Program-made: the position numbers and the translations under genes
Origin: Ilumatobacteraceae bacterium
Lineage (GTDB): Bacteria > Actinomycetota > Acidimicrobiia > Acidimicrobiales > Ilumatobacteraceae
DNA length: 36,543 nt
Reading direction: 5' to 3'
Assembly: GCA_023253435.1 (NCBI GenBank)
Contig: JALRGJ010000001.1
Coordinates: 1 to 36,543 of the forward strand
Shown: one piece after another, positions 1-36,543 of the stretch
Layout of the letters: each line of letters starts with the position of its first letter
How positions within the stretch are numbered: position 1 is the stretch's first letter
Notes under the pieces: model-generated
The model's input: the letters and a program-made list of their open reading frames with translations, nothing else
The model's database searches: none
Told to the model about the DNA's origin: nothing

Positions 1-739
1 CATAAAGAGCCGCTAGGCGGTCGTGCTTGTTTTCAGGGCAATGAAATGCGGTATCGGTCATGCCAAGTGGATCAAAGATTCGCTTCTTCATAAATTCACC
101 AAGTGACATTCCAGTGATGACTTCTACAACACGTCCGAGCACATCAATAGACATTGAGTAGGCCCACTCAGTGCCAGGCTGAAAGAGAAGTGGGAGCTCT
201 GCGAGAGCGTCACAAATTTGCTCAAGGTTCATTCCCTTGGGGGTTCCCCATTCAAAACCGGCATTTCGGTACATCTGGTCAACAGGGTTTGAATACACAA
301 ACCCATATGTGAGCCCTGCAGTATGAGAGAACAAATGCCACATCTTCATGGGCTCGGTCACTGGCTCGTACATGGGTGCCGTGAGAGTTCCTGAACGAAA
401 TACTTTTTGATTTCCAAACGAAGGAATAAACCACTTCACCTGATCTGTCAGTTCAAACTTTCCCTCTTCCCACAAGATCATTGCGGCAACGGCACATATT
501 GGTTTGGTCATGGAGTAGATGCGATAAATGGTGTCGTCCGCGATGGGTTTTTTATTTTCCACGTCTGCGAATCCGTATTTTCCGCTGTACGCCAACTTGC
601 CTTCTCGGGCAACAGTGATATGGAATCCAGGCAACTTGCCACTGTCCACGTAGGTGGCAAAGTGAGAAGTGATTCGTTCCAGACGCTGTGGGTCTAGGCC
701 AAGTTCAGAGGGATCAACGGTGACATCAAGAGAAGACAT
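1..739 (-). CDS. Serine hydrolase of the beta-lactamase/transpeptidase-like family (esterase or class-C beta-lactamase-like). The 3' end is cut by the window edge.
   Basis: This is my own translation of the minus strand from the ATG (reverse complement of 737-739). It reads MSSLDVTVDPSELGLDPQRLERITSHF...DDTIYRIYSMTKPICAVAAM...HTAGLTYG...GMTDTAFHCPENKHDRLAALY and stays open to position 1. It carries the S-x-x-K nucleophile motif (SMTK). It is absent from the ORF track because it runs off the window. Confidence 0.8.
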   Translation of the reverse strand, partial: MSSLDVTVDPSELGLDPQRLERITSHFATYVDSGKLPGFHITVAREGKLAYSGKYGFADVENKKPIADDTIYRIYSMTKPICAVAAMILWEEGKFELTDQVKWFIPSFGNQKVFRSGTLTAPMYEPVTEPMKMWHLFSHTAGLTYGFVYSNPVDQMYRNAGFEWGTPKGMNLEQICDALAELPLLFQPGTEWAYSMSIDVLGRVVEVITGMSLGEFMKKRIFDPLGMTDTAFHCPENKHDRLAALY

Positions 740-839
740 GTGCGCATAGTAGGGGGGTGACTATGGTCACGGGCTATTTGGAGGGGTAATATTCAGGTAG
801 CGTTGGTTTAGGCAAACGCCTAAAAATGGGGGACATGAC

Positions 840-2051
840 ATGACGGGTTATATCGATTGGTCAACTGACTACGACATCTTCGATAAGGGGTATATCGAGA
901 ATCCATTTTCCATTTGGGATGATCTGAGAGAAAAATGCCCAATTGCCCACACGGATCGCTGGGGTGAATCGTGGTTGCCTACTGAGTACGACACCGTCAC
1001 AAAGATGGCGCGTGAGCCAGAACTTTTTTCATCACGTGAAATCTTGGTAGTTCCTCCTGTAGGCGTTGGCACAGGCCCGTACGGCGTCACAACAGGTGCA
1101 CCTATTTCAGTTGATGCACCAGTTCATACATGGACGCGCCGTCAGCTACTTCCTGCATTCTCTCCACGAGCCGTTGATGAATTAGAAGTTTTTACTCGTG
1201 CATGGTGCCGTGAACTGATGGACAATCTTGTGCGAAAAGATCAAGCAGACATTGCTGTTGAGTATGCACAACAAATTCCTGCACAGGTGATTGCAACCAT
1301 GTTGGGTGTTCCCACAACAATGAAAGATCAATTCACTACGTGGGTGCGAAACACACTTGAAGCCGGTCTGGCTAATCCAGAACTTCGTATTCAGGCTCGT
1401 GATGAACTTCAAGTGTTCTTTATGTCTGAAATCATCAAGCGTCGCGAATCTGGTTCAACTGATGATCTCATTGGTGAGCTGGTACATGCTGAGCATGAGG
1501 GAGAACCATTCCCCGACGATTTGATTTTGGGAATGTGTGGACTCTTGTTGATTGCTGGAGTTGACACAACTTGGAGCGGTATTGGTTCGTCCCTGTGGCA
1601 CCTTGCAACAAACAAAGAAGATCGCGATCGTTTGGTGCGTGAGCCAGAACTAATTCCATCTGCAGTTGAAGAATTTTTGCGTGCCTATTCACCAGTCACC
1701 ATGGCTCGCCTTGTCAATGACGACATGGAGTATCAAGGTTGTCCCATGAAGGCTGGAGATCGTGTGCTCATGGCATTCCCTGCTGCAAACCGAGATCCAA
1801 AGCATTTTGATCGACCCAATGAAGTAATCATTGACCGTGAACACAACCGTCACGTTGCATTTGGCGCTGGTATCCACCGTTGCGTTGGCTCAAACCTTGC
1901 TCGTATGGAGATGCGCGTTGCTATTGAGGAGTTTCTTGCACGTGTTCCAGATTTCGAACTGCGTGACGATGCAGAAGTGACATGGGCAGGAGGACAAGTG
2001 CGTGGTCCTCGTACGATTCCGGTGAACTTTAATAAAAAGAACGCTCACTAA
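840..2051 (+). CDS. Cytochrome P450 monooxygenase
   Basis: 403 aa. It has the I-helix AGVDTT, the ExxR motif (EEFLR) and the heme-thiolate loop FGAGIHRCVGSNLA. A G-rich SD (GGGGGA) lies just upstream of the ATG. Confidence 0.95.
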   Translation: MTGYIDWSTDYDIFDKGYIENPFSIWDDLREKCPIAHTDRWGESWLPTEYDTVTKMAREPELFSSREILVVPPVGVGTGPYGVTTGAPISVDAPVHTWTRRQLLPAFSPRAVDELEVFTRAWCRELMDNLVRKDQADIAVEYAQQIPAQVIATMLGVPTTMKDQFTTWVRNTLEAGLANPELRIQARDELQVFFMSEIIKRRESGSTDDLIGELVHAEHEGEPFPDDLILGMCGLLLIAGVDTTWSGIGSSLWHLATNKEDRDRLVREPELIPSAVEEFLRAYSPVTMARLVNDDMEYQGCPMKAGDRVLMAFPAANRDPKHFDRPNEVIIDREHNRHVAFGAGIHRCVGSNLARMEMRVAIEEFLARVPDFELRDDAEVTWAGGQVRGPRTIPVNFNKKNAH

Positions 2052-2088
2052 AAATCTTTGCAGCAGGAAATTGCGCGCAAAAGTAAAG

Positions 2089-2445
2089 TTACTTTTTTGC
2101 AAAATCTCTAAATGCTGAGAGGGCTCTTGGTCCATACACTGTCCCCGGGCCTCCACTCATCAGCAATGCAACACCGATTGCCTCGGCAACTTCTTCCTCA
2201 GTTGCGCCATGTATCGCAGCTCCCCGAGCATGAGAGGCGATGCAGCCATCACAACGGAGAGCAATCCCAATAGAGAGCGCCATCAGCTCTTTTACTTTCC
2301 TGTCTAATTTTCCTTCAGCCATTGCTGCTTTGTGCAATTGACCAAATCCTTCGTAGACACCAGGAATAAGTGCTCGTAACTCTCGACCCTCTCCGGCCAG
2401 TTGTTCAAGCACGCCACGTCCGTGGTCATGTGAGTGCTCTGTCAT
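2089..2445 (-). CDS. Carboxymuconolactone decarboxylase / AhpD-like family protein
   Basis: 118 aa. The CxxC-containing core LRCDGCIASH is typical of the AhpD/CMD fold. It is the last gene of the minus-strand string with the upstream kinase and sulfatase. Confidence 0.8.
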   Translation of the reverse strand: MTEHSHDHGRGVLEQLAGEGRELRALIPGVYEGFGQLHKAAMAEGKLDRKVKELMALSIGIALRCDGCIASHARGAAIHGATEEEVAEAIGVALLMSGGPGTVYGPRALSAFRDFAKK

Positions 2446-2492
2446 ATCGTCAGTCTGCCCTATTGAAGGCGTAACAATGAGATCAGAAGTCT

Positions 2493-3599
2493 TTACAGAA
2501 GTACTTTCAGAGCATCGTTGTCTACAACGGCGCGCAAAGACCGATTCAGCATGTCTCGTAACAGACTCTTTCCTCGGTCATTGTTCTCTTCAAAAGAAGG
2601 AAATGCTGTAACGGAGTACGTCACACAGAAGCAAATACCAATCAAATATTGGCGCATCATTTCTTTGCGCTCATATGTAACACCATGGTGATCGAGACGA
2701 CTGAAATATGTGTTCAAGAGTTCTTCATCGTGCCCGTGGCGAACATCTGGGTGAATTGATTGACTAATGAAATAGGCAACGTCGTACATTCCGCTACCTG
2801 TGCCAGTGATCTGGAAGTCAATGACCGCTGGATGATCGCCGTCAAACATGAGGTTGTCTGCTCGAAAATCACCATGACACAACGTTTTTGGCGACATCAT
2901 GTTTTGAAGCATCCACATGCACTTTTCCGACCATATTTCTCCAATTTTGGCAACTGAGTCTGGAATGAGATCGCCGGCATGCTGTTGTACTGCGGGCCAT
3001 GCATTGCTGAACATTGGTGGAAGCACAAATTCATAGGTGGGGTTAGCGACAGGTTTAAAGGTTTGCTCAATCTCTTCTAGTTTTGGGCTACCCCACCACA
3101 TGGCATGAAAATCTGCCAACACTTCGAGAAGTTTTTTAGCTTCTACCAAAGAGACACCCTCTAATTGATTCAAAGGACGCATGTAACCGATGTCTTCCAT
3201 TGCAATTGTGAAGTCGGTGTTGTCGCTAGCAATTGCTTGTCCGTAGCACTTTGCCGTTTTGAATGGTGCGTCTGGTGCACAGTCTCTGTAGAAGATCAAT
3301 TCACGAATATAAAATTCGAGTGCGTCGGCAGCGAATCGAAGATTGCCATCTGATGTGGGGTACTTCACAACAAATGATTTTGGCCCCGCTGCGGCGTTGG
3401 AATATGTGGGAGTAACACGTTGCAGCACACTCAGAATTCCCACACCTTCACCAATACGATCGGTGGTAAAACCAGTAACTGTGACGTCTTTTGGAAGTGC
3501 ACCACTGCCGTGCAATACACCTTGCACCCATGATGTAGTGATGTCTTCCTCAGAACGAATAAGTCCAAGTCCGGATGCGTTGAGATCCACAATTGCCAT
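2493..3599 (-). CDS. Phosphotransferase with a protein-kinase-like fold (APH / choline-kinase / EcKL-type)
   Basis: It has the catalytic loop HGDFRADNLMF and the metal-binding VIDFQ. I moved the start to the ATG at 3599 (MAIVDLNASG...) because GGGGGAA lies 7 nt upstream. The 90-codon extension in the track overlaps the sulfatase 3' end and does not look protein-like. Confidence 0.8.
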   Translation of the reverse strand: MAIVDLNASGLGLIRSEEDITTSWVQGVLHGSGALPKDVTVTGFTTDRIGEGVGILSVLQRVTPTYSNAAAGPKSFVVKYPTSDGNLRFAADALEFYIRELIFYRDCAPDAPFKTAKCYGQAIASDNTDFTIAMEDIGYMRPLNQLEGVSLVEAKKLLEVLADFHAMWWGSPKLEEIEQTFKPVANPTYEFVLPPMFSNAWPAVQQHAGDLIPDSVAKIGEIWSEKCMWMLQNMMSPKTLCHGDFRADNLMFDGDHPAVIDFQITGTGSGMYDVAYFISQSIHPDVRHGHDEELLNTYFSRLDHHGVTYERKEMMRQYLIGICFCVTYSVTAFPSFEENNDRGKSLLRDMLNRSLRAVVDNDALKVLL

Positions 3600-3648
3600 G
3601 ATTAGTTCCCCCTGTTTGATGCATTCCCCCGAATGCAGTGACGGAACT

Positions 3649-5931
3649 CTACTGCTGAGAGAGTGCTGCGCGCATCTCGCCTTCTGGGTCTCTATATGTG
3701 GGGCCAATCGCATCGATAGTGACCCGGTGTAGGACTCCTTCTGGGATGACTGCTTTTCCTGGCATATCTGGCGTGATAGCACCCATGCGCTGATAACCCA
3801 CCGCAAATGGATCAACGCCGTAGGAAATGGGCGTGGTGATGGGAATGACACCACTGCCAACGGGAACATCCCCGTAGTACAGGTTCATTTCACCACGGAA
3901 ACGACCTGTTGCATTAAAGACTGCTCTCAACACAACATCGCCATTTGGTATTTCTTCACTCGCGGAAATTGTTGTGGCCATTGCACCTAAGAAGTTGTGC
4001 ACGTAATGCAGGCGTCGCCCTTTGAGGTACATGGCATAACCACCAGCATGACCACCGTGACACACAATGACACCGTCACAGTTTTGATCAGCAGAAATGG
4101 ATACTTCAGCCGCAATATGGAACGATCGATTGCGCAAGTTAGGTGCAGTGGTTTCGGGAATTGAACCAATGCCAGCGTGAAATACATATCGGTCTCGGCG
4201 GAATCGTCTGTCGTAATAACGCCCAGGTTGGTTATTGAGCGGCAGAACTTGATTCTTGTCTGCCTCTATCCACCACAGTTTTTGGAGTTCTGCCAATTTC
4301 TCTGGGAATTTTGCAGATACCTCATGACACTCACTGAAATCTTCAGCAACGTGATACAACTCCCAAATGTCGTCTTCAAAACTACGCTTTGAAATTTCTT
4401 TGTCTTCGTAATTTGCCATCAGTGGTGGGTGGTACACAACTGCTTTCCAACCATCGTGATAGATGGCTCGAGAGCCCATCATTTCGTAATACTGAGTGAC
4501 ATGTTGCGAAGGCGCTTTTTTATCTTTTAGTGCGTACGCAAAACTTGTCCCTTCAATGGGATTTTGTTCAACACCTTTAATTATTTGAGGTGCCTCTACT
4601 CCGAGAAGTTCAAGAAGTGTTGGCTTGAGGTCAATGGCATGCACATATTGGTGTCGTGTTTCTCCAGGAGTACCAATTCCTTTTGGCCAGTGAATGATCA
4701 TTGGGTCGCACACGCCACCTTCGTGCGTGTCTCTCTTGAACCTTTTCAGCGGTGTGTTGCCTGCCCAAGCCCAGCCCCATGGATAGTGGTTGTTGCTGTG
4801 TTCAGTGCCGATGTCATCGAGGTGACGCAAGTTTTCCTCAAGGCTCTCAGGAACGAAGTTGAAGAAGTATTTCTCATTGTGGCTTCCGCTTGGTCCACCT
4901 TCGGCAGATGCGCCGTTGTCGCTCATGACAACAACAATGGTGTTATCGAGTTCACCCAAAGAATCCACAAATTGCAAGAGACGTCCCACTTGTTCATCTG
5001 TGTGAGTCATGAAACCAGCAAATGCCTCCATGAGCCTTGTGTACAAAAGCTTCTGATCATCGGATAATGAATCCCATGCCGGAACCCAACTTGGACGTTC
5101 AGACAACTCAGTACCTTCTGGCAAAAGACCAGATGCAAGTTGACGTGCGAATACTTCCTCACGCCATGCATCCCAACCCTTGTCAAACTTGCCTCTATAG
5201 GCATCGATATAACGCTTTGGTGCTTGGTGCGGAGCATGACATGCACCAGGTGCGTAATACATGAAGAAAGGCTTCACGGGTGAATACGCGCGCAAATCTT
5301 TGATGAATTGAATTGCTTTGTCTGTGAGATCTTCAGTGATGTGATATCCCTCAGCAGGTGTTGCAGGTGGATCCACTTGATGATTGTCATGAATGAGGTC
5401 TGGGTGGTACTGGTCTGTTTCGCCTGCAAGGAAACCGTAGAACCTGTCGAATCCTTTGCTCAGTGGCCAGTGATCTCGTGGTCCACCATCGTGGTTTTCA
5501 TAAGCGGGGGAGAGGTGCCATTTTCCTAACGCATAGTTTGCGTATCCATTCAAATTGAGAACTTCAGAAATGAAACCATTTTCATGAGGGATGATGGCGT
5601 CATAACCAGGGAAGCCTTGGGCAAATTCCACCACACACGCCATTCCTGACGCATGATGGTTGCGGCCAGTCATTAAACATGCACGTGTTGGCGAACACAG
5701 CGCTGTGGTGTGGTAGTTAGCAAAACGCAAACCATTGGCAGCCAGTTTGTCGAATGTTGGTGTGTTGAGATCGGATCCGTAACAACCAAATTGTGCATAA
5801 CCAACATCATCTAGGAGTACAACGATGATGTTGGGAGAGTTCTCAGCTGGGGTTTCTAATGGTGGCCACCAAGCAGTTGAGTCAGTGAAGTACTTCCCAA
5901 TTTCACCTTCGAAGTTCTTTTTGAGTCCCAT
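3649..5931 (-). CDS. Arylsulfatase (type I, formylglycine-dependent sulfatase family)
   Basis: It has the sulfatase signature CSPTRACLMTGR (C-x-P-x-R), the N-terminal metal site VVLLDDVGY, and GKWHLS. The start is set to the ATG at 5931 (MGLKKNFEG...), preceded by AAGGGAG. Confidence 0.9.
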   Translation of the reverse strand: MGLKKNFEGEIGKYFTDSTAWWPPLETPAENSPNIIVVLLDDVGYAQFGCYGSDLNTPTFDKLAANGLRFANYHTTALCSPTRACLMTGRNHHASGMACVVEFAQGFPGYDAIIPHENGFISEVLNLNGYANYALGKWHLSPAYENHDGGPRDHWPLSKGFDRFYGFLAGETDQYHPDLIHDNHQVDPPATPAEGYHITEDLTDKAIQFIKDLRAYSPVKPFFMYYAPGACHAPHQAPKRYIDAYRGKFDKGWDAWREEVFARQLASGLLPEGTELSERPSWVPAWDSLSDDQKLLYTRLMEAFAGFMTHTDEQVGRLLQFVDSLGELDNTIVVVMSDNGASAEGGPSGSHNEKYFFNFVPESLEENLRHLDDIGTEHSNNHYPWGWAWAGNTPLKRFKRDTHEGGVCDPMIIHWPKGIGTPGETRHQYVHAIDLKPTLLELLGVEAPQIIKGVEQNPIEGTSFAYALKDKKAPSQHVTQYYEMMGSRAIYHDGWKAVVYHPPLMANYEDKEISKRSFEDDIWELYHVAEDFSECHEVSAKFPEKLAELQKLWWIEADKNQVLPLNNQPGRYYDRRFRRDRYVFHAGIGSIPETTAPNLRNRSFHIAAEVSISADQNCDGVIVCHGGHAGGYAMYLKGRRLHYVHNFLGAMATTISASEEIPNGDVVLRAVFNATGRFRGEMNLYYGDVPVGSGVIPITTPISYGVDPFAVGYQRMGAITPDMPGKAVIPEGVLHRVTIDAIGPTYRDPEGEMRAALSQQ

Positions 5932-6035
5932 GATCGCTCCCTTATTCCACGGTGAAGAACAAACTACTTGCCAGAAAAGAGGGGGATTTTGAGTAGAGCC
6001 CATTTAGGGCTGTGTTGGTTAGTGAATGACGGTGG

Positions 6036-6884
6036 CTACGGCTGAACGCAGGTATTTGTTGTGGTGCCAATGCCATCAAGAGTGGACACAAGCACGTCAC
6101 CTGGCTTCAAGGTGATAGGTGGCTTTCGGGAGAACCCAACCCCACCAGGAGTTCCCGTGAAAATCACGTCTCCAGGAAGAAGCTGAACAATTCCAGACAA
6201 GTAGGAGATGATGTCGCTCACAGAAAAGATCAAATCATCTGTGACGGTATCTTGCACAACCTCTCCGTTCAATGTGCAGGTCATGTGAAGTGCATCTTTG
6301 TTAGGCACTTCTTGTGCATCCACTAGCCAAGGGCCAAATGGCGAATAGTTTTTTCTGCTCTTACCCAAATTGAATTGAGGGGGAGTGGTAGCAAACTGAA
6401 GCGCTCTGTCGGAAATGTCTTGGCCCACACAAATGCCCGCAACATGATTCCAGGCATTTTCTTTTGCAATGTCCCTTCCACCACTTGCCATCACTACAAC
6501 GAGTTCAACCTCCCAATCCACGGAGCCACCGTAAATGGGAACATCTGCATTGCCGTGTGCAACCGATGATGAGAATTTGGTGAATGTCAGAGGGGCAGTG
6601 GGAATGGGCATGCCACTTTCTTCTGCATGGGTTCTGTAATTCAATCCAATTCCAAATACTTGAGTAGGCCAGGGTGAGGGTGCATCAAGTTCATTCACAT
6701 CACAAGGAACACCTGTGTCGGTCACTGTTGCTGCAAACTGGCGTACTTCGTCCCATCGGTGAAATGCATCGATGGGTTCAGAAGAGAACTTGCCACCACT
6801 TGCCTTTTCCAGATCAACGAGGTGATTGTTGGGGCCGACTACTAATTGGGCCCTGCCGTCTTTACAGGTGAAACGAAAGCTCAT
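6036..6884 (-). CDS. Fumarylacetoacetate hydrolase (FAH) family protein
   Basis: It has the FAH-fold C-terminal half (GIGLNYRTHAEE, EVELVVVM, GDVIFTGTPGGVG). The start is either the ATG at 6884 (MSFRF...) or the in-frame GTG at 6893. I cannot discriminate between them. Confidence 0.85.
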   Translation of the reverse strand: MSFRFTCKDGRAQLVVGPNNHLVDLEKASGGKFSSEPIDAFHRWDEVRQFAATVTDTGVPCDVNELDAPSPWPTQVFGIGLNYRTHAEESGMPIPTAPLTFTKFSSSVAHGNADVPIYGGSVDWEVELVVVMASGGRDIAKENAWNHVAGICVGQDISDRALQFATTPPQFNLGKSRKNYSPFGPWLVDAQEVPNKDALHMTCTLNGEVVQDTVTDDLIFSVSDIISYLSGIVQLLPGDVIFTGTPGGVGFSRKPPITLKPGDVLVSTLDGIGTTTNTCVQP

Positions 6885-6901
6885 GGAGCCCACTATAGTC
6901 T

Positions 6902-6923
6902 TTATTAGACACTTGTCTAATAA
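6902..6923. promoter_or_regulatory. Perfect inverted repeat TTATTAGACA-CT-TGTCTAATAA. It is a candidate operator for the TetR encoded at 7477-8073.
   Basis: Read directly from the sequence. The arms are 10 bp with no mismatch. The repeat is centred in the 59-68 bp divergent intergenic region between the FAH gene (-) and the VOC-TetR-monooxygenase genes (+). Confidence 0.5.
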
Positions 6924-6952
6924 CTGGATTCGTACACAGAAAAGGAATTCTC

Positions 6953-7477
6953 ATGGCCTCTCCCATCAAATTTGCCCATGTTGTTCTCAAAACTGCTCGC
7001 TTTGCCGAACAACTTGAGTGGTGGAAAGACTTTCTCGGTGCAACGGCACGTCATGAAAATGACTTCATTGCATTTCTCTCTTATGACGATGAGCATCATC
7101 GAATTGCAATTGCAAATATGCCCCACCTCGGAGAAAAGATAAATGACACAGTGGGTGTAGAACACTTTGCGTTTACTTACGCCACGCTTGATGATTTGTT
7201 TGATCAGTATGAGCGAATGAAAGCCAAAGGAATTTCTCCGTATTGGATGATCAATCATGGAATGACTTTGTCTGCGTATTACAGAGATGTAGATGGCAAC
7301 CAGGTAGAGACCCAGTTTGACTCCATGTCTCTGGCAGATGCCGACACATTTATGGCAGGGCCACTATTTGCTGCCAACCCCATTGGCATAAATGTTGATT
7401 TTGAAGTTCTCATTGAGCGGTATCGCAATGGAGCAACTGTGGAGACAATCACGGATTATGCAACTGCAGGTCAGTAG
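6953..7477 (+). CDS. VOC (glyoxalase/bleomycin-resistance/extradiol dioxygenase fold) family protein
   Basis: 174 aa. The N-terminus KFAHVVLKTARFAEQLEWWKDFLG...HHRIAI...VEHFAFTY resembles small biphenyl-diol-dioxygenase-III-like VOC proteins. An SD (AAGGAA) lies upstream. Confidence 0.8.
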   Translation: MASPIKFAHVVLKTARFAEQLEWWKDFLGATARHENDFIAFLSYDDEHHRIAIANMPHLGEKINDTVGVEHFAFTYATLDDLFDQYERMKAKGISPYWMINHGMTLSAYYRDVDGNQVETQFDSMSLADADTFMAGPLFAANPIGINVDFEVLIERYRNGATVETITDYATAGQ

Positions 7478-8073
7478 TGGAAAAAACAAAAGAGAGACCA
7501 CTTCGTGATCGGGTAGATACCGAAGAACGGCTTATTGAAGCGGCCGCAGATTTACTTGGTGAACTGGGGCCGCGTGCAGTGAGTGTTCGCGTCATTGCGG
7601 AAAGAGCGGGAGTAAACCATGGGCTCGTTCATCATTATTTCGGTGGCAAGGCCGGTCTACTGCGGTCCGCAATGACCAAGTTGGTAAAAGACCATGAGTC
7701 ATATGCAGTTGGTCAATCTAAAGATAAGCGTTACCCAGCGCCATTAGCTCTCACTGGGGATCAACGATATTTACGTGCGGTTCTTCGCTGTGTTCTCGAT
7801 GGAGAGATGGAACTTGCAGAGATGGAATTGACAACAGACTCCTCGGTTCCACGTGCTGCACTCACTGCAGAAATGAAACGACGCAATGTTTCTCAGGCAG
7901 ATGCGCAACTAAAGGCCGCTTTTGGTCTCTTTATGGCGACTGAAATGGGTTGGGCAGCGCTTGAACCATTTATTTTTTCCGTAACACAAACTGCGAATGA
8001 CAAAGAAAAGCAAGAAGTACGTGATGCTGCAAGAACTCAACTGCGGCAAATGGAGATTGAGAAGTTCAGATGA
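7477..8073 (+). CDS. TetR/AcrR family transcriptional regulator
   Basis: N-terminal HTH: ERLIEAAADLLGELGPRAVSVRVIAERAGVNHGLVHHYFGGK. The GTG start overlaps the VOC stop codon (TAGTG). The 3' end overlaps the next gene by ATGA. Confidence 0.85.
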   Translation: MEKTKERPLRDRVDTEERLIEAAADLLGELGPRAVSVRVIAERAGVNHGLVHHYFGGKAGLLRSAMTKLVKDHESYAVGQSKDKRYPAPLALTGDQRYLRAVLRCVLDGEMELAEMELTTDSSVPRAALTAEMKRRNVSQADAQLKAAFGLFMATEMGWAALEPFIFSVTQTANDKEKQEVRDAARTQLRQMEIEKFR

Positions 8074-9482
8074 TCAACGTGGATGTTGTCATTCTTGGCG
8101 GGGGCCCTGTGGGATGTTTGCTTGGTGTCTTGCTCAATGACATGGGGGTATCCAACATGATTGTTGAACGTGATGTTGTGCCATATCAATTACCGCGCGC
8201 AATCGTCATGGATGATGAAATTCAGAGGCTATTTGTAGATCACGGTATGGGCGAGTGGCTACAAAATTTCACTTCACCGATGAAACGCGCAGATTTTGTT
8301 GGCGTAAATGATGAAGTGTTTATTGGTGCAGACATACCACCATTGGGTTTGCAGGGATTGCCACCTGTAGTGGCTCACTATCAACCACAACTAGACACCA
8401 TGTTGCGAGCAGAAGTGGAAAAGCGTGGTTCTCACGTGAGGTGGGGGCGCACGGTTTCATCTATGACAGATCTCGGTGAACAAGTTCTAACTGTTCTAGA
8501 CAATGGTGAGAATGTGACATCACGGTGGTTTATTGGAGCCGATGGTGCATCTAGTTGGACACGAAAACAAGTGGGCCTTTTACTTGAAGATCTCCGTTTT
8601 GATCAACAGTGGCTAGTGGTAGATGTGGAGCTACATGATGATTCCACAGCTTCACTTCCAGTGGGTGCACGTCAGTATTGCGTTCCGGAACGACCAACAA
8701 CCTATGTCCAAGGCCATGCAAAATATCGCCGTTGGGAGTTCCAAATTCAATTGGAGGAAGATGCAGAGCAACTCAATACTCATGAAGGATTGTGGGAATT
8801 GTTGTCTCCCTGGCTCACTTCTAAAGATGCAGATCTCATCAGATCAGCTGTGTATCGCTTTCATGCAGTGGTGGCTCCAGATATGCGAAAGGGCAATGTT
8901 TTCTTAGCTGGAGACTCCGCTCACCAAACTCCACCTTTTGCTGGGCAAGGTTTGAATTCGGGAATGCGCGATGCCATAAATCTGGCATGGAAGATGTCTT
9001 TAGTGGTGCGAGGACTTGCAACAGAAAAGATTCTCGATACGTATTCACAAGAGCGAGTGCCACATGTGAAGAGTGCTGTTGCGCATGCGGTAGATATGGG
9101 CCGCCTCATCGATCAATTGGCCGGACGCGTCAGTCATGGAGTTGATGTTGAGAGTGGCTACGGGGGTTCCCGTCCACAACCACATATTGAGTCAGGCATG
9201 GTGGTGGGAAATGATCCACGGGTGGGGCACCAGTTCTGGTATCACCAGGCAGTCTCTGAGGCAGTTCGCAAAAATCTTGCATCGTTTGCAGTGGTGTCAC
9301 GCACACCGATAGAGATGAGTGATGCGTGGGTGCAATTGAGTGCTGTCAATGTTGTTGCACCAGAAGCAGTTGGAGAGGATTTCGCAATTGTTGTGAGACC
9401 AGACCGATTTGTGGCAGGAGTAGCAAAGACTGCGAATGAACTAGAGCAGATAGCAACTACTCTCAGTGCTTATGTCCGATGA
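8070..9482 (+). CDS. FAD-dependent aromatic-ring monooxygenase (MhpA / phenol-hydroxylase-like)
   Basis: It has the GxGxxG motif VVILGGGPVGCLLG, the DG motif GADGASSWTR, and the FAD/ribityl motif FLAGDSAHQTPPFAGQGLNSGMRDAINLAWK. Confidence 0.9.
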   Translation: MINVDVVILGGGPVGCLLGVLLNDMGVSNMIVERDVVPYQLPRAIVMDDEIQRLFVDHGMGEWLQNFTSPMKRADFVGVNDEVFIGADIPPLGLQGLPPVVAHYQPQLDTMLRAEVEKRGSHVRWGRTVSSMTDLGEQVLTVLDNGENVTSRWFIGADGASSWTRKQVGLLLEDLRFDQQWLVVDVELHDDSTASLPVGARQYCVPERPTTYVQGHAKYRRWEFQIQLEEDAEQLNTHEGLWELLSPWLTSKDADLIRSAVYRFHAVVAPDMRKGNVFLAGDSAHQTPPFAGQGLNSGMRDAINLAWKMSLVVRGLATEKILDTYSQERVPHVKSAVAHAVDMGRLIDQLAGRVSHGVDVESGYGGSRPQPHIESGMVVGNDPRVGHQFWYHQAVSEAVRKNLASFAVVSRTPIEMSDAWVQLSAVNVVAPEAVGEDFAIVVRPDRFVAGVAKTANELEQIATTLSAYVR

Positions 9483-9633
9483 ACATCCTGTGTATGAGGT
9501 GAAGCCAGTAGCGAAAGAGAAACAAGACTGCATGTCTTGTGGTTCACCTTTTGCAACTCCATGGAGCACAACGGATGGCAAGGCATGGTTGTGCAGAGAA
9601 TGTGCCAACCTTCATGGCTTGGGTTGCCCGTAA
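9472..9633 (+). CDS. Putative small zinc-ribbon protein (53 aa). It is not in the ORF track because it is under 60 aa.
   Basis: My translation is MSDEHPVYEVKPVAKEKQDCMSCGSPFATPWSTTDGKAWLCRECANLHGLGCP*. It has two CxxC pairs 17 residues apart. The ORF fills an otherwise empty 154-bp gap and overlaps the upstream stop by 11 nt. I see no clear SD. Confidence 0.3.
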   Translation: MSDEHPVYEVKPVAKEKQDCMSCGSPFATPWSTTDGKAWLCRECANLHGLGCP

Positions 9634-9636
9634 GTT

Positions 9637-10506
9637 TTAACGTCTGCGAGGCCTGGCAGCGGGCATCCAATTTTCACCAGCTGTCTGATTGATGTGCTCA
9701 ACAAAACGTTCACCAACCGGTTGAATGAGAGAGACAAATTTTTCAGTGTTGTCTTTTCCAAATAGTTGCCAGGGAATCTGTGATAGCTGGTCGGTACGGT
9801 CCTCAAGTAACTGTCTGTAGGCAATACCTGCGTCGTTCACTACTCCATCCGTCACGAACCCTCTGTCAGCAAGAGATTTCAATCCTCTCTCAATTTCAGC
9901 ATCATCGGCGCCACGGCTTCTCGGAATCCATTCTTTCGGGTATCCCATCCATGCATCGTGCAACAGTCCTGCTTCAACTATTCCAATGTTGTCGTTCACC
10001 AATATTGCAAAATGTGTATCACCACGCCATTCTCGAATTGTGTTGATGGCGTTCCAAGATGAGAGAGTCGGGTGCATGGGACGCGGCCATGATTTGTGTG
10101 CTGCAAACAAAACACGGCCACCTTGTGGCAATTCGTCCACCACCTTCCATAAGTCGGTTGATAGTTCTCCCAAGGGTTCGATTATCTCGGGGGCTAAGTT
10201 CTGTAGACCCACCAGCACCGCAGCATCACGCGCTTCGGTCACTTCATGCCAATTTTTTATATGTGGAGCAGCGTGGTTCACAGCAAAATGAACGAACTCG
10301 CGTTTGATTGTGTAAAACGCCGCAGTTACCGCTTCTGCGCCAGCACTTGCTAGCGGTGCCCCCCTATTAGTGATGTAGTGACCTAGTCCATCGGGAACTC
10401 CCAGTTGAGAAAGATGGTGTTTTGCCAATGGGTCCCAAAAGATCCAACCAATTAATTGATGAGATGCAAGTGATGCATTTCGAGTGAGAGCCATCCAGTC
10501 AGTCAT
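9637..10506 (-). CDS. Conserved hypothetical protein, SCO6745-like (function unknown)
   Basis: 289 aa. The N-terminal pattern FWDP...GHYITNRGAPLASAGAEAVTAAFYTI matches my recollection of the actinobacterial SCO6745 family. There is no catalytic motif I can name. Confidence 0.55.
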   Translation of the reverse strand: MTDWMALTRNASLASHQLIGWIFWDPLAKHHLSQLGVPDGLGHYITNRGAPLASAGAEAVTAAFYTIKREFVHFAVNHAAPHIKNWHEVTEARDAAVLVGLQNLAPEIIEPLGELSTDLWKVVDELPQGGRVLFAAHKSWPRPMHPTLSSWNAINTIREWRGDTHFAILVNDNIGIVEAGLLHDAWMGYPKEWIPRSRGADDAEIERGLKSLADRGFVTDGVVNDAGIAYRQLLEDRTDQLSQIPWQLFGKDNTEKFVSLIQPVGERFVEHINQTAGENWMPAARPRRR

Positions 10507-10538
10507 ATGCCCAAACTACTTTCGACTGTTGTGGAGAA

Positions 10539-11381
10539 TTACGAGTACAGAATGTTCGCATCACCCACTAAGTCTGTGAGTGAGTTGTGAATATGGTCTG
10601 TCCCGTGTTCTGCAACATCGTCAAATCTGCTGAGATACGTAATAGAAACGCAACCCTCTTCAATGGCTCCACCATCCGTATGTGAAGGCATAGAAACTGG
10701 TTCTCCATATTCCATGCGTACGTAGTAGGAGCCGTCGTAACCTTCTTTTGGTTCCATCTGTGCGTTCATCATGGAGCGTGGTGCAATTAGACCTATGTTT
10801 GTGCGTCTCCAGCCTTTGATGTCTTCTATCTCTGTATTGGGAACATTTACATTGATGGTAAGAACTTCTTCTGGTTGATTTGTCATCCATGCACCTACCA
10901 CCGATGATGCAACGGTTGCCGCAGTGTCCCACTTCTGACCTTTCACTGCGTCGTCCCAACCTTGGCCTTCTACTCCGAATCCCGTGACTGCTTGGCTGAC
11001 GGCAATTCCCGTGACTCCACCATTACGCGCAGTAATTGCAGCTCCCACTGTTCCGGAGTGATACACAGAGCGACCAACATTGGCTCCAGGGTTTATTCCG
11101 GCAACAACTAAATCAAAAGGATCTCCATACAAACCAAAGCGAGCAAAATACACACATAGTGCAGGTGGACCACTGACAGCCCATGAAGTATCAATTCCTT
11201 CAACATGTCGTTTATGAATCTCTGGCTGAATCAAATGCAAAGCTCCAATCGCAGCTCCCGCACCGGAGTACTCCTGATCTGGTGCTGCAATCACGACTTC
11301 ACCAAATGAGCGCATTGCTCGGGCAAGTACGTGAAGGCCTACTGAATCAATACCGTCATCGTTGGTTACCAGGATTCTCAT
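10539..11381 (-). CDS. surE: 5'/3'-nucleotidase SurE
   Basis: It has the canonical N-terminus MRILVTNDDGIDS and GINPGANVG. Confidence 0.9.
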   Translation of the reverse strand: MRILVTNDDGIDSVGLHVLARAMRSFGEVVIAAPDQEYSGAGAAIGALHLIQPEIHKRHVEGIDTSWAVSGPPALCVYFARFGLYGDPFDLVVAGINPGANVGRSVYHSGTVGAAITARNGGVTGIAVSQAVTGFGVEGQGWDDAVKGQKWDTAATVASSVVGAWMTNQPEEVLTINVNVPNTEIEDIKGWRRTNIGLIAPRSMMNAQMEPKEGYDGSYYVRMEYGEPVSMPSHTDGGAIEEGCVSITYLSRFDDVAEHGTDHIHNSLTDLVGDANILYS

Positions 11382-11514
11382 GCCTCTTTTCTAGCCTCCA
11401 CTTGGGAAAACTAAGTAGCCAGAGGATGTATGCCAGGTAAAGCCTTCGCTTATTTCATACTGGTAATGCAGTGATACTTTGCCCACAGGAACAAAACACA
11501 TATTGAGGTCCAAC

Positions 11515-13305
11515 ATGTCTTCGGAACTTCCCTTTGATCCCGATGAATTGCGTAACAAATACCGTGCTGAACGCGACAAGCGATTGCGTGCAGATGGCAA
11601 CGAACAATATGTAGAGATTGCGGGAGAGTTTGCTCATTTTCTTGATGACCCATACTGCAATCCTGAAGATCGAGCTCCATATTTAGGAGAAACAGACGTA
11701 GCAATTATTGGTGGTGGTTTTGGTGGACTCCTCATGGGAGCACGACTGAGAGAAAAAGGCATCGGAAATTTCAAAATCATTGAAAAGGGCGGCGACTTTG
11801 GAGGTACTTGGTATTGGAACCGGTACCCAGGTGCTGCATGTGATGTTGAGTCCTACATCTACCTTCCTCTTCTAGAAGAGATGGGCTTCATGCCTGCCTC
11901 TAAGTACACACCTGCTCCAGAAATCCTCGAGCATTGCCGTCGAATTGGCAATCACTTTGATTTATATCCACGGGCGATGTTTCAGACTGAAGTGAAAGAC
12001 ATGGCGTGGGATGAATCCGACAAACGTTGGGTAATCACCACCAATAAAGGTGACTCTGTTCGGGCACGTTTTGTGTGTATGGCAAATGGTCCACTTCATA
12101 GACCAAAACTTCCTGGTATCCCGGGTGTGGGCACTTTTGAGGGCCACTCATTCCACACAAGTAGATGGGACTATGACTACACCGGTGGAACAAGCGAAGG
12201 TGATCTCACCGGTCTTGCTGACAAAGTGGTGGGCATTATCGGTACTGGTGCCACTGCGGTGCAATGTGTTCCTCATCTGGGTGCGGGAGCAAAACATTTG
12301 TATGTGTTCCAACGCACACCTTCTTCTATTGATGTTCGTAACAACACCCCCACAGATCCTGAATGGGTAGCCTCCTTGCAGCCCGGTTGGCAGCGTCGGC
12401 GTTTAGAGAACTTCACCAATCTCACGTCAGGTGCGTTTGACACAGAAGATCTTGTCAATGATGGTTGGACGGAGATTGTAGGAAACCTACTATTGCGAGC
12501 TCGAAAAGAGGGAGGCTTGGGTACCGACCCAAGTGAGATTGGCCAAATTGTTGAGATCGCAGACTTTGAGAAGATGGAACAAATACGTTCCCGAGTAGAC
12601 GCAGTGATATCGGATCCAAATACTGCCGAAGCTTTAAAACCTTGGTACCGACAATTCTGTAAACGTCCTTGTTTCCACGATGATTATTTGCCAACTTTCA
12701 ATAGACCAAACGTCACCTTGGTGGATACTGAAGGAAAGGGAGTTGATGCAATTACTCCCAAGGGAGTGGTGGCAAATGGAGTTGAGTATGAACTTGACTG
12801 CCTGATCTATGCCACTGGTTTTGAAGTAGGTACCGATTACACACGTCGATCTGGTTATGAAGTAACAGGTAGGGGTGGAAGAACTCTCACTGATAAGTGG
12901 AAAGACGGCGTCTCTACGTATCACGGTTTTTATAGCCGGGATTTTCCCAACTGTTTCATCATCAGTATTGCGCAATCAGGTGTATCTGTGAATTTTCCAC
13001 ACATGCTTAATGAGCAGGCAATTCATCTCTCTCATGTTTTACAACATGTTTTGGAAAACAACATCACCCTCGTGGAGACCACCGAAGAAGCCGAACGAGA
13101 TTGGGTGCAAACAATTATTGAAAACTCAACAATGAATCTTCGTTATCTCGAGGCTTGCACTCCTGGTTATTACAACAATGAGGGCCGACCATTAGAGCGA
13201 GCAGCTCAAAATGGAGGATACGGAAAAGGGCCCGTCAATTTTGTTCGTATGTTGGAAGCGTGGCGAGAAGCCGGAGATTTTGCGGGACTCGAGTTCTCTT
13301 CATAA
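11515..13305 (+). CDS. Baeyer-Villiger type flavin-containing monooxygenase (NADPH-dependent)
   Basis: It has the FAD GxGxxG motif IIGGGFGGL, GGTWYWNRYPGAACD, the BVMO fingerprint FEGHSFHTSRWD (FxGxxxHxxxW[P/D]), and the NADP GxGxxA motif GIIGTGATAVQ. The start is moved to the ATG at 11515 (MSSELPFDPDELR), which has GAGG 6 nt upstream. The track start at 11479 is a TTG. Confidence 0.9.
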   Translation: MSSELPFDPDELRNKYRAERDKRLRADGNEQYVEIAGEFAHFLDDPYCNPEDRAPYLGETDVAIIGGGFGGLLMGARLREKGIGNFKIIEKGGDFGGTWYWNRYPGAACDVESYIYLPLLEEMGFMPASKYTPAPEILEHCRRIGNHFDLYPRAMFQTEVKDMAWDESDKRWVITTNKGDSVRARFVCMANGPLHRPKLPGIPGVGTFEGHSFHTSRWDYDYTGGTSEGDLTGLADKVVGIIGTGATAVQCVPHLGAGAKHLYVFQRTPSSIDVRNNTPTDPEWVASLQPGWQRRRLENFTNLTSGAFDTEDLVNDGWTEIVGNLLLRARKEGGLGTDPSEIGQIVEIADFEKMEQIRSRVDAVISDPNTAEALKPWYRQFCKRPCFHDDYLPTFNRPNVTLVDTEGKGVDAITPKGVVANGVEYELDCLIYATGFEVGTDYTRRSGYEVTGRGGRTLTDKWKDGVSTYHGFYSRDFPNCFIISIAQSGVSVNFPHMLNEQAIHLSHVLQHVLENNITLVETTEEAERDWVQTIIENSTMNLRYLEACTPGYYNNEGRPLERAAQNGGYGKGPVNFVRMLEAWREAGDFAGLEFSS

Positions 13306-13334
13306 GGCATAGTTTTTGGTTAATGCTTTGTTGA

Positions 13335-14135
13335 TTAACCAGAAATGTTTCGCTTATCAAAAAAATAAAATGTTGTTAATGCGCAGATCATTGATATTGC
13401 AGCAGTAGTCATCATCTTTGCCCAATCAAAGCCATCGAAGAGTGGTGTTGTGCCAATTGTCCAATCAAACATATTGATGGGCATAGTCGCATCAAGAAAA
13501 TCTACGAGGGGGGCAAGTGAATACACCAGAAAGCTTCCTATTGCGAACGCCATCGATAATCCGAGTGCTGATGCACGCGCACCAGTAATCGATCCGATAA
13601 GTGATGCTAAGGACATTGCGAGGGTACCAAGTAGGAAAAGACACGTACCACCGGCCAAAAACTTTGAGACAGAAATTGACATGCCTAACAATCGTGCCCC
13701 AATGATGGTGGTAGTCAGAAAACTTGTCGTAGTGATCAGCATCACAGTCAGGGAAGCTCCGAAACGGGAAACCAAATAACTTGCGCGTGAGATTGGTAGC
13801 GCGATCGCTATATCGGCAAATCCTGATTCTTCATCTTCAGTGGTGACTCGAGCACCCCATGAACAGCCGAGGCCAATAAATATGAACGGCACGACAAATG
13901 ACATCAATTCCGTTGTTAAGTAACCAGTTTCTGAGGTGTAGTCGTTGATGCGAATTATTTCTTTAAATGCATCAGGAAAAGCATCTATGAGTGAGGACCA
14001 GTCGGAGGATGATGAACGAATAGTGGGGTACACAGACAATTGAATAACAACAATTGCGGCTACTCCAAGTGCCCAACCGACAATCCCACGTAGATGATCC
14101 GTCATTGATTTGCTTAATAGTGCTTTATGAAACAT
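13335..14135 (-). CDS. ABC-2 type transporter permease
   Basis: A multi-pass hydrophobic protein directly downstream of the ABC ATPase. The start is chosen at the ATG at 14135 (MFHKALL...), with GGAG 6 nt upstream, giving an 11-nt overlap with the ATPase gene. The alternative ATG at 14105 has no SD. Confidence 0.75.
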   Translation of the reverse strand: MFHKALLSKSMTDHLRGIVGWALGVAAIVVIQLSVYPTIRSSSSDWSSLIDAFPDAFKEIIRINDYTSETGYLTTELMSFVVPFIFIGLGCSWGARVTTEDEESGFADIAIALPISRASYLVSRFGASLTVMLITTTSFLTTTIIGARLLGMSISVSKFLAGGTCLFLLGTLAMSLASLIGSITGARASALGLSMAFAIGSFLVYSLAPLVDFLDATMPINMFDWTIGTTPLFDGFDWAKMMTTAAISMICALTTFYFFDKRNISG

Positions 14136-15027
14136 CTTGGACTCCAGTTTCTGAAATGAAGATGTCCTCAAGGCTTGGTGCCGCCGCAGTTATATCTTGA
14201 GCGTTCAATTTTGCTGCTACGGCAAGTGCAGGAGCTACTGCGCCAACAACTGTGCACACAATGGAGTCATTAACTGACGTGACACTTTGGATTCCAGGAA
14301 TCACCTGGAAATCTTGTATTGGTACAGGTGAATTAAATTCAAAGGTCAAGGTATGAGCCATTCGATCCTTTAGTGAATGCACCGAGTCAACAAGCAAGAG
14401 TGAACCCTTATTCAAAATCGCTACTCGTTCTGCCGAAGTTTCCACCTCATGCATTACGTGTGATGAAAGAAGTACCGCGGCACCTCTGTTTCGCGTTTCT
14501 TGGAGAAGCTCTTCAAAATCTCTTTGCACTATTGGGTCTAATCCTGATGTTGGCTCATCAAGAATCAACACATTGGGTTTGTGCATGAACGCCTGAACTA
14601 CACCCACTTTTTGCTTGGTCCCCTTGGAGAGGGAACCAATTTTTCTGGAGGGATCAAGATTGAATCGATCAATTAATTGAGATAGGTACACAGGATCTAA
14701 GTTGCCGCGCATACTTCCGCAAAAATGAAGCAACTCATGCACGGTTGATCGGTGAGGTAAACGTAGCGTTCCGGGCAGGTAACCCACTGAAGAGCGCGAG
14801 GTGCCATCGCGAAGACGTACGTCGATTCCATTAATGAATGCCTCGCCACTGCTGATTTTGATGAGACCCATAAGCATTCGCATCACTGTGGTCTTGCCAG
14901 AACCATTTGGTCCGAGAAAGCCCATGACTTCTCCCGGATGCACATCAAAAGTGATGCCCTCTACTGCGCGTTTTTCGTTGTAGTGCTTAGTTAATGCACG
15001 AATTGTAATAGGAAGTGATGCGCTCAT
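14125..15027 (-). CDS. ABC transporter ATP-binding protein
   Basis: It has Walker A GPNGSGKTT, the signature LSKGTKQKV, Walker B VLILDEPTSGLD and the H-loop SSHVM. Confidence 0.92.
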   Translation of the reverse strand: MSASLPITIRALTKHYNEKRAVEGITFDVHPGEVMGFLGPNGSGKTTVMRMLMGLIKISSGEAFINGIDVRLRDGTSRSSVGYLPGTLRLPHRSTVHELLHFCGSMRGNLDPVYLSQLIDRFNLDPSRKIGSLSKGTKQKVGVVQAFMHKPNVLILDEPTSGLDPIVQRDFEELLQETRNRGAAVLLSSHVMHEVETSAERVAILNKGSLLLVDSVHSLKDRMAHTLTFEFNSPVPIQDFQVIPGIQSVTSVNDSIVCTVVGAVAPALAVAAKLNAQDITAAAPSLEDIFISETGVQDVS

Positions 15028-15048
15028 CAGTTTCAGCGTAGGGCTGAG

Positions 15049-17445
15049 TTACTGATGGTGATGAGTACGCGTGTACTTCAATCTGCTGACAAGTTCTATT
15101 GCTGCTCCACCACATGCACCAATGATGGCGGACTGGATTAATAGCTCTAGAGGCAAATTGAAATTAAAGAATTCTCTTGCGAATGGAACTTGGAATGCCG
15201 CTACCGCAAGTCCAATCATTGAACTGATTAGGGCAAGTTTCCACGTACGCAATGGTCGAGCAAGAACAACGAGAATTGTGAAGAATGCAATGAGCACGGC
15301 AAGCGTTGCTCCAGATCCAACTCTCCAACAATCAGTGTTTACAACAGTGTCTACAGATTTCACAACACTGCATTTCACGCCATCGGCTGCAGACCATTTA
15401 CCGCGTGCAGCAAAATCTGCAACCACCACGGTGAGACCGGAAATAGCTCCCGCAGGAACTGCAAATCTGACAATGCGTTCAAAGAAGCCGGGGGTGTATC
15501 GCTTTGTGTTTGGCCCGAGGGCAAGAACAAATGCAGGGATACCAATTGTGATGGAAGACAACAGAGTCAGGTGGCGGGGTAACAGTGGGAACGGGGTACT
15601 AATCAGTGCCGCGCTAAGAATGGCCACAAAACTCATGACGTTCTTGGCAAGAAAGAGGTTTGCAACACGCTCAACGTTTCCAATGACTCGTCTTCCTTCA
15701 GCCAGCACAGAAGGGAGATGAGCGAATTTGCCATCAAGCAAAATGAGTTGTGCGACCGCCTTGGTAGCTGGAGCACCGTTATCCATAGCGATTCCGATAT
15801 CCGCTTTTTTCAAAGCAAGGGCATCGTTCACTCCGTCACCGGTCATTGCAACTACTTCGCCATGTTCTTGAAGTGCTTGCACAATTGAACGCTTTTGCTC
15901 GGGAGATACTCGACCAAAGATTGTTCCGCTGAGAACAGTCTCGCGTAGCTCCTCTGGAGTGGATCCAAGAGTTCTTGCATCAATTGGTTCACCAACATCT
16001 ATTCCGACTCGTTTTGCGATAGCCCCAACAGTTTGTGGGTTGTCGCCTGAGATGATCATGACGCGCACATCTTGTTCTGCAAAATAAGAAAGGGTTTCGG
16101 CTGCATCAAGGCGTATGTCTTCACTCAGTACAACGAGAGCAACTGGGAATAACTGGCCTGGTTTATCGTGACCTTGCAAGGGGAGTGGTGAATGACAAAC
16201 CGCCAAGACTCTTCTGCCAGTAGATGCAAGTTCATTAACTCTGTTTAAGTGATTGCTCCCCGACGCAAGCAGCATTTCGGGTGCACCAAGTAGCCATGTT
16301 CCGTGATCTTCAAACTGAGTTGCTTTCCATTTCCTTGATGAGTCAAAAGGTATAGAGGCTGTATGTACCCAGTTTGTGGTGTTTGGGATTGCGGCTCCAA
16401 CAGTAGAGAGAGTTGCATTGGCACTTGGGTCATTGGCAAGTTCACCCAACGCTGCACGGATCTCATTCTCAGGAAGAGATCCCAAGAGTTCAATTCCTTC
16501 AAAGATCATTGCTCCGGTAGTGAGCGTGCCGGTTTTGTCGAGACATACAACACTTACCCGAGCTAAGCCTTCAACAGCAGGAAGTTCTTGTACTAATACC
16601 TGTTGACGAGTGAGTTGAACTGCGGCAGTGAGAAAAGCCAATGTTGTGAGTAAGACAAGACCTTCAGGAACGAGTCCAACTACGCCAGCGGACGCCTTGA
16701 TAACCGCATCACGCCATGAATCGGAATCATTATTTTGAAATTGAGACCACAGTTGTAAAGGCACCGCAATAACAATTGCCCACGTGATGTAGCGCAGCAT
16801 TCTGTCGATTGAAGAGTGAATTTCCGATTTTACTCGGGTAAAAATCTTTGCTTCAGCTGCAATGCGATGCGCATATGCCTCTTGTCCTACTGATTCAGCT
16901 ATGAACTTTCCTGAGCCTGCAGTAACGATGGTTCCTGAGAGCACGGAATCGCCATCTTGTTTCACAACTGCGTCATTCTCGCCAGTGAGATTTGCTTCGT
17001 TTATTTCTAGATCTCTGCTCTCTACAAGTTGACCATCAGCTGGTACCTGATCTCCTGCGCGAAGTGCAACGAGATCATCCTTGACAACTTGTGAAGTGAG
17101 AATCTCAACAAGGTTTCCCTCCCGAATCACAGTGGTGGTTGGGGAGTGCAGCAGTGCAAGCCCATCGAGTTTTCGTTTGGCGGACCACTCCTGAATAATT
17201 CCGATTGCAGCATTGATGATGACGAGAAATCCAAACATTGCATCTGCCAAAGAACCAGCGATGAGGACAACAACAAAAATTGCTCCAAGAATCGCATTAA
17301 ATCTTGTGAAAATATTTGAGCGAAAGATCTCATTTAAGGAACGGGAACTCGAGGTGTCTACAGCGTTTGTGAGTCCCTCGGAAACTCGCTGTTGAACCTC
17401 TTGAGATGTGAGACCGGTCTGGGCGAGCACACTTAAACGGTACAT
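15049..17445 (-). CDS. P-type cation-transporting ATPase (P2-like, mycobacterial CtpE-like size and architecture)
   Basis: It has the actuator motif LTGENDAV, the TM4 motif PEGL (VPEGLVLL), the phosphorylation site CLDKTGTLT and the hinge MTGDGVNDALALKKADIGIAM. It lacks the CPC motif, so it is not a P1B heavy-metal pump. Confidence 0.92.
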   Translation of the reverse strand: MYRLSVLAQTGLTSQEVQQRVSEGLTNAVDTSSSRSLNEIFRSNIFTRFNAILGAIFVVVLIAGSLADAMFGFLVIINAAIGIIQEWSAKRKLDGLALLHSPTTTVIREGNLVEILTSQVVKDDLVALRAGDQVPADGQLVESRDLEINEANLTGENDAVVKQDGDSVLSGTIVTAGSGKFIAESVGQEAYAHRIAAEAKIFTRVKSEIHSSIDRMLRYITWAIVIAVPLQLWSQFQNNDSDSWRDAVIKASAGVVGLVPEGLVLLTTLAFLTAAVQLTRQQVLVQELPAVEGLARVSVVCLDKTGTLTTGAMIFEGIELLGSLPENEIRAALGELANDPSANATLSTVGAAIPNTTNWVHTASIPFDSSRKWKATQFEDHGTWLLGAPEMLLASGSNHLNRVNELASTGRRVLAVCHSPLPLQGHDKPGQLFPVALVVLSEDIRLDAAETLSYFAEQDVRVMIISGDNPQTVGAIAKRVGIDVGEPIDARTLGSTPEELRETVLSGTIFGRVSPEQKRSIVQALQEHGEVVAMTGDGVNDALALKKADIGIAMDNGAPATKAVAQLILLDGKFAHLPSVLAEGRRVIGNVERVANLFLAKNVMSFVAILSAALISTPFPLLPRHLTLLSSITIGIPAFVLALGPNTKRYTPGFFERIVRFAVPAGAISGLTVVVADFAARGKWSAADGVKCSVVKSVDTVVNTDCWRVGSGATLAVLIAFFTILVVLARPLRTWKLALISSMIGLAVAAFQVPFAREFFNFNLPLELLIQSAIIGACGGAAIELVSRLKYTRTHHHQ

Positions 17446-17564
17446 GGTGGAGACATAGGGATGTATGTCAGTTCGTGTGATTCGTTTGTCGCTTTCGGGG
17501 CTTTTTCAGTTCACTTAGGAACCGGTCCTTCTTATTGTGATCATCGATAAGAGGAGGTGGCTCA

Positions 17565-18566
17565 ATGCGCCGCACAATCATTTCAATAATGTTGCTCGTT
17601 GCCATGGGAGTTGTTGGATTAGGAACAACTTCTCAGGCGGAATCCACATCAAGGGTCCAGAATCACGAGCAGATAGTCAAGTTTTGGACTAAGGCGCGGG
17701 TGGCTAAAGCCGTGTCGCGTGATTTCGTGCGAAATCCAACGACGGGGAAGTATTTGGAGAAAAACAGAAGATTTGATTCCGGATATGTGACCGGTGCTTC
17801 GTGGGAGTCTGGCGGTGAAGTTCAGGGAACCACAGGAAAAGTGTTGTTCTCCATGGGGAGTAGATATTACGTCTGCACAGCCAATGTTGTGGGTGATGGC
17901 GTAGCGGGTCGATCCATAATTTCAACTGCTGCTCACTGTGTCTTTGATGAGGTGAAGGGTGTATTCGCAGACAACTGGATGTTTGTCCCGGACTACGACA
18001 ATCAACCTGTAGCGCTGACGGGCGACGGATCTTTTTGTGATAGCACGCTCTATGGGTGTTGGACTGCTCAAGCAACAATTGTGTCTAACAATTATGCAAC
18101 TGCTGGTTCATTCAATAATCAAGCTGTGCTATCTGACTATGCATTTGTCGCAGTAGAACAAGGTGGGAAATCTCTTACTCACTTAGATGTGGAAGTAGGA
18201 AGTCAGCCCATTGCGTTTGCAGAAGAAGATTTTGAGATCAACATTTGGTCGTTTGGATATCCGGCAGCCAGAAAGTACAAGGGCGCAGATCTCACATACT
18301 GCAATGGTCTTTTGTACTTTGATGTTCGAATGGATTATCAGACCTATCAATTGGGTTGCAACATGACAGGTGGTGCCAGTGGCGGCCCCTGGTTCAAAGA
18401 TTTCTCAAACGAAGGCATAACTGCAGGAGAAGGAACGCAGTTTTCGGTCAATTCATATGGCTACAGCAACTCAAAGAATATGTATGGACCAATTTTTGGA
18501 ACAGAGACTGAATCTATGTTCAACACAGCGCAAACAATGACTGTAAACACGATCTTTGGAAGTTAG
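17565..18566 (+). CDS. Secreted trypsin-like (S1 family) serine peptidase
   Basis: It has a signal peptide (MRRTIISIMLLVAMGVVGLGTTSQA), the catalytic His motif STAAHC and the Ser motif GGASGGPWF. A strong SD (AAGAGGAGG) lies upstream. Confidence 0.85.
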   Translation: MRRTIISIMLLVAMGVVGLGTTSQAESTSRVQNHEQIVKFWTKARVAKAVSRDFVRNPTTGKYLEKNRRFDSGYVTGASWESGGEVQGTTGKVLFSMGSRYYVCTANVVGDGVAGRSIISTAAHCVFDEVKGVFADNWMFVPDYDNQPVALTGDGSFCDSTLYGCWTAQATIVSNNYATAGSFNNQAVLSDYAFVAVEQGGKSLTHLDVEVGSQPIAFAEEDFEINIWSFGYPAARKYKGADLTYCNGLLYFDVRMDYQTYQLGCNMTGGASGGPWFKDFSNEGITAGEGTQFSVNSYGYSNSKNMYGPIFGTETESMFNTAQTMTVNTIFGS

Positions 18567-18691
18567 GCCATTCACATTTGTTAGGGACAAACAATTTATT
18601 TATTTGTTAGCAACATACAAGTACTGATGTTGAGGTGAATCAAAAACTCTTGCACAACTAATTAAAAACTTATGTACTTATCATTAAGTAC

Positions 18692-19324
18692 ATGCGTTCG
18701 TGGTTGTTCAAAGTTGTTTTGATTTCTGTTGCAACTTTGGGAAGTGTGTTGACACATGGTTTTCAGGCAAATGCGCAATCGCTTTTTCTTCCTGTAAAAA
18801 CAGACGTTCATGGTGATGTTGGCAGATGGGATCCATGCAGTGCCATTGAGTGGAAAATCGGCGGCATTCGCAACAATAAGTATTTCGATGAACGAGTTCG
18901 TTCATCTGTGAATCAATTGGTTCAAGCAACTGGTTTGCAATTTCGTTTTGCTGGAATTGCTTCTGCAGAGGAAACCATCAATGCGCCACTGAATACGCTT
19001 GTGGTGTCTTTAGTTCCTCAACTCGCTAGTTCCATGGTGGGTGGCACCACACGCTTGACGTACTCCCAGGGAATTAATGAGTCGTTGGTAATTACTGGTG
19101 CAACAGTTCACATCAATGCACGCATTACAAAAGGGCATCTGAGAAAGCACCTCACACCAGTACTGCTGCATGAGCTCGGTCATGCCGTGGGGCTTGCTCA
19201 CGTTGATGATGCCAGCAACATTATGTATCCACGTGCGATTAAGCAGAAGAAGTACACCGTTGCAGATGTTGCCAATTTCTCAGTATTTGGTGCTGTGGCG
19301 GGTTGTCACCCAGTGAAGAATTAG
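18692..19324 (+). CDS. Secreted matrixin-like (M10) zinc metalloprotease
   Basis: It has a signal peptide (MRSWLFKVVLISVATLGSVLTHGFQANA), the HExxHxxGxxH motif (HELGHAVGLAH) and the Met-turn IMYP. There is no SD. TATCAT lies 7 nt upstream of the ATG, so the transcript may be leaderless. Confidence 0.85.
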   Translation: MRSWLFKVVLISVATLGSVLTHGFQANAQSLFLPVKTDVHGDVGRWDPCSAIEWKIGGIRNNKYFDERVRSSVNQLVQATGLQFRFAGIASAEETINAPLNTLVVSLVPQLASSMVGGTTRLTYSQGINESLVITGATVHINARITKGHLRKHLTPVLLHELGHAVGLAHVDDASNIMYPRAIKQKKYTVADVANFSVFGAVAGCHPVKN

Positions 19325-19944
19325 CGAATCTTTAGACCCATTCGTGGGCCATCGGGGCCATCAACTTCCACCATGCGCTCGTCAATGTCATCAAATTCAA
19401 GACGTAATGCGCGAGTCATGACTGCGTGCATTTCGTACATGCTGATGATGTACGTGAACTCCAGTATTTCCTCGTCTGACAAAAATTTCTTCAGTTCATT
19501 AAAGACGCCGTCGGCTACGCGACCGCCGTCGTATACAAGCGCATCGGTATATGCCATAACTGCTCGCTCTTGTGGGGTGAAGCATGTGGCTACTTCCCAG
19601 TGAGGAATAGCTTCAATCTTTTCTTCGCTTATTCCAGCGGTTCTGCAGCTCTTGCAGTGCTGAGAAAATACAAACAGGCTTTGTCTTGCCCAACCACAGC
19701 GAGTCATACCCAGTTCTCGAAGTTGAGGATCAAGTTTGCGTTCGGGATTTTGATAGAGCTGAAAACCTTTTACGGAGTGCTCAAATATTTCAGGCACAAG
19801 TGCAAACACTGTCCACCAGTCACCAGGAGTTCCCGTAGCAGTACCCCTTTCTTTTACCGGGTCTCTATCTCCAAACAGCAGGTTGTACATGCTGAGCACA
19901 ACACCTGAAGCTTCTGCCCTTGGAACTTCTTTTAGCCGTCTCAT
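19321..19944 (-). CDS. Carboxymuconolactone decarboxylase (CMD/AhpD-like) family protein
   Basis: 207 aa. The family call rests on overall resemblance (N-terminus ...EASGVVLSMYNLLFG..., alpha-helical). An SD (GGGGGA) lies upstream. Its stop codon overlaps the convergent metalloprotease stop (19321-19324). Confidence 0.7.
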   Translation of the reverse strand: MRRLKEVPRAEASGVVLSMYNLLFGDRDPVKERGTATGTPGDWWTVFALVPEIFEHSVKGFQLYQNPERKLDPQLRELGMTRCGWARQSLFVFSQHCKSCRTAGISEEKIEAIPHWEVATCFTPQERAVMAYTDALVYDGGRVADGVFNELKKFLSDEEILEFTYIISMYEMHAVMTRALRLEFDDIDERMVEVDGPDGPRMGLKIR

Positions 19945-20032
19945 TTATCCCCCGAAGTCTCTGCTGTGTTACAGCTTGATATGAAAACTAGTCCCAGAAC
20001 GTTGGGTGTATTCACGCCGATAGCGTGACGGC

Positions 20033-20809
20033 ATGGAGTCGAAAGTCAGTCCAGCTGCATTTTTTGGTCATGGAAGCCCCATGAACACTCTTGAGCACAA
20101 CGTGTACACAGAAGGTTGGCATACATTTGGAGCCTCTATCGAAAAGCCTCGCGCAATTCTGGTGATTTCTGCTCATTGGTACATCAATGCCACTGCGGTG
20201 ACAGCGATGAGTCAGCCCAAGACAATCCATGATTTTTACGGTTTCCCACAAGAGTTGTTCGATATCCAATATCCAGCTCTAGGTTTACCGGAATTAGCCC
20301 ACGAGGTTGCTGAGGTAGTGAAGCCAACGTGGGTGGGGATGGACACAGATAGTTGGGGTCTCGATCATGGAACGTGGTCGGTATTGCACCATATGTTTCC
20401 TCAAGCAGATGTTCCCGTTGTTCAGCTCTCTATCGATGCAAGTAAAGGTTTTGACTATCACTTATCTTTAGGCGCCGCTCTTGCACCCTTGCGAGAAAGC
20501 GGAGTTCTGATTCTGGGAAGCGGAAATATCGTGCACAATTTGGGGGCACTGCAGTGGGATAAACCCGATGCAGGGACTGAGTGGGCGATGTCATTTGATG
20601 ATGTGGTGCGAGACATTATGACGTCCGATCCTTCTCGGTTGCCATCCATTACTTCTCACCCTGCATATGTCAAAGCAGTTCCAACTCCAGATCATTTCAT
20701 TCCATCGCTATATGTGGCAGGTTTAGCGACTGCTGCGCAAACCGTGGCTCAACCCACCTTGCGTGGTTATGCAATGGGATCGTTGTCGATGACGTCGTAC
20801 ATCATCTAA
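20033..20809 (+). CDS. Class III extradiol ring-cleavage dioxygenase (4,5-DOPA dioxygenase / YgiD-like)
   Basis: It has FFGHGSPMNTLE at the N-terminus, ISAHW and GSGNIVHNL. Confidence 0.85.
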   Translation: MESKVSPAAFFGHGSPMNTLEHNVYTEGWHTFGASIEKPRAILVISAHWYINATAVTAMSQPKTIHDFYGFPQELFDIQYPALGLPELAHEVAEVVKPTWVGMDTDSWGLDHGTWSVLHHMFPQADVPVVQLSIDASKGFDYHLSLGAALAPLRESGVLILGSGNIVHNLGALQWDKPDAGTEWAMSFDDVVRDIMTSDPSRLPSITSHPAYVKAVPTPDHFIPSLYVAGLATAAQTVAQPTLRGYAMGSLSMTSYII

Positions 20810-20820
20810 TACATTGAGAC

Positions 20821-22038
20821 ATGGTGAATCCATTTGCAACTCTGAAATCTGTGGTTCGATTTGGGCGAATAGAAACAAATCGTGTTGAACGCAGAATGCA
20901 ACGTGCGGCAAATGTTCACGACTTGCGAAGGATTGCAAAACGAAGACTTCCAGGTGGTGTGTTTGATTACATCGATGGTGCCGCTGAAGATGAGAGAACT
21001 TATGTAGCTAACGAGCAGGCATTTGCTCAAGCTGTTTTTTCCCCGCGCGTTCTTGCAGGGGTGGGATCAATTGATACCTCTTCTACTCTTCTAGGGCAAA
21101 AAGTTCCATTCCCTCTAGTTCTTGCACCTACCGGCTTTACGCGTATTGCAGATCCTCAAGGTGAACTAGCTGTTGCTCGTGCTGCTCATTCAGCCCAGCT
21201 TCCTTACACTCTTTCCACTTTAAGTACCCGTTCCATTGAAGAAGTCAGATCAGTTTCTGATGGTCGACTGTGGTTTCAGGTGTATGCATGGCGAGATCGC
21301 GGTCTTGTAAAGGAAATGGTGCAACGGGCGGCTGATGCACGCTATGAGGCGCTGATGTTGACTGTTGATACGGCAGTCTTAGGACGACGAGAACGTGATG
21401 TTCGACGGGGTTTCTCTCTACCACCGAGTATTGGGCCAAAAACTTTTATTGACGGAGCGTTGCATCCTTCTTGGACTTTCTCGTTTCTGAAAAACGAACC
21501 GATCAGATTCGCCAATGTTGTGGGCAACTCAGTGGGAGATGGCGCATCACCGGTCACTTTGTCTGACTATGTGAATACACAGTTTGATCCCAATTTGTCT
21601 TGGGAAGACATTGATTGGTTGCGATCAATTTGGCAAGGTCCGATTCTTGTGAAAGGAATTCAGCGAGTAGAAGATGCGGTGACCGCCTCAAACATGGGGG
21701 TTTCTGGCATCATCTTGAGTAATCATGGTGGTCGTCAACTAGACGGTTCTCCCGCAACTTTTTCTCTCATTAGTCCCGTTGCAGATGCAGTGAACGGAAC
21801 GACAGAAATTTTTGTGGATGGTGGAGTTCGCCGGGGAAGTGACGTGGTGAAGGCAGTTGCAGCGGGTGCAACAGGAGCCATGATTGGTCGAGCATATTTA
21901 TATGGTCTAGGTGCAGGTGGGGAGCAGGGGGTACGTAAAGTGCTCAATTGGTTCCAGGCAGACATTGAGCGAACCATGTATCTCATCGGCGCACGATCTA
22001 TGAGTGAACTAGACCGCACGTTTCTCGCTCAGCAATAG
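20821..22038 (+). CDS. FMN-dependent alpha-hydroxy-acid dehydrogenase/oxidase (LldD-like)
   Basis: It has FDYIDGAAEDE, SNHGGRQLD and DGGVRRGSDV. It starts 11 nt after the dioxygenase stop. Confidence 0.9.
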   Translation: MVNPFATLKSVVRFGRIETNRVERRMQRAANVHDLRRIAKRRLPGGVFDYIDGAAEDERTYVANEQAFAQAVFSPRVLAGVGSIDTSSTLLGQKVPFPLVLAPTGFTRIADPQGELAVARAAHSAQLPYTLSTLSTRSIEEVRSVSDGRLWFQVYAWRDRGLVKEMVQRAADARYEALMLTVDTAVLGRRERDVRRGFSLPPSIGPKTFIDGALHPSWTFSFLKNEPIRFANVVGNSVGDGASPVTLSDYVNTQFDPNLSWEDIDWLRSIWQGPILVKGIQRVEDAVTASNMGVSGIILSNHGGRQLDGSPATFSLISPVADAVNGTTEIFVDGGVRRGSDVVKAVAAGATGAMIGRAYLYGLGAGGEQGVRKVLNWFQADIERTMYLIGARSMSELDRTFLAQQ

Positions 22039-22050
22039 TTTTAGGGTTGC

Positions 22051-22623
22051 TTATCCCTTATTAATAAGGTGCAAAATTGCGTTACTGACCGCTTCAGCAG
22101 CTCTGTTACCTAGGTCTTCGTTCATGACATCTAATGACCGCAGTTCAATCAACGACTTTGTGACGGCATAGATTTCATCAGACATCTTTTTCCTATCGTC
22201 ACCCAGCCATGCTTGGTATTGGTTATTGAGCAAGATGTCTCTCGCACGCCGAATTTCGCTTGCTTGACTGAACCGAGCTGAATGGGTTTCCAGGGTTCGG
22301 ATCATGGCTGAGTGTTTACGAACGTATTCAAGTCGCAAATCCACCAAAGCCCTGAGGCGGTGTTCCATGTTGCCCTCAACTGGCTCAGTACTGAAATAGG
22401 GAGCAATTTGGGGGATGAGGTAGTCGGTCACAGCTTCGATGAGTTGGTCTTGTGAATTGAAATAGCGGAACAAAGTTCGCTCAGAGATCCCGGTTCGTTC
22501 AGCAAGTAACGCCATCGTTTGGACTTGCCCACCTTCAGAGAAGATCTGAGCTGCGGTTTCTAATGCTTGTTGGCGCCCGCGATTGCGCCGTTCATGGCGT
22601 CCATCTGTTGCGTTTTCCACCAT
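22051..22623 (-). CDS. TetR/AcrR family transcriptional regulator
   Basis: HTH: MALLAERTGISERTLFRYFNSQDQL. An SD (GGAGG) lies upstream. It is divergent from the large secreted-protein gene. Confidence 0.85.
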   Translation of the reverse strand: MVENATDGRHERRNRGRQQALETAAQIFSEGGQVQTMALLAERTGISERTLFRYFNSQDQLIEAVTDYLIPQIAPYFSTEPVEGNMEHRLRALVDLRLEYVRKHSAMIRTLETHSARFSQASEIRRARDILLNNQYQAWLGDDRKKMSDEIYAVTKSLIELRSLDVMNEDLGNRAAEAVSNAILHLINKG

Positions 22624-22641
22624 TTTGAGGCCTCCAAAGTA

Positions 22642-22671
22642 TTGACAGTCATTCTGCCATTTCTTTAGGCT
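22642..22671 (+). promoter_or_regulatory. Putative sigma-70-type promoter giving a leaderless transcript of the large secreted-protein gene
   Basis: TTGACA lies at 22642-22647, followed by an 18-bp spacer and TAGGCT (TANNNT) at 22666-22671. Exactly 6 nt then separate it from the A of the ATG at 22678. There is no SD upstream of that ATG. Confidence 0.35.
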
Positions 22672-22677
22672 GTGTGC

Positions 22678-25600
22678 ATGTCAGCCAATTCTGCGTCTTC
22701 CATCCCCGTCCGTCGACTTCTTCTTGGAGTTGTGTCCCTGATGGCCTCGATTGTGGTGGTGGGGGTAGCCCCTAGCGCTGTGTCTGCTCAGGAAGAGGGG
22801 AAAGGCGCTCCAGATTTTCGACCACCATCAACGGAGATGGTGACTACTCGACTTGAATTACCAGAAGGCAACATTGTTCATCCGGGAAAATCACGACCAG
22901 TGCATGCGGTGTTTCATAACTCCGGATTCGATGCGGCGAACAACTTTGGTGTTTATGTGAAATCCCCTAAGGGAACTCAGGTCACTACTACATCGAAAAA
23001 TTGGTCATGTTCAAAAGAGTGGACACTGAAGGGTTACAAGTGTTCATATGCAAAGTCGCTTGAGGGTGAATCAGATGTAGATGCAATCTTTACGATCAAG
23101 AGTTTCAAAGATACTCCTGATGGCAAAGAGCATGTTTCTGTAACTCCATTTACATCTTCAAAGAAAAAAATTGAATCTCAAACCACTCCTTACACGATTG
23201 TGGATCTCGGCGACGCAGTTTTGCTTCCCCATGTTCAACACTTTTCACAGAACAAATGGAAAAAATGGACTGACGGAAGTCATGTAAAGACATACGCACA
23301 TGAGAAATATCGCTATCGCATTGTTGTTAATAATGAAGGGCACGAGACCCTGAAGAAGGGTTCCATTATTAACCTGCGTCAAAGAATCGGAAAGCATGTT
23401 GATCTCAATTCAGTAAAGGTGGCATTGGGTTACGGAACATGCTCCACTAAAAACAAAACTGTTAGCTGTGCACTGCGAGCAAGTGAAGATATTAAGCCAG
23501 GTGCTCATCTCACTTCAGTAGATGTCACCGTGACTCCACGTTCTGAAGAGGAACGAGTAAAACTCGGACTCATCTCTGTGACAAATCCGAAGAGTAAAGC
23601 ACTGCATTCTGCAAACGTGAATTTGGAGTCAACTCACCGTCCACCTTCTGTCAACATTGAACTGCATCATCGAACCCATGGTGAAGTGGGAGGAATTGCT
23701 CAAGTTGACGTCAAGCTTGAGAACATTTCGAAAAACATCACACACAAATCGCTCACAATGACGGCAAAGATGCCAAAAGAGATTTCATTCCGCAAGGTAA
23801 CTGGAACTGGATGGTCGTGTCAGCAAGAAGCCCGCATTTTGGAATGTAGGTATCGAGGAACAGTGGCGCCTAAGGCAACGTCTAAGAAAGCTGATATTTA
23901 CTTCCATATCTCCAAGAATGCATCTCCGAATGCTGATGGCTATGAGATTGACTTCTTGTCTGAGCACGCGGTGCGTCGATTCAATATGCCAGTTTTGCCA
24001 GCAATTGAACTCAATGTAGAAGCAACACCAGCTTCACTCTCCACGCAGTCAGATGTGAGAAGCAATATGGTGCGTTTAGATGCCGATGAGACACTTGATA
24101 ACGGAAATGCAGTGGACTACCAGTGGGTTCAACGCTGTACAACGGCACAAGATGTTCGAAAGTTTGATGCTTGTCCAAGCGGATCACCAGCACCAAAGGC
24201 GACTCTCAAGCACATCTATCAACCGCGTGCCCATGCTCTTATTCCTGATGTTGAAAAGAAGACAACGTTTGTTTTTGAGCTTCGCGCTTCTACTGAATCT
24301 TCTTCTGTAGAAAAAGTGGTGAAAGTTAAGGCATCTCCTCAATCAGTTTCTGCGGCTGGGGTGAGCTCTTGGGCAGTGACCACACCATCTTGGATTTCTA
24401 ACGCTCTTGTTGATGCGCAAGTAACTATCACCAATCCTGTTTTATCAAAGGGAAATTTCACCGCTGATGCCACCTTGCCTCAATCCATCATGGATCGATT
24501 CAAAGTGCCAAAGGATCAGAAGTTCTTATTGACAGCAACAGAGGTGCAGGGCAAAGAGTGCATAGTTATTCACGCCGGTGATACTAAAACAACTATCAAC
24601 ATGTTCTCGTTCACTACGGCGAATATGAAAGCAAAGTCGTTTGATTACATCGTGGCGCCTGCTTCTTGTACCTATTCAGGTGATACTTACAAAGGTCTCG
24701 GGTTGAGAATCAATGGTGAGGTTTTCGGTAATACTTTGACTTTCTCTGGTCCGGTGACGTTGACTCCAGCGTTGAAAGTGGATGCAAAGGCAACTACTAC
24801 AAGTTTGAATGTTTCGTTACCTGCGGGATCATTCAAATTTAAAAACGTCATCATTGGACTTCTGGTAGATGACTCAGCGGGTACCGCCAAGTTATCGATG
24901 GGCGGTGCATTCAATGTTTTCGGACTTGATATTGATGTAGTCGGAAATATTTCTGTACCCACCGGTGTAGGCGGTGCAGCTTTGGATGGCATGCAGGTGT
25001 CATTGACTACATCTACTTCACGAACATTCAAATTTGATGATGTGTCACTCAGTGATATGAGTCTGACAATTGGTCTGCGGTACACGCCGATATTGGCGGC
25101 AGACAAGGGGTTGATCTCTGTAAATGGCACCGGAACATTGGAGTTCATGGGTACCTCAGTAAAGATCTCACAACTTGAGGTGGACTTTGCCAACGGCCAA
25201 ATTGTTTCCACTCTCATTAAGGTCAGCGCAAATATGAAGATTCCTTCTATGAAGGAAGCCAAGGCTGATCTCTCTGTGATGTGGATTGCTGCTCAACCAG
25301 CAAAGCCGCTGCCTTCTGATGCCCCCAAGAATTCACCGGCACCATTGCCAACCCCGGCGTCTTTATCCGTTGACTTGACGGCAATTTTTGTCACCGACTC
25401 CGGTTTCTCTATTGGAACTCCTGCAAACCCTGCTTACTTGCACTACCGCAGCGGTCAGTGCATCTCAATGGGTGGACAAGTGATCGTTCCGGGAATTCTC
25501 GATGCAACAGTTTCCGGTTACCTGGTGACAGGTTTGCCATGTATGCCTGCGGCAATCAAGATGGGAGATGTACCCATTGTTGGTAAGCGTTCCATCTTGG

Positions 25601-26679
25601 CTGAAGTGCCACTACCTGTGGCCCCAGGAGATTGGCGTTTCGATGCTTCAAACGTGAAAATCACATTGGGTGGCTTTACAGCAACCGGAAACTTCACCAT
25701 TGGAAAAATGTACGGAGTTCCTTACGGATCACTCGATGCCCTCATTAATCTCACACCCTCTGACACAAAGAACACCATTTATGTACAGGGAAGTGTTGAT
25801 CCGTTAACTGGTGTGAAGTTAAAGGGTGAAGCTGATCTTCAAGTTGCTGGCGTGATGGCTCACTTCACGATTGATGCCGCCATGACCACTACAGATCAAC
25901 ACATTGCAGCTTCAGCAGATCTGAAGTTGGGTGGTTCTAAGTTCAGGCTCTCAGGCTATTTCGGACTTGAAAAGTATCAAGGACGAATGGTGCCATCTCA
26001 GAGTTTCACTGCATCGGTACCCAACTTTGAGATTGACGGATTCAAACTGGGATCTGCAGAACTGTCTATGTCTCAAACTCCAACTTCTGCAAGTGTGAGC
26101 GCTGCCCTCAAAGTGAATCTGGGCCTACTCAAATTTGATGGTGCTGCGTCATTCCACACTGTGAAAGATGGCGTGGCCATAACGGTAGATGCAGATGGAG
26201 AAATTGAAGTAAGTGATAAATGGAAGGGCGATATGTCTTTCCACATTTCAACCTGTGGCAATGATGCATGTACTTCAATGGGACCTCTAAAGATCACCGC
26301 AGGAGGACATGCTGTCATTCAAGGAAAGAAATTCGATTTAGGAACCATCAAATTCAATTCCGGCGGACACTTCAAAGAAAAGATCCGCTACAGCGACGAA
26401 TCTTGTGATAAGTCTGGAACGAAGGGTGGAATTCAGTTTGAAGGTTGCTTCAAGTACTCCATCATTGCGGAGATTTCAGACACTGCCCCTTATGCGCTGC
26501 TAGATGCTGACGCATCTCTGCACGTAAAGAGCAGAAGTCGTTGCACCTTGTGTATTCCAAAGAGATGGTACGGCTGGGACAGCTGGGGCACATTGTCTGG
26601 TGGTATTGAAGTGCAGTTTGATCCATTCAAACTTCGTCTTCACGTAGGAAGTATCAACATAAGTTTCAGCGGTAAATAG
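22678..26679 (+). CDS. Large secreted protein (1333 aa). It has three DUF11/CARDB-like Ig-fold modules, one PKD-like module and a ~780-aa C-terminal region of unknown family.
   Basis: The signal peptide is MSANSASSIPVRRLLLGVVSLMASIVVVGVAPSAVSA/QE. Three modules carry N-x-G...W/G-x-C...C...hydrophobic-strand patterns: FHNSGFDAA...NWSCSKEWTLKGYKCSY, VNNEGHETL...GYGTCSTKNKTVSCAL and LENISKNIT...GWSCQQEARILECRY. The segment DYQWVQ...TTFVFELRAS is PKD-like. I see no LPXTG motif, no C-terminal TM segment and no RTX or YD repeats. Confidence 0.85.
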   Translation: MSANSASSIPVRRLLLGVVSLMASIVVVGVAPSAVSAQEEGKGAPDFRPPSTEMVTTRLELPEGNIVHPGKSRPVHAVFHNSGFDAANNFGVYVKSPKGTQVTTTSKNWSCSKEWTLKGYKCSYAKSLEGESDVDAIFTIKSFKDTPDGKEHVSVTPFTSSKKKIESQTTPYTIVDLGDAVLLPHVQHFSQNKWKKWTDGSHVKTYAHEKYRYRIVVNNEGHETLKKGSIINLRQRIGKHVDLNSVKVALGYGTCSTKNKTVSCALRASEDIKPGAHLTSVDVTVTPRSEEERVKLGLISVTNPKSKALHSANVNLESTHRPPSVNIELHHRTHGEVGGIAQVDVKLENISKNITHKSLTMTAKMPKEISFRKVTGTGWSCQQEARILECRYRGTVAPKATSKKADIYFHISKNASPNADGYEIDFLSEHAVRRFNMPVLPAIELNVEATPASLSTQSDVRSNMVRLDADETLDNGNAVDYQWVQRCTTAQDVRKFDACPSGSPAPKATLKHIYQPRAHALIPDVEKKTTFVFELRASTESSSVEKVVKVKASPQSVSAAGVSSWAVTTPSWISNALVDAQVTITNPVLSKGNFTADATLPQSIMDRFKVPKDQKFLLTATEVQGKECIVIHAGDTKTTINMFSFTTANMKAKSFDYIVAPASCTYSGDTYKGLGLRINGEVFGNTLTFSGPVTLTPALKVDAKATTTSLNVSLPAGSFKFKNVIIGLLVDDSAGTAKLSMGGAFNVFGLDIDVVGNISVPTGVGGAALDGMQVSLTTSTSRTFKFDDVSLSDMSLTIGLRYTPILAADKGLISVNGTGTLEFMGTSVKISQLEVDFANGQIVSTLIKVSANMKIPSMKEAKADLSVMWIAAQPAKPLPSDAPKNSPAPLPTPASLSVDLTAIFVTDSGFSIGTPANPAYLHYRSGQCISMGGQVIVPGILDATVSGYLVTGLPCMPAAIKMGDVPIVGKRSILAEVPLPVAPGDWRFDASNVKITLGGFTATGNFTIGKMYGVPYGSLDALINLTPSDTKNTIYVQGSVDPLTGVKLKGEADLQVAGVMAHFTIDAAMTTTDQHIAASADLKLGGSKFRLSGYFGLEKYQGRMVPSQSFTASVPNFEIDGFKLGSAELSMSQTPTSASVSAALKVNLGLLKFDGAASFHTVKDGVAITVDADGEIEVSDKWKGDMSFHISTCGNDACTSMGPLKITAGGHAVIQGKKFDLGTIKFNSGGHFKEKIRYSDESCDKSGTKGGIQFEGCFKYSIIAEISDTAPYALLDADASLHVKSRSRCTLCIPKRWYGWDSWGTLSGGIEVQFDPFKLRLHVGSINISFSGK

Positions 26680-26689
26680 CTGATTTTGG

Positions 26690-26710
26690 CCGTGGTGAAG
26701 TTCACCACGG
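26690..26710 (+). terminator. Stem-loop 11 nt after the large gene's stop codon (possible attenuator or terminator, no U-tract)
   Basis: CCGTGGTGAA-G-TTCACCACGG is a perfect 10+10 palindrome. A realistic hairpin would be ~8 bp with a 5-nt loop. It is not followed by a T-run, so intrinsic-terminator function is uncertain. Confidence 0.35.
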
Positions 26711-26728
26711 GATAGCAATAAACCAGTA

Positions 26729-26764
26729 GGTTCTCCTTCGTATCGTGAGATATGAAGGAGAACC
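26729..26764 (+). promoter_or_regulatory. Shine-Dalgarno-sequestering hairpin in the heliorhodopsin leader
   Basis: GGTTCTCCTTC (26729-26739) is the exact reverse complement of GAAGGAGAACC (26754-26764), with a 14-nt loop. The 3' arm contains the AAGGAG SD (26755-26760), which sits 6 nt before the ATG at 26767. The 5' arm contains CTCCTT, an anti-SD mimic. Confidence 0.5.
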
Positions 26765-26766
26765 CC

Positions 26767-27516
26767 ATGGATGTCACATTTTCCAAACTGAAGCGACTTA
26801 ATTTGTGGGCCGCAGTCTTGCACTTAGTGCAAGGTGTTGCGGTTCTGGCTTTGGCAAATGATTTTGCGCTACCCGTCACAAGTTTTTTCTGGAATTCAGC
26901 ACCAACAAACACTCTAGATATCAATCGTATGGACAGAATGTTTGACGTGTCTATCGCATGGGCAGCTGCAATATTTCTTTTCTTGTCTGCACTGTTTCAT
27001 TTCATCGTTGCAACATCGGGAAGATCGCTTTACGAGCAGGAGATTTCACATCAACAGAACAGGTTCAGATGGGTGGAGTACTCAATTTCATCCACTGTGA
27101 TGATTATGAGCATCTGTCTGGTGTTTGGCATTTCAGATGTTGCTGGACTATTAGGAATCGCAGGAACAAATATTTCAATGATTTTGTTCGGGTGGATCAT
27201 GGAAGTTGTTAATAAGCCAGGAAATAAAGTGTGGTGGACCCCATTTTGGTTTGGCTGTATAGCAGGAATAATGCCGTGGCTTGGATTATTGGTGTACCTG
27301 TTTGGTCCTGGTGACGACATGCCAACATTTGTGTACGGAATTTTCATCACCATATTTATTTTCTTTAACTTGTTTGCTCTGAATCAGTACTTGCAATACA
27401 AACAAGTGGGGAAGTGGACAAGTTATGTTTATGGCGAACGGGTCTATCTCATCTTGAGTCTCACTGCAAAGAGTGCCCTTGCGTGGCAGCTTTACGGCAA
27501 CACGTTAAGTAACTAA
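26767..27516 (+). CDS. Heliorhodopsin (retinal-binding 7-TM protein)
   Basis: 249 aa with seven hydrophobic helices. The family-typical blocks are VLALANDFALP, FRWVEYSISS (counter-ion Glu, codon 27076-27078), ILFGW, PFWFGCIAGIMPW and ILSLTAKSALAWQ (Schiff-base Lys, codon 27469-27471). These match my recollection of heliorhodopsin 48C12. It lacks the RYxDW / DTx motifs of type-1 rhodopsins. The start at 26767 is preferred over 26752 because of the AAGGAG SD. Confidence 0.9.
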   Translation: MDVTFSKLKRLNLWAAVLHLVQGVAVLALANDFALPVTSFFWNSAPTNTLDINRMDRMFDVSIAWAAAIFLFLSALFHFIVATSGRSLYEQEISHQQNRFRWVEYSISSTVMIMSICLVFGISDVAGLLGIAGTNISMILFGWIMEVVNKPGNKVWWTPFWFGCIAGIMPWLGLLVYLFGPGDDMPTFVYGIFITIFIFFNLFALNQYLQYKQVGKWTSYVYGERVYLILSLTAKSALAWQLYGNTLSN

Positions 27517-27525
27517 AAGTTCTTT

Positions 27526-28482
27526 ATGAGACTTGGATCGTTTATTGATGGAGCAATGGATGCGCTTGTTGTACCTGGATTTTCGCGGGTTGGATATGCA
27601 ATTCGCTCCACACAATTCTCATCTCTTAGGTCTTATTCGCTCTCAGGTAAAACAGTGGTTGTTACGGGCCCTACCTCAGGCCTGGGGAATGCACTTGCGG
27701 AACAATTGGCCTCTATGAATGCGAACTTGGTATTAGTAGGAAGATCTGCAGAAAAACTCCGCATTACAATCGGGGCTCTGCATAAGCAGTTCCCTGCAGT
27801 CAACGTTGTCTCTGTAGTTGCTGACATGAGTGATTTACATTCGGTGCGAGAAGCTTCTCAAGAAATCTCAACACAGTGCCCTCAAATTCATGCGCTAGTG
27901 CATAACGCTGGAGCGTTGTTAAAGAACAGAGAGCAGACTGCTCAAAATCTCGAAACGACCATTGCATGTCATGTAGTTGGTCCACATCTAATGACTTCGC
28001 TTCTACTACCCGTTTTAAGAGCTTCACACGGCCGTGTCATCACGGTGTCATCTGGAGGAATGTACGCAGCAACTCTGACAGATATAAAACATGGAGAATC
28101 TCCTGAAATGTCGCCAGAGAAATACGATGGCACGAGGCAGTATGCAATTGCCAAGCGACTTCAAGTCACATTGAATGAAATGTGGGCCGAGCGTGAGCCA
28201 GGAATTGCATTTGCCGCTATGCATCCTGGATGGGCAGATACTCCCGGGGTCCAGGCTTCATTGCCAACGTTTCGACTATTGACTAAGCCGTTTCTCCGGT
28301 CTCCAGAGCAAGGAGCAGACACAATTGCCTGGTTGGTTGCAGATGACACGATTCTGAGGAAGAGCGGAAAATTTTGGTGTGATCGAGAAGTGCGTTCTAT
28401 TCACAAAACAGGCAAATCTAGAAAGTCTGATACTCGTGAGGCGCGCGAAGCACTCTGGGAATGGTGTCAAAAATACATCTGA
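27526..28482 (+). CDS. Short-chain dehydrogenase/reductase (SDR), DHRS12-like
   Basis: It has the cofactor motif VVVTGPTSGLGNALA, NAG (VHNAGA), the catalytic YxxxK (YAIAK) and the DHRS12-type C-terminal block HPGWADTPGV...LRSPEQGADTIAWL...SGKFWCDR. It starts 9 nt after the heliorhodopsin stop. Confidence 0.88.
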   Translation: MRLGSFIDGAMDALVVPGFSRVGYAIRSTQFSSLRSYSLSGKTVVVTGPTSGLGNALAEQLASMNANLVLVGRSAEKLRITIGALHKQFPAVNVVSVVADMSDLHSVREASQEISTQCPQIHALVHNAGALLKNREQTAQNLETTIACHVVGPHLMTSLLLPVLRASHGRVITVSSGGMYAATLTDIKHGESPEMSPEKYDGTRQYAIAKRLQVTLNEMWAEREPGIAFAAMHPGWADTPGVQASLPTFRLLTKPFLRSPEQGADTIAWLVADDTILRKSGKFWCDREVRSIHKTGKSRKSDTREAREALWEWCQKYI

Positions 28483-28551
28483 TTCGCTTCTTCAAGTCGT
28501 GATGCCTCATGTGAGTGGGGCAAGATGAAGAGACACAACTGGGGGAGCGTC

Positions 28552-29253
28552 ATGACAGACAAATTGCATAGTGGTAGCCAAGAACACGCAGTCATTGTGA
28601 ATGAGCGTCGAAGTATTCGCGGCTACAAAAAACAAGCAGTTCCCAAAGAATTGCTTGAAGAAGTCATCAGTATTGCCAAGCGTGCGCCATCTTCCATGAA
28701 CACTCAACCCTGGCATTTCCATGTGGTCACAGGTGATCCCCTAGAAAAAATTCGTGAAGGTAATACTTCTCGCATGATGGCTGGAGCAGGAATTGATCGT
28801 GAGATCAAGTTGAGCCATGGATATGAAGGAGTGCACCGAGATAGGCAAGTTGAAATTGCTGTGCAACTGTTTGAAGCCATGGGAATTGCGCGTGATGACA
28901 AAGAGCGCAGACAAGATTGGGTCATGCGTGGTTTCCGACAGTTTGATGCTCCAGTATCAATTGTGATCACCATCGATAAAGAACTTGCGTCAGACACAAT
29001 TGCTCATTTTGATTGTGGCGCAGTTACGTATGGTTTGGTTTTGGCGGCGTGGTCAAAAGGTCTTGGTTCTGTGATTAATGGACAAGGCATCATGCAGTCT
29101 TCTGTTGTTCGAGAATTTGCAAATATTCCAGAGAACGAAGTGATTATGACGTGCGTTGCGATGGGATTTCCCGATGAAGAGTTTGTTGCAAATCATGTGC
29201 AATCACGAAGAGCGGGAAATGACACAACTGCCTCATTCGTGGGTTTTGACTGA
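28552..29253 (+). CDS. Nitroreductase family (FMN-dependent) protein
   Basis: It has RRSIRGYKK and APSSMNTQPWHF. The start at the ATG at 28552 (MTDKL...) is preceded by GGGGGAG. The alternative ATG is at 28525. Confidence 0.85.
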   Translation: MTDKLHSGSQEHAVIVNERRSIRGYKKQAVPKELLEEVISIAKRAPSSMNTQPWHFHVVTGDPLEKIREGNTSRMMAGAGIDREIKLSHGYEGVHRDRQVEIAVQLFEAMGIARDDKERRQDWVMRGFRQFDAPVSIVITIDKELASDTIAHFDCGAVTYGLVLAAWSKGLGSVINGQGIMQSSVVREFANIPENEVIMTCVAMGFPDEEFVANHVQSRRAGNDTTASFVGFD

Positions 29254-29266
29254 CTAGAGTTTCTTG

Positions 29267-30910
29267 ATGCGCCAAGACATCACAGTTTTTAGAGCAAAAC
29301 AAATCATCACTCTTGATGCAGGACAACCGATTGCGCAGGCAGTTGCCGTGATGGACGGCCGAGTGTTGCATAGTGGTTCATTCGAAGATGTGCTGGCTGA
29401 TCTTTCTAGCTACAACATTTCGGTTGATGATTCGTTTGGCGACAAAGTGATTGTTCCTGGATTTATTGAGGCTCATTGCCACCTTCAACAAGAAGGTGCT
29501 CTCGTCCAATTTCCTTGGGTGGGCTCATATGACCGAACTGGGGCGGACGGAAGTATTCAATTTGGTTGTCCGGATACAGATTCAGTCATGGACAAAATTC
29601 ACCGAGTACATGCTGATACATCTGATCCTCACAGTCCACTTACTTTTTTGGGTTGGGATCCAAATTTGGCGAACAGTAGTGGGCTGACAAAGGACATGTT
29701 GGACCGTGTATCTGAGACGCGTCCGATTTTTGTGCTGCAGTCAAACGGCCATGTTGGTCACTGCAATAGCGCAATGTTGCAACTTGCAGAAATAACTTCT
29801 GCAAGCACAGAACATGGGGTGATGAAGTTTGGTAACGGAGAACCAACCGGCGAACTTCGCGAACTTTCATTGTCTTTAGTTTTAGGAAAACATGTGAATT
29901 TGGCTCCACGAGGTGACCTCAGCACCCTCAACGGTGGAAGATTGGCACAAATAGCGGGGTGCACCACGGTTACCGACTTGGCATTTGGAGCCACTACTAA
30001 TGCAGTGACTACATATGCCGCTGTTGTCAATGAAGAGCAGTTTCCAACAAGAGTTGTATATGCACCAATGGCGCAATCGTTAGCGCCACGGTTCAAGGAA
30101 GGAACCTTGGAACACATTCAAGGTTTACGTCAATTTGACTCTCAGAAATTTCAGATGGGACCTGTGAAATTTTTGATCGACGGTTCTATCCAGGGGCGAT
30201 CTGCTCGCTTGGATTGGCCCGGCTATTGCTGCGGCGATCCAAACGGAATGTGGGTTGCTGAACCGAATGAGATGTTTGAACTCATGAGGCCATATCACAG
30301 AGCTGGTTTTCAATTAGCTCTCCATACAAATGGGGATGAGGCCATCAATGGCGGGCTGGATGTGTATGAGCGATTATTGCTTGATCATCCTCGATGGGAT
30401 CACCGCCATCGATTGGAACACGCGCAACTAGCAACTGAAGATGCTTTTCGGAGAATGAAAGCGTTGGGCGTGTGTGTCAATTTGTTTGCTAACCATGTGT
30501 ATTACTGGGGTGACACACACAGGACCGCAACTGCAGGGCCAGCTAAAGCCAGGCGACTAGACGCTTGTGGTACTGCGGAAAGGTTGGGAGTCCCGTATTC
30601 CATCCATTGTGATGCTCCGGTGACCCCTCTCAATCCCTTATTCACCATGTGGTGTGCCGTGAATCGAGTGACTTCTAGTGGCTACCAGTTAGGTGATGCG
30701 GAAAAGATCACACCTGTGCAAGCACTACAAGCAGCAACCATTAATGCGGCTTATTTGTTAAAGACGGACAACCTGACAGGTTCCATAGAGGTGGGTAAGC
30801 ATGCTGATTTTGCAGTGCTTAGCGAAAATCCCACTACCTGTGACCCTATGGGGATCAAAGATATTGATGTTCATGCAACAGTTCTGTCTGGAGCAGTGCA
30901 TCAAAATTGA
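29267..30910 (+). CDS. Metal-dependent amidohydrolase (Amidohydro_3 / YtcJ-like)
   Basis: It has the HxH metal site GFIEAHCHL, ALHTNGD and IHCDAPV. The ATG is at 29267; the track start at 29264 is a TTG. Confidence 0.88.
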   Translation: MRQDITVFRAKQIITLDAGQPIAQAVAVMDGRVLHSGSFEDVLADLSSYNISVDDSFGDKVIVPGFIEAHCHLQQEGALVQFPWVGSYDRTGADGSIQFGCPDTDSVMDKIHRVHADTSDPHSPLTFLGWDPNLANSSGLTKDMLDRVSETRPIFVLQSNGHVGHCNSAMLQLAEITSASTEHGVMKFGNGEPTGELRELSLSLVLGKHVNLAPRGDLSTLNGGRLAQIAGCTTVTDLAFGATTNAVTTYAAVVNEEQFPTRVVYAPMAQSLAPRFKEGTLEHIQGLRQFDSQKFQMGPVKFLIDGSIQGRSARLDWPGYCCGDPNGMWVAEPNEMFELMRPYHRAGFQLALHTNGDEAINGGLDVYERLLLDHPRWDHRHRLEHAQLATEDAFRRMKALGVCVNLFANHVYYWGDTHRTATAGPAKARRLDACGTAERLGVPYSIHCDAPVTPLNPLFTMWCAVNRVTSSGYQLGDAEKITPVQALQAATINAAYLLKTDNLTGSIEVGKHADFAVLSENPTTCDPMGIKDIDVHATVLSGAVHQN

Positions 30911-30937
30911 AATGACTCATTGAAATTGTTGAGACTT

Positions 30938-31549
30938 TTACTTCTCGCCAAAGAGAAGATGGAGAACTGACTCATTCATAATCTTCTCCCACTGAGCAAC
31001 GTCAATGGTGCTTCCATCCATATTGCTGAGAACTTTTCCGAGAATCGCGCCGTTATACCAAGCTACTGCTGCTCGTAGATCTACATCTTGGTTAATAAAA
31101 CCTGATTGTTGAAAAGGTGAGAGCGCCTTTGCAATCTCATCAACAACTTGATTGTGTGATTCGGCAATTCGAAGAGTAAGAGAGTCACGAGCAAACGCAG
31201 AACCAAGTGCATTTAGTCGCTTCCAACGAACTTCAACTTGTGCAGGTTTATCGTGCCGAGAGAACAGTGCTTTGACAACCTCTCGTAAGTCTTCTTTTGT
31301 TTTAACTTTGGTGAGCTCATTATTAAAAAATTCTGCATCAGACAAGATACTGCGAAGAAAACGCTCAGCTTGAGCCTCTTCAACGAGACCCTCTCGATTT
31401 CCAAAATAGTGATAGAGAGTAGGAGGTGTTGTACCAGCTTCTGCAACAATTTGATTTGTACGAATTGCATGTTCGCCGTATTTATCAATGACTTCAATTG
31501 CTAACTCAAGCAGTGTTGATCTCATGTCTCGAGTAGTCATTGCGCTCAA
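30938..31549 (-). CDS. TetR/AcrR family transcriptional regulator
   Basis: HTH: IRTNQIVAEAGTTPPTLYHYFGNREGL. Confidence 0.85.
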   Translation of the reverse strand: MSAMTTRDMRSTLLELAIEVIDKYGEHAIRTNQIVAEAGTTPPTLYHYFGNREGLVEEAQAERFLRSILSDAEFFNNELTKVKTKEDLREVVKALFSRHDKPAQVEVRWKRLNALGSAFARDSLTLRIAESHNQVVDEIAKALSPFQQSGFINQDVDLRAAVAWYNGAILGKVLSNMDGSTIDVAQWEKIMNESVLHLLFGEK

Positions 31550-31586
31550 TCTTATGCTCTTAGAACGACCAGCGAAAGATGATCAA

Positions 31587-32216
31587 TCAGCTTTCTGTGG
31601 GAAACATTGCATCAATAAAGAAAGTGATTAATTTCCACCATTCCTCGGGCGCCGGGCCATTTTCTGCAAGAACATCGATTATGTTTGATCCAATATTGAT
31701 CACATTAAGTGCAGTTGCCACGGAACGAGGGTCAAGGTCGCTACGTAAAAAACCTTTTTGTTGCGCATCTGTCATGAGTTCAACAACCAACTCAAGATGT
31801 CGGGACTGCACATCGTGCATCATTGCTTTCAGTTCTGGATCATTTTGAGTTTCCACCAAAATAGAAAGACGACCCCACCGTTCTTTGACTTGTTTTTTAT
31901 CGTACGGGTCAATGATGAAAGGAAGAATCTGGGCTAAGTAGTCCTCTTTTGAAGTGGAAGTGTTTAAGGCAACTGAAATTGCCGAGATTGTTTCCATGCT
32001 AAAACGTCGGATTTGTTCTGCGATGGCAGCCTTGATGAGACCTTGACGATCTTCAAAGTGCCAGTACAGGGAGCCTTTTGTAACTCCCACTTCTTCAACA
32101 ATCTCATCTACTCGAACTGCGTCAATCCCTTTTTCAAGGATTGTTCGAAGTGCAACATCTATGAGTTGAGTACGTGAATCAAGGCTCTTCACCGGCTTTT
32201 TTGATTGCGGCGTCAT
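31587..32216 (-). CDS. TetR/AcrR family transcriptional regulator
   Basis: HTH: VRVDEIVEEVGVTKGSLYWHFEDRQGL. The start overlaps the stop of the upstream Gfo/Idh/MocA gene by 4 nt. Confidence 0.88.
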   Translation of the reverse strand: MTPQSKKPVKSLDSRTQLIDVALRTILEKGIDAVRVDEIVEEVGVTKGSLYWHFEDRQGLIKAAIAEQIRRFSMETISAISVALNTSTSKEDYLAQILPFIIDPYDKKQVKERWGRLSILVETQNDPELKAMMHDVQSRHLELVVELMTDAQQKGFLRSDLDPRSVATALNVINIGSNIIDVLAENGPAPEEWWKLITFFIDAMFPTES

Positions 32217-33286
32217 AGTCCGTACTCTTCAATGTTTACTGGTCTACCTTCGTCGATGGAACGATGCGCTGCTGCCCCCAGCACTACTGACCACATTCCA
32301 GCTAATGCATCTACTTCCACGGGGCCGTTTCCCCGTACCGCTTCCATAAAGTGCACTAGCTCTACGTAACTGGCTCCATGATGAAACCCAACATGTCCTA
32401 CTTCTGTTTCAGAAATCGGAAGCACTGTAAGTTCCTTCTTGTCTCGTAAGCCAAGATACAAATTCCCATCTCCAGGAACGGCCGCTTCTAATTTTCCAGT
32501 ATCACCCACTGCAACAATTTCTTGTTCGTTTCTTCCGCCCTCAGCAAACATGCTGAGGTCAAGTGAGGCTCTCACACCGTTCTCATAATCAACTATGACA
32601 AAGGCGTTATCTAAAATGTCTGAACGCTCGCCATTGTAGAACTCGTCAAGGTGGTTCACATCTTGACCACCACTTGCATAAACCCGAATCGGTTTTGATT
32701 GAGTGGCCAAATTCATCAGATCAAAAAAGTGGCAACACTTCTCCACAAGAGTGCCGCCAGTATTACGGCTAAAACGGTTCCAATTATCAACTTTTGTAAG
32801 GAAGGGAAATCGATGTTCTCTTATAGACAACATCTTCAAATTTCCAATGTCTCCACTATGAAGAGACTCCAAAAATTGTTTAATTGATGGCATGTAGCGA
32901 TATTCAAGACCCACCCAGGTGACTTCGGTTCGAGATTTAGCTTTCTCAACAATTACCTTGCAGTCGTCCACTGTTGTGCACATTGGCTTTTCCACCATGA
33001 CAGGGATACTTGTATTGAGTACATCATCCAAAATTTTTTTGTGTGTGTGATTAGGCGATGCGATGATGAGTGCATCTACTAAATCTGCATTCAATAAATC
33101 TTGGTGATGAGTGAAAGCAGTGACAGAGGACCAATTTTCACCAAGCGTGGCTCTAGCCCAATTCAATGGTTCTTCATTCGGATCTGAAACAGCGGTGACT
33201 ACCGCGTCGCTGATAGGGAGAAGATTGCGTAGGTGTTCGCATCCCATCATTCCTGTGCCGATGACACCAAATCGCATAGTGCTCAT
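32213..33286 (-). CDS. Gfo/Idh/MocA family NAD(P)-dependent oxidoreductase
   Basis: It has the N-terminal Rossmann motif MRFGVIGTGMMGCEHL and the EKP motif VMVEKPMC. Confidence 0.88.
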   Translation of the reverse strand: MSTMRFGVIGTGMMGCEHLRNLLPISDAVVTAVSDPNEEPLNWARATLGENWSSVTAFTHHQDLLNADLVDALIIASPNHTHKKILDDVLNTSIPVMVEKPMCTTVDDCKVIVEKAKSRTEVTWVGLEYRYMPSIKQFLESLHSGDIGNLKMLSIREHRFPFLTKVDNWNRFSRNTGGTLVEKCCHFFDLMNLATQSKPIRVYASGGQDVNHLDEFYNGERSDILDNAFVIVDYENGVRASLDLSMFAEGGRNEQEIVAVGDTGKLEAAVPGDGNLYLGLRDKKELTVLPISETEVGHVGFHHGASYVELVHFMEAVRGNGPVEVDALAGMWSVVLGAAAHRSIDEGRPVNIEEYGL

Positions 33287-33367
33287 TTACCAGAGCCTAC
33301 GCACCGGAAAGAAGTGGCGACACCAGTGCCTCTCCTGACATTTGGGAAACACGAGTAATCTTGCACA

Positions 33368-34273
33368 ATGTCAAACAATCTGGTCTCTGACTCTCTGCGT
33401 CGATTGGGAGAGAACGTAGAAGTTGGCCCCATTGCTTTTGGTTGCTGGCGATTTGTCGGCACATCTGACACAGAGAACGCACGCCTTATCTCTCACGCTG
33501 TGGATCTGGGGATGAATTTTGTAGATAACGCTGATGTCTACGGACTGGATTGGGGTGGGAACGGATTCGGTGCTTGTGAAGATGCTTTAGGGCGAGTACT
33601 CGCATTGCAACCTTCACTTCGCAGCCAAATAGTTCTCGCTACAAAAGGTGGGATTATTCCTGGAGTTCCATACGACTCATCAGGAACGTATCTCATATCT
33701 GCATGTGAAGCATCGTTGCGCAGAATGAATGTTGAACACATTGATCTTTATCAAATTCATCGACCTGACTTATTTACTCACCCTGAAGAAATTGCCGCTG
33801 CATTTGTTTCACTGCGTGATCGAGGCTTGGTATCTATGTTTGGGGTTACTAATTACACACCTGCGCAAATATCAGCATTGGCTGCATTTGTGGATGAACC
33901 ACTTGTTTCTTCACAGGTCGAATTCTCTTGTTCATCATTGAGCCCTCTGCGAGATGGCACTTTAGATATGTGCATAGAACATGAACTCACCCCCTTTGCG
34001 TGGAGTCCGTTGGCAGGTGGGCGTATTGCTACGGGTGAAGGAATTCCCGTGTCTCTTATTTCTGTACTTGATGAATTAGCAGTGAGAGAAAGAGTCTCTC
34101 GTGCTGCAATCGCAATTGCATTTCTACTCGCGCATCCCTCTGATGTTGTTGCGATCGTAGGTACCCAAAACAGTGAACGATTATCAGATGTATCATCGGC
34201 TAAGAGCGTGTGTCTTACTCGTGAGGATGTGTACCGAATCGTGGTGGCCAGTGAGGGTGTGCCATTGCCATGA
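33368..34273 (+). CDS. Aldo/keto reductase
   Basis: It has the AKR catalytic tetrad contexts DNADVYG, LATKGG and IDLYQIHRPD. There is no SD. TAATCT (33356-33361) lies 6 nt upstream of the ATG, suggesting a leaderless transcript. Confidence 0.88.
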   Translation: MSNNLVSDSLRRLGENVEVGPIAFGCWRFVGTSDTENARLISHAVDLGMNFVDNADVYGLDWGGNGFGACEDALGRVLALQPSLRSQIVLATKGGIIPGVPYDSSGTYLISACEASLRRMNVEHIDLYQIHRPDLFTHPEEIAAAFVSLRDRGLVSMFGVTNYTPAQISALAAFVDEPLVSSQVEFSCSSLSPLRDGTLDMCIEHELTPFAWSPLAGGRIATGEGIPVSLISVLDELAVRERVSRAAIAIAFLLAHPSDVVAIVGTQNSERLSDVSSAKSVCLTREDVYRIVVASEGVPLP

Positions 34274-35331
34274 CTTCTGTGCACGGTGAAATGGAGTTCT
34301 CATGGTTTGGTGCGCTCTGCGATGACGACTACGAGCAGATTGGGCTAGTCAACCAAGATCTTCGAAGCAGTTGGGAACATTGTCGCAATATTGTTGTCGA
34401 TGCTGAAAAAGCGGGCTATGACAATATTTTGTTGCCTTCCGGTTACTCACTTGGTATTGACACAGTTTCTTTTGCGTCTTCTATTGCTCCATTGACGTCA
34501 AACATCAAGCTTTTAGTAGCGGTGCGATGTGGTGAGATGTGGCCCCCTCAACTTGCCCGCCAACTTGCAACGCTCAACCAAACATTGAACGGCCGATTGA
34601 CCATCAACATCATTTCTTCTGAGATGCCAGGAGAATCTCTTGGAGGACCCTCTCGCTACGCACGGACATTAGAAGTAATGAATGTGGTTCGCACATTGAT
34701 GAAAGGAGACCGAATTGATCACGATGGTGACTTTTACTCTTTCCACCTTGATGCTCCAAGAATTTCAGTTGAGCAGCCTGTAGACGCACGTTTTTATTTT
34801 GGTGGACTTAGTGATGAAGCAAGGGAAGTAGCTGCCCAGGGCGCAGATGTTTATCTGATGTGGCCCGACACTGAGGACGAAATTGCCCAAATTATTGATG
34901 ATGTGACGCAGCGCGCACATCGATACGGCAGAAAAATTCAATTTGGATACCGGTGCCACGTTGTAGTCCGATCCTCGGAAGAGGAAGCGCTTCAGGCAGC
35001 TCATCACCTCGTAGCTGCAGTTGATGCTGAAGAAGGTGAACGCATCAGATCGAGCTCATTGGATTCACGCAGTATTGGTGTGCGCCGACAAGCAGAACTT
35101 CGAGATACTGCATCTAATGATGGCTTTGCTGAGCCGTATTTATGGACAGGAATAGGGCGAGCCAGAAGCGGTTGTGGGGCTGCGATAGTGGGAACACCCC
35201 AACAAGTTGCAGACAAAATCAATCGCTATCGCAACATGGGAATTAGCGCTTTTATTCTGTCTGGTTACCCGCATAGAGAAGAATGTATGCGATTTGCTAG
35301 AGAAGTTTTGCCTCTGCTCAGGAGTTCGTAA
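34270..35331 (+). CDS. LLM-class flavin-dependent monooxygenase, SsuD (alkanesulfonate monooxygenase)-like
   Basis: The C-terminal block LWTGIGRARSGCGAAIVGTPQQVADKINRYRNMGISAFILSGYPH closely parallels my recollection of E. coli SsuD (LWAGVGLVRGGAGTALVG...SFVLSGYPH). It overlaps the AKR gene by ATGA. Confidence 0.85.
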   Translation: MTSVHGEMEFSWFGALCDDDYEQIGLVNQDLRSSWEHCRNIVVDAEKAGYDNILLPSGYSLGIDTVSFASSIAPLTSNIKLLVAVRCGEMWPPQLARQLATLNQTLNGRLTINIISSEMPGESLGGPSRYARTLEVMNVVRTLMKGDRIDHDGDFYSFHLDAPRISVEQPVDARFYFGGLSDEAREVAAQGADVYLMWPDTEDEIAQIIDDVTQRAHRYGRKIQFGYRCHVVVRSSEEEALQAAHHLVAAVDAEEGERIRSSSLDSRSIGVRRQAELRDTASNDGFAEPYLWTGIGRARSGCGAAIVGTPQQVADKINRYRNMGISAFILSGYPHREECMRFAREVLPLLRSS

Positions 35332-35354
35332 GTTCATCGTGTCAGAATAAATTC

Positions 35355-36314
35355 ATGACTCGCCTTGGCTATCAAATACCAAACTTCACCTATCCCGCCG
35401 GAACAAACATTTTCAATAGTGTTGTAGAGCAAGCTAAGGCTGCCGAGGCCGCCGGCTTTGACCGTGTCTTGGTGATGGATCACTTTTATCAACTTCCCGG
35501 CATCGGTGTTCATTCAGAACCAATGATGGAGTGTTACACGATGTTGTCTGCACTGGCTCAACACACATCAAAAGTGCGATTGTCTGCGTTAGTGACGGGG
35601 AATACATATCGAAATCCCACATTGTTGGCAAAAACCATCACATCTCTTGATCATGTCTCACAAGGACGAGCCACTTTGGGAATTGGTGCGGGTTGGTTTG
35701 AATTAGAACACAACTCATTGGGATATGAGTTTGGAACTTTTACGGATCGATTTGAGAAATTAGAAGAAGCGCTTAACATCATTATCCCAATGCTTCGAGG
35801 CGAGGAAGTGACATTCACCGGAAAACACTATTCAGTATCTCAAGCTGTGAACTCGCCAGCACCTATCTCACGAATTCCCATAATGATTGGTGGAAGTGGC
35901 GAGAAAAAGACACTGCGGATGGTTGCTCAGTACGCCGATGAATCCAACTTGTCCAGAGGGACGGCAGACGAGGTAAAACACAAACTTGAGGTGTTAGACG
36001 AGCATTGTGGTCGTCTCGGGCGAAACAGGTCAGACATCAAAGTCACAAAAATGACAATGGTATGTGTCGCTCCCACAATGGAACAGGCCATGGCTGATGC
36101 TCGTGCACTTGCGGGTGTTAAGGGCTGGTCCAATGAGGTGATCGAGATGATCAAAGGAATGATTATTTTCGGAGACCCAGACACTGTGGGTGAACAAATT
36201 CAAGAATTTGTTGACGCAGGGATTGATGGGCTCACGATCAATCTTCCCATCAACGGCCACATCACTGAAAGAATTTCTCTCGTAGGCGAGATTGCAAACA
36301 AAATTCTTAACTAG
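35355..36314 (+). CDS. LLM-class F420-dependent oxidoreductase
   Basis: It has RLGYQIPNFTYP, VMDHFYQLP, LVTGNTYRNPTLLAKT and LGIGAGW. This pattern is typical of the actinobacterial F420-dependent LLM subfamily. Confidence 0.85.
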   Translation: MTRLGYQIPNFTYPAGTNIFNSVVEQAKAAEAAGFDRVLVMDHFYQLPGIGVHSEPMMECYTMLSALAQHTSKVRLSALVTGNTYRNPTLLAKTITSLDHVSQGRATLGIGAGWFELEHNSLGYEFGTFTDRFEKLEEALNIIIPMLRGEEVTFTGKHYSVSQAVNSPAPISRIPIMIGGSGEKKTLRMVAQYADESNLSRGTADEVKHKLEVLDEHCGRLGRNRSDIKVTKMTMVCVAPTMEQAMADARALAGVKGWSNEVIEMIKGMIIFGDPDTVGEQIQEFVDAGIDGLTINLPINGHITERISLVGEIANKILN

Positions 36315-36323
36315 ACAATTTCT

Positions 36324-36543
36324 TTACTGAATTTCGTCGTTATCAAGCATTTTTTGTAATTGAGTAGCAATAGAGGAGCTGCGTGAATCGGTAGCCATTC
36401 GACTCTCATATTTCACGGCACTGTCATGTGCATATGCAAAAAACTCTTGCTCTTTTGCATTGATCAACGCGACAAGATGCTCATCCACGGTGTTTTTAGC
36501 AAGAAGGCGGTGAACAACAACCTGTCTGCTTTGTCCCATGCGG
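36324..36543 (-). CDS. SNF2/DEAD-like helicase, C-terminal end only (5' part lies outside the window)
   Basis: The frame is open to the window edge and reads R-MGQSRQVVVHRLLAKNTVDEHLVALINAKEQ..., which is the helicase motif VI context (RxGQ...V.V.RL) typical of SNF2-family C-termini. Confidence 0.7.
   Translation of the reverse strand, partial: RMGQSRQVVVHRLLAKNTVDEHLVALINAKEQEFFAYAHDSAVKYESRMATDSRSSSIATQLQKMLDNDEIQ

Follow-up and report, generated by a model that had tools for sequence, protein, structure and literature searches.

The last ~740 residues of a 1333-residue protein encoded in the window, a 36,543-nucleotide stretch of DNA from a freshwater Acidimicrobiia (Ilumatobacteraceae-like) bacterium, are an all-beta domain family described in no database. 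On balance, we lean towards the protein being a stand-alone, Sec-exported, disulfide-stabilised surface protein of the fibrillar-adhesin type, in which this new, non-enzymatic terminal module would act as an anchor or in binding. It is the C-terminal domain family that is new here; a link to light sensing, raised by the neighbouring heliorhodopsin gene, is unsupported. The gene and its export signal lie as follows.

22678..26679, + strand: exported-protein gene, 1333 aa, from the ORF list and full-length orthologs, with an alternative GTG start at 22672
22678..22791, + strand: signal peptide, aa 1-38, with an RR n-region, a strongly hydrophobic h-region and a VSA/Q cleavage site

The ORF list returned the coordinates and length given in the initial annotation, and the ATG from which the 1333 aa are counted aligns with the start codons of the orthologous loci L004 and L003. 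Because at least 16 full-length orthologs (41-72% identity) align with it end to end, the gene is real and conserved and not a chance ORF. The sequence features listed in the initial annotation were all recovered in place, and its quoted peptides were located exactly, including four strand-turn-strand peptides, VRRLLLG (aa 11-17), AVSA/QE (aa 34-39) and a Pro-rich stretch (aa 872-894, nt 25291-25359). The 18 cysteines form nine neighbouring pairs, the first eight of which are invariant across ten aligned orthologs; three pairs lie within the last 140 aa, in keeping with the clustering reported near the C-terminus.

The signal peptide is the only segment of the protein with a Kyte-Doolittle hydropathy above 1.6 (2.4 in the h-region), which agrees with the reported lack of a C-terminal TM segment. 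N-terminal signal peptides of the AXA type are found in all relatives. An RR pair, which is Tat-like, occurs here and in several orthologs and is missing from P0003 and P0010; the sequences favour a Sec-type export signal. Export, one criterion of the fibrillar adhesin-like class, is thus predicted from the signal peptide with its AXA site and the eight invariant Cys pairs.

Behind the signal peptide the AF2 model of the N-terminal part shows four consecutive Ig-like beta-sandwiches (pLDDT 87.8).

22837..23199, + strand: Ig-like domain 1, aa 54-174, DUF11/CLIPPER-like by AF2 and Foldseek, with invariant W109, C111 and C122
23221..23634, + strand: Ig-like domain 2, aa 182-319, a DUF11/CLIPPER homolog by hhalign and ortholog PF01345 matches, with disulfide C255-C264
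23650..23997, + strand: Ig-like domain 3, aa 325-440, DUF11-like by AF2, with invariant W379, C381 and C390
24019..24339, + strand: Ig-like domain 4, aa 448-554, resembling PKD in motif and fold only (AF2), with disulfide C487-C499

Foldseek with this stalk returned the domain arrays of the integrin leg, the alpha-2-macroglobulin MG domains and the AgI/II adhesin at E ~1e-13. A Pfam and NCBIfam HMM search of the whole 1333-aa protein gave zero matches at E<=1, so that the PF01345 gathering score is not reached, and the DUF11-like call is therefore indirect, drawn from orthologs, hhalign and AF2 folds. Five of the 16 orthologs match PF01345 (best E 3e-5), and the domain 2 profile aligns with the DUF11 region that Pfam calls in P0020, a giant relative, with an hhalign probability of 99.3% (E 4e-20). 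Profile comparison places domain 2 as a homolog of bona fide DUF11 domains, with domains 1 and 3 linked weakly (hhalign probability 53% for domain 1 against domain 3). The three DUF11-like modules proposed earlier hence keep their Ig folds and the homology of domain 2, but are matched by no HMM in this protein. In the fourth domain an LDAD..NG..Y.W.Q motif is present, from which PKD resemblance was judged by eye. Neither PKD nor K319L-like PKD (PF22352) was matched by Pfam in the protein or its 16 orthologs, and hhalign against the PKD repeats of P0020 and P0021 gave probabilities of 1-2%; the PKD-like module proposed there thus retains its motif and Ig-like fold but gains nothing from HMM or hhalign searches. 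At the position of the isopeptide catalytic Asp, domains 1-3 carry Lys, Gln and Lys by eye. Four stalk domains are few for a fibrillar adhesin.

The remainder of the protein is predicted to be a large meander of antiparallel strands, which divides as follows.

24454..26676, + strand: conserved all-beta module at the C-terminus, aa 593-1333; the alignment with distant relatives starts at aa ~593 and runs to the last residue, and AF2 models the region as all-beta
24625..25287, + strand: lobe A, aa 650-870, amphipathic strands arranged as a beta-meander in the DSSP of the model
25291..25359, + strand: Pro-rich insert, aa 872-894, varying in length and sequence among orthologs and gapped or variable in the alignment
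25363..25632, + strand: most conserved core, aa 896-985, with GFSIGT..NPA.L, disulfide C928-C955, VIVPGILDATVSG and a loop to GDWRFD
25633..26676, + strand: lobe B, aa 986-1333, also a beta-meander, containing disulfides C1193-C1198, C1243-C1257 and C1289-C1292

AF2 models this module as ~40 long amphipathic antiparallel strands with a pLDDT of 80.8 and a pTM of only 0.54; the sole low-confidence loop falls in the core. Homology between lobe A and a portion of lobe B, detected by hhalign with a probability of 94.5% (E 8e-8), reveals an internal duplication, and four disulfides of the module are invariant. One face of the strands is rich in L, V, A, I and F and the other in T, S, K and D, with tight turns at both strand ends; on the model, the apolar face must be buried. 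Mean pairwise identity reaches 66% in the core, compared with 44-57% elsewhere, and the core motifs are common to the giant relatives. Only the signal peptide is less conserved than the Pro-rich insert (~36%). The module is also better conserved than the stalk, with identities of 79, 71 and 51% against 63, 56 and 46%.

Invariant positions in the module are Gly, Cys, Phe and Trp together with one Ala, and across 32 sequences the only conserved polar residue other than Cys is a near-invariant Asp of the GDW/F motif (Asp428 in fragment numbering). Gly, Cys and aromatic residues account for nearly all conserved positions, which gives the module the appearance of a scaffold, structural or for binding, and not of an enzyme. 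A secreted enzyme, for example one that degrades polysaccharides, or a toxin of new fold would suit the size and predicted secretion of the protein and the secreted peptidase genes nearby, but a conserved constellation of His, Ser, Glu or a second Asp is missing from the 32 sequences and neither Pfam nor NCBIfam gives a match, which makes this reading highly unlikely.

No match to the module was obtained in Pfam, NCBIfam or PDB-sequence profile searches, and Foldseek found no global structural match (TM-score <=0.28). The large exported beta-rich protein with an unassignable C-terminal region described in the initial annotation was still the appropriate description after HMM, profile-versus-PDB and fold searches. 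Foldseek retrieved only long beta-meander sheets for the module, namely the ApoB100 beta-belt, SlpA, LptD, the chaperone-usher and other barrels. In the top-ranked alignments with large targets the TM-scores were 0.13-0.28 and the RMSD exceeded 24 Å, so that the resemblance is local and not at the level of the fold. Pattern searches of the protein agreed with the reported absence of LPXTG, RTX, YD and lipobox sequences, and neither Pfam, NCBIfam nor motif patterns revealed an anchor, an adhesive domain or a wall-binding motif of a known kind: LPXTG, SLH, LysM, GW, PG_binding and TM-helix anchors gave no motif or Pfam match, and there is no C-terminal hydrophobic segment.

These fold matches bear on three other readings of the module. 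It could be a lattice-forming or self-associating, S-layer-like envelope subunit, in which oligomerisation would bury the apolar faces and the Ig domains would decorate the surface. The large one-sided hydrophobic surface, the best Foldseek E-values, obtained with SlpA, the S-layer protein of Deinococcus, and the recurrence of the protein in many freshwater metagenome samples (clusters with 80, 47, 30 and 27 member sequences) are consistent with this; however, the TM-score to SlpA is only 0.15, the matches are beta-barrels of a diderm organism, and the Pfam search found no SLH or other lattice motif. We consider such a subunit unlikely. An extracellular binder of lipid or hydrophobic material (particles, membranes or small molecules), with an amphipathic sheet like the ApoB100 beta-belt or beta-taco and a hydrophobic ligand inducing expression through TetR, seems to us quite improbable. 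The ApoB100 beta-belt does give the highest Foldseek probabilities (0.99-1.00) and TM-scores (0.25-0.28), tight turns link strictly amphipathic strands, and a divergent TetR is present; yet these TM-scores are far under fold-level similarity, any long beta-meander matches such targets, no LLTP, AsmA or TamB signal was seen in Pfam, and lipid-metabolism genes are not conserved nearby.

The third, a membrane beta-barrel, pore or autotransporter-like translocator for an N-terminal passenger, draws on the strictly C-terminal position of the module behind a passenger-like Ig array and on the LptD, usher, SlpA, VDAC and Tom40 barrels among the top Foldseek matches. TM-scores are nevertheless <=0.19 against the large barrels (LptD, SlpA, ushers) and <=0.26 against the small ones (VDAC, Tom40, OmpU). 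Tyr and Trp make up <3% of the apolar face, so there is no aromatic girdle, and the proteins end in ...SFSGK, ...FTI or ...LCT, with no C-terminal aromatic beta-signal. Five disulfides and strand turns that are tight at both ends also speak against a barrel. The host is the wrong type as well: taxon-named family members are Actinomycetota, and the genome carries a heliorhodopsin, a protein reported only from monoderms (PMC8612252). With fold similarity, aromatic girdle, C-terminal aromatic signal and diderm host all lacking, an outer-membrane beta-barrel or autotransporter beta-domain is very unlikely.

Homologs of the module were found in ~42 sequence clusters, including proteins of 2300-3300 aa, and in 32 of 32 sequences it forms the extreme C-terminus (tail length 0). 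It is preceded by a variable stalk of 579-2275 aa, of DUF11/PKD or fn3 type, and carriers with a named taxon belong to Ilumatobacteraceae and Thermoleophilia/Miltoncostaeaceae (Actinomycetota). The giant 'PKD domain-containing proteins' of Thermoleophilia/Miltoncostaeaceae MAGs (MGB1802685.1, the P0020 cluster) are true homologs that have the module in common with the 1333-aa protein (24-29% identity over ~700 aa, E 1e-25 to 1e-47) as well as a DUF11 domain homologous to its domain 2. They differ in their length (2200-3300 aa), in having many more stalk domains (DUF11, K319L-like PKD, or fn3 in P0081), in coming from another Actinomycetota class, and in being acidic and without the Pro-rich insert.

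We propose that, once the signal peptide is cleaved, the four Ig-like domains (three DUF11/CLIPPER-type, one PKD-like) would form a short stalk fused to the ~740-aa module with its duplicated meander of long amphipathic beta-hairpins. The module would be the functional terminal part of the protein, because it is always C-terminal, is better conserved than the stalk and is kept while stalks vary between Actinomycetota classes. By the same logic of position and conservation, it most likely keeps the protein embedded in, or attached to, the monoderm envelope, in the place usually taken by a Gram-positive anchor; a distal ligand-binding head is less likely. A more specific possibility, to which we give a rather low likelihood, is that the module is a new type of C-terminal device for envelope attachment or assembly in monoderm Actinomycetota, on which variable Ig-like stalks are displayed. 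If so, its large amphipathic beta-sheet would insert into the envelope or assemble with itself upon it, in a role paralleling that of the autotransporter beta-domain, though in cells that have no outer membrane.

Expression and gene neighbourhood were assessed from the flanking features.

22051..22623, - strand: TetR-family regulator (PF00440), divergent, 54 nt from the ATG
22642..22671, + strand: promoter-like element TTGACA-N18-TAGGCT, 6 nt upstream of the ATG
26690..26710, + strand: perfect inverted repeat CCGTGGTGAA-G-TTCACCACGG, 10+10 bp, 11 nt past the stop codon
26752..27516, + strand: heliorhodopsin gene (PF18761, E 9e-94), context only

Both promoter hexamers and their spacing are kept in L004 and L003 (46% protein identity); a strict sigma-70 scan did not call the element. 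As it ends 6 nt before the ATG, the mRNA may be leaderless or near-leaderless. A TetR ortholog occupies the same position in L009, L004, L014 and L003, making the divergent TetR a conserved neighbour in this clade, and the gene arrangement suggests that it likely regulates the gene of the 1333-aa protein; no conserved palindromic operator was found. In our proposal the adhesin-type protein would probably be expressed from its own leaderless promoter under this divergent repressor. The 3' inverted repeat is terminator-like but without a T-run, and a terminator scan that requires one made no call. Neighbouring genes often encode secreted or envelope proteins.

The initial annotation had put forward a novel function linked to heliorhodopsin. 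In the window and in L009 the heliorhodopsin gene follows on the same strand after 72-87 nt, an arrangement that would suit a protein coupled to it, a light-regulated effector or partner at the cell surface. L009, however, has identical neighbouring proteins in the same gene order and is evidently the same strain, and it is the only one of 16 related loci searched with a heliorhodopsin. In the syntenic L004, with a 71%-identical ortholog, LigB, FMN_dh, TetR, the big protein and SDR are all retained and heliorhodopsin is missing, the SDR beginning 12 nt past the big protein's stop codon. A convergent ORF lies downstream of a 63% ortholog, and a Tad pilus operon, a PG_binding_1 gene, a Big_13 protein or RecBCD in other clades. 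The two genes in the window are separated by the 10+10 bp hairpin and by heliorhodopsin's own Shine-Dalgarno sequence. Operon partners of heliorhodopsin have been defined as recurrent same-strand genes under 10 bp away (PMC8612252); the downstream SDR, at 9 nt, is within that distance and more tightly coupled to heliorhodopsin than the big-protein gene, whose gap is 72-87 nt with a hairpin and which lacks heliorhodopsin in 15 of 16 loci. From these gene orders the adjacency is a feature of one strain and not a functional link, and coupling is extremely improbable; heliorhodopsin has no part in the role we propose. The initial annotation had named two findings that together would count against it: the lack of a conserved heliorhodopsin linkage was observed, but a match of the C-terminal region to a known family was not.

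DUF11/CLIPPER domains are typical stalks of fibrillar adhesins (Costa et al. 2025, PMC12617251), and Gram-positive fibrillar adhesins have C-terminal anchors, although nearly half are without a known one (Monzon et al. 2021, PMC8286594). Fibrillar adhesin-like proteins with DUF11/CLIPPER (PF01345) stalks resemble the 1333-aa protein in their signal peptide, tandem DUF11-type Ig stalk with a PKD-like domain, stalk-domain disulfides, single non-stalk terminal module and Gram-positive lineage. Of the features that define the class (PMC8286594), the tandem rigid stalk is present as four Ig-like sandwiches, whereas a known surface anchor is not, and Pfam and NCBIfam gave no known adhesive domain at either terminus, although the C-terminal module may be one. 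The protein further differs in that only four stalk domains occur, none passing the Pfam threshold and, by eye, none with the catalytic Asp of the isopeptide triad, and in that its C-terminus is made up of a 740-aa non-stalk module belonging to an undescribed family. Like the module, the ApoB100 beta-belt, the Deinococcus SlpA barrel, LptD and the chaperone-usher barrels are built from long antiparallel strands joined by hairpins, but they differ in their membrane or lipoprotein-particle context, and the module has no aromatic girdle. The module is related in neither sequence nor structure to the LPXTG sortase signal, the autotransporter beta-domain or the T9SS CTD; the LPXTG and CTD signals are much smaller than the module, and anchoring by it is putative. 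What it has in common with all three is that it is always the last element of the protein and is conserved while the passenger or stalk varies.

The 1333-aa protein (counted from ATG) is encoded by an uninterrupted ORF on the forward strand, 22672/22678-26679, from which every peptide quoted in the initial annotation was recovered in its place. Full-length orthologs of 1314-1387 aa and 41-72% identity can be aligned with it end to end, and on this ground we regard the gene as real. The signal peptide, MSANSASSIPVRR-LLLGVVSLMASIVVVGV-APSAVSA/QE, is the sole strongly hydrophobic segment of the protein and combines a charged n-region with an h-region that is very hydrophobic (Kyte-Doolittle 2.4) and an AXA site. 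Its RR pair recurs in several orthologs, and not in the related proteins P0003 (LSRV) or P0010 (QRIRL). All 18 cysteines fall into nine neighbouring pairs (111/122, 255/264, 381/390, 487/499, 628/664, 928/955, 1193/1198, 1243/1257 and 1289/1292), the first eight of which are invariant in ten orthologs; together with the h-region, these nine putative disulfides favour export via Sec. Regular-expression checks found no LPXTG, RTX, YD or lipobox pattern in the protein, as recorded initially.

Searched as a whole, the protein has no match in either Pfam or NCBIfam at a cut-off as loose as E<=1. For residues 38-565, AlphaFold2 gave a confident model (pLDDT 87.8) from an alignment of 16 sequences; it consists of four consecutive beta-sandwiches (residues ~54-174, 182-319, 325-440 and 448-554). 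Foldseek matched this model at E ~1e-13 to Ig-like domain arrays, namely integrin alpha legs, the MG domains of alpha-2-macroglobulin and streptococcal AgI/II adhesin domains. Among 16 orthologs, the DUF11 model is hit by five (best E 3e-5) and NPCBM_assoc by four, and a profile of domain 2 aligns with the Pfam-called DUF11 region of P0020, one of the giant relatives described below, at an hhalign probability of 99.3%. Domains 1 and 3 have an N.G...W.C...C pattern in common, a link that is weak at profile level (53%). Domain 4 carries an LDAD..NG..Y.W.Q motif and resembles PKD by eye; this assignment found no HMM support and an hhalign probability of 1-2%, and was dropped. The initial description of three DUF11/CARDB-like modules and one PKD-like module therefore stands at the level of fold, and by homology for domain 2. 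DUF11, lately renamed CLIPPER, forms fibrillar adhesin stalks (PMC12617251). On inspection by eye, all three DUF11-like domains have another residue in place of the isopeptide triad's catalytic Asp, and each has a conserved disulfide instead.

The C-terminal region had been assigned to a family that could not be named, and the profile searches and structural comparison then proposed likewise lead to no known family. Pfam and NCBIfam gave no match to this module (residues ~593-1333) with the whole protein, its C-terminal 776 aa, 16 orthologs or 17 distant relatives, and profile searches of PDB sequences with two alignments (A2 and A4) gave zero matches, plus one at E 1.4. Foldseek retrieved only generic long beta-meanders from the PDB (TM-score 0.13-0.28), including Deinococcus SlpA, LptD, ushers, VDAC and the ApoB100 beta-belt, with an RMSD >24 Å for the top-ranked alignments to large targets; BFVD offered nothing better (TM-score <=0.28). 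Within the libraries searched, the module has neighbours neither in sequence nor in fold, and it represents a new domain family. An S-layer-like lattice is an unlikely identity for it.

The family is also rare. When 1.84 billion representatives were scanned in full with HMMER, residues 558-1333 matched just 42 proteins (E<=1e-3), corresponding to ~42 clusters at 50% identity. A match to P0044 (LVIVD/Kelch repeats) was treated as spurious, caused by low complexity. With the module alignment, a word-indexed profile search recovered only close orthologs, and pattern scans found one locus in genomes and three in metagenomes. Most of the clusters are unnamed metagenomic sequences, and all members with a named taxon are Actinomycetota. 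The single match in a reference genome belongs to an Ilumatobacteraceae MAG recovered from Lake Mendota. Giant relatives of 2200-3300 aa, annotated as 'PKD domain-containing protein', occur in MAGs of Thermoleophilia/Miltoncostaeaceae, and their stalks are built of DUF11 and K319L-like PKD or, in P0081, of fn3. Distant matches (24-29% identity, E 1e-25 to 1e-47) cover the stretch between residue ~593 and the last residues. The module forms the end of the protein in all 32 aligned sequences, whereas the part before it varies from 579 to 2275 aa.

An AlphaFold2 model of the module from a 32-sequence alignment (pLDDT 80.8, pTM 0.54) places ~40 of its 45 strands within the module, most of 10-17 residues with turns mostly of 2-5 residues. 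Low confidence is confined to residues 558-565, the start of the modelled fragment outside the module, and to one loop at ~963-969. The strands are strictly amphipathic, one face being 64% L/V/A/I/F with Tyr and Trp together <3%, and the other T/S/K/D/N/E. That the module binds lipid or hydrophobic material is quite unlikely, and that it is a membrane barrel or translocator very much so. Residues ~685-868 and ~1032-1191 are an internal duplication (hhalign probability 94.5%, E 8e-8). The Pro-rich stretch that was thought to split the region lies where it had been reported (residues 872-894, nucleotides 25291-25359), but it is a variable insert among orthologs, and we rejected it as a domain boundary.

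Conservation is highest at residues 896-985 (66% mean pairwise identity), which contain NPA.L, the C928-C955 disulfide, VIVPGILDATVSG and the loop that runs up to GDWRFD (984-989). Invariant and near-invariant positions across the 32 sequences are almost all Gly, Cys or aromatic, and the Asp of GDW/F is the only near-invariant polar residue other than Cys. Such a pattern points to a scaffold or binding role and leaves an enzyme or toxin highly improbable.

The initial annotation had singled out the protein for a novel function because of the adjoining heliorhodopsin gene. In the window the gene order is LigB, FMN_dh, TetR (reverse strand), the 1333-aa protein, heliorhodopsin, a short-chain dehydrogenase (SDR) and nitroreductase.

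Features around the gene and flanks of related loci
Window 22642-22680, L004 ~4750-4787 and L003 ~9965-10003: conserved TTGACA-N18-TAGGCT-N6-ATG, 5' of the gene
Window 26690-26710: perfect 10+10 bp inverted repeat, CCGTGGTGAA-G-TTCACCACGG, 11 nt past the stop, no T-run after it
Window 26752-27528: heliorhodopsin (PF18761, E 9e-94)
Window 27526-28482: SDR
L009: gene order as in the window; neighbouring proteins 99.5-100% identical
L004: 71% ortholog, same flanks; orthologous SDR (69% identity) 12 nt past the stop, no heliorhodopsin on the contig
L014: 63% ortholog, TetR kept; end of a convergent ORF downstream
L003: 46% ortholog, LigB and TetR kept; contig stops at the gene
L005, L008, L015, L016 and the P0055 contig: one clade; PMSR upstream, convergent Tad/Flp pilus operon downstream
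L001, L002: P0010 (43%); PG_binding_1 gene downstream
L006: P0008; Big_13 protein downstream
L010: P0013; Sulfotransferase and Acyl_transf_3 upstream, RecBCD downstream
L011-L013: giant relatives; housekeeping genes downstream

A tblastn search with heliorhodopsin over the compared loci found it only in L009, which evidently represents the same strain as the window, so the linkage is strain-specific. No footprint of heliorhodopsin insertion or deletion was found at the junction. The inverted repeat may act either as a terminator lacking a T-run or as a palindrome bound by a protein. Heliorhodopsin has two in-frame ATGs (26752 and 26767), only the second of which follows an AAGGAG Shine-Dalgarno sequence, and the L009 gene call starts there (249 aa). 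Its stop lies 9 nt before the SDR start, and under the <10 bp criterion for co-transcribed heliorhodopsin partners (PMC8612252) the SDR, not the 1333-aa protein, would be its operon partner; despite this spacing, the SDR ortholog in L004 occurs without heliorhodopsin. Given the hairpin, the separate Shine-Dalgarno sequence, the closer SDR and the absence elsewhere, coupling to heliorhodopsin is the least probable of all readings, and no handle on heliorhodopsin function was gained, although this was the main reason for flagging the locus.

Only one neighbour, the TetR gene lying divergently at a distance of 54 nt, is kept down to 46% identity. Between the two genes, TTGACA-N18-TAG(G/A)(C/G)T-N6-ATG is kept in three lineages and fits what we take to be an actinobacterial TANNNT -10 element with a leaderless transcript beginning at the ATG. 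The arrangement points to a leaderless mRNA and favours ATG 22678 over GTG 22672 as the start. It is common for a TetR regulator to control a divergent gene close by; no operator palindrome common to the three lineages was found in the 54 nt. We infer that TetR may regulate the gene from a leaderless promoter.

Other genes were noted at these loci. The complete Tad/Flp operon (L005 7308-9348, L008 6146-9913, L015 4244-10143 and the P0055 contig) encodes a CpaF-like ATPase, TadB/C, a 64-aa Flp, TadE-like pseudopilins and a 409-416 aa protein without family match. The window contains no Tad genes, and a pilus linkage was set aside, being limited to one clade and convergent. Directly 5' of the L008 ortholog, in one MAG (GCA_947477035.1), lies a secreted 265-aa collagen-repeat protein (1088-1885, PF01391). 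Upstream of the gene in the window are two small secreted proteins with signal peptides (17565-18566 and 18692-19324), one weakly trypsin-like (E 2.5e-4) and the other with a matrixin-type (Peptidase_M10) zinc-protease motif; the M10 gene is likewise found upstream in L004. The 1333-aa protein showed no paralogy to its unannotated secreted neighbours. An EcKL/APH-type kinase and a sulfatase (2493-3869 and 3649-6003, both reverse) overlap by ~220 nt when each is taken as its longest ORF, and the true kinase start is probably further downstream; a sulfatase is also near the ortholog in L001 and L010. The window (1-36543) is otherwise a catabolic/redox region of ~47% GC, with P450, FAA hydrolase, glyoxalase, FAD monooxygenase, LigB dioxygenase, FMN dehydrogenase, nitroreductase, amidohydrolase, two luciferase-like monooxygenases, at least four TetR regulators, a P-type ATPase and an ABC-2 exporter.

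The best-supported model, which we hold with modest confidence, is that of a fibrillar-adhesin-type surface protein. Among the properties used in PMC8286594, 'extracellular' (predicted) and 'stalk' are found; no known adhesive or anchoring domain was detected, and the sole non-stalk part is the conserved, strictly C-terminal beta module. Gram-positive fibrillar adhesins carry C-terminal anchors and N-terminal binding domains (PMC8286594). Because of this arrangement, and since the module is better conserved and the stalks variable, envelope attachment or assembly is its most likely, if tentative, role: the module would hold or assemble the protein at the envelope, beneath a variable Ig-like stalk. 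A distal binding head comes second and is doubtful. Large Ig-stalked surface proteins are already a known kind; what is new is the module, a rare undescribed domain family with a confident model and no structural neighbour, which ends large surface proteins in two poorly studied, mostly uncultured Actinomycetota classes. A recognised anchor is missing in nearly half of fibrillar-adhesin-like proteins (PMC8286594), and the new terminal module is therefore a candidate to fill that gap.

Follow-up and report, generated by a model that had tools for sequence, protein, structure and literature searches.

How does a heliorhodopsin (HeR) gene come to be translated when its ribosome-binding site lies within one strand of a long and nearly perfect RNA helix? 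The locus that raises this question lies in a stretch of 36,543 nucleotides from an uncultured Ilumatobacteraceae bacterium, to which we refer throughout as the window and which is contig C111 of a 1.45-Mb assembly in 305 contigs, rated 66% complete. The function and regulation of HeR are still open, and Bulzu et al. (2021, PMC8612252) state that the control of its transcription is not yet clear; had a translational gate been conserved, it would have offered a useful way into the question. A literature search for heliorhodopsin together with Shine-Dalgarno (SD) returned nothing on the subject, giant-virus metagenomics alone, which we judged unrelated by title. An earlier note on this DNA had proposed that translation of HeR is likely gated by mRNA structure, with an RNA-thermometer-like element, coupling to upstream translation and a trans-acting factor as the possible mechanisms. 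Here we follow up that proposal by computation, within the window, across the rest of the assembly and among related genomes.

A hairpin over the heliorhodopsin ribosome-binding site

The HeR ORF (26767–27516, + strand, 249 aa) is intact, with a full-length match to Pfam PF18761 (E 8.7e-94, residues 8–247). It follows, on the same strand, an ORF of 1335 aa (22672–26679, with its TAG stop at 26677–26679) that matched no Pfam family and is a possible source of read-through, and the stop-to-start spacer between the two is 87 nt long. A second in-frame ATG is present at 26752, upstream of the one used here; we favour 26767 as the start of HeR because the N-termini of many relatives begin MD..F..L+.LN.

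Within the spacer, GGTTCTCCTTC (26729–26739) and GAAGGAGAACC (26754–26764) are exact reverse complements with 14 nt between them, as the earlier note recognized; its coordinates hold on a check of the sequence, as does its placing of an AAGGAG (26755–26760) in the downstream arm, 6 nt ahead of the ATG at 26767, and of a CTCCTT (26733–26738) in the upstream arm. The arms of the 11-bp hairpin that it described are indeed exact, but the description understated the pairing, which runs five pairs further to give a stem of 16 bp (26729–26744/26749–26764) whose arms are 94% complementary as DNA. In this structure, hereafter hairpin 2, the 5′ arm (26729–26744, + strand) carries the anti-SD-like CUCCUU, a GUGA tetraloop of the GNRA type (26745–26748, + strand) is closed by the pair C26744–G26749, and the 3′ arm (26749–26764, + strand) holds both the second in-frame ATG (26752–26754) and the SD. 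The sole irregular pair is G26740–U26753 on the + strand RNA, which becomes A–C on the minus strand; on the + strand RNA the helix is unbroken, with 15 Watson-Crick pairs and one G–U. Three further pairs form beyond the 16-bp stem across a 3×3 internal loop, and the stem ends 2 nt short of the HeR ATG.

Hairpin 2 is a real RNA-level structure, beyond what chance would give. Its folding energy is −27.3 kcal/mol (z −7.44), a stability that none of 200 shuffles reached, compared with −24.1 kcal/mol for its minus-strand RNA, and the 126-nt leader as a whole gives a z of −6.87. On an RNA with both arms, the computed fold pairs the SD of HeR with probability 1.00. The SSU rRNA is absent from the 66%-complete assembly and the 16S anti-SD sequence is therefore assumed.

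The leader contains one more hairpin. Palindrome 1, or hairpin 1 (26690–26710, + strand), has a 9-bp stem, a 3-nt loop and no T-tract, begins 10 nt past the upstream TAG stop and folds at −15.5 kcal/mol (z −4.61). The earlier note rightly described it as perfect and as lying just after the preceding stop codon, but the gap that separates it from hairpin 2 is 18 nt (26711–26728), not 19. Its sequence is single in the genome, and a search for a regulon gave 23 matches at three or fewer mismatches, against 19 for a reversed control, and itself alone at zero or one mismatch. Matches of 22 nt to hairpin 1 in six genomes of the genus were set aside as coincidence, since they fall inside a conserved coding gene in the two loci that could be located. 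Hairpin 1 may serve the upstream gene as a 3′-end structure, or it may be a site to which a protein binds. We looked for a break in GC content around 26700 and found none.

The start region in the context of its own genome

Crude gene calls (ORFs of at least 100 aa, with shadow ORFs removed greedily and starts chosen by SD match) gave 1376 start regions, of which that of HeR (−50..+10) is the most structured, at −31.1 kcal/mol against a mean of −13.0 and an sd of 4.2. In a −87..+36 context, opening the RNA from the SD through the AUG of HeR costs 22.5 kcal/mol, which ranks first among 617 SD-led genes; over those genes the same cost has a median of 6.0, a 95th percentile of 12.3 and a maximum of 22.8 kcal/mol. 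The leader (26680–26770) matches itself alone in the 1.45-Mb, 66%-complete assembly, and this single copy rules out a palindromic repeat of the REP or MITE type.

Perfect hairpins as such are not scarce in this genome. Those of at least 11 bp with loops of 3–20 nt number 48, where chance would give about 6 (1,453,790 × 18 × 4^-11), and many of them are canonical terminators, with GC-rich stems that lie after a stop codon between A- and T-tracts (for example C294:6619–6648 and C210:1030–1057). By our own count, some 21 of the 48 fall within 50 nt past a stop codon, and both hairpins of the HeR leader lie within 90 nt past that of the 1335-aa gene; hairpins 1 and 2 could in this light be 3′-end structures of the upstream gene, acting as a terminator or a barrier to exonucleases, with the overlap with the SD incidental. 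We consider this rather improbable. The hairpins that follow stops in this genome typically sit between A- and T-tracts, whereas hairpin 2 has no T-tail (2 T in the 12 nt of its tail window), and its stem, which has the SD site at its centre, includes the exact complement of that site. Furthermore, the orthologues of the 1335-aa gene do without such hairpins: they occur in 5 of 80 other genomes of the genus, with 45–51% identity over the last 399 residues, and in those five neither hairpin 1 nor hairpin 2 is present and HeR is not the next gene, the adjoining of this gene and HeR being confined to the present genome. As an intrinsic terminator in particular, hairpin 2 was rejected on its missing T-tail and on a terminator scan that made no + strand call at it.

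Elsewhere in the assembly, at G000:C261:19012–19060, two overlapping AT-rich perfect palindromes lie beside the start of a minus-strand gene in an operator-like arrangement.

Proposed ways of opening the hairpin

The burial of the ribosome site is the part of the gating proposal that stands: whenever both arms are present, the SD is fully buried. The thermometer and the coupling that had been attached to it are unsupported, as is refolding. On folding at several temperatures, the SD is paired with a probability of 1.000 throughout the range 4–37 °C, and heating lowers this value to no less than 0.997 at 65 °C and 0.982 at 85 °C. With pairing of the SD above 98% at every temperature up to 85 °C, hairpin 2 is not a thermometer, and this mechanism is excluded for any aquatic organism. 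A cmscan search against Rfam over 26000–27600, with E values allowed up to 10, returned three matches at chance level, with no thermometer or other relevant family among them.

Direct translational coupling fails on distance, since the stop codon of the 1335-aa ORF lies 50 nt 5′ of the 5′ arm; a ribosome terminating there could reach the edge of hairpin 1, never hairpin 2. A search for a small ORF, led by a start codon, that would carry upstream ribosomes across the 5′ arm found none. Switch-like refolding was likewise rejected: in a scan of about 430 nt upstream and downstream of the arms, the best alternative partner for either arm reached −13.7 kcal/mol, compared with −25.5 kcal/mol for the duplex of the two arms. 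With no Rfam match and no competing fold, a riboswitch or other cis-regulatory leader of an Rfam family was set aside as well.

There is also the possibility of a regulated gate operated in trans, in which an RNase III, a helicase, a small RNA or an RNA-binding protein opens or cuts the hairpin on a signal. The lock is too strong to open spontaneously, so that a factor of this kind would be required if the HeR mRNA has both arms, and the genome does encode an RNase III (an rnc homologue at C67:1937–2572, 220.8 bits against a cut-off of 166.25). We nevertheless regard a regulated gate as quite improbable. A processing site for this enzyme calls for some two helical turns of double-stranded RNA, and the leader offers the 16 bp of the stem plus the three pairs beyond the internal loop; judged by geometry, however, cleavage by RNase III at a distance of about 11 bp, or about one helical turn, from the loop would hit the SD site itself. 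In addition, neither an alternative fold nor an anti-anti-SD element exists in cis, no Rfam family matches, and the thermometer version of such a gate is excluded. To the more specific scenario of a HeR mRNA that has both arms and is opened in trans by such a factor under light or oxidative stress, we give very little credence.

A candidate promoter at the foot of the 5′ arm

The question of which transcripts carry both arms leads to the promoters of this genome. Among 759 genes with a weak SD or none, the hexamer TANNNT stands 6 nt before the start in 5.7% and 7 nt before it in 3.6%, over a background of about 0.3% around such starts, and the count falls to zero at 5 nt. The 70 sites of this leaderless type give the −10 consensus T-A-G(0.59)-G(0.41)-G(0.43)-T (TAGgGT), with no −35 signal among them; this leaderless-promoter signature, 6–7 nt before the start codon, can guide annotation. 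Genome-wide, TANNNT is depleted about threefold (0.26% observed versus 0.76% expected from the frequencies of TA and T), which fits selection against stray promoters.

A −10 matrix trained on the leaderless sites, with its information mostly in T, A and T plus the G at position 3, picks out TAGGTT (26727–26732, + strand, score 9.00) as a candidate −10. The hexamer sits where the 5′ arm of hairpin 2 begins, and the transcript start predicted from it, 26739/26740, lies inside that arm. About 5e-5 of the positions in the genome score as high, so that 0.004 would be expected in 87 nt, and the site is among the top 137 of 2.87 million positions on both strands. Of these 137 sites scoring at least 9, 17 are at the leaderless distance, 25 are intergenic at 8–150 nt before a start and 41 are inside genes. 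The share in promoter-like positions (42 of the 137, against 242 of the 4141 lowest-scoring TANNNT sites) gives the score a real but limited predictive value, which for a top score is perhaps 30–50%, judging from these positions.

A weaker −10 candidate, TATCGT (26741–26746, + strand, score 6.56, with 0.039 expected in 87 nt), has its predicted start near 26753/26754. It stands 5 nt ahead of the ATG at 26752, outside the 6–7 nt leaderless spacing of the genome, and a leaderless start at that ATG was rejected because the 5-nt spacing is found in 0 of the 759 weak-SD genes.

The predicted start is of consequence for the fold. A start 6–7 nt past TAGGTT would remove 10–11 of the 16 nt of the 5′ arm. 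For an RNA whose 5′ end is at 26680, the cost of opening the SD through the AUG is 22.5 kcal/mol, and for one that begins at 26729 it is 21.5 kcal/mol; with the 5′ end at 26739, 26740 or 26753 it drops to 2.3 kcal/mol, compared with the genome median of 6.0. A candidate −10 stands 27–75 nt upstream in 41 SD-led genes, and across this set the difference in opening cost between the long and the short RNA has a median of 1.8 kcal/mol; HeR leads with 20.2 kcal/mol, followed by a gene with 8.5. A bypass of this kind, through a −10-like hexamer at the 5′ arm, would be simpler than a regulated gate, as it needs no gating at all.

The same geometry can be read at the level of DNA. If the predicted start is correct, the palindrome covers about −13 to +24 relative to it, the classic position of a repressor, and the 36-bp inverted repeat could be an operator at which a dimeric repressor, or a pair of dimers, sits over the −10 and the transcript start of HeR. 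Three TetR-family genes are present in the window, and the HeR leaders of three relatives (loci L033, L007 and L046) carry a different palindrome, CTGAACAnTGTTCAG, just after TATAGT. We think an operator very improbable nonetheless: its arms would have no reason to be an SD site and the complement of that site, the lone mismatch pairs (as G–U) in the + strand RNA only, two 16-bp halves around a 4-bp spacer make a long site for one dimer, and there is no second copy in the genome.

The three TetR-family genes (22051–22623, 30938–31549 and 31587–32216, all on the minus strand) flank the HeR region, the first of them divergent from the 1335-aa gene. A search for an operator common to them and the HeR leader found none.

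Comparison with relatives

HeR was matched in 37 of the 61 genomes searched, the present one included, and in 30 of the 36 within the genus. A scan of metagenomes turned up 323 relatives; among the best 80 of them, to which we confined the comparison, the closest HeR is 83% identical in protein. The earlier note had named a lack of conserved pairing in related loci, together with arm-disrupting mutations that leave reporter translation unaffected, as what would speak against gating, and the first of these is what we find, no related locus keeping the pairing. None of the 105 other HeR loci that we examined has hairpin 2, and a DNA search with the leader in 80 other genomes of the genus gave nothing better than E 0.049. 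Since no alignable orthologous leader was found, there is no covariation to test, and conservation is absent.

Strong structure of any kind is rare in front of HeR. The upstream sequence was long enough for comparison at 106 HeR loci, and in four of these the region −120..+30 contains a 50-nt fold at or below −27 kcal/mol, namely the present locus (GC 0.44) and three with a GC of 0.71–0.74, in which the hairpins lie at −114 to −56, off the ribosome site. Among 18 SD-led HeR leaders of the closest relatives, with starts chosen by eye, 16 are ordinary (z −0.1 to +1.8); the exceptions are the leader studied here (z −8.4) and that of locus L006 (z −3.07). The regulated gate considered above draws some support from L006, an unrelated leader (79% amino acid identity in HeR) that also folds over the ribosome-binding site, yet 16 of the 18 leaders compared have ordinary, unstructured ribosome sites, and the absence of conservation counts against such a gate as well. 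In L006, the sole other structured HeR leader, the difference between a long and a short RNA is modest, the opening cost going from 10.4 to 6.4 kcal/mol.

The L006 structure (G030:C58) is a two-tier fold of −23 kcal/mol that covers both the SD and the start codon. Counted from the GTG at which this HeR starts, it runs from −46 to +1, which corresponds to −37..+10 in projected-codon coordinates. The hexamer TAAGTT lies in an internal loop of this structure, a weaker parallel to the arrangement in the window.

In 9 of the 14 other SD-led HeR leaders, TANNNT is found 25–67 nt before the start codon; in this clade, HeR therefore appears usually to have a promoter of its own and a short 5′ UTR. In a further set (L035, L038, L044, L041, L042, L043 and L045, and likewise L025–L028, L031 and L032), inspection by eye found NANNNT or TANNNT 6–7 nt before the HeR ATG and no usable SD. 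From these sequences, it seems that several relatives express HeR from a leaderless mRNA and others from one with an SD; the HeR genes of the genus usually have a −10-like hexamer of their own, close upstream or in a leaderless arrangement.

As for sequence shared with other leaders, local alignment against the 105 loci, with 300 shuffles, yielded an 11-nt match of the SD plus spacer to L033 (z 3.8) and two unrelated short matches. The SD site and spacer, AGGAGAACCCC, recur in L033, a locus at 78% identity, without the 5′ arm. A wider homology with the leaders of L033, L007 and L046, hinted at by a MAFFT alignment of GTATCGT with their GTATAGT, was rejected when local alignment gave none.

Those three leaders share a feature that is absent from the window: GTATAGT followed by the palindrome CTGAACAnTGTTCAG, of which L006 has a partial version. 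The shared feature lies at about −69 to −35 from the HeR start in L033, about −53 to −18 in L007 and about −50 to −24 in L046 and L047. On sequence, GTATAGT plus CTGAACAnTGTTCAG is a candidate for a −10 with an operator or with a 5′-terminal stem-loop.

The recurrence of the 3′ arm in L033 bears on how hairpin 2 arose. It is conceivable that the hairpin is young and without function, left behind when a replication template switch copied the SD region nearby in inverted orientation, and that it is neutral or silences the translation of HeR in this lineage. The arms (15 Watson-Crick pairs and one G–U out of 16) are what one recent event would give; the hairpin is missing from the 105 other HeR loci and the 80 genomes of the genus, and the gene junction itself is unique to this genome; and as AGGAGAACCCC stands in L033 without a 5′ arm, the 3′ arm looks the older of the two. 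Monttinen and Loytynoja (2022, PMC8794818) and Lavi et al. (2018, PMC5941160) report that template switching makes perfect stems in a single event. Against this stand the intact HeR, for which a full translational block would be expected to be costly unless bypassed, and the −10-like hexamer at the foot of the arm and the GNRA-type loop, both of which suit a working arrangement. A functionless by-product is thus unlikely in our view, if by no means negligible, and an origin by inverted duplication is compatible with function as an insulator. The near-perfect arms themselves suggest that hairpin 2 arose recently by such a duplication, through a template switch.

Arms identical to the 11-nt arms of hairpin 2 also occur in 13 stretches from unrelated phyla among GTDB representatives; these are independent occurrences and not relatives. 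In one of them (L127, a Holophagae MAG), the hairpin is followed after 2 nt by the ATG of a 476-aa ORF, the same geometry as in the HeR leader, and in another (L123, a Subtercola MAG) an ATG opens an ORF of 326 aa 11 nt past the hairpin; L128 (a Desulfuromonadaceae MAG) is a further member of the 13. In a Phycisphaerae MAG, a 42-nt hairpin lies about 10 nt from the ends of four contigs (L119, L120, L122 and L129), and an identical one lies at a contig end in another MAG (L121); these look like a repeat family of the kind that breaks assemblies.

A proposed fixed lock on read-through transcripts

What, then, is hairpin 2 most plausibly doing? We tentatively favour, with somewhat less than even confidence, the reading that it is a fixed lock on read-through transcripts only, which HeR bypasses from its own predicted promoter. 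This reading starts from what the computation shows, namely the structure, stability and uniqueness of hairpin 2 and the energetic contrast between long and short RNAs. On any transcript carrying both arms, hairpin 2 would lock the HeR ribosome site permanently; such transcripts would be those that read through from the upstream 1335-aa gene, and the hairpin would act on them as a fixed block or insulator and not as a sensor. HeR itself would be expressed from a promoter of its own, with the predicted −10 TAGGTT (26727–26732) at the foot of the 5′ arm, and its transcripts, beginning at 26739/26740 without 10–11 of the 16 nt of that arm, would leave the ribosome site open. What we infer in this reading is the promoter, the position at which transcription starts, the read-through and any selective benefit.

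How much such an insulator would matter is a separate question. Hairpin 1 might already halt read-through from the 1335-aa gene, and hairpin 2 may be tolerated, not selected, since the promoter bypasses it. As far as the genomes compared can tell, it occurs in one genome, and there is no conservation that argues for any function. A structure confined to one genome, whose likeliest role is that of a mere insulator from a newly adjacent gene, says little on the biology of HeR generally. Were the regulated gate to prove true, heliorhodopsins would gain their first described case of post-transcriptional control, and the independently evolved structure of L006 would then indicate convergent selection for such control.

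Comparison with known systems

Hairpins that mask an SD, and promoters embedded in them, are textbook mechanisms, and the work of de Smit and van Duin and the ribosome-binding-site calculator of Salis reportedly provide quantitative models that tie the stability of a stem to translation. It is informative to set the HeR leader beside the systems that it resembles. RNA thermometers of the ROSE and fourU types are short, mismatched stems that melt at about 30–42 °C; they share with hairpin 2 an upstream pyrimidine-rich strand that pairs with the SD just before the start codon, whereas the HeR stem keeps the SD paired with a probability of at least 0.98 to 85 °C and matches no thermometer in Rfam. 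In intercistronic coupling hairpins, such as those of MS2 coat/replicase or of the infC-rpmI-rplT type, the SD of the downstream cistron is likewise masked by upstream RNA, but there the ribosomes of the upstream cistron traverse the masking strand, and the ORF ahead of HeR ends 50 nt short of the 5′ arm. The intrinsic terminators of the same genome are, like hairpin 2, stable stem-loops soon after a stop codon; they differ from it in their GC-rich stems with A- and T-tracts. Repeats made by template switching share its near-perfect arms, as if a neighbouring sequence had been copied once in reverse complement, although this likeness concerns origin and not function, and there is no orthologous leader to give the ancestral state.

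The closest parallel in mechanism comes from bacteriophage T4. According to a section of Uzan and Miller (2010, PMC3014915), the SD and/or the AUG of genes e (lysozyme), soc, 49 and I-TevI are buried in a helix on long read-through transcripts, a promoter lies within the DNA for the 5′ strand of that helix, and the short transcripts, without that strand, are well translated. The HeR leader is unlike this set in that its internal promoter is a predicted one, in that HeR is a cellular gene with no known early/late programme, and in that its helix, of 16 bp and nearly perfect, is confined to one genome and not conserved in relatives. It is like gene e in that, on the long transcript, the SD of HeR is buried, with a computed pairing of 1.0 and an opening cost of 22.5 kcal/mol.

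Follow-up and report, generated by a model that had tools for sequence, protein, structure and literature searches.

The window, by which we mean the whole stretch of 36,543 nucleotides analysed here, carries on its forward strand, at positions 26767-27516, a reading frame of 249 residues plus stop that, judged from its sequence, is an intact heliorhodopsin (HeR) gene of the bacterial 48C12 type, belonging to a freshwater member of the Ilumatobacteraceae (Acidimicrobiia). The joint reading that we favor, and in which we place good confidence, is that its product would act as a slow-cycling green-light sensor on a partner, and that it would be encoded by a stand-alone gene whose translation would be throttled by a hairpin in the leader. 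The protein itself is a typical addition to a large, structurally solved and already known family.

Identification of the gene and fold of its product

The Pfam model PF18761 matched the protein from position 1 to position 242 of its 242, with 313.8 bits (cutoff 26.7) and an E-value of 8.7e-94, because of which a chance match can be dismissed; the NCBIfam HeR equivalog NF038020 scored 294.2 bits, far above its cutoff of 100. The check with heliorhodopsin HMMs that had been proposed in the first-pass annotation thus yielded two strong, full-length matches, and, beyond PF18761, the Pfam scan of the protein returned no family at E<=0.01. A sequence search of the PDB retrieved 48C12 (E ~1e-74), TaHeR (E 2e-54) and the eukaryotic Cv06 (E 4e-41). 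The structural evidence is of the same kind. An AlphaFold2 model built on a 36-sequence alignment reached a pLDDT of 82.5 and a pTM of 0.80, with a confidence of 68-69 across residues 150-190, and its DSSP assignment comprises seven long helices and a beta-hairpin in the A-B loop (strands 34-39 and 56-62), which bears out the earlier description of a 249-residue, seven-transmembrane protein at these coordinates. When the model was compared with the PDB using Foldseek, the best ten matches were HeR structures only, with TM-scores of 0.85-0.89 and E<=1.6e-15. The four sequence blocks quoted in the annotation were likewise all found, namely VLALANDFALP at residues 26-36, RWVEYSISS at 101-109, PFWFGCIAGIMPW at 159-171 and SLTAKSALAWQ at 231-241.

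The possibility that the protein is a type-1 rhodopsin was rejected, since PF01036 did not match it at E<=0.01 and the type-1 structures in the Foldseek search of the PDB, which appear from E 2e-4 upward with 10-18% identity, do not exceed a TM-score of 0.68, compared to 0.85-0.89 for the HeRs. As had been noticed from the letters alone, the helix-C motifs of the type-1 family are absent: neither RYxxDW nor a DTE-type motif was found in the protein.

A second in-frame ATG lies at position 26752, five codons upstream of that at 26767, and its use would add 5 residues. The start at 26767 is favored because a Shine-Dalgarno sequence, AAGGAG (26755-26760), is spaced 6 nt from it and because the homologs are 245-249 residues long.

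A protein search returned 4,429 homologs at E<=1e-20, and sequence searches assigned the protein to the 48C12 actinobacterial clade. An identical protein is encoded by an independent Logan contig (L087), which is 99.46% identical to the window over 5.5 kb and shares its gene order; within the HeR gene the two differ by 2 synonymous and 0 non-synonymous changes, a count that speaks for purifying selection. The next-nearest HeRs are 80-83% identical, and those that are named come from lake MAGs of Ilumatobacteraceae, Acidimicrobiales or Actinomycetota. Our literature search found no paper characterizing an Ilumatobacter/acIV HeR. A foreign origin of the gene, considered on the basis of composition, was rejected, as its GC3 (0.464) is no outlier with respect to that of its neighbors (0.405 +/- 0.038).

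Retinal site, topology and the transport hallmark

The functional residues were mapped by means of HMMER alignments to 48C12 and TaHeR. K235 in TM7, encoded at 27469-27471 of the forward strand, aligns with K241 of 48C12 and with the Schiff-base Lys of TaHeR, and E104 in TM3 (27076-27078, same strand) aligns with 48C12 E107 and TaHeR E108 as the single counter-ion Glu. Both residues are unvarying in the 36 clade members, and the two codons are those that the annotation had named as encoding the retinal Schiff-base Lys and the counter-ion, a claim upheld by both alignments. The His pair beside the counter-ion consists of H19 (26821-26823, forward strand; 48C12 H23) and H78 (26998-27000, forward strand; 48C12 H80), which are placed by the position map and do not vary in the clade alignment, while the Ser pair S74 and S231 aligns with S76 and S237 of 48C12. 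In addition, N98, W102, Y105, Q22, R101, Y220, E224 and W240 are the same as in 48C12, and most of these residues identical to the 48C12 polar cluster are unvarying across the 36 clade members.

The colour-tuning positions, Q213 and A240 in 48C12, are occupied by Q207 and A234, that is, by the red-type pair. It has been reported that Gln and Ala at these two positions go together with HeRs whose absorption maximum lies above 550 nm (PMC7807009). The fenestration motif is also complete, with F160/F200, C164/A204, G167 and N201, all six being as in 48C12 and unvarying in the clade. These positions correspond to a proposed carotenoid site, made up of an aromatic pair (48C12 162/206), small residues (166/210) and a Gly (169) (bioRxiv 10.1101/2025.11.27.691015).

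Using the helices of the AlphaFold2 model as membrane segments, 11 Lys and Arg residues fall in the loops on the N-terminal side and 2 on the opposite side. By the positive-inside rule, this count predicts an N-in/C-out topology, which is the result that the annotation had anticipated and is consistent with the close homology to 48C12, whose topology has been determined experimentally.

With regard to transport, the proton-transporting viral HeRs carry a Glu at position 191 and a Trp, acting as a gate, at position 195 (V2HeR3 numbering), while for 48C12 and TaHeR transport was not detected (PMC9448325). This hallmark is missing here. The codons of I196 to N201 in TM6 (27352-27369, forward strand) place I196 at the site of V2HeR3 E191 and F200 at that of W195, F200 and N201 being also part of the fenestration motif; TaHeR has I199 and F203 at the same sites. 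The position of V2HeR3 E205 is taken by a Gln, likewise in 48C12.

The leader of the gene

Upstream of HeR, beyond an 87-nt gap, lies the gene for a secreted protein of 1335 residues without a family match, referred to here as the Big protein. The gap contains a hairpin at 26729-26764 of the forward strand (inverted repeat I4, 94% complementary), formed by 16-nt arms that include one G.U pair and enclose a GUGA loop. Its 3' arm holds both the AAGGAG sequence and the alternative ATG at 26752, and 2 nt separate the end of this arm from the ATG at 26767. RNA folding of the region 26680-26790 gave -47.9 kcal/mol (z -6.33), and 0 out of 200 shuffled sequences were as stable. By sequestering the Shine-Dalgarno sequence, the hairpin probably limits HeR translation or makes it conditional; a contribution to termination of the upstream gene is also conceivable, or the structure may instead be that gene's terminator. 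A further inverted repeat (I19), a perfect palindrome with 10-nt arms at 26690-26710 on the same strand, stands 11 nt past the stop of the 1335-residue gene and folds as a hairpin that resembles a terminator without a T-run. The consensus terminator scan was negative for it, and the scan for promoters and terminators around HeR detected nothing canonical beyond the shuffle expectation.

The hairpin at 26729-26764 is unchanged in L087. No such hairpin was found upstream of HeR in relatives, no further copy occurs within the window, and no Rfam family matched the HeR leader. A scan of metagenomes with the arm pair recovered 40 unrelated loci, many of them with a start codon a few bases on and 0 with a HeR, so the structure belongs to a generic anti-SD/SD type. 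A mobile or repeated element, or one specific to HeRs, was accordingly rejected on the grounds of the single copy in the window and of these 40 unrelated loci. It can be added that the hairpin is known from one lineage, represented by two near-identical strains, and that the L087 copy is identical and so provides no covariation support.

Gene neighborhood

On the downstream side, a DHRS12-like short-chain dehydrogenase (SDR) is encoded at 27526-28482 of the forward strand (adh_short, 82 bits), 9 nt past the HeR stop, and is followed by a nitroreductase and an amidohydrolase. No recognizable Shine-Dalgarno sequence was found in the 9-nt gap, and the SDR is probably co-transcribed with HeR, as their spacing suggests. 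According to Pfam and NCBIfam, the window holds many oxidoreductases and TetR regulators. The Pfam scans, which covered 31 of the 32 non-overlapping ORFs that measure 100 residues or more, detected in the 36.5 kb no glutamine synthetase, photolyase, histidine kinase or second rhodopsin, nor any gene for retinal or carotenoid synthesis (blh/crt), and the sole ABC transporter of the window is 12 kb away from HeR.

Ten recurrent operon neighbors of HeRs have been described, namely glutamine synthetase (GS), NAD+ synthetase, photolyase, MerR, TerC, ABC transporter, SDR, alpha/beta hydrolase, DUF2177 and DUF2238 (PMC11109279). The window formally matches the 'SDR group' of that work (same strand, 9 nt), but the adjacency is missing in a collinear relative and in 86 related loci, and none of the other partner genes listed there adjoins HeR. 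When the 31 window proteins were compared by tblastn with these 86 related HeR loci, the SDR adjoined HeR in none of them, and any SDR-like gene was present within 6 kb in only 2. Clustering of the immediate neighbors left both neighbors of the window as singletons, and the recurrent clusters, annotated with Pfam, had no partner in common with it; the neighbors were picked by a crude longest-ORF rule, and some of those in high-GC loci (L018_up, L008_dn) look like spurious antisense ORFs. HeRs that are 75-83% identical occur in at least six distinct gene arrangements, a variation that argues against a single dedicated operon partner in the clade. The window thereby adds a data point to the picture of actinobacterial HeRs as usually stand-alone genes, whose context shifts even among proteins of this identity.

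The same conclusion is reached from the SDR side. The family, named 'SDR family member 12' by JGI, comprises more than 7,000 homologs at E<=1e-40, mostly without linkage to HeR, and in four orthologous SDR contexts (L128/L132 and three more) no HeR is present. Its nearest solved relatives are, weakly (E 8e-13), light-dependent protochlorophyllide reductases. A dedicated partnership was therefore rejected both from the HeR side (0/86 adjoining) and from the SDR side (4 contexts without HeR): on this record of gene orders, the SDR is not a conserved partner of HeR.

A crucial clue to the history of the site is provided by the contig L128/L132, which is collinear with window positions 15049-29253 over ten genes, at 52-92% amino acid identity. 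In their order along the DNA, the genes are those for the P-type ATPase (86%), the trypsin-like (65%) and matrixin-like (52%) proteins, CMD (92%), LigB (80%), FMN-dh (85%), TetR (65%), the Big protein (71%), the SDR (69%) and the nitroreductase (85%). In L128, the stop of the Big protein is followed by 11 nt, GTTGAGGAGGA, which contain a good Shine-Dalgarno sequence, and then by the ATG of the SDR; HeR is absent. In other words, a segment of 846 bp in the window (26680-27525, forward strand), made up of the leader, HeR and the 9-nt spacer, is swapped for an 11-nt spacer in L128/L132. From these two taxa, it would appear that HeR was either inserted at this site as a single gene or cleanly lost in the L128/L132 lineage. 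Because the SDR adjoins the Big gene regardless of HeR, the adjacency of HeR and SDR is weak evidence of a functional pair. As read from the gene orders, HeR is a single-gene unit, its position between the gene for a secreted protein and the SDR is particular to this lineage, and its neighbors are accidental to that lineage and would say little on function. The earlier view that a 'defined genomic context' makes this copy the most informative object of the window does not hold, given that the context is lineage-specific and that a collinear relative lacks HeR at the site. For the question of what HeRs do in the cell, the value of a further copy would lie in a conserved partner that can be interpreted, and the present one offers none.

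Proposed function and alternative explanations

The mode of action that we propose is modeled on the characterized members of the family. The protein would bind all-trans retinal and, as Q207 and A234 are both of the red type, would be expected to absorb green light near 550 nm. A slow photocycle would follow, in which the Schiff-base proton is passed to an internal acceptor group and kept inside the protein, by analogy with 48C12 and TaHeR. Light sensing would then probably be converted into a changed activity of a partner in the cytoplasm or the membrane, via the conserved cytoplasmic loops, and the foremost candidate for the contact with such a partner would be the invariant F-G loop (LQY..G.W..Y..GE). 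The regulation of a partner is supported experimentally for bacterial HeRs in the cases of glutamine synthetase (PMC9529153), a photolyase (PMC9769723) and an ABC transporter (PMC11109279). Finally, with the Shine-Dalgarno sequence hidden in a very stable hairpin, translation of the photoreceptor would probably be throttled, and this hairpin offers a starting point, cheap to test, for explaining how the level of HeR is held down.

The statement in the annotation that only isolated reports link HeRs to glutamine synthetase or photolyase was correct in that both links are published (PMC9529153, PMC9769723), but its list was incomplete. Also published are a link to an ABC transporter (PMC11109279) and, for viral HeRs, one to proton transport (PMC9448325), a connection with two-component systems and oxidative stress (PMC8612252), and the proposal of a carotenoid antenna site (bioRxiv 10.1101/2025.11.27.691015).

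The last of these underlies an alternative that is compatible with a sensory role and that we consider conceivable, albeit doubtful: that the protein would be a two-chromophore light harvester, in which the lateral fenestration holds an exogenous xanthophyll passing energy to retinal. All six putative carotenoid-site positions do match 48C12 and are invariant in the clade; however, the idea comes from a preprint based on structure comparison and docking (bioRxiv 10.1101/2025.11.27.691015), and, as counted there, about 91% of HeRs carry the motif, which therefore does not single out the present copy. A different alternative takes the neighboring gene at face value and regards HeR and the DHRS12-like SDR as a light-regulated pair, in which HeR would modulate the oxidoreductase, or the SDR would interconvert retinol and retinal as a chromophore supply. 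The common strand, the 9-nt gap and the lack of a Shine-Dalgarno sequence of its own suggest co-transcription and translational coupling, the arrangement occurs in two independent samples (the window and L087), 'SDR family oxidoreductase' is among the ten recurrent operon neighbors of HeRs (PMC11109279), and the weak relationship to light-dependent protochlorophyllide reductases points in the same direction. Against this, in L128/L132 the SDR ortholog (69%) comes directly after the Big gene, without a HeR and equipped with a Shine-Dalgarno sequence of its own, three more orthologs have no HeR nearby, the adjacency is found in none of the 86 loci, and the family is huge and mostly unlinked to HeR. 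We therefore regard a dedicated pair as decidedly unlikely. Somewhat less so, yet still rather improbable, is the notion that HeR behaves in Ilumatobacteraceae as a relocatable single-gene unit that landed between a surface-protein gene and the SDR and thereby created a new, hairpin-gated HeR-SDR transcription unit. If this were true, the dosage of the photoreceptor would be set post-transcriptionally, and the SDR would have come newly under HeR-linked, possibly light-linked, control.

Two other explanations receive very little credit. One might suspect that the gene is silent or a decaying relic and that, with a 16-bp hairpin closing off its ribosome-binding site, it is in effect not translated, since this structure is highly stable and takes in both the Shine-Dalgarno sequence and the alternative start, and since the position of HeR is particular to this lineage. 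Nevertheless, the ORF is intact with all its functional residues conserved, the changes in HeR between the window and L087 are synonymous only, and anti-SD/SD hairpins of this kind are found ahead of start codons across many unrelated genomes, which fits regulation over decay; this makes the relic very unlikely. The notion of a light-driven or light-gated proton transporter similar to V2HeR3 deserves hardly any belief. Proton transport is known for some HeRs (PMC9448325), and the counter-ion Glu is present together with E224 (V2HeR3 E215), though both are conserved in all HeRs. The E191/W195 hallmark of V2HeR3, however, is replaced by Ile196/Phe200, the pair also seen in TaHeR and 48C12, which showed no transport, the E205 site is a Gln, as in 48C12, and the protein falls within the 48C12 actinobacterial clade. 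A stand-alone, hairpin-throttled light sensor of the 48C12 type thus remains the reading that we prefer.

Comparison with known systems

The most distant of the relevant systems are the type-1 rhodopsins (actinorhodopsin, xanthorhodopsin, bacteriorhodopsin), which have in common with the present protein the seven-transmembrane retinal-protein fold and the Lys on the last helix (TM up to 0.68) but differ from it in PF01036, RYxxDW and the DTE-type motif, all of which it lacks, and in the predicted topology, which is opposite. V2HeR3 and the related proton-transporting viral HeRs share the family and the counter-ion Glu, while their E191 and W195 correspond to I196 and F200. AbHeR, TfHeR and OcHeR, which act with glutamine synthetase, a photolyase and the OmrDE ABC transporter, respectively, belong to the same family and are the source of the mode of action proposed here; in contrast to them, no such partner gene adjoins the present HeR, whose only operon neighbor is the SDR, through a linkage that is not conserved.

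TaHeR, from the Thermoplasmatales archaeon SG8-52-1 (PDB 6IS6, 7U55), is closer (~41% identity, E 2e-54, TM 0.85-0.87) and has the same Ile and Phe where transporting HeRs have Glu and Trp, although it is archaeal and has a Tyr in place of F160, the first aromatic residue of the fenestration. Much the nearest is 48C12, obtained from an actinobacterial fosmid of Lake Kinneret (PDB 6SU3, 6SU4, 6UH3, 9LJJ), with 54% identity over 238 aligned residues and TM-scores of 0.85-0.89. The present protein comes from another actinobacterial class (Acidimicrobiia/Ilumatobacteraceae, by its nearest named relatives), and it has 4 residues fewer in the E-F loop and 2 more in the A-B loop. Common to both are the Schiff-base Lys, the counter-ion Glu, the His and Ser pairs, the tuning Gln and Ala, the fenestration motif and the length class.

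A collinear contig that lacks the heliorhodopsin gene

The contig designated L128/L132 (ENA ERZ4199032 NODE_499) was set against positions 15049-29253 of the window, and the gene order proved to be collinear for ten genes. In this contig, the gene for the large secreted protein that is found upstream of the heliorhodopsin gene (HeR) in the window leads to that of the DHRS12-like short-chain dehydrogenase without any HeR between them, and the spacer is only 11 nt long, a length that includes the Shine-Dalgarno sequence. The absence of HeR from this site implies that the gene either entered the lineage of the window as a single-gene insertion or was cleanly lost from that of L128/L132.

The large protein (ORF at 22672-26679, + strand) comprises 1335 residues with a signal peptide and has no Pfam or NCBIfam match; a TetR gene (22051-22623, - strand) is divergent from it. 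The protein is kept at 71% in L132 and at 47% in L001, a locus from another genome or metagenome, and the divergent TetR gene adjoins it in both. When L132 (~4375-5964) was compared with window positions 20821-22623, matches were confined to residues 1-331 of the FMN-dependent dehydrogenase (405 residues) and to residues 1-150 of the convergent TetR (190 residues). These partial matches suggest that one deletion ran across the 3' ends of both genes in the L132 lineage.

The leader of the heliorhodopsin gene

The region preceding HeR folds with z = -6.3 relative to shuffled sequences. Positions 26729-26764 form a very stable hairpin, with 16-nt arms and a GUGA loop, that sequesters the HeR Shine-Dalgarno sequence and whose 3' end falls 2 nt short of the ATG. 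A second palindrome, perfect and with 10-nt arms, lies at 26690-26710, just 3' of the stop codon of the upstream gene. Conservation was looked for in relatives and found for neither element, and neither matched an Rfam family.

Other genes of the window

The LigB-family gene (20033-20809, + strand) scored 311 bits against a cutoff of 233 for the NCBIfam equivalog 4,5-DOPA extradiol dioxygenase. The rest of the window abounds in TetR-regulated oxidoreductases, namely a P450, a BVMO-like protein, two luciferase-like monooxygenases, an AKR, a GFO and a nitroreductase. The ORFs listed for an APH/EcKL-like kinase (2493-3869) and a sulfatase (3649-6003), both on the - strand, overlap by ~220 nt, and the true start of the kinase probably lies further downstream than listed.

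Heliorhodopsin contexts in relatives

In six Nanopelagicales-type loci (L035, L036, L042, L061, L062 and L064), a gene for an AI-2E family transporter (PF01594) lies immediately 5' of HeR on the same strand, its stop overlapping the HeR start by 4 nt in four of them. This transporter looks like a conserved operon partner of HeR in this clade, and it is absent from the ten HeR neighbour groups given in PMC11109279.

Other neighbours were observed elsewhere. In L005/L006, whose HeR is 77% identical, a polyprenyl synthase gene (6975-7949), not present in the window, lies 49 nt upstream on the same strand, a possible isoprenoid/chromophore link. In one sub-clade (L008, L010 and L015, also L011 and L016), a conserved gene for a ~373-aa protein without Pfam match (sequence MLHPFDDFPVHQSS...) immediately precedes HeR in the same orientation, with a gap of 22-42 nt; another sub-clade (L012-L014) has a gene for a 146-aa multi-TM protein 18 nt upstream. 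The window has neither. The Ilumatobacteraceae-type MAG CAZCZM01 contains two HeR genes (L007 and L017), 81% identical to each other and in different contexts, which could be paralogues or reflect mixed strains in the bin. Finally, in L018-L024 (a sub-clade 65-67% identical in HeR), an alpha/beta-hydrolase gene lies downstream of and convergent with HeR. It is reminiscent of one of the neighbour groups in PMC11109279, 'alpha/beta hydrolase', except that the gene here is on the strand opposite to HeR.
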